Below are positions 1 through 64,000 of a stretch of DNA of 64,000 nucleotides, piece after piece. The translations under genes and the position numbers were made by a program. Numbering within the stretch: the first letter of the stretch is position 1; every line of letters begins with the position of its first letter. The notes beneath the pieces were generated by a model, which worked only from the letters and a program-made list of their open reading frames with translations, was not told the origin of the DNA and searched no databases. The stretch comes from Bacteroidales bacterium (GTDB lineage: Bacteria > Bacteroidota > Bacteroidia > Bacteroidales > F082), in the NCBI GenBank assembly GCA_017395365.1, contig JAFPUN010000012.1:19330-83329 (forward strand). Reading direction: 5' to 3'.

Positions 1-3
1 AAT

Positions 4-1323
4 GTGCGGCGGTATTTGATTCCCGGTTATTCGAGGGCTGCGGCGATGATGCAGCTTTCAGAAGGAGAAGTGAGAAGCAAGCTGCTTGAGATACGTTCAT
101 GGGGGCCAACCTACAGGACGATTTTCCTGTTTTTAGCTGAGCTGAAGGAGACGCTTCTTTGGTACGAAAGTATCGACGGGAAAGAGTTGGGCACCACTGT
201 TGTCGCTAACAAGTACCGTTTTCTGACTTTGGAACAGGTTGATTTCGTCGCCGACTTTTACAAACAATATGGTTATTATCCCATGTTCTTCCTGTTAAGG
301 GAACTCCTGGCGACCACGAAAGAAAGAGTGGAGCAGATTTTTGCGATGGCCACTGGTCTCTGTGATGGTCATCCAATGAACTATGCAGAAATCGGCAAGG
401 AGATTGGGTGCACAAGGGAACGTGTCAGGCAATTGATGGTGTTGGCACCTAAAGACTTATTCAAAGACAGGGGATGGATGCATTACCAGCTTAACAAAAC
501 TCTGGTTGTTTCGGAGATTGATGACCTGTATTTGGATGTCGTCGAAAACGAGAAAGTGAACATTTCGTTCGAGACTTTTGCCTTGGTATGTACCGAGGGA
601 TTCCCGATGAAAACAGCGAAAGAGAATGATTTGCGTTTCCTAGTCAACAATCGTTTGAATGTCAGTGTTATCAATAAGGTTTGTGGCGAGGTGGGCAGAC
701 ATAGCAGGCAGATAAGGCCGGAGACGGGTTCTATTTGTCTTGACGATCTGCTGAAGGATATTCCTGATGACAAGAAGGGCATTTACAAGGAGGCCTTGCC
801 AGTCATCATCACTAAGGCATTCGGATTGCCTGTTGACGAAAAAGGGAACATTGTTTTGCCTCCCAATGGGGTGGATGTGGTTTACGAGCTGAGTGAAATC
901 CTGCGCGAGAAAGGCAGGCCGATGAGCATGAAGGAGCTGTATGCAGAACTGATCAAGAGATGTCCAGAGGTCAAGCACAAGAGTTTTGAACACGTCAGAG
1001 GGAAGGTGTTGCGGTCGGAGGCAATAGTTCCCATCGGGAAGTCGTCGAGATACACCTTGGCCGAATGGGACCATGTGTATCGAGGAAGCATCAGGGACTT
1101 GGTGGTCGATATTTTGAAGAAATCCAGGACCCCTATGCACATCAATGAGATTATGGAGAAGGTGTTGCCGGCCTTTCCTTATACCAACAAGAACAGTGTC
1201 ACGTCGAGCCTGGGCAGCGACAAGGAGAGGTTTGTATTGTTGGGAGATGGGTATTATGGGTTGAGAAAAAAGAAGTATCGAGGAGGACTTGTTCCGAAGA
1301 GGAAAGTGAAGAAGGGGAATTAA
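4..1323 (+). CDS. DNA-binding protein: sigma-70 region-4-like HTH plus two HARE-HTH-like winged helices (possibly 5'-truncated by window edge)
   Basis: KERVEQIFAMATGLCDGHPMNYAEIGKEIGCTRERVRQLMV resembles sigma-70 r4. RPMSMKELYAELIKR...YTLAEW and TPMHINEIMEKVL...DKERFVLLGDGYYGL fit the HARE-HTH pattern. The ORF opens with GTG at nt 4 and the frame is open to nt 1. Confidence 0.6.
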   Translation: MRRYLIPGYSRAAAMMQLSEGEVRSKLLEIRSWGPTYRTIFLFLAELKETLLWYESIDGKELGTTVVANKYRFLTLEQVDFVADFYKQYGYYPMFFLLRELLATTKERVEQIFAMATGLCDGHPMNYAEIGKEIGCTRERVRQLMVLAPKDLFKDRGWMHYQLNKTLVVSEIDDLYLDVVENEKVNISFETFALVCTEGFPMKTAKENDLRFLVNNRLNVSVINKVCGEVGRHSRQIRPETGSICLDDLLKDIPDDKKGIYKEALPVIITKAFGLPVDEKGNIVLPPNGVDVVYELSEILREKGRPMSMKELYAELIKRCPEVKHKSFEHVRGKVLRSEAIVPIGKSSRYTLAEWDHVYRGSIRDLVVDILKKSRTPMHINEIMEKVLPAFPYTNKNSVTSSLGSDKERFVLLGDGYYGLRKKKYRGGLVPKRKVKKGN

Positions 1324-1335
1324 AAAGATCATACT

Positions 1336-1857
1336 ATGAGTGAAACCAAGGATTCTGTGAAGATACGGCATTTGATGGAGCAGGCGGAGCGGCTGCCGAA
1401 GCAGGATTGTATTGTCGTGCTGAAGACACTGATGGCTACCGTGGCAGAGGAACATGGCGACTGGACGCAGACGCTGAGGATGGCCATCGAGGAGGCTGAG
1501 GAACGAGAGGAGACCGCTGAACTCCATAGCCGATACAGAATCTCAAAACAAAAGACCACGGCTTTTGTGAAGCTGTTCCGCATCATCTATGACCTGCATA
1601 TCTTTGAGACGGCAGACGGCAGAATCGCCTCGAACTCGGAGGATTTTGTCTGTGACTTGGGGCTGTACTTCAACACGGATATCCGCAACATGAGGAACCT
1701 GCTTTCGTCGGCGAAGCGGACGGGCAACTTCATGGATGTGTTTGAGAGGCTGCATGAGCTTGCACAGGCGTATTATGAGAAGGGGGACGGGCTGAATGCC
1801 GGAAAGCGGGCTGAGGCTCGCGAGTGGCAACAACGCATCGATTTTGAGGGTTTTTGA
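1336..1857 (+). CDS. Hypothetical protein; C-terminal half tentatively RteC-like (regulator of excision genes in Bacteroides elements)
   Basis: 173-aa ORF starting 13 nt after the previous stop. The segment FVKLFRIIYDLHIFETADGRIASNSEDFVCDLGLYFNTDIRNMRNLL resembles the RteC C-terminal pattern from memory only. A hairpin terminator follows. Confidence 0.5.
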   Translation: MSETKDSVKIRHLMEQAERLPKQDCIVVLKTLMATVAEEHGDWTQTLRMAIEEAEEREETAELHSRYRISKQKTTAFVKLFRIIYDLHIFETADGRIASNSEDFVCDLGLYFNTDIRNMRNLLSSAKRTGNFMDVFERLHELAQAYYEKGDGLNAGKRAEAREWQQRIDFEGF

Positions 1858-1909
1858 TTATACGTACAATTGTAGTATAATTCATAGTCCGACACAAGGC
1901 CTCATCTTT

Positions 1910-1943
1910 GCCCACGATTTAACCGTCGTGGGCATTTTCTTTA
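1910..1943 (+). terminator. Rho-independent terminator candidate
   Basis: gcccacga / tcgtgggc 8-bp stem followed by attttctttat. Confidence 0.55.
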
Positions 1944-1983
1944 TCGGTACCGTAAGGATGGCCCGCGCCAAAACGAAAGTATC

Positions 1984-2361
1984 ATGTTAGACACCATCAC
2001 CTTTGACCAACTGCCCCAGGCCGTCGCCGACATCCTCGACGGCATCGCGGAGCTGAAGAGCATCTGCAACGACATCCGTGACAAGGACTCCGGAAAGGAT
2101 GTTTACCTCACTGTGGAGGAGCTTTGCGCCTACCATCCCGACCACCCCTCGCAACAGACCGTGCGCCGCTGGAAACGGCTCGGCTACTTCCCCTATTACA
2201 AGGACGGGGAGACGCGTCGCGTGAAGTTCAAGAAATCGGAGATAGACGCTTGGATTGCCTCCAGCAGGCACATGTCGCGCCAGGAGCGGAACGCGCTGCA
2301 CGACGCGCAGATCCTTGCCAGACGGCAACAAATGGAGATAGGAGGGCTTGACGATGAATGA
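1984..2361 (+). CDS. Excisionase-family (HTH_17/MerR-like) DNA-binding protein
   Basis: LTVEELCAYHPDHPSQQTVRRWKRLGYFPYYKDGETRRVKFKKSEIDAWI is typical of Bacteroides Xis2c/Xis2d-type helix-turn-helix proteins. Confidence 0.7.
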   Translation: MLDTITFDQLPQAVADILDGIAELKSICNDIRDKDSGKDVYLTVEELCAYHPDHPSQQTVRRWKRLGYFPYYKDGETRRVKFKKSEIDAWIASSRHMSRQERNALHDAQILARRQQMEIGGLDDE

Positions 2362-2629
2362 TGAGAAGAAGAGGGTGAGAGCAGGCGAGACACCTGCGAA
2401 CCCAGAGATGGCGGACGAGCCGTCCGCGGGCCTGAAGGAATATCCCGTGCTGTTCGACTGGATTGAATTGTCGGACCTGCTGCTGATGCTGCACCTGACC
2501 AAGAACACCTTGAAGGAGTGGTGTTCGGAGGGCGGGCTGAAATGCAGCCGCATCAAGAACAAGACCTATTTCCTGCGCCAGGACATCGAGCGCTTCCTCT
2601 ACAACCATTACCAAACCTACAAGCCATGA
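2348..2629 (+). CDS. Second excisionase-family (HTH_17) DNA-binding protein
   Basis: LSDLLLMLHLTKNTLKEWCSEGGLKCSRIKNKTYFLRQDIERFL. Overlaps the upstream gene by 14 nt. Confidence 0.65.
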   Translation: MTMNDEKKRVRAGETPANPEMADEPSAGLKEYPVLFDWIELSDLLLMLHLTKNTLKEWCSEGGLKCSRIKNKTYFLRQDIERFLYNHYQTYKP

Positions 2630-3288
2630 ACACCGACAAAAGCAACACCCCGGCGATGTACTTCTGGGGCACACCCGACAACTACGCCGTGAAGCCCTCG
2701 GCGCAATGCGACCTGAAGAGACTGCCCGGCTTCAGCATCTTCAGGCGACCCATCACGAACAAATACCCCTACCAGGTGGTGAACCTGATTGATGTGTTCA
2801 ACTACATCATCAGCGACTACGCCAAAGACCGCACCCGCGAATACCGCACGATCAAGGACGAGCGGTACCGCCGACAGTACAAGTCGGACAAGTTCGACTA
2901 CTGCACCTTCTCCGGCATCTTCACGGTGCGCATCGACAAGGCCATCATCCAGCACTCGGGCTACCTCTGCCTCGACTTCGACCACCTGAAGGATGTGGAG
3001 GCCGTGTTTGAGCAGCTGAAGCAGGATCCATATTTTGAGACGCTGCTGCTGTTTCGCAGTCCCTCTGGCGACGGTTTGAAGTGGGTGATCTCGTTCACGG
3101 ACTCTTTCTATCGGTACGGCAACGACGGGGAGTCGTTCGGGGAATACCAGGTGCGTTTCTTCGCGAGCCTCTACAACTACATCTTCAACCACTACGGCGT
3201 AGAGGTTGACCGCCACTGCCGCAACCTCTCCCGCGCTTGTTACCTGCCGCACGACGTGGATGCCTACCTTAATCCCTCGCTGCTATGA
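2626..3288 (+). CDS. Primase-like protein (BT4734/VirE N-terminal-like prim-pol domain)
   Basis: ATG at 2626 overlaps the previous stop (ATGA). Motifs LCLDFDHL, LLLFRSPSGDGLKWVISF and CRNLSRACYLPHD. The ORF-track start at 2518 is a non-ATG extension. Confidence 0.65.
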   Translation: MNTDKSNTPAMYFWGTPDNYAVKPSAQCDLKRLPGFSIFRRPITNKYPYQVVNLIDVFNYIISDYAKDRTREYRTIKDERYRRQYKSDKFDYCTFSGIFTVRIDKAIIQHSGYLCLDFDHLKDVEAVFEQLKQDPYFETLLLFRSPSGDGLKWVISFTDSFYRYGNDGESFGEYQVRFFASLYNYIFNHYGVEVDRHCRNLSRACYLPHDVDAYLNPSLL

Positions 3289-5042
3289 AGAAAGCCATCT
3301 TCAATCCCGATGACTGGAATGCCGCCGTGGCTTCGTCGGCCAGGCACACTGATGTTGAAGCTTTGGTGAGTGCCGTCGAGGCCTCGGGCATCGACATCAC
3401 GGCTGCCTATTCCGACTGGCTGGCCATCGGCTTCGCCTTAGTGTCGGAGCTGGGCGAGGAAGGGCGGTCGTTCTTCCACCGCCTCAGCCGCTTCTATCCG
3501 GGTTATGACATGGCCGAGGCCGACCGGCAATATACGGCCTGCCTGCGTGACGGGAGCCGAGAAATCAGCATCGCCACGCTGTTCCATATCGCCGAGACGC
3601 ACGGCATCGTTATCCCCGTTTCCTCACGAAAACGATGTGAGGAAGTTGAGGAAGATGAGGAAAACGAGGAAGCGGGGCGGTCAAAATCGGTCAAGACCGA
3701 CACCTTCTCGCAGGCTGTCGGCGGCCAACTGCCCGACATCCTGAAGCGCATCGTGGCCGATGCCGTGTCGGCGGTGGATGCTGACCTGCTTATCCTTGGC
3801 TCGCTCACCGTGTTTTCAGCCTGTCTGCCGAATGTGTACGGCGTGTATGACAGGAGGGAGGTGTTTTCGAACCTCTTCCTCTATGTCACGGCCAGCGCCT
3901 CGGCAGGCAAGGGGCGGTTGTCGCTGTGCCGACACTTGGCCGCGCCGCTGCATCGGGAGCTGAGGGAGCAGTACCGCAAGTCGATGGAGCGGTACAAGCA
4001 GGAGCAGCTGCAGTATGTCATGAACAAGAAGAAGGGCGAGGCTTCCGAGCCTGAGGAGCCGCCGTTTCTGACGCTGTTCATCCCGGCCAACAGCACGGCG
4101 ACGGTGGTCTATCAGACTCTGTCGCAGAACAACGGCGTGGGGCTGCTTTTCGAGACCGAGGGCGACACGTTGGCCAATGCTTTCAACTCGGACCTGGGGA
4201 ACTACTCGGACGGCTTCAGGAAGGCGTTTCACCATGAGATGATTTCGTACCTTCGGAAGAAGGATCGCGAGTATGTGGAAATCACGAAGCCGAAGTTTTC
4301 GGCCATCCTGTCGGGCACGCCGGAGCAGGTTTTCAACCTGATCCCTTCGGCGGAGAACGGGCTTTTCAGTCGCTTCATCTTCTACGTGATGCCGACGGAG
4401 ATCGTTTGGCACGACATGTTTGACGCCTCGGAGGGGCCCACTGCCGACGAGCTGTTCAAGGAAATAGGCAGGGACTTCTACCAGTTCCACAAGCTGCTGG
4501 GTGCGCAGCCTATCCGCTTCACCCTTCCGCAGGAGCAGCAGCGGAGGTTCAACGCTTTCTTTTCGAAGGCACAGGCGGAGTATGCCGCGCTGTTCGGCAA
4601 CGACATCATCGCCTCGGTGCGCCGACTGGGGCTGATACTCTTTCGCTTCGCGATGATCCTGACAGTGCTCCGACAGATGGATGAGGGCGCTTTTCCGTTG
4701 GCTCTTGATGACGGGAAGGAGGCTTTGCTGGTCTGCACGGACGCTGATTTCGACACGGCCTTGGCGATGGTGAAGGTGCTGCTGCAGCACACGGTGAGGG
4801 TGTTTCAGGCCTTGCCGCGCAGGGCTGAGCGGCGCTTCAGGCAGGACCGTCGGCAGCGGACGGAGAGTTTTATGCAGACTTTCCTTGCCGCCTTGCCCGA
4901 TGCGTTCAGCCGTTCGGGCTACCTTCAGACGGCTGCCGACATGGGCATCAGTGAGAAGACGGCTGAGCGGTACATCGCGGAGCTGTGCAGGTCGGGGATG
5001 CTGGAGCATCCGGCCAGTGGGCAGTATGTGAAACCATCATGA
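3285..5042 (+). CDS. PriCT-2 plus DUF3987 helicase-like protein (primase-associated)
   Basis: N-terminal SDWLAIGFALVSELGEEGRSFFHRLSRFYPGYD (PriCT-2-like), an acidic linker, then a large DUF3987-like domain (VTASASAGKGRLS). ATGA overlap with the primase-like gene. Confidence 0.7.
   Translation: MKKAIFNPDDWNAAVASSARHTDVEALVSAVEASGIDITAAYSDWLAIGFALVSELGEEGRSFFHRLSRFYPGYDMAEADRQYTACLRDGSREISIATLFHIAETHGIVIPVSSRKRCEEVEEDEENEEAGRSKSVKTDTFSQAVGGQLPDILKRIVADAVSAVDADLLILGSLTVFSACLPNVYGVYDRREVFSNLFLYVTASASAGKGRLSLCRHLAAPLHRELREQYRKSMERYKQEQLQYVMNKKKGEASEPEEPPFLTLFIPANSTATVVYQTLSQNNGVGLLFETEGDTLANAFNSDLGNYSDGFRKAFHHEMISYLRKKDREYVEITKPKFSAILSGTPEQVFNLIPSAENGLFSRFIFYVMPTEIVWHDMFDASEGPTADELFKEIGRDFYQFHKLLGAQPIRFTLPQEQQRRFNAFFSKAQAEYAALFGNDIIASVRRLGLILFRFAMILTVLRQMDEGAFPLALDDGKEALLVCTDADFDTALAMVKVLLQHTVRVFQALPRRAERRFRQDRRQRTESFMQTFLAALPDAFSRSGYLQTAADMGISEKTAERYIAELCRSGMLEHPASGQYVKPS
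3615..3674 (+). repeat. Copy A of hairpin plus GAGGAA-N3 repeat segment (inside the DUF3987 gene linker)
   Basis: ttcctcac-gaaaacgat-gtgaggaa hairpin followed by four gaggaa units at 9-nt spacing. An inverted homologous copy lies at 5546-5641. Confidence 0.8.
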
Positions 5043-5063
5043 CCGTGGAAGCGCCCACGGGAA

Positions 5064-5339
5064 TCAGTTGGGAAGGGCCTCGGCATCGGTAACGATGTCC
5101 GGGGCCTTTTTGTTGAGGAGCATGAGCCATTGGCGGGCTTCGTTGAGGATAGGCTCGCGCTCATCGAGAATCTTGGCGACTTCCTGGACGCAGTTTGTCA
5201 CGGTTTCTTCGGAGGGGTCGCCGTCGAGCTGTTTGTCGATGGCGGCCATGCGTTTGTCGAGGTCGGCGATTTGTGCCTTCAGTTCTTTCAGGCGTTGTAT
5301 GATGAGTTTGTCGTCCATGGGCTGTTGGGTTTGGGGCAT
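5064..5339 (-). CDS. Small hypothetical coiled-coil protein
   Basis: 91-aa ORF on the opposite strand to the island module, with heptad-like KELKAQIADLDKRMAAIDKQL. No recognisable domain. Confidence 0.45.
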   Translation of the reverse strand: MPQTQQPMDDKLIIQRLKELKAQIADLDKRMAAIDKQLDGDPSEETVTNCVQEVAKILDEREPILNEARQWLMLLNKKAPDIVTDAEALPN

Positions 5340-5545
5340 AAAGAAGGCGCGGACTGCACCATTTTCATTAGCAGCAAGGCTCTGGTAAACCTTTTAAGTA
5401 TGAAAACGATCGCCTACGCCTATAAGCGCAGGCCTTATCGTTCGGTTTCCACTTATTGAAATTTACCAGATTTCGCTGCTAGGAAACGCGAGCGTAAAGC
5501 CCTAACATTATGTCTTATACGGGTACAAAAGTAAGACTTTTCTTT

Positions 5546-5641
5546 GAATGGGAGAATTTTTGTGGTTTTTGAGGGGTGGGAATTTTCCTCACTTTCCTCA
5601 AGTTCCTCATTTTCCTCAACATGTTTTCGTGAGGAAAATGG
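5546..5641 (-). repeat. Copy B (inverted) of the hairpin plus GAGGAA-repeat segment; remnant homologous to the DUF3987 gene linker
   Basis: The reverse complement reads cca ttt tcc tca cga aaa cat gtt gag gaa aat gag gaa ctt gag gaa agt gag gaa. By hand alignment 45 of 57 nt match 3615-3671, with weaker similarity further on. Confidence 0.75.
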
Positions 5642-5696
5642 CACGGGACGGTGCCTGGTGTGGGCTTTTTTCGTGAGCGGTTGTGGATAGGTGGGG

Positions 5697-5732
5697 GCGT
5701 GTCAACGGGGATGTGGTGCGTGTCAACGGGAT
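5697..5732 (+). promoter_or_regulatory. Two direct 13-nt repeats gcgtgtcaacggg (candidate recombinase/excisionase arm-type sites)
   Basis: Identical 13-mers at 5697-5709 and 5718-5730, 21 nt apart. Confidence 0.45.
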
Positions 5733-5803
5733 GGATTTTCGTGGCGACGATATGCGTCTATTATCGGTTTTTGTGACAATGATGGTATAGGTTTTTGGAA
5801 ATC

Positions 5804-5824
5804 GGTTGACACGTGGTTGACACG
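5804..5824 (+). promoter_or_regulatory. Two direct 10-nt repeats ggttgacacg, the inverse of the 5697-5732 repeat core
   Basis: ggttgacacg at 5804-5813 and 5815-5824. The reverse complement cgtgtcaacc shares the 9-nt core with the upstream pair. Confidence 0.45.
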
Positions 5825-5835
5825 GGAGGGGGAGT

Positions 5836-5884
5836 TTGGGGAAAGAAAAATCCCTAACTCGTTGATTATTAGAGTTAGGGATTT
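5836..5884 (-). terminator. Rho-independent terminator of tRNA-Lys
   Basis: 12-bp stem aaatccctaact / agttagggattt at 5848-5884, 7 nt past the tRNA 3' end, followed on the minus strand by ttttctttcccc. Confidence 0.6.
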
Positions 5885-5891
5885 GGAATTG

Positions 5892-5967
5892 TGGTACTCC
5901 CGCAGGGGGTCGAACCCTGGACACCCTGATTAAGAGTCAGGTGCTCTACCAACTGAGCTACGGAAGC
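5892..5967 (-). tRNA. tRNA-Lys (anticodon CTT), CCA encoded
   Basis: Hand-folded cloverleaf of 76 nt: GCTTCCG-TA-GCTC-AGTTGGTA-GAGC-A-CCTGA-CTCTTAA-TCAGG-GTGTC-CAGGG-TTCGACC-CCCTG-CGGGAGT-A-CCA. The acceptor stem has G1-U72 and U4-G69 wobbles. Confidence 0.9.
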
Positions 5968-5981
5968 ATCGTTTGTGGGTG

Positions 5982-5989
5982 CAAAAGTA
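5982..5989 (-). promoter_or_regulatory. Bacteroidota -7 box (TAcTTTTG) for tRNA-Lys
   Basis: Plus strand caaaagta, 15 nt upstream of the tRNA 5' end. Confidence 0.5.
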
Positions 5990-6141
5990 CAACCTTTTTC
6001 AATACGATGAACCTTTTTCAACAACTTTTTTTTCATAAGTATATCAATTCATTGTAAAACAGATATTTATAAAAACACCAAAATACCATCAAAACTTAAT
6101 TTTTGCGCCACAAAAACCGACCAACCTGTACAAAATTATAG

Positions 6142-6149
6142 TATTTTTG
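6142..6149 (+). promoter_or_regulatory. -7 box TAttTTTG
   Basis: 26 nt upstream of the ATG at 6175. Confidence 0.5.
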
Positions 6150-6174
6150 CCGACTCAAAAAAAGACCGAAAACC

Positions 6175-8097
6175 ATGAAGAGAAAAGAAAAGGACAGTAA
6201 CCCGCTCTTGCAAAACGACTTCACCACGCTTTTGCTGCGTCTTTTGGCGGTTTATGTCATCATGGCCATCCTGCAAGTGGCTTTCTATATGATTGACAAA
6301 CCCTATTTGGGGCATATCTCTGACTTCAGCGAGACCTTAAGCATCGCGAAAGGCGCATTACGCTTCAACCTCATGTCGGTGCTTCTGGCCAACACTCCGT
6401 TCATCCTCCTCTCCATCCTGCCCTTCTACTTTCGCGAGAGGCGTTGGTACCAAGGTATCTTGTACGCTATTTACTTGATTACCAACTCCGCCGTTATCAT
6501 CCTAAACAGCGCCGACATCATCTACTTCACCCACACCATGAAGCGCGTCACCTTTGAGGACACCCATTTCACCAGCAATAGCAATAACTTACCCATTATC
6601 CTTGACTTCATCACACACAACCTGCCTGTCATCATCATTGCACTCGCGCTCATCGGATTGCTCATCTACAGTTGGCATTACATCATATATCGTCCCACAC
6701 GCATCGAAAACAAGCGACGCTACTACCTCGTCAACTCCATCGCCGCCATGATAGTCGTCGTTCTGACAATTTGCGGAATACGCGGCACCGTCAACCCTAC
6801 CAAGCCTTGGACCAAGATGAGCGAGGCAGCGGAGTATTCACCCGAGAAGACCTGGCTCACGCTCAGCAACCCTTACTGTTTTTTCCGATCGCTCGATAAA
6901 GAAACCGAATACGACCGTGTAAGTTATTTCAGCGACGAGGAATGTAACCGCATCTATAGTCCCGAGCATGATCTCGACAGTTGTTGCATCGACTTGGGTC
7001 AGCGCAACGTTGTAGTGTTTATCATGGAGAGTTTCAGCAAGGAACACTCAAAATACCTCTGCCCCGAACTGTATCCAAACGAAACAGGCTGCACTCCCTT
7101 CCTAGACTCGCTGATGCAGGAAGGCTACACCTTCACCCACGCCTACGCCAACGGTATGAAGTCGATTGAGGCCATGCCCGCCATCTTTGCATCTATCCCC
7201 TCATTCAAGACCTCGTTTGCCACCATGCCCGAGACTTTCGGCGAGTTCGAAGCCATGCCCGAGATACTGGCCAAACAAGGCTACGAAACGGCCTTCTTCA
7301 GCGGCAGCGAACACAACTCCATGGGCTTTGAGGAAATGGCCCAAAGGTTTGGCGTCGAGAAATGCTATTGCCGTGAAGAATACGAGAAAGACTATCCTGT
7401 GAACGACAGCACCATAGAGCCTTTCTGGGGCGTCTACGACATGCCTTATTTCCTTTTTATGGCTGATGAAATCGACAAAATGCAGGAGCCTTTCTTCGCT
7501 TCGGTCTTCAACCTCACTTCGCACCATCCCTACCGCGTGCCGCCCGACTATGCCGACATCGTACCCCAAGGTCACAACCCCGAACAACACGTGGTGGCAT
7601 ACACCGACATGGCTTTCCGCGCCTTCTTCGAACGCGTCGAAAATGAACCGTGGTTCTGCAACACAATCTTCGTCTTCGTGGCCGACCATGTGGCACCCCT
7701 TGCCTACGACCCACAGACACGTAGCACCATGAAAGGACGCTCTTCCATCATCCAATTCCTCTATACCCCCGACGGCACTTTGCAAGGCACCGACAGCACC
7801 ACCGTCCAGCAACTCGACCTCATGCCTACCGTCCTAGGACTTCTTGGCAACAAAGAGCCTTACTTCGCCTTCGGCCGTGATGTGTTCAACGAACCGCAAC
7901 GGGAACCCGTTGCCTTCAATTGCATCAACCAAATGTACCAATGCATCACCAACTCGACGACGTTCTATTTCAACACCGAAAAAGTGGTAGAGATTAAAGA
8001 AGGGAATCCGCAAAAAAGTGATGAGGACTTTCTGAAAGCCGTGCTACAAAGCTACGCCGAAAGTCTTGCTAACAAGAAATACACAACACAAGAATAA
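6175..8097 (+). CDS. LTA synthase family protein (membrane-anchored sulfatase/phosphoglycerol-transferase-like)
   Basis: About five N-terminal TM segments, then a sulfatase-type domain with NVVVFIMESFSKE and NLTSHHPY. Confidence 0.8.
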   Translation: MKRKEKDSNPLLQNDFTTLLLRLLAVYVIMAILQVAFYMIDKPYLGHISDFSETLSIAKGALRFNLMSVLLANTPFILLSILPFYFRERRWYQGILYAIYLITNSAVIILNSADIIYFTHTMKRVTFEDTHFTSNSNNLPIILDFITHNLPVIIIALALIGLLIYSWHYIIYRPTRIENKRRYYLVNSIAAMIVVVLTICGIRGTVNPTKPWTKMSEAAEYSPEKTWLTLSNPYCFFRSLDKETEYDRVSYFSDEECNRIYSPEHDLDSCCIDLGQRNVVVFIMESFSKEHSKYLCPELYPNETGCTPFLDSLMQEGYTFTHAYANGMKSIEAMPAIFASIPSFKTSFATMPETFGEFEAMPEILAKQGYETAFFSGSEHNSMGFEEMAQRFGVEKCYCREEYEKDYPVNDSTIEPFWGVYDMPYFLFMADEIDKMQEPFFASVFNLTSHHPYRVPPDYADIVPQGHNPEQHVVAYTDMAFRAFFERVENEPWFCNTIFVFVADHVAPLAYDPQTRSTMKGRSSIIQFLYTPDGTLQGTDSTTVQQLDLMPTVLGLLGNKEPYFAFGRDVFNEPQREPVAFNCINQMYQCITNSTTFYFNTEKVVEIKEGNPQKSDEDFLKAVLQSYAESLANKKYTTQE

Positions 8098-8100
8098 GGC

Positions 8101-8853
8101 TTACGACACAAACCAAGCCTTGAACTCGGCCACACGGGCCTTGCTGACGATGACCTTCTCGGGTGTCTCAACAGTGAGGTTGATGGCCAGTTTATTGCCA
8201 AACCAAACGGAGACGTCCTTCACCGCATTACGCGATATCAGGAACTGGCGATTGGCGCGGAAAAACATCTGAGGATCGAGCTGCGCCAAAATGTCGTCCA
8301 AGGTCTGGTTCATGTAAAAAGTCTTGTCGTCAAAGGTGACCAACTTCACCGTCTTGGTGTCAATGTAGGCATAGGCAATGTCGCTGGTGGGAAGCGGCAC
8401 CAACTTGTCGCGCTCGGGAAGCAGGAAGCAGCTCTTGAATTTCGGCTTGGCACCCAAATGCTTCAGCAAGGCTTCCAGCTGCTGCTGCTCGAGGCCCCTG
8501 CCCAAGTTATGGTATTTTGCGACGGCACGCTCCAACGCCTCCTTGCTGATAGGCTTCAGCAGATAGTCGATGCTGTTCACCTCGAAGGCCTTCAAGGCAT
8601 ATTCGTCATAGGCAGTGGTGAAAATGACCGGGCAGGTGACCGTGACGCGGTCAAAGATGGTAAACGACGACCCGTCAGCCAAATGAATGTCCATGAAAAT
8701 GAGGTCGGGCATGGGATGTTGACTGATCCAATCGACACTGTCCTCAATCGACTCAAGCACGCCAACGATTTCGGTATCTGGGCTGACTTCTCCAAGAAGC
8801 TTCTTGAGCGTCTTCGCAGCCATCAATTCGTCTTCAATAATTAGAGCTTTCAT
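8101..8853 (-). CDS. LytTR-family DNA-binding response regulator
   Basis: Receiver domain (MKALIIEDE...PDLIFMDIHLADGS) plus a C-terminal LytTR-type domain. Confidence 0.85.
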   Translation of the reverse strand: MKALIIEDELMAAKTLKKLLGEVSPDTEIVGVLESIEDSVDWISQHPMPDLIFMDIHLADGSSFTIFDRVTVTCPVIFTTAYDEYALKAFEVNSIDYLLKPISKEALERAVAKYHNLGRGLEQQQLEALLKHLGAKPKFKSCFLLPERDKLVPLPTSDIAYAYIDTKTVKLVTFDDKTFYMNQTLDDILAQLDPQMFFRANRQFLISRNAVKDVSVWFGNKLAINLTVETPEKVIVSKARVAEFKAWFVS

Positions 8854-8856
8854 GGT

Positions 8857-10053
8857 TCATTCGATTTGTTTAAGGGGCAAAGTTACACTAAAAATCTTTC
8901 CATCATCAAAAATTTCAACATTTTCGTTCCATTTGATTCGATATCGCTCCGAAAGATTGGCCAAGCCAATGCCTGTTCCATCTTCTTTTCCAATCTTGGG
9001 TTGGATCTTATTGCTGATTACCAAATGATTTTCATCATCAGTCAAGATATTGATGGTGAGAGGTTGTTTCGATGAGATGACATTGTGCTTGATGGCGTTT
9101 TCTATCAAGCCCTGGATGGAGAGGGGCAAGACATAATAGTTGTCATATTTCTCATGGTCGATATGATGGTCGAAAACGAGATTGTCGCCATAACGCATCT
9201 TCATCATCCTGCAATAGGAGCGTACGCAATCAAGTTCCTGTGACAAAGTCACCACCTCCTCATTCTTAAGGGTGTAGCGCATCACGGTCGACAATTGGTG
9301 GACAAAATCGCCGGCTTTGTCGGCATCAACGTCAATCAATGCCTTCAAGGTGTTCAGCGAGTTGAAAAGAAAATGCGGGTCCATCTGGGTCTTCAGGGTC
9401 TCATAGCGCGAGTTAAGGTTCTCAGCACGAAGCGTCTCGTTCTCCACCGCTATTCGTCTTTGCTGATAAAGCGAGCGCTGCAAATAACTGAATACAAAAG
9501 CAATGGAGACCAAGGTGAAATCACCCAACATGCCTCTACTGATATATCCAATCAACGAGCGGGGAACGGGGCCATAAGGCCAAATATACAATTGAATGAT
9601 CGTACACAATGAACTTAAGAATCCAGCAATCAATAAGGTTCCCACAATATTAATCATCAATTCGTTACGGCGCAACGCATAATGCCGGCTCATCACCTTT
9701 CTGTTGTAAAGAAACACCGACAAAATCATCAGAAAGGTAAACGGAACATTAAACAGCAAAATATGTGAGAACCTGGGCTTGTCGAACTTGTGGCCTGGCT
9801 GGAATCTATCTGCTTGAAACAATGCTGGAAATTTTCTTTGAAATGTCCCAAAGACATATTCGTTGGCGCCCACCACATGCTCTTTCTCGCGTTCAAACTC
9901 TTCCTGCTCGTTGGCATCGGCAAAAGAAGGTCTGCCAAAATAATGGCTCAACGCAAACAAGGAATAATAGCCTATCGTTATGGCGAGTGTCATCATGATA
10001 ATCCGCTTCAGCGAAAGGTAGTTGTCGACTTCGTTCAAGTTCATGTTTTTCAT
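8857..10053 (-). CDS. Sensor histidine kinase (LytS/YehU-type His_kinase domain)
   Basis: TM segments, then the HFLFNSLNTLKALI motif and a C-terminal HATPase-like region (IENAIKHN...GTGIGLANL). Confidence 0.8.
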   Translation of the reverse strand: MKNMNLNEVDNYLSLKRIIMMTLAITIGYYSLFALSHYFGRPSFADANEQEEFEREKEHVVGANEYVFGTFQRKFPALFQADRFQPGHKFDKPRFSHILLFNVPFTFLMILSVFLYNRKVMSRHYALRRNELMINIVGTLLIAGFLSSLCTIIQLYIWPYGPVPRSLIGYISRGMLGDFTLVSIAFVFSYLQRSLYQQRRIAVENETLRAENLNSRYETLKTQMDPHFLFNSLNTLKALIDVDADKAGDFVHQLSTVMRYTLKNEEVVTLSQELDCVRSYCRMMKMRYGDNLVFDHHIDHEKYDNYYVLPLSIQGLIENAIKHNVISSKQPLTINILTDDENHLVISNKIQPKIGKEDGTGIGLANLSERYRIKWNENVEIFDDGKIFSVTLPLKQIE

Positions 10054-10066
10054 GGCAACGCTATCT

Positions 10067-11287
10067 TTATTCGTATCTCAAGGCATTAATCGGGTCGGTG
10101 CGCGATGCCTTCAAGGCGGGGAAGAATCCCGAAATGAGGCCGAGGATGGCGCACGAAACAAAGGCGATGACCATCCACAACACATTCACGACAAAAGGCA
10201 ACGACATGGCCATCGAGGCCACATAGGAGAGTAACAATCCAAGCAACATACCAACGACACCTCCGATAAGGCTCAAAATGATACTTTCGGTGAGGAACTG
10301 CAATAAGATCGCCGAGTTCTTGGCACCGATCGACATACGCAGGCCGATTTCCTTAGTGCGCTCGGTGACGGTGACGTACATGATGTTCATGATGCCGATA
10401 CAACCCACTAGCAAGGATATCAGAGCAATGGCAACCAACACCGTGGTGATCATGCCTGTCATCGATGTCATCATCTCCAACATCTCCTGTTGGGTGCGCA
10501 CCTCGAAATCGTCCGCACCACCGTCTGGAATCTTGTGTGAAACACGCAAAATGCTCTCAACTTCCTCCACAGCGGCCTCTGCCACATCCTCGGAAGCGGC
10601 AGAGCACACGATTTGCTGGATATAGTCAACGCCCAACATGCGCTTCTGCACTGTAGAATAAGGCATCACCACAAGGTCGTCCTGGTCCATGCCCATACCG
10701 TTTTGACCTTTCTCCTTCAATGTCCCAATGACCTTGAAAGGCATATTCCCAACGCGTATGGTCTTGCCGATAGGATCTTCACCCTCATCAAACAGCTCTT
10801 TGACAATGGTCTGGCCTATCAATCCGACTTTGGCGTATTTCTTCACATCTTCATCGGTGAAGTTGACACCTGTGGCAATCTCGTATTTTCTGATTTCCAG
10901 ATAGTCAGGAGAGCCACCATACACCGTTCCCGACCAGTTTTTGGATCCATTCACCAATTGGCCGCCACTGTTGACCACAGGGCTGACCATGGTGACATTT
11001 TTAGCGTTCTTGGCGATCAGTTCACAGTCTCTTACCTTGAGCGATTGCACATTGCTGGAGCCCATGCTGACGCCACCACGCCGTTGGTTGGCACGCATCA
11101 CCATGATGAGGTTGGTACCCATATCGGAGAGCTGATTCGCCGTACTTTGCTTTAAGCCCTCTCCCAAATTGACCACAGCGATGACGGCAGCAATACCAAT
11201 GACGATGCCAAGCATGGAAAGGGCCGAGCGCGTCTTGTTGCGCATCAAGGCTTTCGCCGAAATTCTTATGAGGTTCAGGATATCCAT
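10067..11287 (-). CDS. ABC transporter permease, MacB/FtsX family
   Basis: MacB_PCD-like periplasmic domain between TM1 and the C-terminal FtsX TM bundle. ATG at 11287; the track start at 11293 is TTG. Confidence 0.85.
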   Translation of the reverse strand: MDILNLIRISAKALMRNKTRSALSMLGIVIGIAAVIAVVNLGEGLKQSTANQLSDMGTNLIMVMRANQRRGGVSMGSSNVQSLKVRDCELIAKNAKNVTMVSPVVNSGGQLVNGSKNWSGTVYGGSPDYLEIRKYEIATGVNFTDEDVKKYAKVGLIGQTIVKELFDEGEDPIGKTIRVGNMPFKVIGTLKEKGQNGMGMDQDDLVVMPYSTVQKRMLGVDYIQQIVCSAASEDVAEAAVEEVESILRVSHKIPDGGADDFEVRTQQEMLEMMTSMTGMITTVLVAIALISLLVGCIGIMNIMYVTVTERTKEIGLRMSIGAKNSAILLQFLTESIILSLIGGVVGMLLGLLLSYVASMAMSLPFVVNVLWMVIAFVSCAILGLISGFFPALKASRTDPINALRYE

Positions 11288-11289
11288 GG

Positions 11290-12054
11290 TCAATAATCGT
11301 TTTCTACGGGCAAAGCCGCCAATGCCTCTGCCGCTGATTTGGTCGTCACGGACTCATCACGGAGGATGTGACCGTCACGAAGAAAGATGGTTCTACTCGT
11401 AAATACCGCAATGTCAGACTCATGTGTTACAAAGGCAATGGTCTTGCCCTGTTCGTGCAAACTCTGGAAGAGACTCATGATTTCGTAGGAGGTGCGGGTA
11501 TCAAGGTTACCTGTGGCTTCATCGGCCAACACGATGACCGGGTCGTTGACCAAGGCACGGGCGATGGCCACGCGCTGCTGCTGACCGCCCGAGAGTTGGT
11601 TGGGCATGTGACCCATGCGGTCTTTCAAACCCACAAGTTCCAGGGCATGCTGTGCCCTTTCATGGCGCTCGCGATGCGACACATCGGGATTATACACCAA
11701 AGGCAACTCTACATTCTCCAAAGCAGAAGTGCGCGGCAAGAGGTTGTAGGACTGGAACACGAAGCCAATCTTGCGGTTGCGAATCTCCGACAACTCGTTT
11801 TTGGACTTCGTCCTCACCGAGATGCCGTCAATGTAGTATTCGCCGGCAGTAGGCTGGTCGAGACAGCCGAGAATGTTGAGCAAGGTCGACTTACCGCTTC
11901 CCGACGAGCCCATGATACTCACGAACTCGCCTTGACAGATGTCAAATGACACACCCTTGAGGGCATGCACCTCCTCACTGCCAACAACAAACGTTCGTTT
12001 GAGGTTCTCAACCTTGATGATGGATTGCTTCTCATTCATAAAGTCAGACATCAT
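11290..12054 (-). CDS. ABC transporter ATP-binding protein (MacB/LolD-type)
   Basis: Walker A GSSGSGKST, signature LSGGQQQRVAIARAL, Walker B VLADEATGNLD. Confidence 0.9.
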   Translation of the reverse strand: MMSDFMNEKQSIIKVENLKRTFVVGSEEVHALKGVSFDICQGEFVSIMGSSGSGKSTLLNILGCLDQPTAGEYYIDGISVRTKSKNELSEIRNRKIGFVFQSYNLLPRTSALENVELPLVYNPDVSHRERHERAQHALELVGLKDRMGHMPNQLSGGQQQRVAIARALVNDPVIVLADEATGNLDTRTSYEIMSLFQSLHEQGKTIAFVTHESDIAVFTSRTIFLRDGHILRDESVTTKSAAEALAALPVENDY

Positions 12055-13304
12055 TTTTTCTGTTGCTGGTTGTTGTTCCTGTTTCTTCCAGGAGGACCAG
12101 GCATGAAGGGGTTCTCACCCTTCTTCACGGCCTTTTCCTTGGCAACAAATTGTGCCGACAGCACGACTGAATCACCAGCCTGCACACCTTGTTCGACGAT
12201 TCTGTATGCCCCGTCGCTCATGCCTGCCTTGACAGAACGTGGCATGATATCATTGCCTTTCTTTAGCCAAACCACAGTGTGACTGGACGCCGATGCTTCA
12301 TCCATCTCCGGGCGTTCGCCCTGTGGAGGCTCGCGTCGTTGACCCTCGGGCTTTTCAGCTTTGCGGATAGCTTTCAACACCGCCTCGTCGGGCGTAAAGG
12401 TGAAGGCCTCGGCCGGGACAGCCAAACCCGTTTGTTCTTCGGTGACGATAGTCACGCTAGCGGTCATGCCTGGGAACAACTTCTGATCGGGGTTGGGGGC
12501 CTCGATGATGACGGTATAGGTCACCACATTGCTTGTCGTGGTTGGCTTCATACGAATTTGATTCACAGTACCTTCAAACACATCGTTCATATAGGCGTCG
12601 ACGGTGAAAGTCACACGCTGTCCTGTCTTCACTTGCCCGATGTCGGCCTCGTCAACGTCAGCCTCCACCTGCATCTTGGTCAGGTCATTGGCCAAAGTGA
12701 ACAGCGTAGGCGTACTAAATGAAGCGGCCACCGTTTGGCCCACCTCCACCGCACGGTCAAGCACGATGCCATCGATGGGCGAATAGATTTCGGCATAGGC
12801 CAAGTCGACCCGAGCCTGGTCATAAGAGGCTTGCGCGTTGCGCTTGCTCATCTGCGCCTGAGTGTAACTGTTTTGCGCCTCTTGATAGGCTGCCAAAGTA
12901 GCGGCGTTTGCCTCATAGAGCTGCTTGGTACGTTCGTAAGTGAGCTTGGCATAATTGAGTTGGCTCTCGGCCGAGGTGAGACTGGCCTTGGCGCGACTCA
13001 AACTCTGGTTGAGCGTCTGCTTGTCCAACTCGGCCATCAATTGGCCTTTTTTCACTACATCGTTGAAATCGACATAGATCTTCTCCACCTTACCTGAAAC
13101 TTGGGTACCGACCTCAACGGTCTCCACAGGCTCGATGGTGCCCGTGGCGGTGACGGTGTTCTCAATGGTGTATTCCTCCACCACATGGGTGCGGACTACT
13201 AATTCCTTATTAGCTGATTTGGTGGCTTTTACAATCAGAGTCGCAACCACAGCAGCGACAATGACGCCAAGGATAATCAGCCATATTTTCCCTTTTTTCT
13301 TCAT
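12051..13304 (-). CDS. Efflux transporter periplasmic adaptor subunit (HlyD/MacA family)
   Basis: N-terminal TM anchor, coiled-coil hairpin and barrel-sandwich motifs. Stop overlaps the ATPase start. Confidence 0.85.
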   Translation of the reverse strand: MKKKGKIWLIILGVIVAAVVATLIVKATKSANKELVVRTHVVEEYTIENTVTATGTIEPVETVEVGTQVSGKVEKIYVDFNDVVKKGQLMAELDKQTLNQSLSRAKASLTSAESQLNYAKLTYERTKQLYEANAATLAAYQEAQNSYTQAQMSKRNAQASYDQARVDLAYAEIYSPIDGIVLDRAVEVGQTVAASFSTPTLFTLANDLTKMQVEADVDEADIGQVKTGQRVTFTVDAYMNDVFEGTVNQIRMKPTTTSNVVTYTVIIEAPNPDQKLFPGMTASVTIVTEEQTGLAVPAEAFTFTPDEAVLKAIRKAEKPEGQRREPPQGERPEMDEASASSHTVVWLKKGNDIMPRSVKAGMSDGAYRIVEQGVQAGDSVVLSAQFVAKEKAVKKGENPFMPGPPGRNRNNNQQQKK

Positions 13305-13390
13305 ATATCGTATTTTTCGATTTTCGTTTTTTTCTTGCGGCTGCCCAATCCCCCTACCCCCTTTGGAAGCTGGAATTGTAATAGCCCTAC

Positions 13391-13414
13391 AACTCTAAAC
13401 ACTCAACTCTAAAC
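13391..13414 (+). repeat. Tandem aactctaaac decamers
   Basis: aactctaaac at 13391 and 13405. The 13-mer tcaactctaaact is also present, inverted, at 62555-62567. Confidence 0.7.
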
Positions 13415-14719
13415 TTATAACTCTATCTTTTTGCCCATGTAAATGTCCAAAATCTTGCGTTGCATCACCAAAGAATACTTGTTCTGAATGTAGGAATTGA
13501 GGGCATTCAGGTAGTTGTTCTGCTGTTGTAGCAATTCCACCGTGGTAATGGTGCCGTATTGATATTGGATGTTGTATGCATTGAAGCTCTTGCTATATGC
13601 GTTTTCTTTTACCTGCGACACCTTATAGGCATTATAGGCTGACAACACATTGCGATAGGCTTGCACAACAGTCTGACGCACATTCAGCCGCGACTGTTCG
13701 TAGTCAAGTTGGGCTTGTTCCAAGGCGATGCGGCTCTTCTTCACATTGGCCTTGGTTTGACCTCGACTGTAGATGGGAATGCTCATCGAAACGCCTGCCG
13801 ACTCCGTAGGCGTCCCATACCATTTCTTGTTGCCGTCTTCGTCAAACGAAAGCACGCCCATGCCGACATTGGCATTTGCAGTGATGGAAGGGAAATAGTT
13901 GCCTCGTGCCATGTCGACGCTCTTTTCAGCCAATCGGATGTCATAGTCGCCTATACGCAAGTCAGGCATATAATCCATCGCCAGATTGATGGCTTCTTCC
14001 TCTGTTGGCAACGACGCTTTCAAGTCGTCGAGGTCTTCGGTATAGGGCGCAATAATCTCCAGATCGTCGGTTGGATTCATCGAAAGCAACACCTTCAGGT
14101 CCATCAAGTTGTTCTCGATGTTGATGCGCGTATCGACCACATTGTTGGAGTCGCTATAATACTGTGCCTCCAACAACAGGAAGTCGCTCTCAAGAATGGC
14201 TCCCAACTTATGGCGCACGCGGCCTTGGTTCAACTGCGCACGACTGGTATTGAGTACCTCTTGTTGATAGTTCAGCAAATCTTGGTTGCCAAGGATGGTG
14301 ACAAAACTTTGCAGGATTTGTGCTGTCAGTTGGTTATCATAACGCTCCAGTTGCACCGCGTTGCGCTCCATATTCAGACGGTTTTGCTCGATGGTGTTGT
14401 TGATGTTGCCACCTTGATAGATGGTCACCGACGAGCCTACGCCGACATTGCCCGATGTCGACCAACCGTTTTCATTGTTCGAGAAGTTCTGTCCCACCGA
14501 AGCACTCACATTGGGCAGGCGTTGTTGTTTCGATTGTTCATAGGTCGTCTCCAGTGATTGTCCCGTGAGTTCCATCGACTTGCGTTCATAGCTGTTGGCG
14601 TACGCATAACGTATGCAGTCTTCCAACGAGAAACGATAGGCATGATGCTCTTGGGCCCAACCTGAAAAGCCCAACCCAAAAATAACCAGCAATGCTACTA
14701 TGCTCTTTTTCATCCTCAT
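13415..14719 (-). CDS. TolC-family outer membrane efflux protein
   Basis: Signal peptide and two OEP-type repeats. First gene of the tolC-macA-macB-like operon. Confidence 0.85.
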   Translation of the reverse strand: MRMKKSIVALLVIFGLGFSGWAQEHHAYRFSLEDCIRYAYANSYERKSMELTGQSLETTYEQSKQQRLPNVSASVGQNFSNNENGWSTSGNVGVGSSVTIYQGGNINNTIEQNRLNMERNAVQLERYDNQLTAQILQSFVTILGNQDLLNYQQEVLNTSRAQLNQGRVRHKLGAILESDFLLLEAQYYSDSNNVVDTRINIENNLMDLKVLLSMNPTDDLEIIAPYTEDLDDLKASLPTEEEAINLAMDYMPDLRIGDYDIRLAEKSVDMARGNYFPSITANANVGMGVLSFDEDGNKKWYGTPTESAGVSMSIPIYSRGQTKANVKKSRIALEQAQLDYEQSRLNVRQTVVQAYRNVLSAYNAYKVSQVKENAYSKSFNAYNIQYQYGTITTVELLQQQNNYLNALNSYIQNKYSLVMQRKILDIYMGKKIEL

Positions 14720-14739
14720 AATTCAATAATAATGCACCG

Positions 14740-14747
14740 CAAAAATA
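14740..14747 (-). promoter_or_regulatory. -7 box (TAttTTTG) for the tolC-efflux operon
   Basis: Plus strand caaaaata, 21 nt upstream of the start at 14719. Confidence 0.45.
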
Positions 14748-14800
14748 GAAAAAAGGGGTTACGAAAAAAATGAAAAAATTGTATTCTTTCAAGTTTTTTG

Positions 14801-14808
14801 TATTTTTG
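14801..14808 (+). promoter_or_regulatory. -7 box TAttTTTG for aqpZ
   Basis: Divergent intergenic region, 87 nt upstream of the ATG at 14895. Confidence 0.45.
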
Positions 14809-14894
14809 CGGTATCCAAAAGAATATGGTCGTATATAGTTTTGTTGACAAAAAGAAAACCAATTAACTTATAACTAACTAAAAATTAAACAGTT

Positions 14895-15617
14895 ATGAAG
14901 ACAAGTAACAAATTCTTCGCCGAATTGTTCGGCACGTTCGTTTTGGTGTTTGGCGGTTGCGGTACCGCTTTGTTTGGCCATGTTGGCTTCCTTGGCGTAG
15001 CCATCGCCTTTGGTCTCACCGTGGTGGCCATGGCCTATGGCATTGGTCATATCTCGGGTGCCCACCTCAACCCTGCCGTCAGCTTTGGCGTGTTTGTCAA
15101 CGGCCGCATGAGCTTTAAGGAAATGCTCGTCTATTGGGCCGCCCAGTTCATTGGCGGTATCATCGCCGGCGCTTTGCTGTTAGCCATTTGGAATGCCATC
15201 GGTGGCGGTGCCACTGGCGTGTTTGCTTCCAACGGCTTTGGCCAGGAATTCGCCGCTGCCACCGGCAACGCCGATTACCAAGCCATCTCGTTGTGGGGTG
15301 CCTTCCTCGTTGAGGCCCTGCTGACCTTCGTGTTCCTGATGGTCATCCTTGGCGTCACCGACAGCTGCCATGCCAACGGCAAGTTTGGCGGTCTGGCCAT
15401 CGGTCTCACCCTGGTGCTCATCCACCTCATCAGCATCCCGCTGACCAACACCTCGGTCAATCCCGCCCGTTCACTTGGCGTTGCCCTGTTCTCGAAATGC
15501 GATGGCTGGAGCGCCATGGGTCAAGTGTGGCTCTTCATCGTGGCTCCGCTTGTGGGTGCCTGCCTCGCTGGTCTTTGCTACAAGTGCATCTGCGGCTGCT
15601 GCAAAAAAGAGAAATAA
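14895..15617 (+). CDS. aqpZ: Aquaporin Z (MIP family water channel)
   Basis: Two NPA boxes (SGAHLNPAVSFG and TSVNPARSLG) and six TM segments. Confidence 0.9.
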   Translation: MKTSNKFFAELFGTFVLVFGGCGTALFGHVGFLGVAIAFGLTVVAMAYGIGHISGAHLNPAVSFGVFVNGRMSFKEMLVYWAAQFIGGIIAGALLLAIWNAIGGGATGVFASNGFGQEFAAATGNADYQAISLWGAFLVEALLTFVFLMVILGVTDSCHANGKFGGLAIGLTLVLIHLISIPLTNTSVNPARSLGVALFSKCDGWSAMGQVWLFIVAPLVGACLAGLCYKCICGCCKKEK

Positions 15618-15643
15618 TCCCTATCATTAATTAAAGGATTTCA

Positions 15644-15690
15644 GGCCGTTTCATTTGCTGGTGATACCGGCAATGAGACGGCCTTTCCGT
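15644..15690 (+). terminator. Terminator candidate after aqpZ
   Basis: ggccgtttcatt / aatgagacggcc stem with one mismatch and a 16-nt loop, then a weak T tract. Confidence 0.4.
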
Positions 15691-15709
15691 TATTTCAAAA
15701 CCATTGACT

Positions 15710-17677
15710 ATGAAAAAGACACTACTATTGCTTGCCCTCTTCTCCTTCTCATTAGGCTTGGTTGCACAGCAACCTGCCACGCGGGCTTTCATCGACACAG
15801 ACGGTATCATCAAAACTGAAAGCGTACTTACCCAACTGCCACCAGCAAGTCGCGACGGCTTGACACCCATGCCTGGCTTCCCGCTGAGCTTCAGCTCCAA
15901 CACCACCTATAAACCCATGCGCGGCCTTGCCCTTGCTGACCTCAACAATGACGGTGCCGATGAGATCATCCTCTGCCACAACGAGGAAATCAACGTCATC
16001 GACGGGCAAGGCAACGTACTTTGGACACAACCTTTGGTGGGAGGCATGGCCCAGTATCCTGCTGCTGTCGGCGATATCAACAAAGACGGAATACTTGAAA
16101 TCGTATCCCTTACCGCCTATGGCAACGCTCGTGGCGGCATCAACGTCTTTGATGCTTCGGGCAACATCTTGATGGCAACAGTCACCAACAACAACCCTCT
16201 CATCTGTGCTCCCGTTTTGGCCGACCTCAACAACGACAGTAATTTGGAGATCATCTTCTGCGGTCGAGGGAAGGCCTCGGCCAGTATTTCAGCCGGCATC
16301 CATGCTTGGAACCTGCAAGGCGAAGAAATCGAAGGTTTCCCATTCGACCTGCCCTCAACTCCCGCCTTTACACCTACCTTGGCCGACATCGACGGTGACG
16401 GCTTCCTTGAGATGTTCGTTTCAACAACCACCGCTTTGTATTGCGTCAGTCATACCGGAGAAGAGATGTATAGGGTGGACAGCGAAGAAGCCTACAAATA
16501 CTCCTATCAATCGCCGCTCGTGGTTGACTTCGAAGGCGATGGCAATTGGAGCATCGTTGGTGCCTGTCATGGCGACAATCCAAACCATTATGTGCGCGAT
16601 GCCCACACGGGAGAGTACAGAACGGGATGGCCTAAACCCGTCTCCTATTGGACCTACTCCGCTCCGACAGTGGTCAAAAACGGTGACGAATATGCCATCT
16701 TTATGGGCGTCTCTGGCGAAGGCAACGTGTTCTACCAATACGATATGAACGGCAATATAGCTCCTGGATTCCCGCTCAACTTGACTTCGGGAGTTGAAGG
16801 CTTCATTTCCGTAGCTGACATCGATGGCGACGGCGCAAACGAAATCATCACCGACTTCAACCTGATGGACGGCGAGCAAGGCTACATCCGCGCTTGGGAG
16901 ATGGACGGCACCGAGGTGACCGAAGGCTTTCCGCTCCGTCCGCAAGGCCTATCCTATATGAACGGTGCCAATTTCGGTGACATCGATGGCGACGGCAACT
17001 TAGAAATCGTCACCTTGACCTATGTCCAGAACTTCTCGCCTGACGACCCTGTGTATGTCACTGCCTACGCACTGAATCAGCCCGATAAAAACCTTGTTTT
17101 CGGCACTTACAAAGGCAGCAACGACCGCATGGGCTGGATTCGTGAAGAAGAGATAGTCGTCAGTTGCAATCCCGTCCGTGACTTGGAGGCAGAAACCGGC
17201 GGTGACGTATCACAAGTGTATCTGCACTGGACCGAACCCGAACCTGGCTCAACGGGCAACCTGTTAGGCTACCTCATCCAGAAGAATGGCGAGCTCTTGG
17301 AAGAGTTTTTGGAAATTCCTGAATATGTAGACAACGAAGTTGAGTTCTTCGAGACCTACGAATATGTCATCATCGCTGTGTTCGACGACAACTGTGAGTC
17401 TGCCTGCGCCCCACTGTCAACAGAAGTGATTCCTGATGCCGTCCCAGAATACAGCAAGGAAGCCAAGGTCTATCCGAACCCTGCCCAGAACATACTTCAC
17501 ATCGAAGGTGGTGGCCTCACCGAAGTAGAAATGTTCAACATCATGGGCCAAAGTATGCTGAACATCAATGAAAATATTGAGACAGTCGACATCAGCCATC
17601 TGCAAAACGGCATCTATTTCGTGCGTCTCAAAACCAATGACGGAGAAAAGACCGTGAAACTTGTTATCGAGAAGTAA
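15710..17677 (+). CDS. FG-GAP/VCBS-repeat protein with T9SS C-terminal sorting domain
   Basis: Repeated DLNNDG/DIDGDG/DINKDG FG-GAP calcium-binding motifs. C-terminus KVYPNPAQNILHIEG...GIYFVRLKT...VKLVIEK. ATG at 15710; the track start is TTG. Confidence 0.8.
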   Translation: MKKTLLLLALFSFSLGLVAQQPATRAFIDTDGIIKTESVLTQLPPASRDGLTPMPGFPLSFSSNTTYKPMRGLALADLNNDGADEIILCHNEEINVIDGQGNVLWTQPLVGGMAQYPAAVGDINKDGILEIVSLTAYGNARGGINVFDASGNILMATVTNNNPLICAPVLADLNNDSNLEIIFCGRGKASASISAGIHAWNLQGEEIEGFPFDLPSTPAFTPTLADIDGDGFLEMFVSTTTALYCVSHTGEEMYRVDSEEAYKYSYQSPLVVDFEGDGNWSIVGACHGDNPNHYVRDAHTGEYRTGWPKPVSYWTYSAPTVVKNGDEYAIFMGVSGEGNVFYQYDMNGNIAPGFPLNLTSGVEGFISVADIDGDGANEIITDFNLMDGEQGYIRAWEMDGTEVTEGFPLRPQGLSYMNGANFGDIDGDGNLEIVTLTYVQNFSPDDPVYVTAYALNQPDKNLVFGTYKGSNDRMGWIREEEIVVSCNPVRDLEAETGGDVSQVYLHWTEPEPGSTGNLLGYLIQKNGELLEEFLEIPEYVDNEVEFFETYEYVIIAVFDDNCESACAPLSTEVIPDAVPEYSKEAKVYPNPAQNILHIEGGGLTEVEMFNIMGQSMLNINENIETVDISHLQNGIYFVRLKTNDGEKTVKLVIEK

Positions 17678-17678
17678 G

Positions 17679-18959
17679 ATGGCTGGTGTATACATCCATA
17701 TTCCTTTCTGCAACTCGAAATGCGCCTATTGCGGGTTCTATTCGCTGCCTTCCTTGAAGCTGAAAGATCGCTTCTTGGAGGCTTTGAAAGCGGAGATTGT
17801 GGAAAGAAAGGATTACCTTCAGCGTGGGCCTCATTGCGGGCTTGACCCGCAATCCCCTACGCTGAAGGGCAATCACGATATGCCACCCATCAACACCATC
17901 TATTTCGGTGGCGGCACGCCTTCCTTACTATCCATAAAGGAAATCAGCGAGCTGCTACATCTTATTAAGGAGACGTACCCCATCGCCGAAAACGCTGAAA
18001 TCACCCTTGAAGCCAATCCCGACACGCTGTCGTTGGAATACCTCGAAAGTTTGCGACAACGTGGAGTCAACAGGCTCAGCATCGGCATTCAAAGCTTTTT
18101 CGACAATGACTTGAAGTATCTAAGCCGTCGCCATGACTCACATCACGCCCGACAATGTATCGATTGGGCCAAACAAGCGGGCTTCAATAACATCAGCATT
18201 GATTTGATTTATGGTCTGCCTACCTCAAACGCCGAGCAATGGAACCGCAACCTTGACCTCTTTTTTGCATTGAACATCCCCCACCTCTCGGCTTATGCAC
18301 TCACCCTAGAGCCCAATGCCATTTTGACCAAACAAATCGAACTAGGAAAGGTGTATCCCGTCAACGAAGAGGATGCCTTACGTGATTATGACATCCTCTG
18401 CCAACGCGCCAAGGAAAACGGTTATCTGCATTATGAGATCTCCAATTTCTGCCGTCGTGAGATGCATTCGAAGCACAACGCCAGCTATTGGTTCGGAACA
18501 CCATACATAGGCTTCGGGCCTTCAGCACATTCCTTCGATGGCACTTCACGGCAATGGAATGTTTCCAGCGTTGAACGCTATTGTGAGGTTTTCTCTACTG
18601 CATCACGTCATTGCGAGGAGGAACGACGAAGCAATCCAGACAAAGAGCTTCAGTATCTGGATTGCTTCGTTCCTCGCAATGACGCAAAGCGCGTCCAGGA
18701 TTCGGTGTTGGAAGTCGAACAATTAACCCTAGAGCAGCAATACGACGAATATGTCATGCTCCGCTTGCGCACCCATTGGGGCATCGACCTGAAGTGGCTG
18801 AAACGTGAAATGGGCGAACGTTTCTCCACCTATTGCGAACAACATGCCCAGCCCTTGATTGCCCAAGGCAGGCTCTCACAAACACGCGAATTCCTCTACC
18901 TCACCGACCAACAGATGCTCTTCGCCGACGGCGTGGCAGAAGAATTGTTTTGGGAATAA
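17679..18959 (+). CDS. hemW: Radical SAM heme chaperone HemW (HemN-like), carrying two in-frame palindromic-repeat insertions
   Basis: YIHIPFCNSKCAYCGF radical-SAM CxxxCxxC, GGGTPS, HemN_C-like end. ATG at 17679, one nt after the upstream stop. About 50 aa longer than my recollection of typical HemW length. Confidence 0.85.
   Translation: MAGVYIHIPFCNSKCAYCGFYSLPSLKLKDRFLEALKAEIVERKDYLQRGPHCGLDPQSPTLKGNHDMPPINTIYFGGGTPSLLSIKEISELLHLIKETYPIAENAEITLEANPDTLSLEYLESLRQRGVNRLSIGIQSFFDNDLKYLSRRHDSHHARQCIDWAKQAGFNNISIDLIYGLPTSNAEQWNRNLDLFFALNIPHLSAYALTLEPNAILTKQIELGKVYPVNEEDALRDYDILCQRAKENGYLHYEISNFCRREMHSKHNASYWFGTPYIGFGPSAHSFDGTSRQWNVSSVERYCEVFSTASRHCEEERRSNPDKELQYLDCFVPRNDAKRVQDSVLEVEQLTLEQQYDEYVMLRLRTHWGIDLKWLKREMGERFSTYCEQHAQPLIAQGRLSQTREFLYLTDQQMLFADGVAEELFWE
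17833..17853 (+). repeat. Mini-palindrome attgcggg-cttgac-ccgcaat inside hemW
   Basis: 8-bp stem. The flanks tcATTGC...GCAATcc match the arm ends of the 77-nt element at 18607 and 59229. Confidence 0.7.
18607..18683 (+). repeat. 77-nt palindromic element (gtcattgcgagg...agcaatccag arms), in frame inside hemW
   Basis: The long arm at 18607-18639 pairs with the short arm at 18657-18683. The same element occurs intergenically at 59229-59304 in the opposite orientation. Confidence 0.85.
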
Positions 18960-19003
18960 GTAGATTTTTGCTTCCAAACCTATCAACCTACCATTTTCTT
19001 TCC

Positions 19004-19011
19004 TATTTTTG
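19004..19011 (+). promoter_or_regulatory. -7 box TAttTTTG for the C69 dipeptidase gene
   Basis: 82 nt upstream of the ATG at 19093. The repeat element at 19037-19060 lies in the predicted leader. Confidence 0.45.
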
Positions 19012-19036
19012 AATTTCCAAATAACCTTGACAGCAA

Positions 19037-19060
19037 GGTCCCTGAGCCAGTCGAAGGGCC
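19037..19060 (-). repeat. Copy of the ggcccttcgacaggctcagggacc repeat family
   Basis: ggtccctgagccagtcgaagggcc is the reverse complement of the family consensus with one change. Confidence 0.75.
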
Positions 19061-19092
19061 GATATTATAGAACCATCAATTAATAAAATAAC

Positions 19093-20694
19093 ATGTTAAA
19101 ATTCAAATCATTACTCCTATCCGCTCTTCTGCTCATCGGCCTCGGTGCCATGGCACAAGACGAAAACGAACAACGCGTCGGTGCCAACTGCACCAGCATT
19201 ATGGTAGGCAAAAAAGCCTCCACCGACGGCTCCGTCATCACATCCCATACCTGCGACGGTCGCTACCGCACTTGGATGCGCTGGGAAGCCGCCGCCGACC
19301 ATGAAAAAGGCGAGATGCACAAGGTCTATAAAGGCACCATGCACACTGAAGACCCCTTCGACAACCGCAAAGTAGAACTCGCTGGCGAGATACCACAAGT
19401 GGAACACACCTATGCCTATCTCAACACTGCCTATCCCTGCCTTAATGAAAAACAATTAGCCATCGGCGAGACCACTTTCTCGGGTCCCGACACTTTGGTG
19501 AACAACAAAGGCATGTTTATGATCGAGGAACTGGAGCGCGTTGCCCTCATGCGCTGCGACAACGCTCGCGATGCCATCCAACTCATCGGCAAACTGGTGA
19601 AAGAATACGGCTATGGTGACGGCGGCGAATGCATCACCATTGCCGACAAGAACGAAGTGTGGCAAATGGAAATCCTCGGCGAAGGTCCCGAAAAAATCGG
19701 CGGCGTTTGGGCGGCCAAACGCATCCCCGACGATGAGGTGGGTGTTTCAGCCAATATCGCCCGCATTGGCAAGCTGGAGCGCAAGAGCAAGGACTTTTAT
19801 TGCTCCGACAACTGCGAGGCCGTAGCAAAGAAATATGGCCTTTGGGACGGCAAGGGTGACTTCGTTTTCTGGAAGGCCTTCCGTGCCGAATATGGCGGTG
19901 GCAAAAACTACAGCGATCGCGAGTTTTTCATTCTCAGTCAGCTGGCACCTTCGCTGAACCTCAACCGCGACATGCCCGAGCTACCTTTCTCCGTGAAACC
20001 CGATGAAAATGTCGATGTGCGCAAGGTGATGGAACTCTTCCGCAGCACCTACGAGGGCACCGACATGGACATGACACGCAACGTGAAGATGGTCGCCAAG
20101 AAACGCACCGACGACGGTGTGGTTGATGACACCATCATCAGCCCCATTGCCAACCCATGGGTGGGCAGCGCGATGATGAACACCATTAACTACCTCGCTC
20201 CTGGAACCATCAACTTCCAACGCACCGTGGCCGTGGCATGGAGTAGCTACCACCACATCATCCAATGCCGCAGTTGGATGCCAGATGAAATCGGTGCCAT
20301 CTGCTGGATGGCCTGCGACAACCCTGGACAAAGCCCACGCATCCCCATCTTCTCTGGTTCCACTACCCTGCCTGAAGGCTTCGACAAATGTGGTCAGCTG
20401 CGTTACCGCGACGAGGCTTGGATTTGGCACTATCGCAAGGCTAACAAGCTGGCCACCGTGCAATGGGGCCGCACCAAAGAAACCCTGCTCGGCACCGCCA
20501 ACCGTTTCGAACAGAAGGCTTTCGATGAAATCCCTGCCCTCGAGACCCGTGCCAAGGCATTGATTGCAGAAGGCAAAAACAAGGAAGCCACCGACCTCCT
20601 CAACCAATACACCTCCGACTTCGCCGCCTCAACGCGTCAAGCCTGGAAGGAAATGGAAAACAAGTTCTGGTATTGGTTCGGGATGGGGTTCTAA
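19093..20694 (+). CDS. C69-family dipeptidase
   Basis: Signal peptide followed by the nucleophile motif NCTSIMVGKKASTDGSVITSHTCD. Confidence 0.85.
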   Translation: MLKFKSLLLSALLLIGLGAMAQDENEQRVGANCTSIMVGKKASTDGSVITSHTCDGRYRTWMRWEAAADHEKGEMHKVYKGTMHTEDPFDNRKVELAGEIPQVEHTYAYLNTAYPCLNEKQLAIGETTFSGPDTLVNNKGMFMIEELERVALMRCDNARDAIQLIGKLVKEYGYGDGGECITIADKNEVWQMEILGEGPEKIGGVWAAKRIPDDEVGVSANIARIGKLERKSKDFYCSDNCEAVAKKYGLWDGKGDFVFWKAFRAEYGGGKNYSDREFFILSQLAPSLNLNRDMPELPFSVKPDENVDVRKVMELFRSTYEGTDMDMTRNVKMVAKKRTDDGVVDDTIISPIANPWVGSAMMNTINYLAPGTINFQRTVAVAWSSYHHIIQCRSWMPDEIGAICWMACDNPGQSPRIPIFSGSTTLPEGFDKCGQLRYRDEAWIWHYRKANKLATVQWGRTKETLLGTANRFEQKAFDEIPALETRAKALIAEGKNKEATDLLNQYTSDFAASTRQAWKEMENKFWYWFGMGF

Positions 20695-20715
20695 TCCCTA
20701 TAAAATCACAAAAGA

Positions 20716-20744
20716 AAAGGAGAGCTTAGGCTCTCCTTTTTCGT
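20716..20744. terminator. Bidirectional rho-independent terminator between convergent genes
   Basis: aaaggagagc-ttag-gctctccttt perfect 10-bp stem flanked by A and T runs. Confidence 0.75.
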
Positions 20745-22394
20745 TTAGTGTTGGTTCACGATGATACTTACATCCGCACCATTAGAACCACCAATCTTAA
20801 TGCGACCCGTGCGTGGCCGCAAGCCTGACATCGCATCCACCGTAACAGTCAAGTCCTTGGGACCAAATCCACTCGTCGGTTCGCAATGCAGCCAATCGAC
20901 ATCAACGCTTACTGTCCACGACAAATTTGAAGTGATATGCACTGTGTATTCTCCACCTTCAGGACGTGCGTCAATCTCGGCAACATCAACCTCTAGGATT
21001 TCCTGCTTCCCTTCCTGAACAACAACCAGGGCATCAAGCAATTGACCGCCATGAATGACATTAACATAGCCTATACGCTCTTCCAGGTCTGGGTTGCTGT
21101 TAACCGCGATGTCAAATGAGGCATCACCTTCGCCATAAGAGGTAATTAAAGAAATCCAATTGCTTCCTTGAAGCGTCCACGACGTGTTGGACGTTAACTC
21201 CAAGTGCTGAAGTCCACCATTAAAGACAACGAACAAGGTATCCGTCGAGAACTCGGCATAGATCTGTTCGTCACCAGCCTCTTGGGTCACGCTGACATCA
21301 AAGCATAAATCACCCGACTTGACAGGGAAGGTAAATGTTCTGGGCTCCATTAACGCATTAGGTTCGGCGATTAGGCTGACAGTGGCATTGCCTGTTCCTT
21401 CATATTGTGAAACAGACAACCAGTCGCAAGCCAAGCCAATGATCCAATCTGTATCGCATCCTATGTTGATTTCCGCTTCTCCGCCATCCTTGCCAAACTG
21501 GAACGAGAGCGGAGAGACCTCCAAGAAGTGAGGGTCGGGTGAAGCCTCTTGTCTCACGATCAAGGTGGTCTGAACACCGCCTGCTGTAACGAAGGCAACG
21601 GTGGCTTGGCGTTGGACAAACTCGGGGTTTTCGCCCAGTGTCACGCTGACTGTGGCATCACCCTGGCCTTCCGACTGGTCCAAACCAATCCATTCAGCCG
21701 TAGTAGAAGCCGTCCAAGCATCTTCGGTGGTGATGGCTACCGTCTTCGTCTCGCCTGTGCAAACAAATTCAAGCACCGAAGGAGAAATCTCAATTCCTAA
21801 TACAGGGTCTAAGACTTGCACAACATGCACCTTATCGAAAGTGAGCAAATTACCAATAAAGACCTCAACATCACGAGACTCGCTAAAATCTCCCTCAATT
21901 CGCGAAATCGTCAAAGTCAACGTGCCATCATTGGAACCTTCACTGACCGAGCTGGTAATCCATTGAGGTACAGAGACAGTCCAATTAATATTCGATGACA
22001 CCTGAATGGTATACTCACCTCCTTCGGCGTCACATCTGATTTCTTTTGGTGTGACATTAATATAGTACCGTGGAGCCTGCTGTGTTACAGTCAAAACAGC
22101 GGTATTGTCCTTGGTGGAAGCCGTTATTTGGGCCGACCTTGATTCCATAGTATTGGCGTCTGCAGTAAGGGTCAATGTAGCATTACCATTGCCCGAAGTA
22201 GGCGTCACAGCCAGCCATTCGGCACTCGAGCTTACGGTCCAATCGCCATTCGACTTCAGCGCGACCTCCACCGAGCCTCCCTGGGCTTCTATTTCTGGCA
22301 CAGTGCCATCGAACGATACTTCAACGGCCTTTTGGCAGCCAACGAGCGACAAAGCTACGACTGCAACAAACATCAAGCATTTTAGTTTTTTCAT
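20745..22394 (-). CDS. Lipoprotein with about six tandem BACON domains
   Basis: Lipobox LSLVGC. Repeated units of about 80 aa of the type GGSVEVALKSNGDWTVSSSAEWLAVTPTSGNGNATLTLTADAN...R.A.I.. ATG at 22394; the track start at 22403 is TTG. Confidence 0.8.
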   Translation of the reverse strand: MKKLKCLMFVAVVALSLVGCQKAVEVSFDGTVPEIEAQGGSVEVALKSNGDWTVSSSAEWLAVTPTSGNGNATLTLTADANTMESRSAQITASTKDNTAVLTVTQQAPRYYINVTPKEIRCDAEGGEYTIQVSSNINWTVSVPQWITSSVSEGSNDGTLTLTISRIEGDFSESRDVEVFIGNLLTFDKVHVVQVLDPVLGIEISPSVLEFVCTGETKTVAITTEDAWTASTTAEWIGLDQSEGQGDATVSVTLGENPEFVQRQATVAFVTAGGVQTTLIVRQEASPDPHFLEVSPLSFQFGKDGGEAEINIGCDTDWIIGLACDWLSVSQYEGTGNATVSLIAEPNALMEPRTFTFPVKSGDLCFDVSVTQEAGDEQIYAEFSTDTLFVVFNGGLQHLELTSNTSWTLQGSNWISLITSYGEGDASFDIAVNSNPDLEERIGYVNVIHGGQLLDALVVVQEGKQEILEVDVAEIDARPEGGEYTVHITSNLSWTVSVDVDWLHCEPTSGFGPKDLTVTVDAMSGLRPRTGRIKIGGSNGADVSIIVNQH

Positions 22395-22472
22395 ATCAGA
22401 CAAATGATTTTGGTTTTACTTCAATGTTTAAAAAGAACGAAAAAAAGTCGCGGTTATTATGGTTTATTATAA

Positions 22473-22506
22473 AAAAGGGTGGCCACAGGAAGTGACACAC
22501 CCTTTT
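22473..22506 (-). terminator. Terminator of the ppiD-like gene
   Basis: aagggtg / caccctt stem extended by A-T pairs, with a U run following on the minus strand. Confidence 0.55.
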
Positions 22507-22539
22507 CCTACCATGAAAACAATTATACTTATTATTCCA

Positions 22540-24660
22540 TTAATAAACTTCGGTTCTATTGTCCTTGATCTTGGCGTTGTTTCTCAAGGCATTGTACACA
22601 CCATTGTTAAGCACTTTATTCGTGAACTGGCTGGTCTTTTCCCTAATGATGTCACTAAAATCATTGGTAGTGGCAGGCTGCGTGAACTTCACGTTTTTGA
22701 TGATGAAAGCGCTGCTGTTGCCCGCGATGGGACCCACTTCTTCGCCTTCCTTCATGCCAAGGAGGGTACCAACGATGTCGGCTTCAACACCGAAGTTGCC
22801 CAACACACGCGAATCAATGGTAATGTCGCTTACCGAAGTCGACTCGGCGCCCAACTCATTGACCATTCTGTTCACATCATTGCCGCAAGCCTTCATCTTA
22901 TCGACAGCCATCTCACCTTTTTTCTTATTGAGGATCTGATATTTTGACTGTTCGGCAACAACATCCAAAGGAGCATAACCTTCGTTGACGATACCCGTCA
23001 AGGCAGCCACAACGAACATGTTGTCAAGCTCAAAGACCTTATCGGACACATCACCCTTCTTGGTTTTGCCATCGAAAGCCCAACGGACGATTTCACGAGG
23101 ATTGTCAATACCAGTGATTTGATAGGTAGCCTTGTTCATTCTCGGCATGGTACGCTTGGTCAGACCTTGATCCTCGATGGCTTGGTTGAATTGTTCGTAG
23201 GTTCTGTTCTGCGACACAAACTTGTTGGCCTCTGCAAAGGTATTCTGATAAGTCTTCGTGCTCGCAGTAATCTCATGGGTCAAGTAGGCCAAACGAGCCT
23301 TGGGCTGGGGTTGAGTCTTGCCCGTGACCTTCACGACATGATAGCCAAAAATGGTTTCAACGACGCCCAATGTGCCAACAGGGTTCTCAACCACAAATTG
23401 GTTGAACTCAGGAACCATGGCACCATCGGTAAACCAATCAAGGTCACCACCTTTATCCTTGGTAGCATCGGTGTTGTATTGAGAAGCCATTTCGGCGAAC
23501 AACTCGTCATTGTTCTTGGCGGCCTTCAGTTGAGCCAGCAACTCGTTGGCCTTGGCTTCGGCTGCTTCCTTGCTGATTGTGTCTTGGCTGCCATAAGCAT
23601 CCTTGTAACCAATCAGGATATGGCTGGCCTTCAGCGAGTCAGGACGGCTCTGCATATCAACGATACGCACCAAGTTGAAGGCTTCTCCATCCTCATACGG
23701 TCCATACACATAACCTATGCCATTGCCACCATCGAATACAGCTTGCTCAACCAACTCTGACACATCCTTACGACCATACCAAGTGCTGTCGTAACGCTTG
23801 TCGGAATTGGCATTGACGAAACTGGCCACATTTTCAGCAGCAGTGAAGTCAGGCTTAATGTCTGTGATATATTTCAGTGCTTCTTGACGGTCTTCCAGAG
23901 AAGGTTTGATTTCAAAAACCACATATTCGATGTCGCGACGCTCATCGGTTTCATAGCGAGATTTGTTTTCCTCATAGAAAGCCTTATTGTCGGCATCGGT
24001 CACAACCACAGTCGAATCAGGGATGGTAGTATAGCGCAAAGCGATGACATCGGCTGAGGCTTTCATGTTCTTGTTCTCATAATACTTCTGGGCCAAAGCG
24101 GTGGGAAGAAAATAAGAAGCCTTCACCAAGTTGTTGAACTTGGTCTCCAAGCGGTTGTCTTTCACTGCATTTTCGAAATCGAGCCAACGGTCATAGTATT
24201 CGGCGGGAAGGTCCTTAAGATTCTGGAGATATTGGGTGACTTGGGCCTTGTCGAAGTTTTCGCCTCCGAAGCTCTGCACCACCCACTCGTGCGGATGGTC
24301 ACCCGTCATCTGGTCGAGAAGCTCCTCGTTGGTAATGCCAATACCTGCCGCTTCATATTCTTTAGTCATGAGGTTGTTCTTGATCATCTCTTCCAAGGTG
24401 TTGTTGTAGATGCTATAGGTCTCAGCGGAAGAGAGATTGCCCGTGCTCGACGAAGACCGTCTTTGCTCAAGACTCTTATCCTTTAGTTGCTCAAAGTCTC
24501 TCACCAAGATTTCATCACCATCGACGACCGCAATCTTGGGGCCGCTCGAATTTCTTCCTTGACTTGAGAAAAGGTCTTGCAAGACGAACGCTAACAATGC
24601 GATACCGATAATTGCAATAAGCAATCCGGAGTGTCTTCTGATTTTTTCAATTGCTGCCAT
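22540..24660 (-). CDS. ppiD: Periplasmic chaperone / peptidyl-prolyl isomerase, PpiD-like
   Basis: N-terminal anchor MAAIEKIRRHSGLLIAIIGIALLAFV, SurA-N-like regions, and a PPIC rotamase domain (ASHILIGYKDA...GGDLDWF...PVGTLGVVETIFGYHVVKV). Confidence 0.8.
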   Translation of the reverse strand: MAAIEKIRRHSGLLIAIIGIALLAFVLQDLFSSQGRNSSGPKIAVVDGDEILVRDFEQLKDKSLEQRRSSSSTGNLSSAETYSIYNNTLEEMIKNNLMTKEYEAAGIGITNEELLDQMTGDHPHEWVVQSFGGENFDKAQVTQYLQNLKDLPAEYYDRWLDFENAVKDNRLETKFNNLVKASYFLPTALAQKYYENKNMKASADVIALRYTTIPDSTVVVTDADNKAFYEENKSRYETDERRDIEYVVFEIKPSLEDRQEALKYITDIKPDFTAAENVASFVNANSDKRYDSTWYGRKDVSELVEQAVFDGGNGIGYVYGPYEDGEAFNLVRIVDMQSRPDSLKASHILIGYKDAYGSQDTISKEAAEAKANELLAQLKAAKNNDELFAEMASQYNTDATKDKGGDLDWFTDGAMVPEFNQFVVENPVGTLGVVETIFGYHVVKVTGKTQPQPKARLAYLTHEITASTKTYQNTFAEANKFVSQNRTYEQFNQAIEDQGLTKRTMPRMNKATYQITGIDNPREIVRWAFDGKTKKGDVSDKVFELDNMFVVAALTGIVNEGYAPLDVVAEQSKYQILNKKKGEMAVDKMKACGNDVNRMVNELGAESTSVSDITIDSRVLGNFGVEADIVGTLLGMKEGEEVGPIAGNSSAFIIKNVKFTQPATTNDFSDIIREKTSQFTNKVLNNGVYNALRNNAKIKDNRTEVY

Positions 24661-24807
24661 AATTCTATTTTTCTATTGATTATTAAACTTCAAATTTGAG
24701 CGTGCAAATTTAGTAAAGATTTCAACTCAAAAGGACAAATGTTTCATTTTTATTTTTCAGCCCACAAGGAGACGCATTTTGACGCACCTCATTAACATGA
24801 AAATCAA

Positions 24808-26091
24808 TTATTTAGACTTGATTTTCAGTTCAACTTCATCCAATTTCATGTGGGATGCCTTGAGGATTTTGACCTTATAATTGCCGATTTCAAGCACCTC
24901 GCCGACCTCAGGAATGCTCTCACAATAATGGAGAATCATGCCCGCGAGTGTCTCATAGTCGTCGCTGACAGGAAGGTCGAGCTTGTAATTATCGTTGAGA
25001 TAATCTATTTCGAGACGGGCAGAAAAGACAAATGTGTTGTCATCAACGGTTTTCTCCACCTCGTCCTCCACATCATATTCATCGTCAATCTCTCCAAAGA
25101 TCTCTTCCACCACATCTTCCATGGTGACAATGCCTGCTGTTCCACCAAACTCGTCGACAACAGCGGCCACCCCTTGCCGTTTCTGGATGAAGTGCTTCAA
25201 AAGGCGATCGGCGGTATAAGTCTCTGGGAAGAAGTCGATGGTGCGTACCAAGTCGTTCAATGTCGCCTCTCGATGCTCGGCGATGACACGCACCACGTCG
25301 TTGAGATGGATATAGCCCACAATGTCGTCAATGCTCTCTCCTATCACGATGAGCTTGGAGTGCTTGGTCTCTTCGAAACGGGCTTTCACCACATCAATGC
25401 TATCAGTCAGTTTCACAGATTCAATCTCGTTACGCGGCCCCATGCACTCGCGGAGCTTCACCGAACGAAACTCCATCACGTTTTGGAACAGTTGGATTTC
25501 CTGCTGCATGTCTTCATCCGCCTCCTCCGGGTCGGCATATTCCGCAATGTAGTCGTTCAAATCCACCGTGCTGAACTTGTACTCTTGTCTGTCGACCTTC
25601 AAGCGCAACACATAACGGATGATGAATTCTGAGACACCCGTATAGATCAAAATCAGCGGATATAGAAGGCAATAGCAAACAAAGGTGGGCAAGGCAAAGA
25701 ACGACAGGATGGCATTGGGGTTGATGCGGAACAACATCTTGGGTAAAAACTCGCCCACCAAAAGCACGAGTAAAGTGGCAAGGACGGTCTGCACCAACAG
25801 AATCATGAAGTCGTTTTCGAGGGAAGCGGGCAACATCCATTGTGCCACAGGCAGCAACAGTTGCGACATGCTCATACCATAAACGATAAGTGCAATATTG
25901 TTGCCCAACAGCAGTGAAGTGATAAAACGCGACTGGTTCTTGAAAAACAATCGGATGAGCTTTGCCGAGAAGCTATTCTTGGTCAACTCCACTTCCAACT
26001 GAAGCCTATTGATACTGTTGAAAGCAATCTCTAGGCCCGAGCAGAGGGCTGAAAAAACTAGCGTGATGACAACAATAATCCAGTGGTTCAT
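24808..26091 (-). CDS. gldE: Hemolysin-family protein GldE-like (DUF21/CNNM TM domain, 2 CBS, CorC_HlyC)
   Basis: Four N-terminal TM segments, a CBS pair and a C-terminal transporter-associated domain. Confidence 0.75.
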   Translation of the reverse strand: MNHWIIVVITLVFSALCSGLEIAFNSINRLQLEVELTKNSFSAKLIRLFFKNQSRFITSLLLGNNIALIVYGMSMSQLLLPVAQWMLPASLENDFMILLVQTVLATLLVLLVGEFLPKMLFRINPNAILSFFALPTFVCYCLLYPLILIYTGVSEFIIRYVLRLKVDRQEYKFSTVDLNDYIAEYADPEEADEDMQQEIQLFQNVMEFRSVKLRECMGPRNEIESVKLTDSIDVVKARFEETKHSKLIVIGESIDDIVGYIHLNDVVRVIAEHREATLNDLVRTIDFFPETYTADRLLKHFIQKRQGVAAVVDEFGGTAGIVTMEDVVEEIFGEIDDEYDVEDEVEKTVDDNTFVFSARLEIDYLNDNYKLDLPVSDDYETLAGMILHYCESIPEVGEVLEIGNYKVKILKASHMKLDEVELKIKSK

Positions 26092-26094
26092 GGC

Positions 26095-26655
26095 TTATTC
26101 CTCCTCATCGACATCTAAAAGGGCGCTACCCGAATACATGGTATACTCCGAGAAATCCTCACGAGCCACAAGGCTATCCGCCTCAATCTGCTTGTCGGGC
26201 GTGACAATCTTGACATGAGAACGCGTGTAAATCATCTTTAGGTTCTGATACCAGAACAGTTTGTCGGAATACATCGTCTCATCACTGCCAAAGTTTTGAA
26301 CCACCACATTGCCACGAGCTTCGAGTAGACCTAATGAGCCATAGCTCTTGCCATAGTCGGCATGAAGTTCAGTGGTCTTCTTTTGGTTGTCGTACATATA
26401 GACATCAAATCCCAAAGGAAACTCCATGATGTCCTCATCAGTCTCCATGCGCACCATGCGTGGGGTATGCAGTTCGAGGCTGACGATACCCGAGTCGCTG
26501 CGATAGAAAACCACGCTGTCGGCGATAATGCCCGACAGCGTGTCGTCCGACCCCATGGCTTGGATAATAGCATCGGGGTTTGAACACGAAAACAACATCA
26601 CAGCCACAAGGGCTGTGATGTTGAGAGTGAGTCCTATCTTGAGTAGGCGTTTCAA
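26095..26655 (-). CDS. lptC: LPS export periplasmic protein LptC-like
   Basis: 186 aa, lipoprotein-like signal (VMLFSC), beta-jellyroll-like repeats (LLEARGNVVVQN...). The only start consistent with the signal peptide is TTG at 26655, directly abutting the upstream stop. Confidence 0.55.
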   Translation of the reverse strand: MKRLLKIGLTLNITALVAVMLFSCSNPDAIIQAMGSDDTLSGIIADSVVFYRSDSGIVSLELHTPRMVRMETDEDIMEFPLGFDVYMYDNQKKTTELHADYGKSYGSLGLLEARGNVVVQNFGSDETMYSDKLFWYQNLKMIYTRSHVKIVTPDKQIEADSLVAREDFSEYTMYSGSALLDVDEEE

Positions 26656-28107
26656 TTATTTCTTTGCTCTGATGGTAGTCGTTTCGCCAATCCATCCGCC
26701 TACGTTAAAGCTTTGTCCTTCGTTGTAGTCGTTGAAGAAGATGGTTTCCATCGACGGGAAGGCAGCGGTGTAGGCGCGAATCAGGCTATTGGCTTTGTCG
26801 GAGCAAGAGGGGTCGAGTGACTTAGCCTTTTGGCACTTGTCGACGGCAGCCCAGTAGACAGCTCCTCTCTCGATGTCACCGTTATACTGTTTGGCACTTC
26901 CGGCATAGAGCATTGCGATGAGGAGGTAAGGCTCGCCGTTGGTCGGGTCGACCTGGGCGGCTCTTCTGTAGATGTCGCGGGCGCGGCCCAAGCTACCCAT
27001 GTTCTCGTAGCACATACCCAAGTTACGATAGGCACGATACCTACGGTCGTTATTGTCGGTCTTGGTGGCTTGCTCAAAGAAGGTGGCGGCATCGCTCCAT
27101 TTTCTATCCTTGAAGAACTTGATACCCAAGCTGTAGGAAGCCTCGGGGCTGGGCTCCAACTCATTGAGGCGGACAGCAGCATCCAAGAAGAGTTTCGAGT
27201 CGGCGCAGTCCTTCTTATCAAGGATGGTGGTGATACGCTTGAGCAGGGTCACATCATCAGGCGTCTCCTTCATCTTGGCGCTGAACACCTTGATCAGGTC
27301 TTCACAAGAAGCGAAGGGCTGGAACAGGTTGTCGAGGTTGCTCTTCGTTCCCTTGTTGTTGTTGATCGACTTCTCGTTCTTCTCGAGTTGTTTGTCGAAA
27401 CTGGCAACGGCATCGGCATCACCACCAGCTTCAGCTTCTTCCTTGGCGGCAACCAGTTCGGCTTCGGTATCAGCCAGAGCCGAGATATTGTTGTCGACGA
27501 CCTCCGAAAGTTCCTGATAGACATTGATGACCGTCATCTTCTCAGCCTTGTCGTTGTTCACCATATCGATGGCAGCTCTGAAGTAGGCATCGATGTAGGC
27601 GGCCTGCATCTGCGAGGCATCCATGTCGACGGCATCCTTCAGCACGTTATAGGCCTCTTCGTAACGGTTCTTGTTGTAAGTGTAGATGAGGAAGCCTTTA
27701 CGACCCATGATGTTGGCCACTTGCGATGCGCCCGTCTTGGGGTCGGTCGGGAAGTACTTCGCACGGTTGTCCATCATCAAGCAGATGGTGTCGATGTAAG
27801 CATCCTTTTCCTTCGGGTTGGTGCGGATGAAGTAGTCCATGATCTTCTCACCTCTTGTGTAGATGAGCTGACTGGAGCGCGGGCAGTTGAGGAACACCTC
27901 GCGCCAAGCGTTTACCATTTCCATGCTAATGGACTCGGGAGCAAACTTGGCAGCTTCCCACTGCTTGTAGGCCTCACCGTAGATGGAGAGGTTGGTCACG
28001 CAGGCCACACTGTCGGCGCCATACTTCGACTCTGCAGCCTCTTGGGCGGTTACGCTCATTGCCATTCCAATCGCAACGGCAATCATCAAAAATTTCTTCG
28101 TTTTCAT
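26656..28107 (-). CDS. Tetratricopeptide-repeat protein (secreted)
   Basis: Signal peptide and TPR-like repeats (YRAYRNLGMCYENMGSLGRARDIYRRAAQVDP). Confidence 0.75.
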   Translation of the reverse strand: MKTKKFLMIAVAIGMAMSVTAQEAAESKYGADSVACVTNLSIYGEAYKQWEAAKFAPESISMEMVNAWREVFLNCPRSSQLIYTRGEKIMDYFIRTNPKEKDAYIDTICLMMDNRAKYFPTDPKTGASQVANIMGRKGFLIYTYNKNRYEEAYNVLKDAVDMDASQMQAAYIDAYFRAAIDMVNNDKAEKMTVINVYQELSEVVDNNISALADTEAELVAAKEEAEAGGDADAVASFDKQLEKNEKSINNNKGTKSNLDNLFQPFASCEDLIKVFSAKMKETPDDVTLLKRITTILDKKDCADSKLFLDAAVRLNELEPSPEASYSLGIKFFKDRKWSDAATFFEQATKTDNNDRRYRAYRNLGMCYENMGSLGRARDIYRRAAQVDPTNGEPYLLIAMLYAGSAKQYNGDIERGAVYWAAVDKCQKAKSLDPSCSDKANSLIRAYTAAFPSMETIFFNDYNEGQSFNVGGWIGETTTIRAKK

Positions 28108-28182
28108 CGCTTCGTATTTTAATTGTTTGACTTGTTATTTTCTTCTTTCAAATATCGTTCCAAAATGATTTGGACAGATTCC

Positions 28183-29484
28183 TTATTTGTATTTCCGTTT
28201 CATGAACCAATGCTCAAACACCGAAATACCCACATTCATCCTGACATAGCGTTCCTGAATCAGACCTCCTTTATGGGTGCCGTATTGGCCCAATTCCACG
28301 GCAAGGTTGACCTTGGAGAGTGTGCGAGGCAACGGCAATGACATTCCTGCCGTGACACCTACCTTATTAATATTATATGCATTGCCATCATTGCCAGAAA
28401 GGCGCACAAAGCCCTTCTCATAGAAGCCGCCAAAGCGGTAGGTGACACGCGAGAAATAGCCACTGATGGAAGTATGGCGCGGCGTGAATTCAGCGCCTGC
28501 CGACACATTCCACGAATCGGTGAGGCCTTCGGTATGCCCCTGACGGGCAAACTTCGACCATTGTGTCCAGTTGAAGTCAGCGCCAACAGCCCAACGGTCG
28601 TTTTTCTGCAAAGCAATGCCAAAACCAATACCTTGAGGCATGGTCAGCTTGGTGGTAGAGGTACCATAGGCTACAGTATCGATGACATATTCCACCTCGG
28701 TGTCCATGTCTTCTTCGATGGAACGGATAAACAAGGTTTGGCTGCCCTTCAAGTTCAGGCTTTGTTGATAGGTGAGGCCGACACTGAGGCTCATGTCGTT
28801 ACCGAGGCCGGTATCGAAGAGCAAGCCATAGTCAACCATGAATGACTTCACCATCACATCGACACTACGGCGCGAACCGATGTAGTAAGACGAGTCGGGG
28901 AAATATAGTGTGGTCTCCGCTTGGCTGTCTCCAAAGACATAATAGCCATTGGCTCCCAAAGAGAAATGGTCGCCGATCTTGAAAGCAGTGCCAATGAAAG
29001 CCTGGTTGAGGCCACCCTTACCTCTGAAACGCGTGGTAGTTTTGCCGATGTCAGGCAAGGTTTTGTTGACAAGCATGGTATAACCTGAAGTGCTATAAGG
29101 TTGCACGCCGAGCGAAAGCTTCCACCAAGGCGTAAGGCCAAAGGCCATAGCGACATAGTCGAACGAGGCGTTGCTCGATTGCTCCGAAAGGCTGGAGGTG
29201 CTGAAGGTCGATGATTTGAAATAGAAGCCAGCGTCAAAGAGGAAAGCCAAAGAGTCAATCTTGGCATACGAGGCCGGATTCTCAACATTAATCATTCCCT
29301 TGCCAAACATGGCATTAGCCACGCTTCCCATGCCTTGCAACCTGCCGTTCATCGACTTTTCTCTCACCTGCCCGATACCGAACAAGGAATAGGGCGAATC
29401 CACATCGGCCTGGGCAAAAGCGTTAAAGCCAAAGCAAGCCAGCATCGAAACGACCAAAATGCTTTTCAACAATGATGTTTTCAT
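28183..29484 (-). CDS. Outer-membrane beta-barrel protein (porin/FadL-like, unassigned)
   Basis: Signal peptide MKTSLLKSILVVSMLACFGFNAFAQ, DSPYSLFGIGQ motif, alternating beta-strand pattern and a C-terminal aromatic residue. ATG at 29484. Confidence 0.6.
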   Translation of the reverse strand: MKTSLLKSILVVSMLACFGFNAFAQADVDSPYSLFGIGQVREKSMNGRLQGMGSVANAMFGKGMINVENPASYAKIDSLAFLFDAGFYFKSSTFSTSSLSEQSSNASFDYVAMAFGLTPWWKLSLGVQPYSTSGYTMLVNKTLPDIGKTTTRFRGKGGLNQAFIGTAFKIGDHFSLGANGYYVFGDSQAETTLYFPDSSYYIGSRRSVDVMVKSFMVDYGLLFDTGLGNDMSLSVGLTYQQSLNLKGSQTLFIRSIEEDMDTEVEYVIDTVAYGTSTTKLTMPQGIGFGIALQKNDRWAVGADFNWTQWSKFARQGHTEGLTDSWNVSAGAEFTPRHTSISGYFSRVTYRFGGFYEKGFVRLSGNDGNAYNINKVGVTAGMSLPLPRTLSKVNLAVELGQYGTHKGGLIQERYVRMNVGISVFEHWFMKRKYK

Positions 29485-29675
29485 ATTCAATACAATTGCG
29501 TTGCACACCCAATTGAGCGTGCAAATATCCGATTTTTTAACTCGTTGAGCAAATATTTATTGCCTATTTTATCAGCTCATTTTGTTATCTTTTTGATATT
29601 CAATACAAAAGAATTTAAAAAACAAAAAAATTGTTCTTTTTGGAGATTTTTTCTTGTCAAGAAAGAAAAAAGTCG

Positions 29676-29683
29676 TATTTTTG
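29676..29683 (+). promoter_or_regulatory. -7 box TAttTTTG for tRNA-Phe
   Basis: 16 nt upstream of the tRNA 5' end. Confidence 0.55.
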
Positions 29684-29698
29684 CAGCCGCAATACGGA

Positions 29699-29774
<76 letters not shown>

Positions 29775-29779
29775 CAAAG

Positions 29780-29806
29780 AAGAGACGCATGGCGTCTCTT
29801 TTTTTG
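29780..29806 (+). terminator. Rho-independent terminator of tRNA-Phe
   Basis: agagacgc-atg-gcgtctct stem followed by ttttttt. Confidence 0.8.
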
Positions 29807-29831
29807 TTGTCATTCTGTGTGTATAGGGCAT

Positions 29832-29862
29832 AAAAAAAGCACCCCCGAGGAGGTGCTTTTTT
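29832..29862. terminator. Bidirectional terminator candidate (downstream of the fimbrillin-like gene)
   Basis: aaaaaaagcacc...ggtgctttttt hairpin flanked by A and T runs, 20 nt below the stop at 29882. Confidence 0.6.
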
Positions 29863-29881
29863 ATTAAAGTTACTCTTACAA

Positions 29882-30853
29882 TTAGTTCAGGCTAAGGGCA
29901 AGGTTCTTGATAACACCAGCCTTGATGCCATAATGCCAATCAGCAGCATTTTCGAACACTTGAGGTTCGTTAGCACCTTCGGTGTACACATAAATCTTGT
30001 AGCCATACTTCAGAGCGCCCGGACGGAGACCGATGAAGAACAAGGTCTCGGTGCTGCTCAGCTGAACGCTGGGGCAGTTGAGGGTCATGGTCTTTCCACC
30101 ACCTTGGGTCGAGTAACCAAGCTTATTCTTGAGAGAATTCCAATCGCTCACGAAAGAATCATTGTTGTAAGGATCATCAGCACTAACAAAAGCGTTTTGC
30201 AGGGTGGTAAATTTGTCCATATCGACTTCATGGAGCTTCATGGTTGCAGAGCCACTCAGATTGAATCTCTTGTCTTCCACTACGATTTGAGTAACTTTGC
30301 CAGTACCCGTCAGTCTCAACTTCAAAGTACCGAAGATGTGCTTCAGCGTGAAAGACTTAAAGTTTGCGCTCTCGCAAGCCATAGCCATACCAGCTTTGTC
30401 AATCGTAGGTTTGCCTTTAACAAGGGTATACTCTTGTTGATCGGGCACATTGAAAGTCTCGAAGTTGCTCGCATCCAAAGGATCTTCACCGCTAGCCACC
30501 TTGTCGCAAGGATAGAAAACAAAGTAATGGTCTTTTTTGCTGCCGAGGTCAGGACCCGTAAAAGAGGCACTGGCTTTACCTTCGGCGCTGGCATTGGTGC
30601 TCCAAATGCCCTTGACAGTCTGAGTACCGTCGGCATTATCAATGTTGTAAGCCATGACTTGGTCATTAGCATTCCACTTGAAGGAATTATTGTTGGCAAT
30701 GTCAAGATAGGCTCTGCCTTCCATCTCCTCCTCAAACTGAGGCAATCCGAGGTTCAAGGTAGATGCAGTGTCGTTTTTCTTGCAGGAACCAAGCAGCAAA
30801 GTAAAAGAACCGGCAACAAACAATGCCACAAATATTCTGTTCATTTTATTCAT
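29882..30853 (-). CDS. Lipoprotein, fimbrillin (FimA/Mfa-superfamily)-like
   Basis: Lipobox LLLGSC. Size of about 320 aa and the FTLKHIFGTLKLRLTG-type strand pattern recall Bacteroidales type V pilin-like proteins. The product call is tentative. Confidence 0.5.
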   Translation of the reverse strand: MNKMNRIFVALFVAGSFTLLLGSCKKNDTASTLNLGLPQFEEEMEGRAYLDIANNNSFKWNANDQVMAYNIDNADGTQTVKGIWSTNASAEGKASASFTGPDLGSKKDHYFVFYPCDKVASGEDPLDASNFETFNVPDQQEYTLVKGKPTIDKAGMAMACESANFKSFTLKHIFGTLKLRLTGTGKVTQIVVEDKRFNLSGSATMKLHEVDMDKFTTLQNAFVSADDPYNNDSFVSDWNSLKNKLGYSTQGGGKTMTLNCPSVQLSSTETLFFIGLRPGALKYGYKIYVYTEGANEPQVFENAADWHYGIKAGVIKNLALSLN

Positions 30854-30911
30854 CTCGTAATCTGTTTGATGATTTTACTTAACTACACTTTATTTATTGT
30901 ACCAGAATAAC

Positions 30912-31025
30912 TTATTCTTCAGGTTGGGGTTCAATAGTAATTTCAGTAGACATCACAACGACCACGTTGTTCAGCATTTCAATTGTTTCAGCCTTAGGGG
31001 CTTCATAGTTGTTCATCTTTTTCAT
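30912..31025 (-). CDS. Unannotated 37-aa ORF MKKMNNYEAPKAETIEMLNNVVVVMSTEITIEPQPEE (candidate precursor peptide)
   Basis: Hand translation of the minus strand gives an ATG start and a TAA stop. A -7 box lies 75 nt upstream. It sits between the nucleotidyltransferase gene and the lipoprotein gene and is below the 60-aa cutoff of the ORF track. Confidence 0.4.
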   Translation of the reverse strand: MKKMNNYEAPKAETIEMLNNVVVVMSTEITIEPQPEE

Positions 31026-31099
31026 TTTTGTTAGTTTTTAAGGTTTTACTTATGTTTGTTAATTAAATATTTAGCCAAAAAGTGCTTATAAATCGGCTG

Positions 31100-31107
31100 C
31101 AAAAGTA
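31100..31107 (-). promoter_or_regulatory. -7 box (TAcTTTTG) upstream of the 37-aa ORF
   Basis: Plus strand caaaagta, 32 nt below the nucleotidyltransferase stop codon. Confidence 0.45.
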
Positions 31108-31138
31108 GTAAATTAATTCATACGCAGTGGAAAAAAAG

Positions 31139-32251
31139 TCATTTTTTAAAAAGATTTTTTCTAAACCCATGTTTCAAGGAGTTACGCAACTCCTTAAAAG
31201 CGTATCGTGGGAACACGCTTGCCAAATGAAAGAAATCGATAAAGACAAGTATGAAAGCGTGTAGTTTGTGAAGTAATTTGTTTTTCGGTTTTTGGCTCTT
31301 GAAACGGTTGGGGCGTCTGAAATTACCTTCTGCCATCACTCGATGGTACACCTTCTGTGCCGTGCGTCGGCACGATGCATTAAAGAAAGGCATCTCGTTC
31401 TCAGGAAGCCCCAAACAGTTCACGATGAGATAACCAAAAGCCTGCCATGGCTGCATCAAACACATAGTTTCCAACCATTGGCGCAGTTTGTCGAGATCAA
31501 TCTGCCCGTGATAGACATGTAGAGCCATGGCCACGTCACTCACCTGACGCCAGCCCACGCCGGTAGTGGTGAAGTGATGCCATGCATGGAAGAAGGTGAA
31601 AAACACCATAAACTCTTTTGACGGTATGGTTATGGGAAAACCATCGAGATCAATCTGCTGGACATGCTCTACCAAACCATCATATTCGATGGCGGCATAC
31701 AAGGCATTCTCCTTCGGGTCGGTCATTTCGGCACTGACACGGTGTATCTCAAACACCACATTGCCGAACTCCACATTATAGTGGCGTCCTGCATCCACTT
31801 CCATGCACCATGTGTATGCGCCAGGAAGCGAACGTACTAAAGCGCAGGCCTCATGGAAACAGGACAGACCCACAAACAGGTCGTTGTCGCCAAACTGCCG
31901 CAAGGCGGGGTTAGGATAGAGTTGCGCAAGGCCAAAGCCCTTGAGCAACATCGGCTCAATGCCATTCTCGCGCAGAGTGGTCACCACCTTGGTCAGTATT
32001 TGCTTCGATTCGATTTGGCTGAAAAGGTTCGACCGCAGGGCTCCCTTTAACTTGGCTTGCCTATCATCGGAAGGACGATCGCCTTCGGGCAAACGCAAAG
32101 CCACATCGGCAACGAGCGTGGTAGTGGCATGGAACCGGGCAATACCCATAATCTCATGCCAATCGACGTCTCCATTAAGATTCACCGGCGTGCCCCATAA
32201 AGCCGCCTGCATTAATGAAAAGTAATGCGCTTCCGAGGTTGTCATGTTCAT
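31139..32251 (-). CDS. Nucleotidyltransferase family protein (PF14907/NTP_transf_5-like)
   Basis: ENGIEPMLLKGFGLAQLYPNPALRQFGDNDLFV is the hallmark LLKG...YP...R...D.D block of the uncharacterised nucleotidyltransferase family. ATGA overlap with the PqqD-like gene. Confidence 0.7.
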   Translation of the reverse strand: MNMTTSEAHYFSLMQAALWGTPVNLNGDVDWHEIMGIARFHATTTLVADVALRLPEGDRPSDDRQAKLKGALRSNLFSQIESKQILTKVVTTLRENGIEPMLLKGFGLAQLYPNPALRQFGDNDLFVGLSCFHEACALVRSLPGAYTWCMEVDAGRHYNVEFGNVVFEIHRVSAEMTDPKENALYAAIEYDGLVEHVQQIDLDGFPITIPSKEFMVFFTFFHAWHHFTTTGVGWRQVSDVAMALHVYHGQIDLDKLRQWLETMCLMQPWQAFGYLIVNCLGLPENEMPFFNASCRRTAQKVYHRVMAEGNFRRPNRFKSQKPKNKLLHKLHAFILVFIDFFHLASVFPRYAFKELRNSLKHGFRKNLFKK

Positions 32252-32517
32252 TCTTCCAAAATCCCTGCTTCGCGCCAGTTCAGAATCAAAGCGTCGATGT
32301 CGTGTTCGGCCACCTCGCGAGTGATGTCATAATTGTCCAGCAAAATATCGACTAATGCAGCTGCATCAAATTCCTTGTCCTGTACGGCTTCCCAAAGAAG
32401 TGCAGCCGACGCATTGAGCGAGATCATGCGATTGAAATCGGTCAGATTGGAGCCCTCGTCGACAAGAATAAACTCATTGCCCAAGGTGCGCATTATCAAG
32501 CCTTTTTTCGTTCTCAT
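32248..32517 (-). CDS. PqqD-family protein (RiPP recognition element-type peptide chaperone)
   Basis: LGNEFILVDEGS...MISLNASAALLWEAVQD...AAALVDILLDNYDITREVAEHDIDALILNWREAGILE fits the PqqD pattern. ATG at 32517; an upstream TTG at 32547 would overlap the peptidase gene. Confidence 0.7.
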   Translation of the reverse strand: MRTKKGLIMRTLGNEFILVDEGSNLTDFNRMISLNASAALLWEAVQDKEFDAAALVDILLDNYDITREVAEHDIDALILNWREAGILEE

Positions 32518-32533
32518 ATTAATTAATGTGTAT

Positions 32534-32959
32534 TTATTGTTTTCCAAATAGTTGATTCCATTTTCGCATGCCTTTCAAAAGATAGCGCCTGACTGGCAGC
32601 AAGAGTCTCCACAAGCGCCCACGAGTGGGTTTGCGATGTCGGCCATTCGCTTTGACTATCTCTGTTACTATTGCCAACACTGCCGATTTGCCGACCTTCT
32701 CCGTCCCATTCACGATGCCATCGCCCATCATCACCACCGTATCGCCTTCGATTCGGATAACACGATGCAACACATACCTTCCTTGATAGGGCGCCAAGGC
32801 AATGTCGCCTACACGAAGTGACTCGGGCTTACGGAGCACCACGCTGTCGACTTCGCCACGAATGAAAGGCAACATGCTACTGCCTACAGGGGTCAGTTGG
32901 ACTTGTTTGCCCTCTGCAAGCAATTGCTCCATCCTCGCACTATTATCTGTTTTTTCCAT
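32534..32959 (-). CDS. S24/S26-family peptidase, Ser/His (SipW/Sec11-like) arrangement, without TM segment
   Basis: VGSSMLPFIRGE (Ser box) and YVLHRVIRIEGD (His where bacterial SPase I has the catalytic Lys). 141 aa with no hydrophobic stretch long enough for a membrane anchor. Confidence 0.65.
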   Translation of the reverse strand: MEKTDNSARMEQLLAEGKQVQLTPVGSSMLPFIRGEVDSVVLRKPESLRVGDIALAPYQGRYVLHRVIRIEGDTVVMMGDGIVNGTEKVGKSAVLAIVTEIVKANGRHRKPTRGRLWRLLLPVRRYLLKGMRKWNQLFGKQ

Positions 32960-33828
32960 CAGTGGGCAACAGTATTATGACACAAGAAGGCAGCATCAGC
33001 ATCAGGCAGACAATCAAGCACATAGAAAGGCACTGAAGTGACGACCTTTTCGGAAGTGGCATGGTAGCCATCCGCCAGTTGGCGCAGGGCATGATATCCA
33101 GAATAGGAAGCAAACAGAATAGCATAAGCCTCCGGAAACGACAACCTTTGTATCCTGTTCTCCTTGGCTTGTCGGATACGGACAATGGCGCCCACAGGGA
33201 CGGTGATATTGCGATAACAAGGCGTCTTACCGCTCCATGGCGTTCCGCTGACGCGAATAATGCCTTCTGTATCAATGTAAAGCACTGGGTTGTCATCGTT
33301 GAGCAACTCACAGCCAGGAATATTGTCTATCCATAGCTGGCTATGGGTACTCTTACCTGTACCGCTACGACCCAAAAACAGATAGCCTTTGCCGTCACAC
33401 ATAGTCACAGAGGCATGCATCATCAAAGCGCCACGGCCGGCAGTAGCAAGAGAAAACAGCAGCAACAGCATAGTGTGCATCAAAAAAACGGCATCGCTCT
33501 CGAGATATATCCGTCCTTGCTTGAAGGCCTTGTCGGTGAAGAGATACACCAAAGGCAGGTCTTCGCCATGTTTAAGCATGACAAAAAGCCATTCGCCGTT
33601 AAGCTCCGATAACTCAAAATACAAGCCATCCGACTCGCCCTCATCGGTCCTCACGAACTGTTTGCCACGAATGCTCGGAAGTTTCTGAAGCATACTGACA
33701 GTGAAGAGGCACTCCCCATCATCTTCCACAAGAAAGGGCTCATAAGACTGCATACTCTTCCAATAGGAGTTACCATCGGGCATTTCCAAGCTAAACTTCT
33801 GGCCCGCGACTTGATAGGTTCTCTTCAT
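32959..33828 (-). CDS. HPr-kinase C-terminal-domain-like P-loop serine kinase
   Basis: MHASVTMCDGKGYLFLGRSGTGKSTHSQLW...LLNDDNPVL resembles HprK-related kinases. ATG at 33828. The 438-aa track ORF is an upstream extension antisense to lnt. Confidence 0.65.
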   Translation of the reverse strand: MKRTYQVAGQKFSLEMPDGNSYWKSMQSYEPFLVEDDGECLFTVSMLQKLPSIRGKQFVRTDEGESDGLYFELSELNGEWLFVMLKHGEDLPLVYLFTDKAFKQGRIYLESDAVFLMHTMLLLLFSLATAGRGALMMHASVTMCDGKGYLFLGRSGTGKSTHSQLWIDNIPGCELLNDDNPVLYIDTEGIIRVSGTPWSGKTPCYRNITVPVGAIVRIRQAKENRIQRLSFPEAYAILFASYSGYHALRQLADGYHATSEKVVTSVPFYVLDCLPDADAAFLCHNTVAH

Positions 33829-33844
33829 CAGACATAATTTTCTG

Positions 33845-33852
33845 CAAAGATA
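33845..33852 (-). promoter_or_regulatory. -7 box (TAtcTTTG) for the kinase-peptidase-PqqD-NTase operon
   Basis: Plus strand caaagata, 17 nt upstream of the ATG at 33828. Confidence 0.5.
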
Positions 33853-33924
33853 CGTTTTTTCGTGATACGAATGGACGATTCGTTGAAAAACGGGTGTATC
33901 CATACTGTTGCCAACAAAAAATCG

Positions 33925-33932
33925 TACCTTTG
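33925..33932 (+). promoter_or_regulatory. -7 box TAccTTTG for lnt
   Basis: 21 nt upstream of the ATG at 33953. Confidence 0.5.
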
Positions 33933-33952
33933 CCCGAAATTTTAGAAAACGA

Positions 33953-35614
33953 ATGGACAAGAAGAAAGCGAAGAAGGAGAAAAGGACGCAAGGTCCTGCT
34001 CCAAAACTACGAACTCGCAATATTTTATTGGCTGTTTTAAGTGGCGGCTTGCTGACAGCGGCATGGCCCACATGGGGTGTGGTGCCACTGATATTCATTG
34101 GATTCGTACCGCTGCTGCTTATCGAAGACCGTGCAGCAAAAGGCGACGGTGGCAAGGTATTTTGGCTCGGTTTCCTCGCCTTCTTGATTTGGAACACGGC
34201 CACAACCTGGTGGGTATGGAATGCCACACCGGCCGCCATCATGGCTTGGGCTCTCAATGCCATCTTCATGGCCACTGTTTTTTGGCTGTTTCACCTCACG
34301 AAAAAGAAAGTGTGCAACAACCCATGGGGTAACTTCTTCCTTATTCCATATTGGATGGCCTTTGAGATGCTTACCTACATTTGGGCTGTCAAATGGCCTT
34401 GGCTCAACTTGGGTGGTGTTTTTTCAAGCCAAGTCAGCTGGGTGCAATGGTACGAATACACGGGCTTGGCCGGGGGAACTCTGTGGGTTTTGTTAGTCAA
34501 TATCTTGATTGCCAACATTCTTCAATTCTTTAGTTCAAAAGAAGCTAAACCTATCTTAATCAGCATTGGTCTTGAGGCCATCATCCTCATCGTGCCTATC
34601 GTCATCAGCAAGTCGATGTATAAGCACTACGAGGAACAAGGCGAGGACACTGAGGTCATCGTCGTGCAGCAAAACTGCGACCCATGGAACGAGCAGTTCG
34701 ACAGTGAGTTCTATGACCAAGTGATTCAAAACAACATTAATCTCTCGCTGCCTCTGGTGACCCCAAACACGCGGTTTATCGTCAGTTCAGAATCGGCCAT
34801 CCAAGAAGGCATCTGGCTTCATGAACTTGATAAATCCAAGGCCCTCAAAACACTGCATGGGTATGTCAGTCGTTTCCCCCAGTTGGCTTTCGTCATTGGA
34901 GGCACCACCTATGAATGGGTGCCCAAAGGCATGGAAGACGATTTCCCGGCGCGGCGGGTGGGTGAAACCGACAAATACTACTATTGCCACAACTCAGCCT
35001 TGCTCATCGACAGCGTCGGCTTGCAGCACCGCAACAAGTCGCACCTTACGCCCGCGGTGGAAGCCATCCCCGAGTGGATGGGATTCTTGCGCAACTTCAG
35101 CCTCACCATGGGCATCGCACGTGGCACACTGAAAGGAGATCCAGAATCGAAAGTGATGACATTCGGCGACCATAAGATTGGGGCTGCCATCTGCTACGAG
35201 TCGGCCTTTGGCGAATATGTCAGCTCTTTCACCAAGAAAGGCGCCGACCTTCTCTTTGTCATCACCAATGATGGCTGGTGGGGCCACACGCCCGGCTATC
35301 GCCAGCACTTTGAGTTCTCAAAGTTACGGGCCATAGAAAGTCGCCGTTGCATCGCCCGTTCTGCCAATACGGGACGCTCCGGCTTCATCAACCAACGCGG
35401 TGACGTATTGCAGCAGACCCATTACTGGGTGCCTGATGCCATACGCGCCACTTTGAAAGCCAACACCAGCGTTACTTTCTATGCAAAACACGGTGATTAT
35501 CTCAGCCGCATTGCGGTTTACCTCACTTTTGTCATGCTCATCACATTAATTGCCAAGACATTCATTGATCTTGGCAAGAATAAGAAAACGGCCAAAACAG
35601 CCAAGAAAAAATGA
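33953..35614 (+). CDS. lnt: Apolipoprotein N-acyltransferase
   Basis: Multiple TM segments, then a CN-hydrolase domain with AAICYESAFGEY. ATG at 33953; the track start at 33908 is TTG and lies upstream of the promoter box. Confidence 0.85.
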   Translation: MDKKKAKKEKRTQGPAPKLRTRNILLAVLSGGLLTAAWPTWGVVPLIFIGFVPLLLIEDRAAKGDGGKVFWLGFLAFLIWNTATTWWVWNATPAAIMAWALNAIFMATVFWLFHLTKKKVCNNPWGNFFLIPYWMAFEMLTYIWAVKWPWLNLGGVFSSQVSWVQWYEYTGLAGGTLWVLLVNILIANILQFFSSKEAKPILISIGLEAIILIVPIVISKSMYKHYEEQGEDTEVIVVQQNCDPWNEQFDSEFYDQVIQNNINLSLPLVTPNTRFIVSSESAIQEGIWLHELDKSKALKTLHGYVSRFPQLAFVIGGTTYEWVPKGMEDDFPARRVGETDKYYYCHNSALLIDSVGLQHRNKSHLTPAVEAIPEWMGFLRNFSLTMGIARGTLKGDPESKVMTFGDHKIGAAICYESAFGEYVSSFTKKGADLLFVITNDGWWGHTPGYRQHFEFSKLRAIESRRCIARSANTGRSGFINQRGDVLQQTHYWVPDAIRATLKANTSVTFYAKHGDYLSRIAVYLTFVMLITLIAKTFIDLGKNKKTAKTAKKK

Positions 35615-36717
35615 GCGAAAAGACCTGCACAGATACACTCACTCATACCTCGCTCGGTATGACATGCAGGGAACGCCCCATACAGTTGTCGTTAGGTCCC
35701 TTCCAAGGTATCACTGACGCGCCCTTCCGCAATGTGTTCAAGCGGCATTTCGGTGGCATCGACAAATACTATACCCCTTTCTTTACAGGCATCCACAAGG
35801 AGGAACACGCCAAAAACCTGCAAGGCGAGGAAATCGACCCGCACTGTAATGACGTTGAGACACTGACCCCGCAGATTCTTAGTACAGATGCAGAAGAAAT
35901 CCTGCGCTTCGCCAAACAATGTCAACAACTTGGTTACAAGGAAATCAACCTCAACATGGGCTGTCCCTTCCCGAGGGTGGCCAATAAAAAACGTGGCAGT
36001 GGCCTCCTGCCCTACCCCGACAAGGTGGATGCCATGCTGGAGCGCATTTTCGAAGAAATCGACATCAAGTTCAGTGTGAAATGCCGCTTGGGGTATTTCA
36101 GCCCGGAGGAGATTGATGCCATAATTCCAATCTTCAACAAATATCCTATAAGCGAATTAATCATCCATCCTCGCATCGGCAAGCAGCTTTACAAAGGAGA
36201 AGCTGATGTGGAACGCTTTAAGGCTTTAATTCCTTATATTAATGCACCTTTGGTATATAATGGGGATATTGTTTCGGTGGAAAGCTTTGTAAGGATTAAT
36301 GGTATTCTGAATGACGGTCCTTCGACAGGCTCAGGAGCCTGCAAAACTGTTGAGCAGTTCATGCTCGGACGAGGCATTTTGGCAAATCCGTTCTTGGCTG
36401 AACAGATTAAAAACAACATAGCGGACGCATGCAATGCGTCCCTACAGGGGCAACCCGTTGGTACACACAACGTGTGCCCTCCCAACCACGACAAAACGGA
36501 ACGTCTGCATAATTACGTCCTCGACCTGTATGAAGACCGCCTGCACCATGCCGGTGGCAGCCCGAAGGTGCTGGGGCGCATGAAGGAGCTATGGTCGTAT
36601 CTGATGAACAGCTTTGAAGAGCCTCAGGTGGTTTGGCGAAAGATAAAGAAGCTTAATGCACTGAAGGAATACGAGGATGCCGTCGAGGCCATCTTCAAAG
36701 AGATTCCAATCAAATGA
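35611..36717 (+). CDS. tRNA-dihydrouridine synthase family protein, with two in-frame repeat-derived insertions
   Basis: LGPFQGITDAPFRNVFKRHFG, EINLNMGCPFPRVANKKRGSGLL, YNGDI...MLGRGILANPFL. ATGA overlap with lnt. Confidence 0.8.
   Translation: MSEKTCTDTLTHTSLGMTCRERPIQLSLGPFQGITDAPFRNVFKRHFGGIDKYYTPFFTGIHKEEHAKNLQGEEIDPHCNDVETLTPQILSTDAEEILRFAKQCQQLGYKEINLNMGCPFPRVANKKRGSGLLPYPDKVDAMLERIFEEIDIKFSVKCRLGYFSPEEIDAIIPIFNKYPISELIIHPRIGKQLYKGEADVERFKALIPYINAPLVYNGDIVSVESFVRINGILNDGPSTGSGACKTVEQFMLGRGILANPFLAEQIKNNIADACNASLQGQPVGTHNVCPPNHDKTERLHNYVLDLYEDRLHHAGGSPKVLGRMKELWSYLMNSFEEPQVVWRKIKKLNALKEYEDAVEAIFKEIPIK
36316..36339 (+). repeat. Copy of the ccttcgacaggctcagg repeat family inside dus (encodes GPSTGSGA)
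   Basis: ggtccttcgacaggctcaggagcc compared with the intergenic copies at 47734 and 19037. Confidence 0.7.
36423..36445 (+). repeat. GACGC-type hairpin ggacgcat-gca-atgcgtcc-ctac inside dus
   Basis: 8-bp stem. Same architecture as the intergenic gtagagacgcga-taaa-tcgcgtctctac at 61467. Confidence 0.65.
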
Positions 36718-36744
36718 AAAAGCCCACTGTTCGATGGGCTTTTT
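36717..36744. terminator. Bidirectional terminator between dus and rocD
   Basis: aaaaagccca-ctgttcga-tgggcttttt. Confidence 0.7.
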
Positions 36745-36755
36745 CATTCGTTTCA

Positions 36756-37988
36756 TCATTCGAACGAGGCGATGGCCTTCTTGATGATTTCGATGGCTTC
36801 GCGGAGCTCGGCTTCGGTGATGACCAAGGGCGGGGCGAATCGGATGATGTGCTGATGGGTAGGCTTGGCCAGCAGGCCGAGGTCACGCATCTTCAAGCAC
36901 ACATCCCAAGCTTCCTTACCGTCTTTGGGCTTGATGATGACGGCGTTCAACAGACCTTTACCACGCACCTTCTCAATCATCGGGCTCTTGATCTTACCGA
37001 TTTCCTCACGGAAGATCTTACCAAGACGCTCGGCATTCTCCATCAGGTGCTCTTCTTTGATGACTTCAAGGGCGGCGATGCTCACACGGGCAGCAATCGG
37101 GTTGCCACCGAAGGTCGAACCGTGCTCACCAGGCTTGATGTTCAACATAATGTCATCATCTGCCAAAACACAGGAAACCGGCACTACACCGCCACCGAGG
37201 GCCTTACCCAGGATGAGGATATCGGGGCGCACGCCTTCGTGGTCGCAAGCCAGCATCTTCCCCGTACGGGCGATACCGCACTGCACCTCGTCGGCCATGA
37301 ACAGCACATTGTACTTCTTGCAGATATCATAGCACTTCTTCAGGTAGCCATCGTCCGGCACATAGACACCAGCCTCACCTTGGATGGGCTCCAGCAGGAA
37401 ACCAGCAATTTCCTTACCTTCCTTAGCCAGCACTTGTTCCAGTGCATCGGGGGCGTTGTAAGGGATGCGGATGAAACCGGGAGTCATGGGGCCGTAGTTG
37501 GCATATGACTCGGGGTCGTTACTCATCGTGATGATGGTGATGGTACGGCCGTGGAAGTTGCCTTCGCAGCAAACGATCTTCACCTTGTCGTTCGGGATAC
37601 CCTTCTTGACGACACCCCAACGGCGGGCAAGTTTCAGACCTGTCTCATCGGCTTCGGCGCCCGAGTTCATAGGCAGCACCTTGTCGTAGCCAAAGTATTC
37701 GGTCACATATTTCTCCCACACGCCGAGTGCGTCGTTATAGAAGGCGCGGCTGCTGAGGGTGAGGCGCTCGGCCTGGTCGGTCATGGCCTTGATGATTTTC
37801 GGGTGGCAGTGGCCTTGGTTGACAGCGGAATAAGCCGAAAGGAAGTCAAAGTACTCTTTTCCTTCGACATCCCACACTTTGGCGCCCTTACCCTTGGCGA
37901 GGACGACCGGCAGCGGGTGATAGTTATGGGCACCGTACTTGGCTTCCAGGTCCATAGCTTGTTGTGATGATGTGATTTTCTCGATCAT
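36756..37988 (-). CDS. rocD: Ornithine--oxo-acid aminotransferase
   Basis: [49 protein letters not shown] and class-III aminotransferase features. Confidence 0.85.
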
Positions 37989-37996
37989 GATTTAGT

Positions 37997-38020
37997 ATTT
38001 AAGATTTAAGATTTAAGATT
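37997..38020. repeat. Tandem heptamer (atttaag) x3.4 in the rocD leader
   Basis: Lies between the -7 box at 38033-38040 and the start codon at 37988. Confidence 0.8.
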
Positions 38021-38032
38021 CAAAAATTCGTG

Positions 38033-38040
38033 CAAATTTA
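38033..38040 (-). promoter_or_regulatory. -7 box (TAaaTTTG) for rocD
   Basis: Plus strand caaattta. Confidence 0.45.
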
Positions 38041-38058
38041 GGGTTTTATTTCATGACT

Positions 38059-39477
38059 TCACACTTTTGCTCGTTTTTTCCGAACAATTTTATAGGCAAT
38101 CGCCAAGACAAGGGCAAAAATAGCCATAGCCAACAGGCCGAAGAATGCCAAACGATACTGGTCACGTTGGGATTGGAGGGTTTGAATTTGGGCGTTTTTG
38201 GAGAGAAGGCTTTGCACTTCCTCTTCCAATTCACCTTTTTGCTCATAAAGATCAGCATTCTCACGCGAAAGAGCCGCGTGCTGTTCATCAAGCTCGTTCA
38301 ACTTCTTCTCCATCTCTTCAAAACGACCTAGCCTTGCATAATCGAGGATCAAAGACTTCCTAACAGCATGTTCCATCATGGTGATGCCTGAGCAGGATGC
38401 CTCCTTTTCATATCTTTCCAAATACTGCAGCGATTTTTTTGCTTGGCCCTGTTGGGCATAGAGTTGGCCGAGTCCAACAGCAGCCTGCATCTGTCCAAAA
38501 TGATAGCGATTATTCTCAGCTAACACCAAAGCTTCTTCATAGTAGTCTGTGGCCTTTGCATATTCCATTCTTGCTGCAGCCACGTTTCCCAATTCGGTTA
38601 ACACATCTGCTTTTGTATTGGCCATGGTTTGACGGTCTTGACGCGAAAGGCCTTCCAAAGCAGTAATCTCCAATGCCTTGTCAAAATAATAGCTGGCCGA
38701 ATCGTAGTCTACGAAATCACGCTCAAACAAGAGGCCATAATTCTTGTAGGCAAGCAACAGAAAATCGTAATTCTTAAATGCTTTAAGCCGCGGAATTACA
38801 GAAATATAGAGTCTCTTGGCTTCTTCAGCCATATCATTTTCACCATAAAGTGTGGCAAGATTAAAATCGGTTTGGGCGAGATTTGCACTATCGTTGAGCA
38901 ACACGTAATACTTCCTACTAGACTTTAGTGCCTCAATTGAAGCATTGAAATCATCCAACTGAAAATAGATTACAGCCAAATTGGCTAAAGTCTGCGCACA
39001 AGCCAAAGTGTCAATCCGTTGCTCCGCCAACGAAAGCACCTCATTATAAGCAATGCGTGCCGAATCCATATTGCCCAACACCAATTCAAAATAAGCATGA
39101 TTCCATAAAGCGTCAAAGGCCTTCGCCTCATTGCCTGCTTCCTCATACAAATTATGGGCTTTTTGCAAATAGTCTTGGGCAAGGTCAAGGTCGTTATGAT
39201 AGCCATACTGCATACCAAGCGCATAGGCGGCCTGTGCTTCAAGTTCTCGTTCACCCGATTCGAGTGCTAATCCCATGGCCTTCTCACCCCATGCGATGCC
39301 ATCGTCAAAAGAGACATCATAAAAAGCCCAAACCATTTGTATCATGGTTTTTATCCTCTCGGGCCCCTGTTGCCCCGCCAACGCATTTTCAAGGCTATCA
39401 ACAACATGGGTGTCATCTTGGGCAAAAGCCCAAGTCGAGCCTAAAACCATCGCTACTATGAGCAACAACTTTTTCAT
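38059..39477 (-). CDS. Tetratricopeptide-repeat protein with C-terminal coiled coil and TM anchor
   Basis: Signal peptide, many TPR-like repeats, a coiled coil and the terminal LAFFGLLAMAIFALVLAIAY. Confidence 0.7.
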   Translation of the reverse strand: MKKLLLIVAMVLGSTWAFAQDDTHVVDSLENALAGQQGPERIKTMIQMVWAFYDVSFDDGIAWGEKAMGLALESGERELEAQAAYALGMQYGYHNDLDLAQDYLQKAHNLYEEAGNEAKAFDALWNHAYFELVLGNMDSARIAYNEVLSLAEQRIDTLACAQTLANLAVIYFQLDDFNASIEALKSSRKYYVLLNDSANLAQTDFNLATLYGENDMAEEAKRLYISVIPRLKAFKNYDFLLLAYKNYGLLFERDFVDYDSASYYFDKALEITALEGLSRQDRQTMANTKADVLTELGNVAAARMEYAKATDYYEEALVLAENNRYHFGQMQAAVGLGQLYAQQGQAKKSLQYLERYEKEASCSGITMMEHAVRKSLILDYARLGRFEEMEKKLNELDEQHAALSRENADLYEQKGELEEEVQSLLSKNAQIQTLQSQRDQYRLAFFGLLAMAIFALVLAIAYKIVRKKRAKV

Positions 39478-40118
39478 CAGAGGAACATATTGTATCTTCT
39501 TTCGTCAAAAATCGTGGTGCTTTCGCCGTGACCAGAATAAACCTCTGTATCATCGGGCAAATGGAACAGGCGCTCGATGATGTTCGTGCGGAGCTGCTCG
39601 TAGTTGCCGCCTGGGAAATCGGTGCGGCCAATGCTACGGCAAAAAAGGGCATCGCCGGTGAAGACCCAGCCTTCCATCAGGGCATAAAGACTAATGCTGC
39701 CCATAGCATGGCCTGGCGTACTGATGACCTCAAGGGTGCTCTCCCCTATCTTGATGATTTCGCCATCTTCAAGGTCGCGGTCCGGCAACTCACTCTCGCC
39801 ATCAAAAGGCAGCCCAAACATTTGCGCCTGCTGATGCGACCTCTGGAAATCGCTTTTCACATTGGGATGCGCCGCCACCTCGATGCCGTAACGCTTTTTC
39901 ACTGCTGCATTGCCTACAATATGGTCGATATGGCCATGTGTATTGATGGCCATTAGCGGCTTGAGGCGATGGCTGTCGATGAAGCCGAAGAGTTCGTTTT
40001 CTTCAGAAGCATTAGAGCATCCTGGATCAATAATGACACACTCTTTAGTGTTGTCATCGTATACGACATAGGTATTTTCCGCGAAAGGGTTGAAGACAAA
40101 TTGTTCGAATTGGAGCAT
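39477..40118 (-). CDS. MBL-fold metallo-hydrolase (glyoxalase II-like)
   Basis: INTHGHIDHIVGN metal-binding motif. ATG at 40118. The track extension to 40181 reads through a repeat element. Confidence 0.8.
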   Translation of the reverse strand: MLQFEQFVFNPFAENTYVVYDDNTKECVIIDPGCSNASEENELFGFIDSHRLKPLMAINTHGHIDHIVGNAAVKKRYGIEVAAHPNVKSDFQRSHQQAQMFGLPFDGESELPDRDLEDGEIIKIGESTLEVISTPGHAMGSISLYALMEGWVFTGDALFCRSIGRTDFPGGNYEQLRTNIIERLFHLPDDTEVYSGHGESTTIFDERRYNMFL

Positions 40119-40135
40119 AATAACTATTTTGAGGC

Positions 40136-40173
40136 GGCCCTTCGACCCTTCGGTGGGCTCAGGGCTCTGGGAC
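40136..40173 (+). repeat. Variant copy of the ggcccttcgac...ggctcaggg repeat family in the 5' leader of the MBL gene
   Basis: ggcccttcgacccttcggtgggctcagggctctgggac. Confidence 0.65.
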
Positions 40174-40194
40174 TGTAGCATGTGTTTTTCGGGG

Positions 40195-40202
40195 CAAAGG
40201 TA
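40195..40202 (-). promoter_or_regulatory. -7 box (TAccTTTG) for the MBL-TPR operon
   Basis: Plus strand caaaggta. Confidence 0.45.
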
Positions 40203-40235
40203 GGGATTTTTCCGCAGTATTCTAAAGAATTTACC

Positions 40236-40243
40236 TATCTTTG
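40236..40243 (+). promoter_or_regulatory. -7 box TAtcTTTG
   Basis: 26 nt upstream of the ATG at 40269. Confidence 0.5.
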
Positions 40244-40268
40244 TCCGCTAATTCGGTATTAAAATAAA

Positions 40269-43200
40269 ATGTCGTCGAAAACGAAATACGCGATTCTCTT
40301 GCTGCTGTTTATGGCGGTGATGCTTCCAGCTCATGCCCAGTTCTACAACGGTATGAATATGTCCTTTGGGAAGAACCGCGTACAGTGGGGCGACTTCCAT
40401 TGGTCGTACTATAAGAACGACAATTTCGACGTATATTTCTACCAAGGCGGCGATGACCTCGCCCGCTATGCCCAAGCCTATGCCAAAGACCAAATCCCAC
40501 GTCTCGAGACCCGATTGAGCAGCCGTTTCGGAAAGAAAATCCAGTTCATCGTGTTCAACAGCAAGAGCGACTTCAAGCAAAGCAACATCGACCTTGAGGA
40601 AGAGGAAAACGGCAACACGGGCGGCATTACCAAAATTATCGGGTCGAAAGTCATCCTTTACTTTGATGGCGACTATACCCACTTCGAGGCACAAATCCGT
40701 GAAGGCATAGCCAGGTTGCTGTTCAGCCAGGTGATGAACGGCATTAGCATCGGTTCACAAATCCGCAGCTCTTACCGCTACAACATCCCACAATGGTTCC
40801 AAGATGGATTGGTGACTTATATCGCGGGCAACTGGGACAGCCATAAGGAAGCCCAATTGCAACGCGGCATCATGTCAGGCGACTACAAGAAAATCAACCA
40901 TCTGCGCGATGACGATGCACTTATCGCAGGCTATTCGTTTTGGAATTTCATTGACGAACAATTCGGCAGCAAGTCGTTCAACGACATCATGACCCGGGCC
41001 GAGAACACCCAAAATGTCAAGAAAGCCCTATTGTATGTCACGGGTAAAGAATACAAGACATTGGTTGAAGAATGGTACGACTTTTACAAAGCACGCTATG
41101 AGACGCTTTTGGTCAACCAGCCCACTGATGTCATGCACTTGAAGTACAAGAAATACCGCACCTTTACTCAACCATCCATCAGCCCGAACGGCAAATACAT
41201 CGCCTATGTCAGCAACGACGAAGGCAAGATACGACTTTGGCTCGAAGACCTTCAAACAGGCAAGCGGCAACAGCTATTCAAGGCAGGCTACCGCTCCGAC
41301 GAGAACATCGACACATCGTTCCCGCTCTTGGCCTGGCACCCCAACGGAGAGATTCTTTCGTTCATCCTTGAAGAGGAAGGCAAAATCCAACTATACAACT
41401 TGGACATTAATTCAGGCAAAAAAGCAAATATTTATCTGTTTGATTTCCAAAAGGTAAGTTCATTCTCTTACGCACACAAAAGCCGTAAGATTGTGCTCGC
41501 TGCCACCCGTATGGGCAAACCCGACATTTATGTCTATAACCTGTTTTCGAACACGGTGGAACAAATCACCAATGACTGGCACACCGACTTGAGCCCTGTC
41601 TTCACCTATGACGACCGCCAAATCGTATTCAGTTCAAACCGCGACAACGACACTTTGAAAATTGATGACAAAATCGGCTTCCAAAACAAGCAGTTTGACC
41701 TTTATGCCTACAACTATATTAATAAAGGTGACATGCTCCAAAACCTCACGCAACAGCGTTACTCCAACAACACGCTGCCAGAGCCGTTGAAAGACGGCAG
41801 CTTGCTCTATCTCAACGACACCAGCGGTTATTATAACCTTTACCAAATTCGATTCGATAGCGCCATCAGCCATATCGACACCATCGTTCATTACCGCTAT
41901 TTCGGCAAGAAAGAACAACTTACGGACTACTCTGCCAACATCATCGACTATGCCTACCAACCTCGCGACCACAAAGCCGCCCTACTGATGGCCGACCAAA
42001 AAGGCGAGAAGTTTTTCATGTCACCTATCCTACGCGGCCATGAAGAAACCGTCCGGCAGATGAATCCATACGCCCAAAAGAGGATGCTCGACGAACGAAT
42101 CCAGAAAGAGAAAGACACCATAGCGGAGCCCATTTCCAAGCACCGTTTCTCATCGAGCTACCGATTCGCGCGTCGCAAACATGCCATTGGCGGGCCTCTT
42201 GGAAACGACTCATCTCAAGTTGTGAAAGGCAACGATGAAGTGCCAAGACCGAGGCAGAAAGACACCATACAACGCCCCAACAACTACTATGTGGAGCTTT
42301 TTGCTGATGAGCTGATGAGCCAAATCGACTTCACCAGCATGAACTACAGCTACCAACCCTTCACCGGCGGCTACTCTCCCATCTATCTCAACTCGGGCTT
42401 CAACATATTCCTTGGCACCAAGATGAAGGACCTGATGGAAGACTATAAGATAGAACTCGGCGTGAAGCTCAATACCAGCCTCACCAACAACGAATACATG
42501 CTGCGTTTCAGCGACTACAGCAAACGCCTCGACAAGAGTATCACCCTACACCGCTATGTCACCGACGATTACTCAAGTTACTACTACCGCACCTTCACCA
42601 ACGAGGCGTTCTATACCTTGAGTTATCCTTTCAGCGAGATCTTAAGCCTTCGTGGCACAGCCATCTACCGCCTTGACCATAGAGTCAACTTGGCTATCGA
42701 CGACTTTAGTCTGGCTGACAAAGACAGGTATGAAAACTGGGGAGGTGTAAGGGCTGAACTCGTTTACGACAACTCAAAGAAAATCGGGACCAATCTGCTT
42801 GTCGGGGCTCGTGGCAAAGTGTTTGCCGAATATTACCAACGCATTGCCCGCAACACCAACAACATGATCGTCGTTGGCTTCGACTACCGCCATTATACCC
42901 GCATCAGTCGCAATTTCATCTGGGCCAACCGCATCGCAGGTAGCAGTTCGTTCGGACAACAAAAACTCATCTATTACATGGGCGGTGTCGACAACTGGAT
43001 ATTGGCCTCCTTCGACCAAGGGGCACCTGTCGACTACTCGCAAAACTATGCCTATCAAACCCTTGCCACCAATATGCGCGGCTTCAGCCAGAACATCCGC
43101 AACGGCAACAACTTCGTCGTGTTGAACAGCGAACTACGATTCCCCGTGTTCAGCTATTTCATGAATCGACCCATCAACATGAAATTCATCCGTGACTTCC

Positions 43201-43469
43201 AAATCGTTGCCTTCGGTGACCTCGGCACCGCATGGACGGGCTGGAACCCTTACGACCCGAGCAACTCACTCTACAACACACACATCAGCGACGGCAACTT
43301 GGACATCGTTGTCACCGAGATGAAGGAACCTCTGGTGGGCGGCATCGGAGTGGGGTTGCGCACCAGTATTTTCGGCTATTTCGTAAGAGGTGATGTGGCT
43401 TGGGGGATACAAGACGGGCAAATCAACAAGAAACCAAGATATTATCTATCGTTTAACCTCGATTTCTGA
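40269..43469 (+). CDS. Large outer-membrane protein: TolB-like (PD40) beta-propeller repeats plus C-terminal Omp85/BamA-type barrel
   Basis: ISPNGKYIAYVSNDEGKIRLWLEDLQTGK and similar PD40-like repeats. C-terminal barrel ends GDVAWGIQDG...YYLSFNLDF. Confidence 0.6.
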   Translation: MSSKTKYAILLLLFMAVMLPAHAQFYNGMNMSFGKNRVQWGDFHWSYYKNDNFDVYFYQGGDDLARYAQAYAKDQIPRLETRLSSRFGKKIQFIVFNSKSDFKQSNIDLEEEENGNTGGITKIIGSKVILYFDGDYTHFEAQIREGIARLLFSQVMNGISIGSQIRSSYRYNIPQWFQDGLVTYIAGNWDSHKEAQLQRGIMSGDYKKINHLRDDDALIAGYSFWNFIDEQFGSKSFNDIMTRAENTQNVKKALLYVTGKEYKTLVEEWYDFYKARYETLLVNQPTDVMHLKYKKYRTFTQPSISPNGKYIAYVSNDEGKIRLWLEDLQTGKRQQLFKAGYRSDENIDTSFPLLAWHPNGEILSFILEEEGKIQLYNLDINSGKKANIYLFDFQKVSSFSYAHKSRKIVLAATRMGKPDIYVYNLFSNTVEQITNDWHTDLSPVFTYDDRQIVFSSNRDNDTLKIDDKIGFQNKQFDLYAYNYINKGDMLQNLTQQRYSNNTLPEPLKDGSLLYLNDTSGYYNLYQIRFDSAISHIDTIVHYRYFGKKEQLTDYSANIIDYAYQPRDHKAALLMADQKGEKFFMSPILRGHEETVRQMNPYAQKRMLDERIQKEKDTIAEPISKHRFSSSYRFARRKHAIGGPLGNDSSQVVKGNDEVPRPRQKDTIQRPNNYYVELFADELMSQIDFTSMNYSYQPFTGGYSPIYLNSGFNIFLGTKMKDLMEDYKIELGVKLNTSLTNNEYMLRFSDYSKRLDKSITLHRYVTDDYSSYYYRTFTNEAFYTLSYPFSEILSLRGTAIYRLDHRVNLAIDDFSLADKDRYENWGGVRAELVYDNSKKIGTNLLVGARGKVFAEYYQRIARNTNNMIVVGFDYRHYTRISRNFIWANRIAGSSSFGQQKLIYYMGGVDNWILASFDQGAPVDYSQNYAYQTLATNMRGFSQNIRNGNNFVVLNSELRFPVFSYFMNRPINMKFIRDFQIVAFGDLGTAWTGWNPYDPSNSLYNTHISDGNLDIVVTEMKEPLVGGIGVGLRTSIFGYFVRGDVAWGIQDGQINKKPRYYLSFNLDF

Positions 43470-44689
43470 TTGGTCGATTTCCGCATGGCATGGCGCACGG
43501 TAAGGAAAGCGGAAGTGCAGCCCACCACCAAAATCGTGGCGAAAATCAAAAGCACATCTTTCAATTTCAACAAAACAGGATAAGCATCCACCACATAGTT
43601 GCCTCCCGTTCCGAATTTCACGAAACCGAACTGTTGCTGCAAAAGCACCAAGATGACACCCAACAGCAAGCCGATGAGACCTCCGGCCACCGAGATGAGC
43701 AAACCCTCATTCATGAATACTCGCTGAATCAGCCGGTTGTCGGCGCCCATGGCCTTTAAGATCTCCGTATCCTTACGCTTGTCAATCATCAGCATGGAGA
43801 GTGATCCTACCACATTGAAGGTGGCCAAAATCAAGATGAAAGTGAGAATGACATAGACTGCCCATTTCTCGGAACGCATGATTTTGTATAGGGTTTCCTG
43901 CTGCTCCTGCTGGTTTTTCACCGCATAGTCATCGCCTATGAAGGATGTCACTGCTTTCTTCACCTTATTAATATCGGCATTGGGGGCGAGAAAAAGTTCT
44001 ACATTGTTTGCTTTATCCTCGTATTCAAGAAGTTCTGAAAGCCAGTCAAAAGGTACGAGCACCATTTTCTCATCTTGTTCCTGCTCGGTGGAGAAGACAC
44101 TTTGGACAGTCAGCACATCAGAGTTGAAACTGTTTTCGAGACTCATCAAAGAGGCATTGCCGCGCTTGGGCACATAGACGCGCACCATGGCATAGGGGTT
44201 ATAGGCATTGATGCCAAGATACCACGCCACACCGGCTCCTGGCACGGCAAAATAATGTTCATCTTCGTCGGAAAGCACCAAATCGGTGTCACCAAAAACG
44301 ACCTCGTTCAAGCGATCAATCTGTTGGTATTCCAACCCCACACCCTTCACCTGACCGATATGTTGCTTCTCGTTAGCACGGAAAAGAGCGTCTTCGGTAA
44401 TCGTAGGAATCACATAATCAACACCTTGAACATCTTTTAGTTGATCTAATGGGAATGTAGTCAGGTCGATGGTTTTGCCTTTAACGGTAGCAATTTGTAA
44501 ATCAGGCGTCAGGCGATTGTTCATCGAAGAGATGACCTTCTCCAAGCCGTTGAAGGCCGACAACACCACGATAAGCGCAAAAGAGCCTACGCTAATACCA
44601 AGGATGGAAATCCATGTGATGATATTAATCAGGTTGTGGCTCTTTTTGGCCAGCAGGTAACGGTTTGCTATGAACAGCGGCAGTCTCAC
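43442..44689 (-). CDS. lolE: Lipoprotein-releasing ABC transporter permease, LolC/LolE family
   Basis: RLPLFIANRYLLAKKSHNLINIITWISILGISVGSFALIVVLSAFNG and a C-terminal FtsX domain. GTG start overlaps the rbfA stop. Confidence 0.8.
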   Translation of the reverse strand: MRLPLFIANRYLLAKKSHNLINIITWISILGISVGSFALIVVLSAFNGLEKVISSMNNRLTPDLQIATVKGKTIDLTTFPLDQLKDVQGVDYVIPTITEDALFRANEKQHIGQVKGVGLEYQQIDRLNEVVFGDTDLVLSDEDEHYFAVPGAGVAWYLGINAYNPYAMVRVYVPKRGNASLMSLENSFNSDVLTVQSVFSTEQEQDEKMVLVPFDWLSELLEYEDKANNVELFLAPNADINKVKKAVTSFIGDDYAVKNQQEQQETLYKIMRSEKWAVYVILTFILILATFNVVGSLSMLMIDKRKDTEILKAMGADNRLIQRVFMNEGLLISVAGGLIGLLLGVILVLLQQQFGFVKFGTGGNYVVDAYPVLLKLKDVLLIFATILVVGCTSAFLTVRHAMRKSTNQKSRLNDR

Positions 44690-45030
44690 TGGTCGGGATG
44701 CAGCAGGTTGTCAATGTTTTCGATATAATCAAGGGAATCGTCCTCAAAGAAGCGCAACTCGGGGATGACGCGCATCTGATGGCGCACCCGGTTGCCCAAC
44801 AAGCCTCGGATCGCTTTGGCGTTTTGACCTACCTCCTCCACCACCTTCTTCTTGTCATCAACACCGAAGACGCTCAAATACACATTGGCATATCCGAGGT
44901 CAGAGGTGACCCTCACATGCGTCACGGTAATCATCAGCATCGGGACGGCAGGCTTCAATTCCTTTTGGAAAATGTCGCTCAACTCCTTTTGAATCAGTTT
45001 ATTGACTTTCTCTAATCGTTTGTTATCCAT
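44686..45030 (-). CDS. rbfA: Ribosome-binding factor A
   Basis: RLEKVNKLIQKELSDIF...ITVTHVRVTSDLGYANVYLSV. Confidence 0.85.
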   Translation of the reverse strand: MDNKRLEKVNKLIQKELSDIFQKELKPAVPMLMITVTHVRVTSDLGYANVYLSVFGVDDKKKVVEEVGQNAKAIRGLLGNRVRHQMRVIPELRFFEDDSLDYIENIDNLLHPDQ

Positions 45031-45035
45031 TTGTA

Positions 45036-45064
45036 TCAGTTATCAGTTGTTCAGTTATTCAGTT
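45036..45064. repeat. Four tcagtt units at 7-8 nt spacing in the rbfA leader
   Basis: tcagttatcagttgttcagttattcagtt, between the -7 box at 45075 and the start codon at 45030. Confidence 0.75.
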
Positions 45065-45074
45065 GAAAGATTTG

Positions 45075-45082
45075 CAAAAATA
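45075..45082 (-). promoter_or_regulatory. -7 box (TAttTTTG) for rbfA-lolE
   Basis: Plus strand caaaaata. Confidence 0.45.
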
Positions 45083-45123
45083 GACATTTCTTTTGACATC
45101 TTGCGTATTTCAAATCTATTGAA

Positions 45124-45131
45124 TACTTTTG
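45124..45131 (+). promoter_or_regulatory. -7 box TActTTTG for the S8 peptidase gene
   Basis: 44 nt upstream of the ATG at 45175. Confidence 0.45.
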
Positions 45132-45174
45132 CTGTCTCTATTCGAACCATTACTATCATCCAATTTAATCGAAC

Positions 45175-47247
45175 ATGAAACGCACAATCCTTTTAGTACT
45201 GGCGCTTTTGTCCGTGTTGTCTTACGCACAAGAGCCACAAACACAACGATCTGCCAACTATGTTGAAAACGAGTTCATCATTTGGTTGGAGCAAGGTGTT
45301 GACGCTTCGACCTTTGCCGTCAATACCGGTATTGACATCCAACCGAAAAGACTGTTATCCGAAAGGCTGAACATCTGGCTTTTTGAAACCGCAGACAACA
45401 AAGGACCCAGAGAAGACAAAATACACCGATTGGCTGCCAACAAAGATGTCCGTGTCATCCAAAACAACCATACCAACATCATGTTACGCGAGGCCATCCC
45501 CGATGACCCATATTATGAGATGCAGTGGGCGCCGGCCATCATGAGTCTTCCCCAAGCGTGGGAGGCCTTCACTACAGGTGGAGTCACGGCAACGGGCGAC
45601 ACCATCGTGGTGGCCGTCATCGACGGAGGCATGGACTGGACCCATGAGGACCTGAATTGCTGGGAAAACCACCATGAAATACCCAATAACAGAATCGATG
45701 ACGACGGCAATGGTTATGTTGACGACTATCGAGGCTGGAATGCCTACAACCACAACGGATATGTGGGCAGTCACTACCACGGCACCCATGTTTCGGGTAT
45801 CGTTGGCGCTGTCGGAAACAACGAGAAAGGCGTATGCGGTGTGAATTGGAATGTGAGAGTCATGCCCATCGCCGGCAGCTCGGGCGACGAGTCCATTGTT
45901 GTGGAAGCTTATGCATACGCATTGGAGATGAGGGCGCGATACAATGAGACCCAGGGCGAAGAAGGCGCCTTCGTCGTAGCCACCAACTCGTCTTTTGGAG
46001 TTGACTACGGCGACCCTAACGACTATCCCATTTGGTGCGCGATGTATGATGAGATGGGAGATGTTGGCATATTGAGTTGCGGGGCTGGTCCCAACATGAA
46101 TGTGAATGTAGATGAAGTGGGCGATGTCCCCTCCACTTGCCCTGGTGACTATCTGATTGGCATCACCAACACCACCTCGGACGATGTAAAATACGGGAGT
46201 GCCGGTTACGGTGTCACCAATATCGACATTGGAGCTCCTGGAACAGCGATTTATTCCACTACGCCTAACAATGGTTACAACGGCTCGACGGGTACCTCGA
46301 TGGCCACCCCACAAGTCGCTGGCACCATCGCGTTGATGTATGCGGCCTTACCCGAAGAAATGATGCAAGACTGCAAAGACGACCCTGCCCATTTCAGTCT
46401 TATAATGAAATATCACCTGCTTAACGGAGCCGACCATCTGCCTTCGCTCGATGGATTGGTAGCCTCGGGAAGGAGATTGAACGCCTATGGAGCTATAGAA
46501 AGCGCTTTAACCGATAGTATCGTGCCCGAATTAATTGGAGAAGTCAATATTATAGGCGAACCTTTCTTCGGAGAGACTTTGACCACAGAAACGAATCTGA
46601 ATTCCACGCCATCCATTCCTGACCTTGGCATGCTGAACTACCAATGGTGGAGAGGCACGACACCCATCGAAGGTGCCGTTGACTCAACCTACACCTTGAC
46701 TGAAGATGACATTTTCGAAAGGATTTGTGTGCAAGTTACTGCCACAAACTGCACAGGGACCCTGACTTCGCCCTATTTCGGTCCTATCAAAAAGGCAGAA
46801 CAGGCCATGCCCGATGCGCCGCAGATGGAGAGCAACACCGATACGAGCATCATGCTTGTCGCCATTGAAGACGGAGAATACAATATCGACGGTGGAGACT
46901 GGCAGTCCTCACCTATATTTGAAGGCCTAACGCAGAGCACATCCTACACCTTCACACAACGCAAGAAGGAGACACGGTCGCATTACGCTTCGCCTTCAAG
47001 TCCAGAAGCAGTGTTTAGCACAATGCCAGACCAGATTAACGAGAATCGTCAAAGCGTCTTCAAGGTTTTTCCCAACCCTTCCAAAAGCAGCGTGACAATT
47101 GAAGGCCAGGGAATGCTCGTCATCACCAATACTTTGGGGCAAACTGTTTTAACCAAGAAAATCGAGGGCAAAACAAAAGTGGAATTGCCGCAAGGGTTGT
47201 ATTTCATGAAAATGGGAAACGAAACGCGGAAGATTGTGGTGGAATAG
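45175..47247 (+). CDS. S8-family (subtilisin-like) serine peptidase with T9SS C-terminal sorting domain
   Basis: Catalytic triad contexts VAVIDGG, HGTHVSGIVGA, GTSMATPQVAG. C-terminus VFPNPSKSSVTIEG...GLYFMKMGNETRKIVVE. Confidence 0.85.
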   Translation: MKRTILLVLALLSVLSYAQEPQTQRSANYVENEFIIWLEQGVDASTFAVNTGIDIQPKRLLSERLNIWLFETADNKGPREDKIHRLAANKDVRVIQNNHTNIMLREAIPDDPYYEMQWAPAIMSLPQAWEAFTTGGVTATGDTIVVAVIDGGMDWTHEDLNCWENHHEIPNNRIDDDGNGYVDDYRGWNAYNHNGYVGSHYHGTHVSGIVGAVGNNEKGVCGVNWNVRVMPIAGSSGDESIVVEAYAYALEMRARYNETQGEEGAFVVATNSSFGVDYGDPNDYPIWCAMYDEMGDVGILSCGAGPNMNVNVDEVGDVPSTCPGDYLIGITNTTSDDVKYGSAGYGVTNIDIGAPGTAIYSTTPNNGYNGSTGTSMATPQVAGTIALMYAALPEEMMQDCKDDPAHFSLIMKYHLLNGADHLPSLDGLVASGRRLNAYGAIESALTDSIVPELIGEVNIIGEPFFGETLTTETNLNSTPSIPDLGMLNYQWWRGTTPIEGAVDSTYTLTEDDIFERICVQVTATNCTGTLTSPYFGPIKKAEQAMPDAPQMESNTDTSIMLVAIEDGEYNIDGGDWQSSPIFEGLTQSTSYTFTQRKKETRSHYASPSSPEAVFSTMPDQINENRQSVFKVFPNPSKSSVTIEGQGMLVITNTLGQTVLTKKIEGKTKVELPQGLYFMKMGNETRKIVVE

Positions 47248-47264
47248 GTTTTCGTGTGAGAAAA

Positions 47265-47717
47265 CTATTCGCGTCTTTTCGAGTCCATGATGATCGTCAC
47301 AGGACCATCATTCAGCAACTCGACCTCCATCATGGCACCGAACTCGCCGCTTTGCACTTCGCGGCCAGAAATTTCAGCCAAGCGCTTCAAAAACAGTTCA
47401 TAAAGCGGGATGGCCTGCTCGGGACGGGCGGCACGGATGAAACTCGGTCGGTTGCCTTTCTTGGTCAGGGCGTGGAGCGTGAACTGGCTCACCACGAGGA
47501 AAGAACCGCCGACTTGGTTGATATCGAAGTTCATCGAGTCGTTGCCGTCGTCGAAAATGCGGAGTTTGGTCAGTTTCTGACACAACCATTCCACATCCTC
47601 TTCGTTGTCGGCTTCTTCAATACCAAGCAAAACCAGCATTCCAAGGCCGATTTCCGATTTCACTTTACCGTCAATCGTGACGGAAGCATGAGTTACTCGT
47701 TGTGCTACAATGCGCAT
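47265..47717 (-). CDS. dtd: D-aminoacyl-tRNA deacylase
   Basis: MRIVAQRV...LLGIEEADNEEDVEWLCQKL...SQFTL...GNRPSF. Confidence 0.85.
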   Translation of the reverse strand: MRIVAQRVTHASVTIDGKVKSEIGLGMLVLLGIEEADNEEDVEWLCQKLTKLRIFDDGNDSMNFDINQVGGSFLVVSQFTLHALTKKGNRPSFIRAARPEQAIPLYELFLKRLAEISGREVQSGEFGAMMEVELLNDGPVTIIMDSKRRE

Positions 47718-47733
47718 AGTTGATATTGAATAC

Positions 47734-47759
47734 GGGCCCTTCGACAGGCTCAGGGACCC
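47734..47759 (+). repeat. Copy of the gggcccttcgacaggctcagggaccc repeat family (between dtd and holA)
   Basis: Near-consensus copy in the 47-nt spacer. Confidence 0.75.
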
Positions 47760-47764
47760 TTAGA

Positions 47765-48763
47765 TTAATGCATTAATTTAAAAATCATCTCTCTATACAA
47801 ATCCTTCTCACTCACATCCCCGCTCTCATAGCCTTTCGACTTCAGGTCGAACTCGCGGAGGATGGAGATGCATCGGATGCAGGTTGCAGGCGGATAGTTG
47901 CGCGCAGCAGCAAGATAATCCTTGACAAAAAAAGGATTCACCCCCAACACGCTGGCCAGATTGCCCTGCGATTTGTCTTGCGTGGTGTGCAGTTTGATGA
48001 GCTTCGTGAAATAACCATACAATGTTATCACCGTAACCAACAACGGATTATCTTTCCCGTTATCGCCAAAATAGTTGACGATGCGGTTGGCTTTCAGCAC
48101 ATCGCGACTGCCGATGGCGTTTTGTAACTCGAAACCATTATAATCCTTTGAGATGCCAATGTTGCGTTCCACATCTGCATCATCGATGCTTTTCTTTTTG
48201 GGCAAGGCGATGATGAGTTTCTTCAACTCGTTGGCAATTTTATGGAGGTCGGTGCCGAGATAATCGGCCAGCATCTGGGTGGCCTTGGGTGTGATGGAAT
48301 AGCCTTCACCTTTCAGGTAATTCTGAATCCATCCCGGGATATTGCTGTCGTATAGTTTCTTCGACTCAAACCAAACACCTTTCTTGTCAATCTTCTTGGC
48401 CAAGGTCTTGCGCTTGTCGAACTTCTTGTATTTATAGGCGAAGACAAGAAGGGTGGTTTCCGGGATAGTGTCAAGATATTTCTCAAACTCTTCCAAGTTT
48501 TTCACATCTTGTGCCTCTTTGACGATGACCACCATACGCTCACCCATCATCGGGAAGCTTCTGGCGTGGTTGGCGATGGTCTCCACATCGACATCGCGGC
48601 CATAGAGCACAATTTGGTTGAAGGCACGATCGGCCTCGTCCAATGCTTCGTTCTCGATGGTGTCCGAGATCATGTCAATGAAATAGGGTTCGTCACCTGT
48701 AAGGAAATAGACAGGCGCGAAATTCTTTTTGTGAATGTCGGAAAGGATCTGGTCGTAATTCAT
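47765..48763 (-). CDS. holA: DNA polymerase III subunit delta
   Basis: N-terminal FAPVYFLTGDEPYFID, size and delta-subunit pattern. Confidence 0.75.
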   Translation of the reverse strand: MNYDQILSDIHKKNFAPVYFLTGDEPYFIDMISDTIENEALDEADRAFNQIVLYGRDVDVETIANHARSFPMMGERMVVIVKEAQDVKNLEEFEKYLDTIPETTLLVFAYKYKKFDKRKTLAKKIDKKGVWFESKKLYDSNIPGWIQNYLKGEGYSITPKATQMLADYLGTDLHKIANELKKLIIALPKKKSIDDADVERNIGISKDYNGFELQNAIGSRDVLKANRIVNYFGDNGKDNPLLVTVITLYGYFTKLIKLHTTQDKSQGNLASVLGVNPFFVKDYLAAARNYPPATCIRCISILREFDLKSKGYESGDVSEKDLYREMIFKLMH

Positions 48764-49533
48764 CAGAACTTCAGGTGCTTGACGGTGATACCATTATTGA
48801 TAAGTTGTCGAAGAGAGTCAATACCGATGCGCAGGTGCTCGCCCACATAGTTCTTGCTGACCACTTTGTCGCTCTCCTCGGTCTTAACGCCTTCGGGCAC
48901 CATAGGGTTGTCAGACACCAATAGCAATGCGCCCGTTGGGATTTCATTATGGAAACCGACCGAGAAAATAGTCGCAGTTTCCATATCCACAGCCATACAA
49001 CGGATTTTGCGCAGGTAGTCCTTGAACTCGTCGTCGTGTTCCCACACACGGCGGTTGGTGGTGTAGACCGTGCCCGTCCAGTAGTCGCGGCCATAGTCGC
49101 GGATAGTAGTGGAGATGGCTTTTTCGAGACTAAATGCCGGAAGCGCAGGCACCTCTGGCGGAAAATAGTCGTTTGAAGTACCTTCGCCTCGGATGGCCGC
49201 AATGGGAAGGATGAGATCGCCTACCTTGTTGATTTTCTTCACACCACCACATTTCCCCAAAAACAACACAGCTTTGGGCTGAATAGCAGTCAGCAGGTCC
49301 ATAATGGTGGCGGCGTTGGCGCTACCCATGCTGAAATTAATGATGGTGATTTCTCCGTCGGTAGCGCATGGCATCGAACGGTCGCGGCCAATGACTTCCA
49401 CACCTTGCCATTCGGCAAAACGATCCACATAATTCTGGAAATTGGTCAACAGGATATATTTACCAAACTGATCCAGCGGCAGACCCGTATAGCGCGGCAG
49501 CCAGTTTTCAACTATTTCTTGCTTGGTTTTCAT
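48763..49533 (-). CDS. amn: AMP nucleosidase (short, PNP/UDP-phosphorylase fold)
   Basis: MKTKQEIVENWLPRYTGLPLDQFGKYILLTNF... and GKCGG, typical of 256-aa Bacteroidota AMP nucleosidases. Confidence 0.65.
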   Translation of the reverse strand: MKTKQEIVENWLPRYTGLPLDQFGKYILLTNFQNYVDRFAEWQGVEVIGRDRSMPCATDGEITIINFSMGSANAATIMDLLTAIQPKAVLFLGKCGGVKKINKVGDLILPIAAIRGEGTSNDYFPPEVPALPAFSLEKAISTTIRDYGRDYWTGTVYTTNRRVWEHDDEFKDYLRKIRCMAVDMETATIFSVGFHNEIPTGALLLVSDNPMVPEGVKTEESDKVVSKNYVGEHLRIGIDSLRQLINNGITVKHLKF

Positions 49534-49711
49534 TTGCTTTCAAATAATATTTGTGCAAAAATAGGAATTTTTCACACGATAAAACGAGTTGGTGACAATT
49601 TGTCTCCAACTGATTCCTCAAATCAACCCATAATTTGTCGCAGTAGTGCGGGAAACGCGGAGAAGAATAGGCTATAAAAGAAAAATACTTGCAACCAATA
49701 ACAAAAATATC

Positions 49712-49719
49712 TATTTTTG
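49712..49719 (+). promoter_or_regulatory. -7 box TAttTTTG for the TA module
   Basis: 23 nt upstream of the ATG at 49742. Confidence 0.5.
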
Positions 49720-49741
49720 CAATGCCAAATACATCAATCGT

Positions 49742-49900
49742 ATGCAAACCACAACGACAACTACAAGGCAAAACAATACAACAACTTCTTCTCGCCAAAA
49801 GAAAAAGGCTTACCCCAAAACCTTGAAAGGATGTTTCTCATTTGAGGAATTTCAAGACCTGTTGAATGAGAAAATAAGGGAGCATTATGAAAAGGTATGA
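49742..49900 (+). CDS. Putative antitoxin (52 aa, Thr-rich N-terminus)
   Basis: Overlaps the ParE-like toxin gene by 14 nt. No recognisable RHH/Phd motif, so the call is by position only. Confidence 0.4.
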   Translation: MQTTTTTTRQNNTTTSSRQKKKAYPKTLKGCFSFEEFQDLLNEKIREHYEKV

Positions 49901-50201
49901 AATCCAAATTCGTAATGTAGTAAAGAAAGACATTGATCAGATCAAGGATTTCATTGTCGAAAAAAACAGCCGCGAACACGCCGAGCGTTACGCGGCTGAA
50001 CTTTATGCGGAAATGCTCTCATTGACTTTTCTTGCAGATAGCATTAAGGTCACCGAATGGAAAATCGCCAAGAAATACAGCAAAAGCAAAAGAGAAAAAG
50101 TGCTTGTGACCCATAACAAAAAATGGAGCATCTTCTTTCATACTTATAGAGATAAAGTAATCATCGACAAGATTTTGGCCTCAAAACTCATCAAAGAATA
50201 A
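49887..50201 (+). CDS. Type II toxin, RelE/ParE family
   Basis: YEIQIRNVVKKDIDQIKDFIVEKNSREHAERYAAELYAEMLSL...WSIFFHTYRDKVIIDKIL follows the ParE pattern. Confidence 0.65.
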   Translation: MKRYEIQIRNVVKKDIDQIKDFIVEKNSREHAERYAAELYAEMLSLTFLADSIKVTEWKIAKKYSKSKREKVLVTHNKKWSIFFHTYRDKVIIDKILASKLIKE

Positions 50202-50203
50202 CA

Positions 50204-50605
50204 ATGACCCGATACCCCGTAAAAATACTGATGGCTTTCGGCTGTACCTTCGAACCTGGCGGAGAAGAGTTCTTCGAGTGGCTGATGCGCAACGGCTATC
50301 CCGAACTGGGTGCTTTGAGCAATACAATTCAAGGCGACCATGAGGCCAAAGACTGGCTTATGGAACACGGATTTCCCCACTTGGCAGCCATTGACAGCGT
50401 CATCGACAAGGAAGCGAAAGCCGAAGAATGGCTCGTCAAAAACCATTTTACGGTCAACCTCGCCTTCGCAAAAGCCATCAATCGCGACGACGATGCCACC
50501 GATTGGCTAGAAAAAAACGAGCTCCAAGTTTTCATTGTCCTCGCCGATAAGATTCGCAAGTATTTGGATGACAAATATTTAAACTTCCATAAAATCCATT
50601 TTTGA
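50204..50605 (+). CDS. Hypothetical protein with four ~25-aa A..WL..NGFP.L repeats
   Basis: Starts 3 nt after the toxin stop. The repeats are EFFEWLMRNGYPELGAL, AKDWLMEHGFPHLAAI, AEEWLVKNHFTVNLAF and ATDWLEKNELQVFIVL. Confidence 0.6.
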   Translation: MTRYPVKILMAFGCTFEPGGEEFFEWLMRNGYPELGALSNTIQGDHEAKDWLMEHGFPHLAAIDSVIDKEAKAEEWLVKNHFTVNLAFAKAINRDDDATDWLEKNELQVFIVLADKIRKYLDDKYLNFHKIHF

Positions 50606-50697
50606 TTTCAAAACGATTTTTTTTGGCCTACATAAAAGAAAAAATCCTAACTTTGCGGCCAATCAGAAGAAGTAAATAATTAGAAAATCATACTACA

Positions 50698-51351
50698 ATG
50701 AAAAAAGGATTATCCATCATCATCAACATCATTCTGTTTGCCATCATCGTGCTTTTAGCATGGCAAGTTGTCAAGAGCATCCAAGCTCCCATCAAGTTCA
50801 AAAACGAGCAAACGATGCGTGAGAAACAAGTCGTCGAGCGCCTCGTCGACATCCGCAATGCCGAAGTGCTCTACAAGAACGCCAACAATAAGTACACGGC
50901 TGACTTCGACTCGTTGATCCAATTCTGCCAAACCGCAGAAATCCCGATCGTGAAAATCGTTCCCGACCCGACCGACACCACCTACACGCGCACCATCAGC
51001 GACACCATAGGCTTTTCTAAGGTCATGGACTCCCTCAAGGGCGCCAGACAAGACTTCAACATCGCCGACATCAAGTACGTGCCTTTCGCTCCCAACAACG
51101 AAATGTTTGAACTTGAAGCGGGCACCATCATCCGCAACGAAGTCATCAAGATTCCGGTATTCGAAGCAAGAGTGCCCTACGAGGTCTATCTGGCTACTCC
51201 AGGAGCAGGTTTCAGCGAGAAAGAATGGAACCAACGTCGTGACAACGCCAAGGCCGAGAAGGAAAACATCAACCGTTATGCCGGTCTAAAAGTTGGATCG
51301 ATGGAAGAAGCCTCCACCGACGGCAACTGGGAGAAGGAGGTTGAACTCTAA
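50698..51351 (+). CDS. Hypothetical membrane-anchored protein
   Basis: N-terminal TM segment IIINIILFAIIVLLAW. No recognised domain. Confidence 0.6.
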   Translation: MKKGLSIIINIILFAIIVLLAWQVVKSIQAPIKFKNEQTMREKQVVERLVDIRNAEVLYKNANNKYTADFDSLIQFCQTAEIPIVKIVPDPTDTTYTRTISDTIGFSKVMDSLKGARQDFNIADIKYVPFAPNNEMFELEAGTIIRNEVIKIPVFEARVPYEVYLATPGAGFSEKEWNQRRDNAKAEKENINRYAGLKVGSMEEASTDGNWEKEVEL

Positions 51352-51364
51352 ACCGACAGGATGA

Positions 51365-52216
51365 ATGGCGGCATCATTGAACCCTTACATCTCCCAATTC
51401 GGCGAGGAGTTTGATGCCGAGAAGTCATCGCAATACAGAATGGCCATCCAATTCTCATTGGGTGGTCTTTCTTTTGCCCTTCTCGACAATGAGAGCCACA
51501 CCCTCATCGCCTTGGAATGCTACCAGTCAGACCTCCTGAACGACAGCAACGACCTTTTCCACACCTTGGAACGCGCACTCGAGTCGAAAGGCCTGAACAA
51601 CAAGGCATTCCTATCTGTGACTTGTCTCGTTGCCAACCGCTTGTGCACCTTGGTCCCCGAACCCTTGTTCGACGAGGCTGACCAAGCCAAGCACCTCGAT
51701 TTTACCTTCCAAATCCCAGAAGGATCTACCGTCACATCAGAACGACTGGAGACCGTTGCTTGCTACAATGTCTTTGCTTGGCAAAAAAGCCTGCGCGACA
51801 TGGTGTTGAATAAATGGAAAGATGCCAAATGCATCCATTCCACTACCCTGTTCATCGACAGTGCAATGAAAAACGGCAACGAAACTAGTGTGTTCGTGCA
51901 TGTCAACAACCGCGACTTCGACATGATGATCAAGAAAGATGGGAATCTGTTGTTCTTCAACAACTTTAAGTTCGTCACCAAAGAAGACTTCGCTTATTTC
52001 CTTTTGTTTGCGATGGAACAAAACGGCATGGCAGGCCACGACATCCCCGTTTGCTTCTCTGGCCTCATCCGTCCCGCATCCGAGATCATAGACCTCTGCG
52101 GACGCTATATCAAAGACATCAGCTTTGTGACAGACCCACACGCACTTCAAGTCAGCAAGTCACTTGACGAGGTGCCTTTCCCATACTATCACCTTCTTTA
52201 CCAAGCATTAAGATGA
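51365..52216 (+). CDS. DUF3822-like protein
   Basis: YRMAIQFSLGGLSFALLDNESHTLIAL pattern, and its position immediately upstream of rsmD as in other Bacteroidota. Confidence 0.55.
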   Translation: MAASLNPYISQFGEEFDAEKSSQYRMAIQFSLGGLSFALLDNESHTLIALECYQSDLLNDSNDLFHTLERALESKGLNNKAFLSVTCLVANRLCTLVPEPLFDEADQAKHLDFTFQIPEGSTVTSERLETVACYNVFAWQKSLRDMVLNKWKDAKCIHSTTLFIDSAMKNGNETSVFVHVNNRDFDMMIKKDGNLLFFNNFKFVTKEDFAYFLLFAMEQNGMAGHDIPVCFSGLIRPASEIIDLCGRYIKDISFVTDPHALQVSKSLDEVPFPYYHLLYQALR

Positions 52217-52770
52217 GAATCATCAGAGGAAGATATCAACGGCGGCAAATCACCGCACCCAACAACTTGCCTGTACGCCCCACCACCGACATGGCCAAAG
52301 AGAGCCTGTTTAACATCATTGAGAACCACTTCGACTTCGAGGAGACCGAAGCCTTGGACTTGTTTGCTGGCACAGGCAACATCTCTTACGAACTGGTCTC
52401 AAGAGGCTGTCCCAAGGTAGTGTCTGTCGACCAGGACTTCGGCTGCGTGAAATTCATTCGAGAGACCGCCAACAAACTCAACATGAAGGAATTGCTGGTG
52501 GTCCGTTCCGATGTGTTCCGTTTCCTTGACAAGCACCAGATGCAATATGACCTCATCTTTGCCGACCCGCCTTACGACTGTGAGCATTACGAAACGTTAA
52601 TACAACTCATTTTTGAACGCAACCTTTTACGCGAAGGCGGAATGTTCGTATTGGAACACGACAAGAGCCAAAACTTTGAAGAGCATCCTCACTTCATGGA
52701 ACAACGTCACTACGGCAAAGTAAACTTCACTTTCTTTGCGCAGACTATCGAAGAAGAATCAGAGGAATAA
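52213..52770 (+). CDS. rsmD: 16S rRNA (guanine966-N2)-methyltransferase RsmD
   Basis: RIIRGRYQRRQI...RPTTDMAKESLFNII...DLFAGTGNISYE...FADPPY. Confidence 0.85.
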   Translation: MRIIRGRYQRRQITAPNNLPVRPTTDMAKESLFNIIENHFDFEETEALDLFAGTGNISYELVSRGCPKVVSVDQDFGCVKFIRETANKLNMKELLVVRSDVFRFLDKHQMQYDLIFADPPYDCEHYETLIQLIFERNLLREGGMFVLEHDKSQNFEEHPHFMEQRHYGKVNFTFFAQTIEEESEE

Positions 52771-52779
52771 TATTTTTAG

Positions 52780-52866
52780 CACGCAGAAATCGCAGAACTA
52801 TGGGAAACGCGAAGCGACGCAAAGTTTGCGTCCGGTAGGTTCAGCGCATTCTGCGTATTCTGCGTG
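52780..52866. repeat. Nested palindrome in the convergent spacer (cacgcagaaatcgcagaa ... ttctgcgtattctgcgtg, with inner gacgcaaa-g-tttgcgtc)
   Basis: The 18-nt outer arms pair with two mismatches. The inner 8-bp hairpin is at 52816-52832. Confidence 0.75.
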
Positions 52867-52870
52867 AAAA

Positions 52871-54658
52871 TCAAATATACCCGAATCGTTTCCTGACAAT
52901 TTCCTTCTCTTCATCGCTGCTGTCGCGGAAGAGCGGCATCACTTCGTCCTCGGGGAAGTCGGTGAAGGTGAGGAAAAGCAAACTGTCCAAAGTGTCGTTG
53001 AAATCAGGGTCAACATTGAAACAAAGGAACTTGGCGTTAAGTTTCAGATATTTCTTGAACAAGGTGGGCAGGCGGTATTGGCCATTGCTCAATCGGAACA
53101 TGAACTTGTCAAACTTCTCGATACCATCCATATTGCCTTGCATCAACACATCTGCATCCACCTTAAGGAAATCTTCATGGAATGGTGTCATCGGCGTGGC
53201 CATGTGGGCGAGCTCCTCACTCACGGGATGCTTCTCCGTGACATATTTCACGATCATGCTCATATAGAACTTGGGGTACCAAGAGCTGATACTCACCGGC
53301 CCAATGAAATGCTTGGCCTCGGGATAACGCACCACCACATCGGAAAGACCTCGCAGCAGCAGCATCAGAGGCAACACCTCCTTCTGGTATTCCAAAGTGA
53401 CAAACGACCTACCCAACTCTATGGTGTTCGACAGGTGTTCCGCAAATGCCTCGTCGAAATTCACCAAAGTGCTGACATAAAAGCCTTTGATGCCATATTT
53501 TGGGATAATCTCGCTGCCGATGCCAAGACGATAACAACCCGCTATCTTCTGTTTCACCTTGTCCCAAAGAATCATCTGTTTGAAATGGCGGTCAAACTCA
53601 TCCTGGTCAAGGCTCTTGCCCGTGCCCTCGCCTATAGCTCGGAAGGTCTCCTCACGCAGGCGGGCAATCTCGTGCATAAGGTTAGGTATATCCTCGTAAT
53701 CAGCCAGATAGCAGTCATAGTCGGAAGTGGAATACAAGAATGCCTTCTCGCGTATGGCGTCCAACTCATTCAACATGAGCGACAAATCTGTTGGAGCATC
53801 AATGTCCTCCAAATCCGCCACCTTCTTCTCGACCGCTCGAGTTGGGATGTTGGCTTCAAGCGCATAGGAGCGGCTGCGCAGATAGGCCGCCAACTCCTTA
53901 GGATTCTCATAGAGTGCTACTTCAGCTGGCATGATAGGCTTGCCAATTTGCAGGTTGAAGCAGGTGTCATGCTTGTTGGCAAGCTCTCGTGTCAAGCGGG
54001 CTGTGCCAAGCATGGTGTGAATTTTGTCGAGAGCATAAAAGAGCTTCGAGTTTTGTCCTTCCCAAAAAACTGGGATTACGGGAACGCCTGCATTCTTGAT
54101 GATACGAGCGATGGAGGTGCTCCAAGGCAGGTCCTCAGGGAAGTCATGGCCATGATAGCGCGACACCTCACCAGCAGGGAACACGCCCAATCCATTGCCA
54201 GCGGCGATATGCTGAATGGCACCTTTGATGCCGCTCACACTGCTCTTCCATTCGGGGTTGTTTTCGAACGGGTTGACGGCAAAGAAACACTCCTTGAGAT
54301 TGGGGATATGCGAAAGGATGAAGTTGGCCATAATTTTGAAGTCGGGCCTCACCTTGGCAATGGCACTCAAAAGCATCACGCCCTCAATGCCACCGAATGG
54401 ATGGTTGCTGACCACAACAAAGCCGCCCTCTTTTGGGATGTTCTCCAACTGATCCGCACTGACATCGATGGTGATGTTCATATTCTCCAACAGATGGTCG
54501 GCGAACTCACGCCCCTGATAATCAGCAGCTCCATCAAACAAATGGTTGATTTTGCCAAGCCCCAGCGCTCCATAGGCAATTCCAGCGACACAAGTGCCGA
54601 AGAAGCCTTTCATGCCGAAGGCCTTTTTCAAATCCGAGTTGGTTACTACTTTTCGCAT
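52871..54658 (-). CDS. Bifunctional acyltransferase, OlsF-like (N-terminal PlsC-type O-acyltransferase plus C-terminal OlsB/GNAT-type N-acyltransferase)
   Basis: VVSNHPFGGIEG and FPAGEVS (lysophospholipid acyltransferase blocks), then DEFDRHFKQMILWDKVKQKIAGCYRLG (OlsB-like). ATG at 54658 downstream of the -7 box. Confidence 0.65.
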   Translation of the reverse strand: MRKVVTNSDLKKAFGMKGFFGTCVAGIAYGALGLGKINHLFDGAADYQGREFADHLLENMNITIDVSADQLENIPKEGGFVVVSNHPFGGIEGVMLLSAIAKVRPDFKIMANFILSHIPNLKECFFAVNPFENNPEWKSSVSGIKGAIQHIAAGNGLGVFPAGEVSRYHGHDFPEDLPWSTSIARIIKNAGVPVIPVFWEGQNSKLFYALDKIHTMLGTARLTRELANKHDTCFNLQIGKPIMPAEVALYENPKELAAYLRSRSYALEANIPTRAVEKKVADLEDIDAPTDLSLMLNELDAIREKAFLYSTSDYDCYLADYEDIPNLMHEIARLREETFRAIGEGTGKSLDQDEFDRHFKQMILWDKVKQKIAGCYRLGIGSEIIPKYGIKGFYVSTLVNFDEAFAEHLSNTIELGRSFVTLEYQKEVLPLMLLLRGLSDVVVRYPEAKHFIGPVSISSWYPKFYMSMIVKYVTEKHPVSEELAHMATPMTPFHEDFLKVDADVLMQGNMDGIEKFDKFMFRLSNGQYRLPTLFKKYLKLNAKFLCFNVDPDFNDTLDSLLFLTFTDFPEDEVMPLFRDSSDEEKEIVRKRFGYI

Positions 54659-54694
54659 GGTGATTGAGCCTTTCGAACCATCAGTTTCAAACGG

Positions 54695-54702
54695 CAAAAA
54701 TA
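54695..54702 (-). promoter_or_regulatory. -7 box (TAttTTTG) for the OlsF-like gene
   Basis: Plus strand caaaaata. The track TTG start at 54697 lies inside this box and is therefore unlikely. Confidence 0.45.
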
Positions 54703-54777
54703 AGGTATTTTATAAATCAAACCATTTTTTAATGGCAAAAACTATTAATCCACATTGGATGCCATCACAGAAAAATG

Positions 54778-54785
54778 TATTTTTG
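54778..54785 (+). promoter_or_regulatory. -7 box TAttTTTG for the pseudouridine synthase gene
   Basis: 28 nt upstream of the ATG at 54813. Confidence 0.45.
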
Positions 54786-54812
54786 CCACTACTTACTTTT
54801 CCATCAATACCC

Positions 54813-55358
54813 ATGGTTATTCTTTTCAACAAACCATTTGGCGTACTCAGCCAGTTCACCCCAGAGGCAGGTCATCGCGCTCTCGATGAATTTGGATTCC
54901 CCGCGGGCGTGTATGCCGCCGGTCGCCTTGACCACGACAGCGAAGGTGCCCTTCTCCTCACCGATGAAGGGAAACTCATCAAGATACTGCTCGACCCAAA
55001 ATTCGAACATCCGCGTACCTATCTGGCCCAAGTGGATGGACAAATCACCCAAGAGGCTGTCGACCTATTAAAAAAAGGAGTGACCATCAAAGGCTATCGC
55101 ACCAAACCCTGCCAAGCAGAAATCGTTGAGGCGCCAGAGAACCTTTGGGAAAGAGTGCCTCCCATCCGCTATCGCGCCAACATTCCGACCAGCTGGGTGC
55201 GTCTCACCCTCATCGAAGGCAAGAACCGTCAGGTACGCCACATGACCGCCGCTGTAGGGTTCCCCACTTTGCGTCTTATCCGCGTCAAGATTGGCAACAT
55301 TGCCTTGGATGAATTGCAGCCAGGAGAATGGAGGATAGTCAACGAAAAAGTGATTTAA
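54813..55358 (+). CDS. rluE: Pseudouridine synthase, RsuA/RluE family
   Basis: VILFNKPFGVLSQF...AAGRLDHDSEGALLLTDEG...GKNRQVRHMTAAVG. Confidence 0.8.
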   Translation: MVILFNKPFGVLSQFTPEAGHRALDEFGFPAGVYAAGRLDHDSEGALLLTDEGKLIKILLDPKFEHPRTYLAQVDGQITQEAVDLLKKGVTIKGYRTKPCQAEIVEAPENLWERVPPIRYRANIPTSWVRLTLIEGKNRQVRHMTAAVGFPTLRLIRVKIGNIALDELQPGEWRIVNEKVI

Positions 55359-55909
55359 GCCATATTATTTGTCGGATAACCACTTTCGTTCCAAGCTATG
55401 CCATAATGCTTGGTGAAATAGCGTTTGGCGTGGTTGTTGGCACGAATCTCAGTCCAAAACACATTATGATTGCCCTTGCCCATGGCGTTCAGGAGACTGG
55501 GCAATCCGATGACAGGGAGATACAACCACCCAAAGCGTTGGCTGTCGGTAGTGTGTCCGAATTCGTGCTGACATATCTGATTGCCAAGGATATACCTCTC
55601 CCCTTCGCCTTGCATCCATGGCGCGGCCCATAGGTCGACGAAAGTACCCAGCGACACGCCCATGCCATAAGGCCAATCCTTCTTCGTTGCGAAGGTAATA
55701 CCGCCAAAGGTATCGACGCGATCAACCTGGCCTGCGAGAGCCCGCACCACTGAATACAACCATCCCACAAGGGTCTGAGGCAGCTCCCAAGTGAGCCTAG
55801 AGAGCAGTTGCCAAACACGGCCCCATGGCGACCGATTGTGGTCAGTCAAGAAGAGGCCTCGGGTAAGTTGGGCTGCAGTTTTGAGACGATGTGAAATAGT
55901 GCTAGACAT
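55355..55909 (-). CDS. Hypothetical protein with HExxH motif (QHEFGH)
   Basis: 184-aa ORF. Putative zinc-binding HEFGH with no other recognised domain. Confidence 0.5.
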   Translation of the reverse strand: MSSTISHRLKTAAQLTRGLFLTDHNRSPWGRVWQLLSRLTWELPQTLVGWLYSVVRALAGQVDRVDTFGGITFATKKDWPYGMGVSLGTFVDLWAAPWMQGEGERYILGNQICQHEFGHTTDSQRFGWLYLPVIGLPSLLNAMGKGNHNVFWTEIRANNHAKRYFTKHYGIAWNESGYPTNNMA

Positions 55910-55974
55910 GGGTGCAAAAGTACCAAGTTTTAGCCAAGTTTATTACAATTTTCAATACCATTTTTAAATAAAAT

Positions 55975-55998
55975 GGGCATCAGTTACTTCTGATGCCC
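55975..55998 (-). terminator. Terminator candidate after the DUF2795 gene
   Basis: gggcatcag-ttactt-ctgatgccc stem, with a T-rich run following on the minus strand. Confidence 0.6.
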
Positions 55999-56043
55999 AA
56001 GTTTATAACAGCCTAATTGTTAGGGAATAAGGCGGAAAACCGC

Positions 56044-56265
56044 TTAATACTCATCTTCGTTGAAAAAGAAATCATCCTTCGAAGGATAATCAGGCCAAAG
56101 GTCTTCGATGCGTTCGTATATCTCACCCTCGTCTTCCATCTCCTGAAGGTTCTCAATGATCTCTTCCTGCGCGCCCGTACGCAAGGCCCAATCCAATAGT
56201 TCGTCACGAGTGGCAGGCCACGGAGCGTCTTCCAATTTTGAGGCTAATTCTAGTGTCCAATACAT
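56044..56265 (-). CDS. DUF2795-like small acidic protein
   Basis: PWPATRDELLDWALRTGAQEEIIENLQEMEDEGEIYERIEDLW. Confidence 0.6.
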   Translation of the reverse strand: MYWTLELASKLEDAPWPATRDELLDWALRTGAQEEIIENLQEMEDEGEIYERIEDLWPDYPSKDDFFFNEDEY

Positions 56266-56353
56266 AGTCTATTTCCTTTTGTTTAGAGCGCGCAAAAGTA
56301 CAAGTATTTTTTTAACCCACAAGGGGTTTTTATTCTAAATTATACTTATTATA

Positions 56354-56911
56354 TTAATTTGATTTCCAACTATTTTCATCAATATTTTCTAAAAAGCCAA
56401 AAAATCTTGACAAAACGAAGAAGTAATCTGACAACCGGTTGAGGTATTTCAAATCGAGCGAATCGACGGGATGCTGCGCAGCCAAACGCCACCCTTGACG
56501 TTCGGCACGACGGCACACCGTGCGGCACACATGGGCATGACTCGCCTTGAGGTTGCCACCCGGGATAACGAAACTCTTCAACTCGGGCAGTTGTTCGTTC
56601 ATGACATCGATTTCATGCTCCAAATAGGCCACATCATCGGTTGTCAACACTGGAATCATTTTCTTCACCTCGGAGTTTTCGTCCAAGGCAAAGTGCGACT
56701 CGATGGTGAACAACTTGTTTTGCACAGTGTCCAACACGGTCTTCATCTCTGCAGTAACGCCTTCTTGGTCATAAAGTACACCGATGAAAGCGCTTAACTC
56801 GTCGACGGTACCGTAAGCCTCCACCCTATCGTCATATTTCGCGACACGCAAGCCGCCTATCAGTGAGGTCTTGCCTTCGTCGCCTGTTCGGGTATAAGTG
56901 ATATTTTTCAT
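56354..56911 (-). CDS. Cob(I)yrinic acid a,c-diamide adenosyltransferase, PduO type
   Basis: YTRTGDEGKTSLIGGLRVAKYDDRVEAYGTVDELSAFIG. ATG at 56911. The track extension translates a repeat element (MSLSKGPTERR). Confidence 0.85.
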   Translation of the reverse strand: MKNITYTRTGDEGKTSLIGGLRVAKYDDRVEAYGTVDELSAFIGVLYDQEGVTAEMKTVLDTVQNKLFTIESHFALDENSEVKKMIPVLTTDDVAYLEHEIDVMNEQLPELKSFVIPGGNLKASHAHVCRTVCRRAERQGWRLAAQHPVDSLDLKYLNRLSDYFFVLSRFFGFLENIDENSWKSN

Positions 56912-56927
56912 ATTTCTCCTCTCTGTC

Positions 56928-56970
56928 GGGCCTTTCGACAGGCTCAAAGTCCCTGAGCTTGTCGAAGTGC
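56928..56970. repeat. Full hairpin copy of the cttcgacaggctca repeat family
   Basis: ttcgacaggctca (56934-56946) pairs with tgagcttgtcgaa (56954-56966). Confidence 0.75.
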
Positions 56971-56981
56971 AGTTTTATTCA

Positions 56982-57650
56982 TTAATACTTCAAAACAAAA
57001 TCCTGTTTTTCAATACCTTCTCGGAAGAAGACCATGCCGATGCAATACAAGTCGAAAGTCACAGAGACATCTTCGTTGGCTTTTATCTCCTCCCAAGCAT
57101 CCTCCATGTCACGGTTGTGATGGATGCCCTCGAAGACAAACACCGATTCGGAAGACTTATGATTCAGACAATCTGCAAGATAATCCCAAGTCTCCCCCTC
57201 AAAGGAGTCACGGCTGAAGAAGACAAAGCCGGTGTTGAGGCGCTTGAAATGTTCCGAGTCGAACTCTTCGGGCTGGATGAGGTTCACATTGACGACACCC
57301 ATGGAATTGAGTAGTTCCAAAAAGTCATCAGACTCCTCAAGGTAAACCTTGGTCTGGAGATGTCCCAAAGCCATCGCCGCGGTGTTCAGCGCCGATACTT
57401 TGCCGAACGACACCACCGAGTCGGGCTCAAAATAGCGTACCATACGATAGAGCAAACGGCTCTGTTTACGCAAATTATAGTTGATATGCTTGCGCTTGCT
57501 GCGCAACCGGGCAATACGGTAAATGGTATCGTAGTCACGATTGGAGCCGCTGTCATTGAGCACCTTGCGCATAAACTCATACACAAAAGGCGAATGAATG
57601 CCGTACTCACTCTTGCGATGCACCAGATATTTTAGCCAACTGCCAATCAT
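56982..57650 (-). CDS. Probable class I SAM-dependent methyltransferase
   Basis: The N-terminal GIHSPFVYEFMRKVL motif recalls a Bacteroidota methyltransferase-annotated family. Weak call. Confidence 0.45.
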   Translation of the reverse strand: MIGSWLKYLVHRKSEYGIHSPFVYEFMRKVLNDSGSNRDYDTIYRIARLRSKRKHINYNLRKQSRLLYRMVRYFEPDSVVSFGKVSALNTAAMALGHLQTKVYLEESDDFLELLNSMGVVNVNLIQPEEFDSEHFKRLNTGFVFFSRDSFEGETWDYLADCLNHKSSESVFVFEGIHHNRDMEDAWEEIKANEDVSVTFDLYCIGMVFFREGIEKQDFVLKY

Positions 57651-57653
57651 AAC

Positions 57654-59213
57654 TTAATCATATTGAACCTTTTGCAAGTAATACACCGTTCGTCTCGGCT
57701 TGGGTTGCGTACTGTTTTGGATGATTTGCGAACCGTAGATGAGAAAACGGTTGTCGTACCAAGGAGTGAGTTGGGCGAAATACTCGTCTTCCACATAATC
57801 GGCACCATAGATGGGAGCCAGCTTCGCCTCCTGCAGGTTCATCAAAACCTGACCTTGAGCATCAAAAGCAGTGTATCTTAAACGGTTGTAATAGGGCGAA
57901 GCCACCACCAGTTCGTCAAAACACACCCCTTCTCCCGCATGGGGAAAGAGATCGTATGTCAGTTCATTGTCGAACTTCACCGACTGCTGCCACTGCAATT
58001 GTCCATTGGAGTCGAAGGCCAGCAGCACTTCGCTGAAGAAGTCGTAGCCATCGAAGATGGTGTAGGTGTAAGGATAGCCGCCATAATAACCGTAATAGCC
58101 ATAGTTCATGCGTGTCTCGGTGTGGTAATAGGGCATGAACGCTTCCAGGGCGAAGACAGTCAAATCGCCAAAATCAGTCAAACGGGGTGTCAGAAACTGG
58201 AAAGCAATCTCCGACAAGGTGGTATTCTCTTTTTTCTGCTTCTTTAAACGCTCCTCACGCAAACGCACCCGATCGGAGGCGGTCAAGGCATGTTCTATCT
58301 CGGGCATGTCCTTAAAGAGGTAGATATGGCTCTCTGGGGATGAAGACAAGAAGCGCAACCATACCACGCCGAGGCTCTCTTTGTCGAAGTTCTCCGTCAC
58401 GCCTTCAAGATTGACCTTACGGCCCATCTCGCGTTCCAATGTGCCGATAACGACAAGATGACGGCTCTCGTCGAAACGAAAGCCCATACGGCCCAAGGAA
58501 GCGCTGGGAATGTTCTCGTAGCGATAGCTGCCTTGCAAATCCCCAGTGGGGGAATAAAGCATGAATGAAGTCGACACGAAACGCTTGTTCTCATATTCCT
58601 TGGCAGCCACCACAAAACAGCGTTCTTGCTGGAAAGCATCCGTTTGAAACAACACATTGCTACCCGTTGAAGCAGGAGTCACCATGCGGTATTGGTTGTT
58701 CGCCAGGTTGTAGAAATACAACACGCCATTGCCTGCTTTGTTGTTCACAGCCATCATCATCGTGCCCTTAACAACCTCAACTGACAGCGGCACTGACTTT
58801 TCAGCCCATTTGTTCCAGAAGGTCTGATAACTGCCATTCTCCTTGTCGAATGAGACTACGATAAAATCGAGTGTGTCGGCGGCTTTTTTGTTGCCGTCGT
58901 TGACGAAGAGGAAGGCCGCAAAACGGCCGTCGCTACCCGAAGCCGAGAACTTGACCTTTTCGGGCAGGGGTATCAAATCGTTACGGGTCTCGTAGAGGGT
59001 ACTGTCGAGACACGCGAAACTCCACAGCCGATGTTTGTCCTTGTCGGTCTTGTCGGTTTCGTAGGCCATGATGCCATCAGATTGCCCAATGGCCTGAAAA
59101 TGGCAATCTTGTTCCTTGTTCCAACGACTCACCTCATAGCGCACGGGCTCCACCTGTTGGGCAGAGACCCAACTGGCAAGGAACAGGGATGCTATGAGAA
59201 AGAGCTTTTTCAT
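57654..59213 (-). CDS. Hypothetical secreted protein
   Basis: Signal peptide MKKLFLIASLFLASWVSAQQ. No recognised domain. Confidence 0.6.
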   Translation of the reverse strand: MKKLFLIASLFLASWVSAQQVEPVRYEVSRWNKEQDCHFQAIGQSDGIMAYETDKTDKDKHRLWSFACLDSTLYETRNDLIPLPEKVKFSASGSDGRFAAFLFVNDGNKKAADTLDFIVVSFDKENGSYQTFWNKWAEKSVPLSVEVVKGTMMMAVNNKAGNGVLYFYNLANNQYRMVTPASTGSNVLFQTDAFQQERCFVVAAKEYENKRFVSTSFMLYSPTGDLQGSYRYENIPSASLGRMGFRFDESRHLVVIGTLEREMGRKVNLEGVTENFDKESLGVVWLRFLSSSPESHIYLFKDMPEIEHALTASDRVRLREERLKKQKKENTTLSEIAFQFLTPRLTDFGDLTVFALEAFMPYYHTETRMNYGYYGYYGGYPYTYTIFDGYDFFSEVLLAFDSNGQLQWQQSVKFDNELTYDLFPHAGEGVCFDELVVASPYYNRLRYTAFDAQGQVLMNLQEAKLAPIYGADYVEDEYFAQLTPWYDNRFLIYGSQIIQNSTQPKPRRTVYYLQKVQYD

Positions 59214-59228
59214 CTTGTTGTCACTACC

Positions 59229-59304
59229 GTCATTGCGAGGAACGAAGCAATCCAGAGAGTCAGCTTATCCCCTGGATTGCTTCGTCGTTCCTCCTCGCAA
59301 TGAC
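59229..59304 (-). repeat. Second copy of the 77-nt gtcattgcgagg...agcaatccag palindromic element (intergenic)
   Basis: Short arm 59229-59255 and long arm 59272-59304, inverted relative to the hemW copy. The loop sequences differ. Confidence 0.85.
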
Positions 59305-59319
59305 GCTATCGCGTCTGTA

Positions 59320-60975
59320 TTAGAACTTCACGAACTTCGCAACAGCCGTCATGCCGTTGGCATAGCGGAAGTTGACGAAATACACGCCGTTTTCGAGCTC
59401 GCTCACATTGAGTTGGGCATTGCCGGCTGCGACATTCATCTCGCGCACCATACGGCCCGTCACATCGAAGATGTTGATCTGGGCATCGCTGTCCAAAGTG
59501 AACGACACCTGCTCACGGGCAGGATTGGGATAAAGGCTGACACAAGCCATCTCATTATCGTTGACGGCAGCCGTGAACTTACCCCACACCTTCACGTAAT
59601 CAATTTCCCATGAGGAAGCAGCTTCGTCAGAACTTGTATAGATGAACGCGATATAGAAGCTTCCATTTTCAGCATAATCGATCACATTCAATTCGCCCGA
59701 TTCAACCCATTCGTAGTCACCCGTTGAATAGTCGAAAGCGTCGGTGATATCCTCCCACTCGAAGTCGCTGGGGTCACTTTGTCCATCATAATCCATGGAG
59801 ATGGCCACGCGCAGCGGGTCGCCGTCGAACTTCATTGCCGTACGGAACTCCATGAAAATATCGGTGAAAGTCAGATCCGGAACTTCCACATAACCAATCA
59901 GCCAGTCTTCATTCTGATGGCTTGCCTGTTCAGCATAACCATTCATATTGGCATAGGTCGTGCCCTGATGAGAACCTTGGTGCCAGCCTTGATCGCCGTA
60001 GGCATCGTAGGCAAAGAACACGCCAAGATCTTCATCGAATTCTTCATAGAGCAGAATGTAGACTTCTTCCGTAGTAGCTGTTTCCGTAGGATAGGTGCCA
60101 TCGGTCTTATAGTCAATGGCAGCACCGCTGTTGGTGTAGGGGAAGATGGCGAAATGATAAGTAACGCCACCTTGCAAGCCACTGAATGTCACAGTCTGAG
60201 CACCGTAATTCACATTTTTGGCCAAATCGCTATCGGGAACGGGAGTACCGTCGGTAGGAACAGTGATGTTGCCCGTGGAGGCCAGAACCAAGTACTTGGA
60301 AGGCAGTTGTTCACCGATGGCGTCTTCCCAGACGAGATAGACATCAGTGCCATCTACCAAAGCCTCAAATTCAGTGGGATAGTTGCTCGGTTCGGGGTCG
60401 GGATCACTACTACCACCAGCCTTGTACAAGCTGACGCGAGTGTCGATATTCGACGTTTCGGCATAGCAGCTGAACAAAGGAGCATTGTTTGAGGTGTTGG
60501 GGTTGAAACGCATGTTGTTGCGCTCATTTTCGCCTTGGGCTACCACCTCAACCGTACCATCGCCGTTAAAGGTGATGCTCCATTGACCGTTGGCATCGAG
60601 GGTGGTTTGAGTCTTCAAATTGTTGCTGCTGCTACTTGCGGCATAAAGATAACCGCCTTTGGCCTCGTCGAAGAAGGTCCAAGCACCAGTGCTTCCACCC
60701 AAAGTGAACTCAAACACATCGGTTTCGCTCGTGGGATCAGTGCCAGGTGTAACGGAGATGGCATCGCCATTTTCGCTCACAACCACAGCATGACGGTTGT
60801 TCGGTTTTTGGTAACCCATAGCGAGTACGCCCAAATCTTCATAATGCGCCACGATGAGGTAGTTGGCTCCAGCCTCAAGACCTGAGGCTGAGGTGACCTG
60901 TGTGTAGGTCGTTTGTGCGATGCCGCTCACCGAAAGGAGCAGCATGGCAACTAATGAGAATAAAACTTTTTTCAT
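59320..60975 (-). CDS. Secreted protein with T9SS C-terminal sorting domain
   Basis: Signal peptide. C-terminus VSLYPNPAREQVSFTL...GVYFVNFRYANGMTAVAKFVKF. Confidence 0.75.
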   Translation of the reverse strand: MKKVLFSLVAMLLLSVSGIAQTTYTQVTSASGLEAGANYLIVAHYEDLGVLAMGYQKPNNRHAVVVSENGDAISVTPGTDPTSETDVFEFTLGGSTGAWTFFDEAKGGYLYAASSSSNNLKTQTTLDANGQWSITFNGDGTVEVVAQGENERNNMRFNPNTSNNAPLFSCYAETSNIDTRVSLYKAGGSSDPDPEPSNYPTEFEALVDGTDVYLVWEDAIGEQLPSKYLVLASTGNITVPTDGTPVPDSDLAKNVNYGAQTVTFSGLQGGVTYHFAIFPYTNSGAAIDYKTDGTYPTETATTEEVYILLYEEFDEDLGVFFAYDAYGDQGWHQGSHQGTTYANMNGYAEQASHQNEDWLIGYVEVPDLTFTDIFMEFRTAMKFDGDPLRVAISMDYDGQSDPSDFEWEDITDAFDYSTGDYEWVESGELNVIDYAENGSFYIAFIYTSSDEAASSWEIDYVKVWGKFTAAVNDNEMACVSLYPNPAREQVSFTLDSDAQINIFDVTGRMVREMNVAAGNAQLNVSELENGVYFVNFRYANGMTAVAKFVKF

Positions 60976-61068
60976 TTTCGTTCGATTTTATGTTAGACAA
61001 TTAGTTTGATTTTCAGCTTAATATAACTACAAATTACACGAATGCAACGAATTGATGAGAAGAATTTG

Positions 61069-61082
61069 GGGCGCATGCGCCC
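61069..61082. repeat. Palindrome gggcgcatgcgccc within a repeat-dense spacer (61000-61192)
   Basis: Perfect 14-nt palindrome followed by nested cgaatgaac/gttcattcg inverted repeats. Confidence 0.7.
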
Positions 61083-61192
61083 GAATGAACACGAATGAGC
61101 ATCTCGATTGGTTCATTCGTACCCATTCGCAGCCTTGGCTGCAAAATTCCAAACCATATTCGCACAATTTGTTCAATTCGTAGTTCCTTTGA

Positions 61193-61444
61193 TTATAAAT
61201 CCAATGTTTCGACTTGTTCCACCGATTTAATCTCGGGGATGACTTTTTTCATCACGGATTCGATGCCGTTCTTGAGGGTCATTTTGCTATGCGGACAATT
61301 GCCACATGCTCCAGTAAGTTCCACAATCACGACATTGTCATCGGTAAGTTCCACGAAATTGACGTCGCCACCATCCTGCTGGAGGTAGGGACGCACTTGC
61401 TCGAGGACGTTTTTGACTTTTCTGAGGATGGTTTCTTTATCCAT
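61193..61444 (-). CDS. NifU-family Fe-S cluster protein (Nfu-type C-terminal domain)
   Basis: VRPYLQQDGGDVNFVELTDDNVVIVELTGACGNCPHS. ATG at 61444. The track extension reads through a palindrome. Confidence 0.85.
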   Translation of the reverse strand: MDKETILRKVKNVLEQVRPYLQQDGGDVNFVELTDDNVVIVELTGACGNCPHSKMTLKNGIESVMKKVIPEIKSVEQVETLDL

Positions 61445-61466
61445 ACCAAATGTATTTATTGCGTTG

Positions 61467-61494
61467 GTAGAGACGCGATAAATCGCGTCTCTAC
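61467..61494. repeat. Perfect 28-nt palindrome gtagagacgcga-taaa-tcgcgtctctac
   Basis: 12-bp stem between the mrp stop (61500) and the nifU start (61444). Confidence 0.85.
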
Positions 61495-61499
61495 AAGGT

Positions 61500-62519
61500 T
61501 TATGCATTGATTATCGATTGGGCGATTCTGTCGAAAGCCTTGGTAACCGGCGAGTCTGCATCCAAGGCCAACGGCGTACCTGCGTCACCACATTCTGCAA
61601 TCTTTTCCGTAATCGGGATTTGGCCCAAGAGCGGCACACCCAATTGTTCGGCAAACTCCTTGCCTGTCTCCTTACCGAAGATGTAGTATTTCTTATCAGG
61701 CATGTCAGAAGGCGTAAAGTAGGCCATATTCTCCACCAAACCATAGATAGGGATTTGCAGTGCCTCTTCCTTGAACATCATCGCGGCACGCAGCACATCG
61801 GCAAAGGCCACCTTCTGCGGTGTGGTCACAATGAGGGCACCCGACACATTGTATTGTTGTGCCAAGGTCAGTTGGATATCACCTGTCCCAGGAGGCATGT
61901 CGACAACCATCCAGTCCAATTCACCCCAAAGGGTGTCATTCATCAACTGGTTCAGGGCGCTGGTGGCCATGGGACCACGCCAGATGAGCGGACGGTCGGC
62001 ATCAACGAAGCTTCCAATACTCATCAACTTAATGCTGTAACGCTCGATGGGCACCATCACGGTCTTGCCGTCTTTTTCGAAAGCAGCGGGTTGCTCGTTG
62101 CCGAGTCCAAACATCATCGGGACGGAAGGACCGTAGATATCGGCATCAATCAAGCCTACACGCTGGTTGGCACGCGCCAGAGCGATGGCGAGGTTGGCCG
62201 CCACCGTCGACTTGCCCACACCGCCCTTGCCAGAGGCCACGGCGATGATGTGTTTCACCTTCGAAAGGGCAGTCTTCTCTTCCACCACCTTGATCTCAAT
62301 CTCCAGATCTTCACCAAACACCTCGGTCAGGGTGCGCTTGGCACCATTCACCAAGATATCGTTTTTCGGGTCGTTGGCATGTTCCATAACCAGGTCGAAA
62401 CGGATGACATTATCCTTAACCATCAGATTCTCAACCATATTTAAGGCAACAATATTGTCCCCCTTGGGGAAATAAATAACATCCTTCAGGACTTCTATGA
62501 CATTTTCTTTATTTAGCAT
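61500..62519 (-). CDS. Mrp/NBP35-family Fe-S cluster carrier ATPase (ApbC-like)
   Basis: IAVASGKGGVGKSTVAANLAIALA deviant Walker A, and an N-terminal DUF59-like domain. Confidence 0.85.
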   Translation of the reverse strand: MLNKENVIEVLKDVIYFPKGDNIVALNMVENLMVKDNVIRFDLVMEHANDPKNDILVNGAKRTLTEVFGEDLEIEIKVVEEKTALSKVKHIIAVASGKGGVGKSTVAANLAIALARANQRVGLIDADIYGPSVPMMFGLGNEQPAAFEKDGKTVMVPIERYSIKLMSIGSFVDADRPLIWRGPMATSALNQLMNDTLWGELDWMVVDMPPGTGDIQLTLAQQYNVSGALIVTTPQKVAFADVLRAAMMFKEEALQIPIYGLVENMAYFTPSDMPDKKYYIFGKETGKEFAEQLGVPLLGQIPITEKIAECGDAGTPLALDADSPVTKAFDRIAQSIINA

Positions 62520-62540
62520 GATTTTAAATAATTAACGCTG

Positions 62541-62548
62541 CAAAGGTA
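62541..62548 (-). promoter_or_regulatory. -7 box (TAccTTTG) for mrp-nifU
   Basis: Plus strand caaaggta, 22 nt upstream of the ATG at 62519. Confidence 0.45.
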
Positions 62549-62555
62549 AGAAATA

Positions 62556-62587
62556 GTTTAGAGTTGAGGGTTTAGAGTTTAGAGTTT
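62556..62587. repeat. Tandem tttagag units
   Basis: gtttagagtt at 62556 and 62570 plus an overlapping third unit. Inverse of the 13391-13414 decamers. Confidence 0.7.
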
Positions 62588-62593
62588 TTTTGA

Positions 62594-64000
62594 TTAATGC
62601 TTAAGGGTGATGCGTTTGGAGATGAAGCCTTCCACCGTCTTGACGCGCAACAGATAGAGTCCTTCGGACACTTGTTGCAGATTGACAGTCGTTTGTTCTC
62701 CTGAAACTTCCTTCTGTAAGACACACTGTCCTAGCGTGTTGTAAACCGACACCTCCGTCATGCCTATCGCTTCAATTGTAATCTTTCCACTTGTCGGGTT
62801 GGGATAGAACTTTATCGAGGCTTCGCTTTCGTTGATTCCCGTGGGAGAATAGTAGACATGCAACTCAAATTCGTTGGGGCGGTATTTACGATTGGCCGGC
62901 GACGAGGTGCAATCCAAGTCACCATAGTAGGCATAGAGACGGTAATAGTAATCGCCTTCTTGGTTCAGTGCATTGTCGGTATAGGTCAACGCCGAGGTGC
63001 CCAACAACTTGATGCGGTGGAATTCGCCATCGCCGTCCTTGCGGAAGAGATAATAGCCCGAAAGACCTTCATGTGGCTCGGGCTTCTCCCATGTCAGTTT
63101 CGGCTTGTAGCTGCTAGTCAACTCAAAATCGAGGTTGCGAGGTGGATAGCAGGGGCCCGCCGTGGCACACGATTCATTGGAATACTCGCCACTCTCGCCG
63201 CCTTCGCAAAGCACCGCCACTCGATAGCAATGGCCGCCTTGCGTAACCGTCTGATCCAAAAAGGTATTGCCCTCCTGGATAAGGCGATACAATAGGCCAT
63301 CACGATAGATATTGTAGCCGTAGCCTGGATGATCGACGGCATCCCAAGTCAGCAGGATGGCATCTTCTTGAGATGTCGCCACAAGGTTTTCGGGCACACC
63401 ACATGACAAATCGCCACCGCAGGTGTTATTGATTTCAAAGAAAACACCCGACGGCAAGTCGTCGGAAGAGCCTGAATAGGAATATACCGTTTGCCCGTTC
63501 GCATCCTTGATGACGAAGGCCATCTGGCTGACGGTTTCTTGGGGAGCCGTCCATCCAAAGCTCAAACGGCCTAATGGCATATCGGGTTCGACCGAAATGG
63601 TGGTCGAAGAGGTCATCGTGTAATGACCCAACTCCTGACCGCCCATATTGTAAGCGCTGATATAGCCACCACGCCACCCTTGGAACGAATTCGTCGTCAT
63701 GATGATCTTCCACGGACATGAGGGACCTACCATCACCTTCATTATGTTGGCATGCTTGCCCACACGACCGTTGGCCACAGCATAAACAGCATAATGGTAC
63801 ACATCGTAACGCGGCACATCGGCATCTTCATACTCGAGCGTTGCCCCAGGATTGACATCAGACAAAGTGGCGATAACCTCATTGTCACGCATTATAACAA
63901 CACTTTCAATATCCATTAGATTTGACCCGTCAAGCGTAGTTGTAGGGTTGGTCCAAGTGAGATGCACCTTTAGGTCGCTATCGGAAACCGGCACCGCCGA
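62594..64000 (-). CDS. Fn3-like repeat protein with T9SS C-terminal sorting domain (5' end outside window)
   Basis: The frame is open to nt 64000. C-terminus KFYPNPTSGKITIEA...GLYLLRVKTVEGFISKRITLKH. Confidence 0.75.
   Translation of the reverse strand, partial: SAVPVSDSDLKVHLTWTNPTTTLDGSNLMDIESVVIMRDNEVIATLSDVNPGATLEYEDADVPRYDVYHYAVYAVANGRVGKHANIMKVMVGPSCPWKIIMTTNSFQGWRGGYISAYNMGGQELGHYTMTSSTTISVEPDMPLGRLSFGWTAPQETVSQMAFVIKDANGQTVYSYSGSSDDLPSGVFFEINNTCGGDLSCGVPENLVATSQEDAILLTWDAVDHPGYGYNIYRDGLLYRLIQEGNTFLDQTVTQGGHCYRVAVLCEGGESGEYSNESCATAGPCYPPRNLDFELTSSYKPKLTWEKPEPHEGLSGYYLFRKDGDGEFHRIKLLGTSALTYTDNALNQEGDYYYRLYAYYGDLDCTSSPANRKYRPNEFELHVYYSPTGINESEASIKFYPNPTSGKITIEAIGMTEVSVYNTLGQCVLQKEVSGEQTTVNLQQVSEGLYLLRVKTVEGFISKRITLKH

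Follow-up and report, generated by a model that had tools for sequence, protein, structure and literature searches.

Why does the gene for a heme chaperone carry a long palindrome within its reading frame, and what kind of DNA is this palindrome? The question is raised by the hemW gene at positions 17679-18959 (plus strand) of the window, as we call the whole analyzed stretch of 64,000 nucleotides from a Bacteroidales bacterium. The gene encodes a radical SAM heme chaperone of 426 amino acids and hosts two in-frame repeat insertions. In-frame palindromic repeats are documented mainly in Rickettsia and in a few Proteobacteria. A previous reading of the sequence alone had proposed that the downstream palindrome is a repeated DNA element inserted into an intact gene. 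The evidence presented here indicates that the segment is very probably a palindromic repeat of the REP/RPE type, both dispersed and non-autonomous, carried in hemW as a translated passenger and not an adaptation of HemW.

Two in-frame insertions in a working hemW gene

The reading frame 17679-18959 is open throughout, as had been stated before, and its translation across the downstream insert reads ...SRHCEEERRSNPDKELQYLDCFVPRNDAKRV.... The protein matches the Pfam families Radical_SAM and HemN_C, its homologues carry the NCBI name HemW, and the radical SAM motifs CxxxCxxC and GGGTPS show no damage. Between alleles, dN/dS in the hemW core is 0.07-0.10 with dS of up to 1.27. The core is under strong purifying selection, and from these dN/dS values it is evident that hemW is a working gene and not the pseudogene against which the sequence-only reading had guarded. 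Distant orthologues are about 376-378 amino acids long, and the surplus residues in the protein studied here consist of 19 amino acids from the upstream and 30 amino acids from the downstream insert, in agreement with the earlier estimate of about 50 extra residues that counted in a small upstream palindrome. Although the downstream insert had been placed inside the HemN_C region, it corresponds to residues 310-339 and lies in the linker preceding the Pfam HemN_C match (residues 349-414). An AlphaFold model of HemW has a mean pLDDT of 90.7, with weak segments confined to residues 46-70 and 311-341, where both inserts are found. The structure prediction that had been suggested as a check puts the downstream insert in a low-confidence loop, which according to the model would be a floppy or disordered loop at the surface of HemW. 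An example of a peptide spanning the HemW insert is SNPDKELQYLDCFVPR.

The downstream element is a CGTC-tagged palindrome of 79 nt (18606-18684, plus strand). The arms noticed earlier at 18607-18683 are real, and the pairing includes one more base at either end. An outer stem of 14 bp (18606-18619/18671-18684) and an inner stem of 15 bp (18626-18640/18656-18670) are separated by a 6-nt bulge (18620-18625) and enclose a 15-nt loop (18641-18655). When folded as DNA, the palindrome reaches -33.3 kcal/mol compared with -10.7 +/- 2.3 kcal/mol for shuffled sequences (z = -10), and none of 200 shuffles folded as well. Single arms have a self-stem of only 5 bp (ATTGC/GCAAT) and z values of -0.5 to -0.8. 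CGTC is present at both outer ends, at 18606 and as its complement at 18681-18684 in the hemW copy and at 59228 and 59302-59305 in a second copy described below. The stems begin with AT, the inner tails read CCAG, which is found 3' of GCAAT in the two arms as well as in most copies from other genomes, and the arms are unequal by 6 nt.

A right tail of 11 nt, CAAAGCGCGTC (18685-18695, plus strand), follows the palindrome and is delimited by the length difference between alleles: palindrome and right tail together make up 90 nt or 30 codons (R310-V339), which is the surplus over element-free alleles. The same tail recurs behind the second copy and also in loci L039 and L057 from other genomes, and its consensus CRAAGCG.GTC holds for 55-70% of 61 unique metagenomic dimers. 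Most likely, the inserted unit comprises at least 90 nt (palindrome plus tail) and not 77 nt. On the other side, a degenerate left tail, CTACTGCATCA (18595-18605, plus strand), is better preserved elsewhere, as CTGCCGCTTCG in L127 and as CTCCCGCTTCG in L200, and judging from these letters it may have been part of an original element of about 101 nt.

The upstream insertion (17816-17868, plus strand) is bounded by a 13-bp outer inverted repeat (17816-17828/17856-17868) and encloses a single REP unit, CCTC-ATTGCGGG-CTTGA-CCCGCAAT-CCCC (17829-17857), in which CCTC is the tag and CCCC the opposite tail. The 8-bp stem of this unit and its 5-nt loop CTTGA fit the description of CGTC units (8-9-bp stem, 4-5-nt loop), and z values of -7.8 and -4.2 were obtained for the folds of the whole element and of the REP unit, respectively. 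The insert is absent from L004/P0042, and in an alignment with DNA of the L004/P0042 type a 57-nt difference is seen at the upstream site.

Other identities were considered for the downstream element. A known RNA family was rejected as no Rfam family matched at gathering score and the sub-threshold matches, with loose E-values, were generic miRNA-precursor hairpins only. An intrinsic terminator was rejected for the hemW copy, which lies within an ORF and has no T-run after the hairpin. An integron attC site, which is a bulged imperfect palindrome, was rejected by inspection, the ends CGTCATT/AATGACG being unlike attC core sites. A search of published text with the arm sequence returned unrelated primers only.

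Copies, empty sites and inversions

The second copy that had been reported in a non-coding spacer is real, and the window thus contains two copies of the element. It consists of a 78-nt palindrome at 59228-59305 (z = -10.6) and the tail CTATCGCGTC at 59306-59315, both given for the plus strand. Here, the 6-nt bulge belongs to the 3' arm, and the interior is therefore reversed with respect to the hemW copy. The copy fills a 106-nt spacer separating two minus-strand genes, 4 nt past the stop of a gene for a Por_Secre_tail protein (59320-60975) and 15 nt ahead of the start of the next ORF (57654-59213). The 12-mers GTCATTGCGAGG and GAAGCAATCCAG occur four times each, exclusively at the hemW and 59-kb loci, whereas about 0.45 occurrences are expected by chance. 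The element is also present in the orthologous spacer of L039, L162, and L187; its long arm lies on the opposite side in L039 and L162, and L187 shows a nested insertion.

Neither insert is present in an alignment of 11 distant HemW orthologues (45-49% identity, about 377 amino acids), and 150 representative HemW relatives are mostly 370-385 amino acids long, their alignments to the query breaking at both insert positions. Among 120 close homologues, the downstream site is occupied by the palindrome in 86, by a different 26-nt repeat in 30, and by another linker in 4 cases, whereas the upstream site is empty in 10, flipped in 13, and carries a nested 30-nt insertion in 5 cases. All pairings of upstream and downstream states were seen, and the comparison with orthologues and relatives, which had been recommended earlier, reveals presence/absence polymorphism at both sites. 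When aligned as DNA, the element-free alleles (L001/L002) differ from the window by 90 nt at the downstream site, for which a clean filled/empty pair was not found: the 'empty' alleles possess an unrelated linker, itself with another small repeat. As a candidate for such a pair, L234 was rejected as its element lies outside the stretch syntenic with the window. L057/L240, in which the right flank resembled the 'empty' linker, were rejected as hemW of another genus; there, the element is located between genes and borders directly on the stop codon of an unrelated gene. It can also be seen that the two HemW loops have been colonized by four different small repeats.

Inverted versions exist at both sites. 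In L125 and L126, the 29-nt upstream interior is the exact reverse complement of that in the window and is still in frame. In L125, the 53-nt downstream interior is the reverse complement with 3 mismatches, the non-palindromic loop included, again in frame, and in P0101 the loop alone seems to have been flipped. Among the relatives, sites lacking an insert, inserts in forward or flipped orientation, nested insertions, and partial deletions form a natural series. The absence of the segments from orthologues, the polymorphism among relatives, and the presence of the arm at at least 120 sites support the interpretation that the segment is an insertion and a repeated element and, as the sequence-only reading had argued, not ancestral coding sequence.

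The arm pattern, with the same asymmetry of long and short arm, occurs in at least 120 genomes from many phyla. Arm sequences are also found in Bradyrhizobium, Rickettsiales, Chloroflexota, and others, and are nearly unchanged from Bacteroidales to Bradyrhizobium and Chloroflexota. The Bacteroidales long arm was found at 120 unique metagenomic sites. When 60-80 open codons were demanded on both sides of the whole element, 9 of 86 testable copies from Bacteroidales metagenomes (about 10%) were located in frame within ORFs and about 90% were not. A one-arm open-frame test, which had flagged 61 of 125 copies, was discarded because stop-free frames are long in high-GC genomes. Most of the in-frame ORFs and one locus from the genome scan contain Pfam domains (Peptidase_U32, Aminotran_5, PurL, AraC, S8, PMT_2). 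Across unrelated genes the element DNA is read in three reading frames, and it is present in non-coding spacers as well. Both copies in the window are HH dimers with the tags outside, and this form was also seen for 89 of the 122 copies sampled from genomes and for 64 of the 123 from metagenomes; 57 of 123 long arms lack a partner, and a tags-inside arrangement is seen in L234. In copies from other genomes the tag is CGTC or TGTC. A nested 30-nt mini-element occupies the same position (GCAA|T) in four different repeat arms. A motif (regex) scan for HUH/Y1 ORFs in the window and in about 1.8 Mb of loci did not reveal a transposase, and no Pfam match to Y1_Tnp was obtained for eight small ORFs of the window (133-188 amino acids).

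A probable translated passenger and its alternatives

As a passenger, the repeat would have inserted into the flexible linker that joins the radical SAM core to the HemN_C domain, where it would be translated as a disordered surface loop of 30 residues and tolerated by HemW. As the length of the insert is a multiple of 3 and the insert is stop-free in that frame, hemW stayed open. The habitual site of the element would be a short spacer directly 3' of a stop codon, as for the 59-kb copy, which might form a strong hairpin in the transcript. The interior would tend to undergo small inversions by way of its own inverted arms, and because an inversion preserves length, the frame survives and only loop residues are altered. 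We infer that the insert is neutral for HemW. The element may have spread with the help of a trans-acting enzyme that recognizes, on single-stranded DNA, both the hairpin and its CGTC tag, as the analogy with RAYT/TnpA(REP) and the GTAG REPs suggests; no mobilizing enzyme is known for so conserved a sequence. Both arms together differ at 1 of 62 nt between alleles that differ at 142 of 232 synonymous sites, and faster decay should be expected of a purely neutral passenger. Arms that are nearly invariant despite such synonymous divergence point to a constraint at the DNA level, to conversion from arm to arm or from copy to copy, or to recent exchange of alleles.

Such processes are central to an alternative that we consider unlikely but worth weighing, namely that the copies arose by gene conversion or template switching, combined with homologous exchange of whole hemW alleles, and not by transposition, the element being immobile now. 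P0055 shares 96% identity and a rare upstream variant with the window protein, but possesses the downstream linker and neighboring residues of the P0093 lineage, and this mixed ancestry identifies P0055 as a recombinant. The occurrence of upstream and downstream states in every combination and the lack of a transposase in the small ORFs of the window and in the motif scan of about 1.8 Mb are in line with this alternative, as is the report by Di Nocera et al. (PMC3733652) that they found no dedicated transposase for CGTC repeats, which in their view are possibly nearing extinction. However, at least 120 distinct metagenomic flanks, in-frame copies across many unrelated genes, and a nested mini-element at an identical position in four arms require a site-directed insertion process, at least formerly.

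It is considerably less probable that the element is an adaptive intragenic inverton, in which the inverted arms reversibly switch loop versions of HemW and of other host proteins and the resulting variation is selected. Both orientations at both hemW sites in all combinations among close homologues, the apparent flip of the loop alone in P0101, and arms far more conserved than synonymous sites would be expected in such a case, and Bacteroides has been shown to possess recoding intragenic invertons (bioRxiv 10.1101/2023.03.11.532203). However, in the data examined orientations differ only between lineages and never within one population, the residues concerned belong to a disordered loop, whose variation would bring no evident gain to a cytoplasmic chaperone, and the element flips in a non-coding spacer as well. 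Minute inversions at hairpins are a passive by-product of short inverted repeats, which also counts against this alternative. We give similarly little credence to the broader proposal that REP-type palindromes are a general source of intragenic invertons in Bacteroidales and that in-frame copies toggle encoded loops within a population. If this were true, many housekeeping and surface proteins would have reversible built-in variants, and strict arm conservation would reflect selection for switching or for a protein recognizing the CGTC hairpin.

An ancestral HemW coding sequence that was lost elsewhere and is palindromic by accident can practically be dismissed, for although the segment is retained across alleles with dS of about 1.3, it is absent from every sampled distant orthologue, this DNA is also located in non-coding spacers and, read in three different frames, in unrelated genes, and the arms are common to Alphaproteobacteria and Chloroflexota. 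Just as implausible is an assembly artefact or a dead hemW, for which no supporting point was found, considering that the insert is present in dozens of independent ENA, NCBI, and JGI assemblies, that dN/dS is about 0.08, and that CxxxCxxC and GGGTPS are undamaged.

Understood as a translated passenger repeat, the element widens the record of in-frame palindromic repeats to uncultured gut and rumen Bacteroidales, with a two-site before/after series in one gene, and shows that such DNA is able to invert within a coding sequence while the gene remains unharmed. Inserts of this kind inflate protein lengths and yield spurious 'novel' peptide motifs, and tools based on inverted repeats may call them invertons.

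Comparison with known repeat systems

By description, and not by a family match of arm sequences, the architecture of the element appears to match the CGTC-tagged REP/RPE class of PMC3733652. There, the CGTC-tagged superfamily includes RPE-4 and RPE-6, making the earlier analogy with Rickettsia RPEs an apt one, and is reported from Bacteroidetes too (Di Nocera, De Gregorio & Rocco 2013, PMC3733652); no Bacteroidetes appear among the intragenic cases tabulated in that paper. The earlier remark that no equivalent had been described for Bacteroidota is consistent with that table but does not hold for the superfamily as such. CGTC families are characterized there by 8-9-bp stems, 4-5-nt loops, a CCA tail, the tag variants TGTC and CCTC, and 'HH' dimers with the tags outside. 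Shared with the DNA studied here are CGTC outer ends (CCTC in the upstream unit), AT-initial stems, and a CCA-like tail (CCAG or CCCC). In both cases, two inverted units around a spacer give one long hairpin, heterodimers with unequal arms exist, units also occur singly or with tags inside, and no associated transposase was found. A mostly intergenic location near the 3' ends of ORFs, with a minority of copies in frame, is described for the superfamily and is probable for the element as well. Unlike the described families, the arms of the 79-nt element have a self-stem of 5 bp and do not fold independently. The upstream unit is nearly that of CGTC-3 from R. palustris (VIAGLDPAIH; HCGLDPQSP here), whereas peptides of the types RHCEE..SNP and LDCF..RND do not appear in the intragenic table.

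Like RPEs, the repeats are palindromic, are found in frame in housekeeping genes, are absent from orthologues, and form tolerated surface segments; this RPE-like behavior of the hemW insert (in frame, in a conserved gene, absent from orthologues, surface position) is not proof of RPE membership. In a comparison by eye with peptides from the PMC3733652 supplement, the peptide found here (RHCEE...LDCFVPRND) resembles the reading of R. conorii dimers (SFLRKQES...LDSRFRGND), down to the terminal RND. Phylum and arm sequence differ from those of RPEs, the element is shorter than the classical RPE-1, and inversion in situ is demonstrated for the hemW element.

REPIN/RAYT systems likewise consist of inverted pairs of short palindromic units forming a long bulged hairpin, and movement as single-stranded hairpins is thought likely for them (GTAG REPs, TnpA(REP)). 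RAYTs of subclasses 2.4 and 2.6 exist in Bacteroidetes, where they are accompanied by structured repeats of an atypical kind (PMC6006769). The tag is GTAG in that system and CGTC here, and a RAYT-like gene was seen beside no copy. MITEs combine terminal inverted repeats with a target-site duplication; here, the whole element is an inverted repeat. With the intragenic invertons of the recoding type from Bacteroides (Chanin et al., bioRxiv 10.1101/2023.03.11.532203) the element shares an invertible segment that is entirely intragenic and bounded by inverted repeats, with either orientation preserving the frame and changing a few residues; in contrast to these, the orientations observed here are fixed differences between lineages, and the DNA is a dispersed repeat and not a locus-specific switch.

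The palindrome in hemW and its second copy

Positions 18606–18684 form a near-perfect long hairpin of 79 nt. Its outer stem (CGTCATTGCGAGGA / TCCTCGCAATGACG) has 14 bp and its inner stem (ACGAAGCAATCCAGA / TCTGGATTGCTTCGT) 15 bp; a bulge of 6 nt separates the two on the 5' arm, and the loop measures 15 nt. Folded as single-stranded DNA, the hairpin reached -33.3 kcal/mol versus -10.7 ± 2.3 for shuffles (z = -10; 0 of 200 shuffles as good). At 59228–59305, identical stems were found with the bulge on the 3' arm instead (z = -10.6); 4 nt separate this copy from the preceding stop codon, that of a Por_Secre_tail gene, and 15 nt from the next start. Within the window, diagnostic 12-mers were confined to these two loci, with about 0.45 chance matches expected. 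Both the palindrome inside hemW and the copy in a non-coding spacer, as reported in the sequence-only reading, are therefore real. The window copy is stop-free in four of six frames, and as many open frames occurred in just 169 of 5000 shuffles. Further intergenic inverted repeats (52780–52866, 14736–14812, 61467–61494), with 18–19-nt arms 39–51 nt apart and a perfect 13-nt pair GTAGAGACGCGAT / ATCGCGTCTCTAC, show by eye no relation to the 79-nt element.

The ORF at 17679–18959, with Radical_SAM and HemN_C domains (Pfam), is uninterrupted across the palindrome, which is thus in frame as had been claimed; it does not lie inside HemN_C, however, as residues 310–339 form the linker immediately before that match (residues 349–414). 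Between the window allele and five others, dN/dS outside the inserts was 0.07–0.10 (dS up to 1.27), and the CxxxCxxC and GGGTPS motifs are preserved, which argues against a dead gene; by these measures the host hemW is functional. In an AlphaFold model (134 sequences; mean pLDDT 90.7), only residues 46–70 and 311–341, corresponding to the two inserts, were weak, with pLDDT below 50 at 327–341. Both inserts are accordingly predicted to be disordered surface loops, the location for which a structural check had been proposed.

Insertion, inversion and exchange in hemW

HemW relatives returned from 1.84 billion representative proteins had mostly 370–385 residues and their alignment to the window protein breaks at both insert positions; neither segment was present in an alignment with 11 distant HemW proteins (45–49% identity). 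This comparison gives 49 extra residues (19 upstream, 30 downstream), in agreement with the roughly 50 attributed earlier to both palindromes. Among 120 cluster representatives of close homologues (79–99% identity; ENA metagenome assemblies supplied most, and some bear the name HemW of 'Bacteroidales bacterium'), both sites are polymorphic. The downstream site holds the palindrome in 86, a different 26-nt repeat in 30 and another linker in 4. At the upstream site, occupied in the window by a mini-palindrome (17816–17868), the unit is forward in 88, forward with a nested 30-nt insertion in 5 and flipped in 13, whereas 10 are empty, with 6-residue linkers such as QGDAVN like those of distant orthologues, and 4 were unclassified by regex. 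In DNA alignments, alleles differ in length by 57 nt upstream and 90 nt downstream, the latter being the 79-nt palindrome and an 11-nt tail CAAAGCGCGTC (18685–18695), and subtraction leaves a linker of the usual length, 16 residues. Absence from distant orthologues and variable presence at both sites uphold the view of a repeated element rather than ancestral coding sequence, and both palindromes are, judged from these alignments, insertions.

In two loci of relatives (L125, L126), GGGGATTGCGGGTCAAGCCCGCAATGAGG within the same 13-bp outer inverted repeat of the upstream site is the exact reverse complement of window CCTCATTGCGGGCTTGACCCGCAATCCCC. In L125, the 53-nt downstream interior is also the reverse complement of the window interior, with 3 mismatches and including the non-palindromic 17-nt loop, which places the bulge on the other arm and changes the loop peptide from DKELQY to DTEALC; the frame is kept because inversion preserves length. 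In one homologous protein (P0101) the flip is apparently limited to the loop. The 59-kb spacer behaves likewise: in the syntenic relatives L039 (Candidatus Limimorpha sp.) and L162, whose nucleotide identity is about 75%, its long arm lies on the other side. Recoding intragenic invertons of Bacteroides (bioRxiv 10.1101/2023.03.11.532203) are a functional parallel to the hemW flips, although here orientations were compared between lineages.

Every combination of upstream and downstream states was found among the 120 homologues, and one of them, P0055, combines parts of two lineages; homologous exchange therefore also reshuffles insert states. The P0055 protein (hemW of L001) shares 96% identity and the rare upstream variant SPTLKG with the window protein, but in its downstream linker and adjacent residues it agrees with the more distant lineage of P0093, which identifies a recombinant allele on sequence grounds. 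In alleles with 142/232 synonymous differences between them, 1 of 62 arm nucleotides and about 9 of 17 loop nucleotides are different. Such arm conservation does not fit a simple neutral passenger and points to DNA-level constraint, to conversion between arms or copies, or to recent allele exchange.

A second small repeat family, GGTCCCTGAGCCTGTCGAAGGGCC, occurs at 19037–19060 (+), 36316–36339 (-) and 47735–47758 (-) (3 copies versus 0 expected by chance), at 3911–3933 in L001, L002 and L003, and 17 times across 1.8 Mb of fetched loci. In hemW alleles without the palindrome it supplies the linker VRVPEPVEGP, and the copy at 36316–36339 lies in frame in a Dus (dihydrouridine synthase) ORF (35611–36717), reading NDGPSTGSGA. 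A 30-nt mini-element, ATC...GATTCG.C.ATGCGAAGCGAGTCA, sits at exactly the same position, between GCAA and T, in four different repeat arms (L127 2175–2204; L138 ~81–110; L187, orthologous to the window's 59-kb spacer; L233); one of these arms is the hemW upstream unit, which thereby gains QIAIRRCEAS in frame. The pattern is suggestive of a second small mobile element, one with site specificity, that targets the first. In L001, L002 and L127, hemW and the C69 peptidase gene flank a minus-strand OMP_b-brl gene of 213 aa; it is absent from the window (18960–19092), L125 and L126, where a 133-nt spacer holds a copy of the 26-nt repeat.

The wider family

The pattern TCATTGCGAGG-N(2-24)-GAAGCAATCC matched at least 120 genomes, with Bradyrhizobium, Sphingomonadales, Rickettsiales, Bacteroidales, Hymenobacter, Pedobacter, Chloroflexota, Patescibacteria and others among the matches listed. 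The common genomic form, CGTCATTGCGAGGAGCGAAGCGACGAAGCAATCCAG - spacer - CTGGATTGCTTCGCTTCGCTCGCAATGACG, has the 6-nt arm asymmetry of the window element. The Bacteroidales long arm was found in at least 120 metagenome contigs with 120 unique flanks, comprising 64 dimers (modal length 79 nt) and 57 long arms without a partner within 110 nt; a tags-inside arrangement occurs at one locus. Since 55–70% of dimers have 11-nt tails on both sides (G.CGCTTYG preceding CGTC..., and CRAAGCG.GTC following ...GACG), the full element would be about 101 nt. GCGAAGC, an unusually stable DNA mini-hairpin sequence, is frequent in element tails (e.g., L146, L172, L202) and in long arms of alphaproteobacterial copies, and might bear on how the element is recognised.

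The proposed count of copies inside ORFs and in frame was made on the metagenome copies, and 9 of the 86 with enough flank lay in a frame free of stops for 60 or more codons on each side. Five of these ORFs have Pfam domains (Peptidase_U32, SufS-type Aminotran_5, AraC regulator, S8 peptidase, PMT_2 glycosyltransferase), and a sixth encodes a TonB-dependent-receptor-like protein for which Pfam confirmation is limited to CarboxypepD_reg domains. A genome scan added a confirmed in-frame case in PurL (L045). This insert (L045 5290–5400) comes from a Bacteroidales MAG of termite gut and lies in an interdomain linker of PurL. It is composite, with a lone CGTC arm ahead of fragments from two or more further repeat types, and reads RHCEGESPKQSRLRQAQPPLDCTAGADLQSVPT.

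Identity and relation to CGTC-tagged REPs

The element is most likely a REP/RPE-like non-autonomous palindromic repeat, and the sequence-only reading as a whole is supported. Its usual home would be the spacer directly after a stop codon, as with the 59-kb copy, and now and then it is tolerated in frame within flexible protein loops. If the analogy with GTAG REPs and RAYTs holds, a trans-acting enzyme would recognise the CGTC tag and the hairpin in single-stranded DNA; neither Pfam on eight small window ORFs nor a regex motif scan of ~1.8 Mb of fetched loci gave a candidate. Of added interest are the inversion in place within coding sequence, the occupation of two HemW loops by members of several repeat families, and arms conserved across phyla.

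According to Di Nocera et al. (2013; PMC3733652), CGTC-tagged REPs span five phyla, Bacteroidetes among them, have no known dedicated transposase and form HH dimers with tags outside, AT stem starts and CCA tails. They include Rickettsia RPE-4 and RPE-6, so that the Rickettsia analogy drawn earlier was apt. The supposed lack of an equivalent in Bacteroidota holds for that source's table of many in-frame intragenic cases, where Bacteroidetes are absent, but not for CGTC-tagged REPs as such. The REP unit of the upstream insert (17829–17857) corresponds fully to the definition and nearly matches the CGTC-3 sequence of R. palustris. In the 79-nt element, the arms have the same tag, AT start, tail and dimer organisation but, unlike the definition, do not fold alone, and the element therefore belongs to the class only in part.

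Follow-up and report, generated by a model that had tools for sequence, protein, structure and literature searches.

The Linear Polyphosphorylated Peptide (LPP) pathway, composed of LppK, LppS, LppB, LppN and LppA, is encoded in Paenibacillus alginolyticus by clusters with the gene order lppA-K-B-S-D-N and has been stated to be restricted to Bacillota (Popov et al., Nat Commun 2026;17:6633, PMC13381572). Experiments on the Paenibacillus cluster showed that Ser3 of the core peptide is polyphosphorylated by LppK, and that cleavage by LppS requires LppB and involves no cyclase (PMC13381572). LPP precursors, which reach 200 aa, have the leader consensus YxxPxVLxHQxIxFETxxS (Px9Fx[T/A]) followed by a variable C-terminus, and the clusters of Bacilli are patchy and move horizontally (PMC13381572). 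Addition of a nucleotide- or sugar-derived group to the phosphate by LppN is unproven in LPP itself.

Similar gene sets occur among lasso peptide clusters. The paeninodin (PadeK) and pseudomycoidin (PsmK/PsmN) clusters combine an HprK-like kinase, a PF14907 transferase, a PqqD-type B1 RiPP recognition element (RRE) and a [Y/W]xxP leader with an Asn-synthetase-like cyclase and a transglutaminase-like B2 protease. A ScmC/HprK-related P-loop protein is paired with a PqqD-family protein in the HPr-rel-A and GeoRSP systems (TIGR04352, TIGR04355, TIGR04302), and the SynChlorMet cassette joins ScmC (TIGR04249), a protein of no known function, to a PqqD homologue and two PqqE-like radical SAM/SPASM enzymes.

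The locus described here is probably a Bacteroidales version of an LPP-type RiPP pathway, that is, one for a linear phosphorylated peptide. It lies within a 64-kb stretch of DNA, the whole of which was analysed (the window), and is predicted to encode a small precursor peptide together with enzymes that would bind, phosphorylate, trim and further decorate it. The phosphorylation, the cleavage site and the nucleotidyltransferase activity at this locus we infer from homology only. If correct, gut and rumen Bacteroidales, members of Bacteroidota, have a counterpart to a pathway so far reported from Bacillota alone. An earlier, sequence-only reading had proposed an orphan, non-lasso system for peptide or protein phosphorylation and nucleotidylation, with its substrate and function left unstated. 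The proposal of a non-lasso system, with a Ser/His S26 peptidase in the protease role, is essentially right, as the enzymes are homologous to the LPP set; the orphan part has given way, with the pathway matching LPP, published in May 2026, and a 37-aa ORF now the likely precursor.

Gene order and transcription

The six ORFs of the locus lie on the minus strand, at the coordinates first read from the sequence (Table 1). The genes for the kinase (K), peptidase (S), PqqD-type RRE (B) and nucleotidyltransferase (N) are co-oriented behind one −7 box, as had been described, and 13 of 13 related loci have TAnnTTTG at position −24 relative to the kinase ATG. For the kinase, ATG 33828 is the most likely start, since the longer ORF from GTG 34275 would overlap the divergent lnt gene. 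Two ATGA overlaps had been claimed within this operon: that between the RRE and nucleotidyltransferase genes (32248-32251) is present, while the kinase/peptidase junction at 32959 is instead a 1-nt TGATG overlap. The peptidase and RRE genes are separated by the 16 nt previously noted, provided that the RRE starts at ATG 32517, which we favour over TTG 32547 because homologues are 88-90 aa long.

Table 1. Features of the locus, with coordinates in the window
Feature	Coordinates	Strand	Basis
LppK-like P-loop kinase, HprK/ScmC type, 289 aa, Walker A GRSGTGKST	32959..33828	-	NCBIfam, Pfam of homologues, AF2/Foldseek
LppS-like soluble S26 (SipW/archaeal-type) Ser/His leader peptidase, 141 aa, no TM	32534..32959	-	LppS HMM, hhalign
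PqqD-type discrete RiPP recognition element (LppB / lasso-B1-like), 89 aa, ATG 32517 (alternative TTG 32547)	32248..32517	-	PF05402, hhalign
LppN-like PF14907 (NTP_transf_5) nucleotidyltransferase, 370 aa	31139..32251	-	PF14907 E = 4.3e-34
Probable precursor peptide (LppA-like), 37 aa: leader MKKMNNYEAPKAETIEMLNNVVVVM; Ser/Thr junction + tail STEITIEPQPEE	30912..31025	-	Leader conservation
Type-V-pilin (FimA/Mfa)-like lipoprotein, 323 aa, lipobox Cys24	29882..30853	-	AF2/Foldseek
Bacteroidetes-type -7 promoter box TAtcTTTG, kinase-peptidase-PqqD-NTase operon	33845..33852	-	Read from sequence
-7 promoter box TActTTTG, precursor-lipoprotein transcription unit	31100..31107	-	Conserved among related loci
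Intrinsic terminator, end of locus	29833..29862	-	13-bp stem then U-run

The gene order, K-S-B-N and then the precursor gene (A) under its own promoter, differs from that of the lpp clusters. The separate promoter earlier assigned to the 37-aa ORF is borne out by its −7 box, which 13 of 13 loci keep, as TAyTTTTG within a conserved stretch, at a distance of 74-93 nt upstream of the small ORF. Because the promoter boxes are conserved, the locus would comprise two transcription units: the enzyme operon K-S-B-N, and the precursor gene with the gene for a pilin-like lipoprotein, the latter two probably being co-transcribed. A strong terminator had been placed at about 29850, and folding finds a hairpin there (−18.7 kcal/mol, z = −3.0). 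The flanking housekeeping synteny is conserved, with lnt and dus beside the cassette; this conserved site and apparently vertical inheritance set the Bacteroidales cassette apart from its LPP counterparts.

Predicted modifying enzymes

The PqqD-like protein is an RRE by profile and by conserved residues. Its assignment is upheld by PF05402 (E = 3.9e-15), and in hhalign the family scores 96.7% with LppB and 97.0% with lasso B1. Similarity to LppB is thus no greater than to lasso B1 proteins, and among PDB sequences the lasso RRE TfuB1 is the best match. Residues corresponding to LppB N33 (Pro-kink) and D70 (Tyr-binding) are invariant in 74 of 74 PqqD sequences. As in LPP, the RRE is a discrete protein, here predicted to bind a YxxP leader.

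The equal scores against lasso B1 and LppB would also be expected if the four enzymes tailored a genuine lasso peptide whose cyclase (C) and B2 protease genes lay at another place in the genome. Paeninodin- and pseudomycoidin-type clusters do contain kinase, PqqD and PF14907 genes, and our view covers 64 kb of the genome. We nevertheless judge this explanation highly improbable. Neither an Asn_synthase-like cyclase (Pfam scans of about 56 ORFs in the 64-kb window) nor a Transglut_core (B2) protease (Pfam scan of window ORFs of 90-290 aa) was found, in agreement with the absence of both reported earlier, and 85 related loci, each up to 21 kb long, contained no AsnB-like PP-loop ORF (mid-protein SGGxDS). 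Across related loci, nothing besides K, S, B, N, an exporter gene (D) and the lipoprotein gene recurs near the kinase. Furthermore, the cassette itself encodes an LppS-type leader peptidase whose Ser/His pair is intact, and LppS works without any cyclase in LPP (PMC13381572). A cyclase is absent from both LPP and the Bacteroidales locus, where the leader would be removed by the S26-type serine peptidase and the product is presumably linear.

The peptidase is homologous to LppS. It had been read as a soluble S24/S26 peptidase; its Pfam S24 score is sub-threshold (17.9 bits, threshold 23.3), yet the LppS-family HMM matches it at E = 5e-13. Identity to LppS is low, at about 28% (BLASTP, 28% over 123 aa), while 75 Bacteroidales peptidases align full-length with the LppS family (hhalign, 98.9% probability, E = 2e-17, 129 columns). 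All 75 sequences share S28, H65, D80 and E87, the first two corresponding to the catalytic S29 and H68 of LppS. The third, acidic catalytic residue is ambiguous: the catalytic D93 of LppS is aligned one column off the invariant Glu87, and D80 is invariant too. The protease role previously given to this Ser/His peptidase is the one that LppS holds in the LPP pathway. Among Bacteroidales relatives there are also kinase-peptidase fusions (P0127, P0145, P0168, P0197, P0229 and L085), a further departure from LPP. The SpI-ABC fusion loci of Bacteroidota (SSN cluster 8, for example Paludibacter propionicigenes WP_013444635.1), listed but not studied in PMC13381572, are likewise cases in Bacteroidales of an S26-type peptidase beside a PqqD RRE, with an ABC exporter coupled to it. 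In those loci the peptidase is fused to the transporter, whereas in the present locus type it is free-standing or kinase-fused.

The HPr-kinase-like P-loop protein, recognised earlier by its GRSGTGKST motif, has ScmC-type matches and a predicted PEPCK and HprK/P fold. Its top NCBIfam matches are TIGR04249 (ScmC, 7e-7) and TIGR04352 (4e-3), both under the model cut-offs, and its homologues are assigned to Pfam PF27840 ‘ScmC’. Foldseek matches the AF2 model (pLDDT 90.6) to PEPCK (E = 4e-7) and HprK/P (E = 4e-5), with modest TM-scores of 0.3-0.5. The ‘HprK kinase’ group of the LPP clusters is made up of TIGR04249/04352/04355 models, which the locus kinase also matches. Both systems therefore have an HprK-like kinase of the TIGR04249/TIGR04352 group, as compared through common models and sub-cut-off matches.

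A top curated match to ScmC that scores under its cut-off, and structural matches with modest TM-scores, could also describe an ATP-dependent chaperone or activating enzyme for a SynChlorMet- or HPr-rel-A-related maturation, whose product would be no phosphopeptide. The locus shares with SynChlorMet and with HPr-rel-A and GeoRSP the pairing of a ScmC/HprK-related P-loop protein with a PqqD-family protein, and these systems supply the top curated kinase matches. However, all matches fall far under the curated cut-offs and the radical SAM/SPASM partners are missing: scanning about 56 ORFs of the window with Pfam turned up no SPASM radical SAM protein, a HemN-like protein (17661-18956) 14 kb from the locus is the sole radical SAM member in the window, and no radical SAM genes recur in related loci. 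Walker A, NDDNP and SPWSGKTPCY are invariant in the kinase family. Moreover, LPP kinases match TIGR04249/04352 as well, and LppK phosphorylates Ser3 (PMC13381572). A non-kinase role is accordingly quite unlikely.

The nucleotidyltransferase was correctly placed in PF14907 by the earlier reading (E = 4.3e-34), and transferases of this family (NTP_transf_5) are also a feature of LPP clusters. Its gene occurs in about 25 of 82 related loci and is an accessory component.

Candidate precursor peptide and linked lipoprotein

The 37-aa ORF is the likely precursor and substrate of the locus enzymes, and no further ORFs of precursor type were found in the 64-kb window. Its family comprises at least 1000 clusters at 90% identity (38-54 aa), with a conserved YEAP leader and hypervariable tails rich in Gly/Ser/Asp/Glu. 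Among 17 divergent copies of the small ORF, the Y, P and E of a YxAPxxE motif are invariant, and codon differences among loci at invariant residues are all synonymous. Most family members have a conserved Ser two residues past an invariant Met; the locus peptide has S26/T27.

The small ORF resembles LPP precursors in outline. Both are small peptides that open with an MKKxxY-x-x-P leader and end in a variable tail in which Gly, Asn, Asp and Pro are frequent, and both have Ser/Thr near the presumed cleavage site. The leader in common is limited to MKKxxYxAP, however: the VLxHQxIxFETxxS part is lacking, the Px9Fx[T/A] spacing does not occur, and the LppA HMM scores the small ORF at a non-significant E = 0.27. 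The Bacteroidales cores are also shorter and acidic.

The enzymes might instead act on another target, such as the pilin-like lipoprotein, with the small ORF unrelated or a regulatory micro-ORF. The genes for the lipoprotein and the small ORF are tightly linked, and LPP precursors can be as long as 200 aa (PMC13381572). Most related K-S-B-exporter loci have no recognisable precursor within 10 kb, and thus adjacency of the precursor is not general. Against this, neither a signal peptide nor a TM segment occurs in the peptidase, the kinase or the RRE, and these enzymes are therefore predicted to be cytoplasmic and unable to process an exported lipoprotein. The small ORF bears the exact YxxP motif bound by PqqD-type RREs, whose contacting Asp and Asn are retained in the RRE of the locus. 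The hallmark of RiPP precursors is a conserved leader joined to a hypervariable tail, the pattern seen here in at least 1000 variants, and distant leader variants adjoin K/B genes at L053, L054, L065, L084 and L026. On balance, we regard another target as unlikely.

The lipoprotein gene is part of every window-type locus (15 of 15), even where the downstream flank differs. Its product, described earlier as fimbrillin-like, has a Cys lipoprotein signal (LLLGSC24) and a predicted two-domain transthyretin-like fold, both features of the type V pilin (FimA/Mfa) superfamily. The AF2 model (pLDDT 84.4) matches Bacteroides type-V pilins, with 3t2l at E = 5e-8 and also 3ufi, 3sy6 (fimbrial protein BF1861), 3r4r and Mfa3. 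These Foldseek matches (BF1858, BACOVA_04980, BF1861, BDI_3522 and Mfa3) reach a probability of 1.00 and E values between 5e-8 and 1e-4, while their TM-scores are modest, at 0.4-0.48. PF13149 is carried by one remote homologue. A type-V-pilin-like lipoprotein gene co-transcribed with the precursor gene is a difference from LPP, although a link to the cell surface is common to both, through capsule genes in LPP and the pilin-like lipoprotein here.

A more speculative proposal, which we hold to be possible but rather doubtful, is that the LPP-type pathway has been domesticated in Bacteroidales as a vertical module, its peptide being coupled to the pilin-like lipoprotein and not a secreted antibiotic. 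The peptide may then serve, for example, as a lipoprotein ligand, a maturation factor or a surface/pilus strain-identity tag. If true, such coupling would tie RiPP chemistry to cell-surface biology in the dominant gut and rumen phylum, and would be the first biological role for the orphan LPP class.

Proposed pathway and related loci

By homology to the experiments on the Paenibacillus lpp cluster, we propose four steps for the Bacteroidales pathway. The PqqD-type RRE would bind the 37-aa peptide through the leader motif Y7-x-x-P10, with the invariant Asp holding the Tyr and the invariant Asn fixing the Pro kink. It would then hand the peptide to the HprK/ScmC-type kinase, which would phosphorylate the junction Ser/Thr (S26/T27), possibly repeatedly. 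Next, the RRE would pass the peptide to the soluble S26-type Ser/His peptidase for removal of a leader of roughly 25 aa, the cut falling near a conserved hydrophobic-hydrophobic-Met segment. Finally, the PF14907 transferase may attach a nucleotide- or sugar-derived group to the phosphate. A short product is predicted: a linear and acidic phosphopeptide, about 10-25 aa in length, that would differ between strains.

The gene set extends well beyond one genome. Of 82 non-redundant loci, drawn from diverse Bacteroidales families, 72 have the kinase, peptidase and PqqD genes together; since the flanks of these loci are unrelated, the association is more than chance. An MsbA-like exporter gene is adjacent in 52 of the 82, and the commonest relatives have it in place of the nucleotidyltransferase gene. 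The present variant differs from these, and from LPP with its LppD, in that no MsbA-like exporter was found at the locus or in the 64-kb window, where the sole ABC proteins are those of a MacB-type pump 17 kb from the locus. Relatives of the locus are highly abundant in rumen and gut metagenomes.

Homology of the four enzymes to the LPP set

The kinase, S26-type peptidase, PqqD-type RRE, and PF14907 transferase of the locus are homologous to the enzymes of the Linear Polyphosphorylated Peptide (LPP) pathway, their catalytic and leader-binding residues are intact, and their genes are linked, in some cases by fusion. The homology of all four enzymes supports the sequence-only reading, which had proposed a non-lasso phosphorylation and nucleotidylation system. 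LPP was described in Bacillota in 2026, and its authors state that the class is restricted to Bacillota (PMC13381572). It comprises an HprK-like kinase (LppK), a SipW/archaeal-type signal-peptidase-like protein (LppS), a discrete RRE (LppB), an NTP_transf_5 transferase (LppN), an MsbA-like exporter (LppD), and a precursor (LppA) in which a variable tail follows a YxxP leader (PMC13381572). LppK puts up to four phosphates on core Ser3 in a heterologous host; leader removal by LppS (S29, H68, D93) requires LppB, in which N33 corresponds to the Pro kink and D70 hydrogen-bonds to the leader Tyr; and no LppN activity was seen (PMC13381572). The locus is best filed as a variant of this recently described kind, not as categorically new, and we infer its chemistry by analogy.

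Curated matches to the kinase are weak (TIGR04249 ScmC, 7e-7; TIGR04352, 4e-3; PEPCK_ATP, 1.4e-3). Its top matches are TIGR04249, TIGR04352, and TIGR04355, exactly the models by which the "HprK kinase" group is defined in LPP clusters, and its homologs carry PF27840 ("ScmC"), a newer Pfam family. The AlphaFold2 model (pLDDT 90.6) resembles ATP-dependent PEP carboxykinases (E = 4e-7) and HPr kinase/phosphorylases (E = 4e-5 to 5e-4); a sequence search of the PDB gave nothing useful. At 50% identity the family contains 7802 clusters (E <= 1e-3), or 596 at E <= 1e-30. Kinase-peptidase fusions of ~435-515 aa, found in metagenomes (P0127, P0145, P0168, P0197, and P0229) and one assembled genome (L085), connect the two genes in Rosetta-stone fashion. 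Three further kinase homologs among metagenome gene calls (P0159, P0209, and P0269) have N-terminal LpxB-like or TruB-like extensions, which may be real fusions or run-on calls with housekeeping neighbors.

The peptidase had been assigned to S24/S26. It scores under the Pfam S24 threshold and has no sequence relative in the PDB. The LppS-family HMM matches it at E = 5e-13, BLASTP gives 28% identity to LppS over 123 aa, and 75 Bacteroidales peptidases align end to end with the LppS family (98.9% probability, E = 2e-17). The LppS, LppB, and LppA comparison sequences were taken from Supplementary Data 1 of PMC13381572. LppS S29 and H68 correspond to S28 and H65, which, together with D80 and E87, are invariant in 75/75 sequences. 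The third catalytic acid is ambiguous because LppS D93 aligns one column ahead of E87.

Pfam bore out the PqqD (PF05402, 3.9e-15) and PF14907 nucleotidyltransferase (4.3e-34) assignments. The PqqD family aligns equally well with LppB (96.7%) and with lasso B1 proteins (97.0%), and the equivalents of LppB N33 and D70 are invariant in 74/74 of its sequences. A PDB sequence search with the PqqD protein returned just the lasso RRE TfuB1 (E = 0.019). The literature search turned up a single paper on PF14907, on an unrelated topic, and nothing informative on ScmC.

Reading the locus as a lasso or radical-SAM (SCM-type) system is poorly supported by the 64 kb of genome visible. Pfam scans of ~56 ORFs found no Asn-synthase-like cyclase and no Transglut_core protease, as the sequence-only reading had held, and no SPASM enzyme; no AsnB-like PP-loop ORF occurs in 85 related loci, and the only gene families seen repeatedly around the kinase are those of the peptidase, PqqD protein, transferase, exporter, and lipoprotein. 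The sole radical SAM protein in the window is HemN-like and lies 14 kb from the locus; the SCM-type system was rejected since no SPASM enzyme is present.

Gene order, precursor-like peptide, and lipoprotein

The locus contains six ORFs. Both the promoter ahead of the kinase and the strong closing terminator were found as first described, and both -7 boxes are kept in 13/13 window-type loci (those with all four enzyme genes and the small ORF). The PqqD and transferase genes do overlap by ATGA; the kinase/peptidase junction, given earlier as ATGA, is actually a 1-nt TGATG overlap. A tRNA-Phe gene, the only RNA family in an Rfam scan of the region, lies immediately downstream and is convergent with the locus, and two back-to-back hairpins form a convergent terminator zone at 29776-29862.

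Features of the locus and its downstream edge
Feature	Position	Strand	Size	Detail
Kinase	start ATG 33828	minus	289 aa	Walker A GRSGTGKST
Peptidase	32534-32959	minus	141 aa	
PqqD-like ORF	32248-32547 from TTG, or from ATG 32517	minus	89 aa from ATG	
PF14907 transferase	31139-32251	minus	370 aa	
Small ORF	30912-31025	minus	37 aa	MKKMNNYEAPKAETIEMLNNVVVVMSTEITIEPQPEE
Lipoprotein	29882-30853	minus	323 aa	lipobox ...LLLGSC
Bacteroidetes -7 box	33852-33845	minus		TAtcTTTG, 24 nt upstream of kinase ATG
-7 box	31107-31100	minus		TActTTTG, upstream of small ORF
Terminator	29833-29862	minus	13-bp hairpin	U-run, -18.7 kcal/mol, z = -3.0
Hairpin after tRNA-Phe	29776-29804	plus		back to back with the locus terminator

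Judged from its sequence, the small ORF appears to encode a precursor-like peptide with its own strong-looking, conserved promoter. All window-type loci have an ORF of 37-54 aa after the transferase gene, and the window holds a single copy. Even distant variants (MKKIEYKAPTMEIIKL... and MEQYEAPRMEVIEM...) all retain the Y, P, and E of Y-x-A-P-x-x-E, and codon changes at the invariant residues are synonymous only. A profile search with the family found at least 1000 clusters at 90% identity. The best 120 of these are 38-54 aa long and have a nearly fixed 26-residue leader (MKKMNK[MT]YEAP[KV]AE[VM]IEMQMP[VT]VLM-x-S), with a second type containing ...NVNKDFM...; behind the leader comes a hypervariable tail of 12-28 residues in which Gly/Ser/Thr/Asp/Glu/Asn/Pro are frequent. 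In the main subtype, a Ser lies two residues past the invariant Met; in the second, a Ser or Thr lies four residues past it. The LppA HMM misses the small ORF, so we call it LPP-like on its YxxP motif and architecture only.

Going by the LPP experiments, the RRE would bind the small peptide via Y7-x-x-P10, and the kinase would phosphorylate Ser/Thr at the leader/core junction (S26/T27), possibly repeatedly. The S26-type peptidase, depending on the RRE, would cut the leader near V24-T27 to leave an acidic core of ~10-12 aa, with possible extension of the phosphate by the PF14907 enzyme.

The lipoprotein has no Pfam match. Its model (pLDDT 84) resembles Bacteroides type-V pilin/FimA-Mfa structures (3t2l at 5e-8; also 3ufi, 3sy6, 3r4r, and Mfa3), and the earlier "fimbrillin-like" label therefore holds. 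Its gene remains with the precursor gene where the downstream flank differs. In a distant Bacteroides MAG (L065), the precursor gene is followed by one for a lipoprotein of another size whose N-terminal domain is related (hhalign, 85%); other lipoproteins downstream of the precursor (L053 and cluster c21) gave no significant match to the window lipoprotein family. The pilin-like lipoprotein gene of the locus is probably co-transcribed with the precursor gene, and the system hints at a cell-surface connection. The lipoprotein was rejected as a peptidase substrate because the peptidase lacks both a signal peptide and a TM segment.

Related loci across Bacteroidales

Scanning species-representative genomes with the kinase gave at least 600 stretches and at least 593 confirmed loci. 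The best 80 of these are all from Bacteroidales MAGs (Ca. Limimorpha, Rikenellaceae, Muribaculaceae, Paludibacteraceae, Bacteroidaceae, and Cryptobacteroides). The expected co-occurrence was recovered: the kinase accompanies the peptidase and PqqD genes in 72/82 nonredundant loci, usually in the order kinase-peptidase-PqqD and with unrelated flanks. The three genes occur with an MsbA-like ABC exporter in 43 loci, with the transferase and small ORF (window type) in 12, by themselves in 8, with transferase and exporter in 6, and with transferase, exporter, and small ORF in 2; kinase and transferase alone occur in 4. The transferase is missing from most related loci, and exporter or pilin-like lipoprotein is an alternative partner across variants. 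In three Paludibacteraceae loci (L058, L067, and L082) and L024, the kinase gene directly adjoins the PF14907 transferase gene, before or after it, and neither a peptidase nor a PqqD gene lies close by; these are a reduced two-gene variant. Most exporter-type loci have no recognizable precursor within 10 kb, and neither a leader HMM and regexes nor de novo clustering of small ORFs between genes revealed a second precursor family in them.

The window-type lineage keeps its chromosomal position beside lnt and dus, whereas LPP in Bacilli is patchy (PMC13381572). LPP belongs to Bacillota, but the host here is a Gram-negative member of Bacteroidota. The leaders share YxxP and diverge beyond it, the small ORF lacking the Px9Fx[T/A] spacing; window-type cores are short and acidic, unlike those of LPP; and the window locus has no counterpart of the exporter LppD. 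Proteins identical to those of the window occur in the NCBI MAG "Bacteroidales bacterium" (MBQ4398703-710), where the kinase and lipoprotein are annotated as "hypothetical" and the small ORF is unannotated. We found the window-type cassette in such MAG records and in no cultured or named species.

The LPP authors' 2019 BLAST set included five peptidases from Bacteroidota, all unstudied and each fused to an ABC transporter (PMC13381572). SSN cluster 8 of their Supplementary Data 1 lists, without analysis, Paludibacter propionicigenes and a Porphyromonadaceae MAG with an S26-type peptidase-ABC transporter fusion and a PqqD neighbor (PMC13381572). A 2023 survey of Bacteroidales RiPPs does not mention the combination of S26-type peptidase, ScmC-type kinase, and RRE.

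A homologous but clearly diverged LPP-like pathway is abundant in uncultured gut and rumen Bacteroidales, with at least 593 loci and at least 1000 precursor variants, and extends an orphan RiPP class to the dominant order of gut and rumen. The separate promoter, hypervariable acidic cores, kinase-peptidase fusions, and exporter/lipoprotein alternatives could help explain the role of such peptides. The S26-type leader peptidase, ScmC-type kinase, and RRE together offer a new anchor for RiPP genome mining.

Other genes in the window

The sole exporter-like system in the window is of MacB type (FtsX permease, ABC ATPase, HlyD adaptor, and OEP), beside a LytTR response regulator and histidine kinase at 8104-14719; it lies ~17 kb from the locus, and no link between the two was found. 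The stretch at 2518-5042 looks like an integrated mobile element: it carries BT4734-like_N and DUF3987/PriCT_2 primase-type genes, has a GC content of 0.58-0.59 against ~0.49 elsewhere, and adjoins tRNA-Lys (5892-5967). Four proteins (15704-17674, 45175-47244, 59323-60975, and 62597-63994), among them an FG-GAP protein and an S8 subtilase, carry Por_Secre_tail, the C-terminal sorting domain of type IX secretion. A 608-aa protein at 52874-54697 joins Acyltransf_2/Acyltransferase to a GNAT-like Acetyltransf_5 domain, an architecture typical of bifunctional aminolipid synthases.
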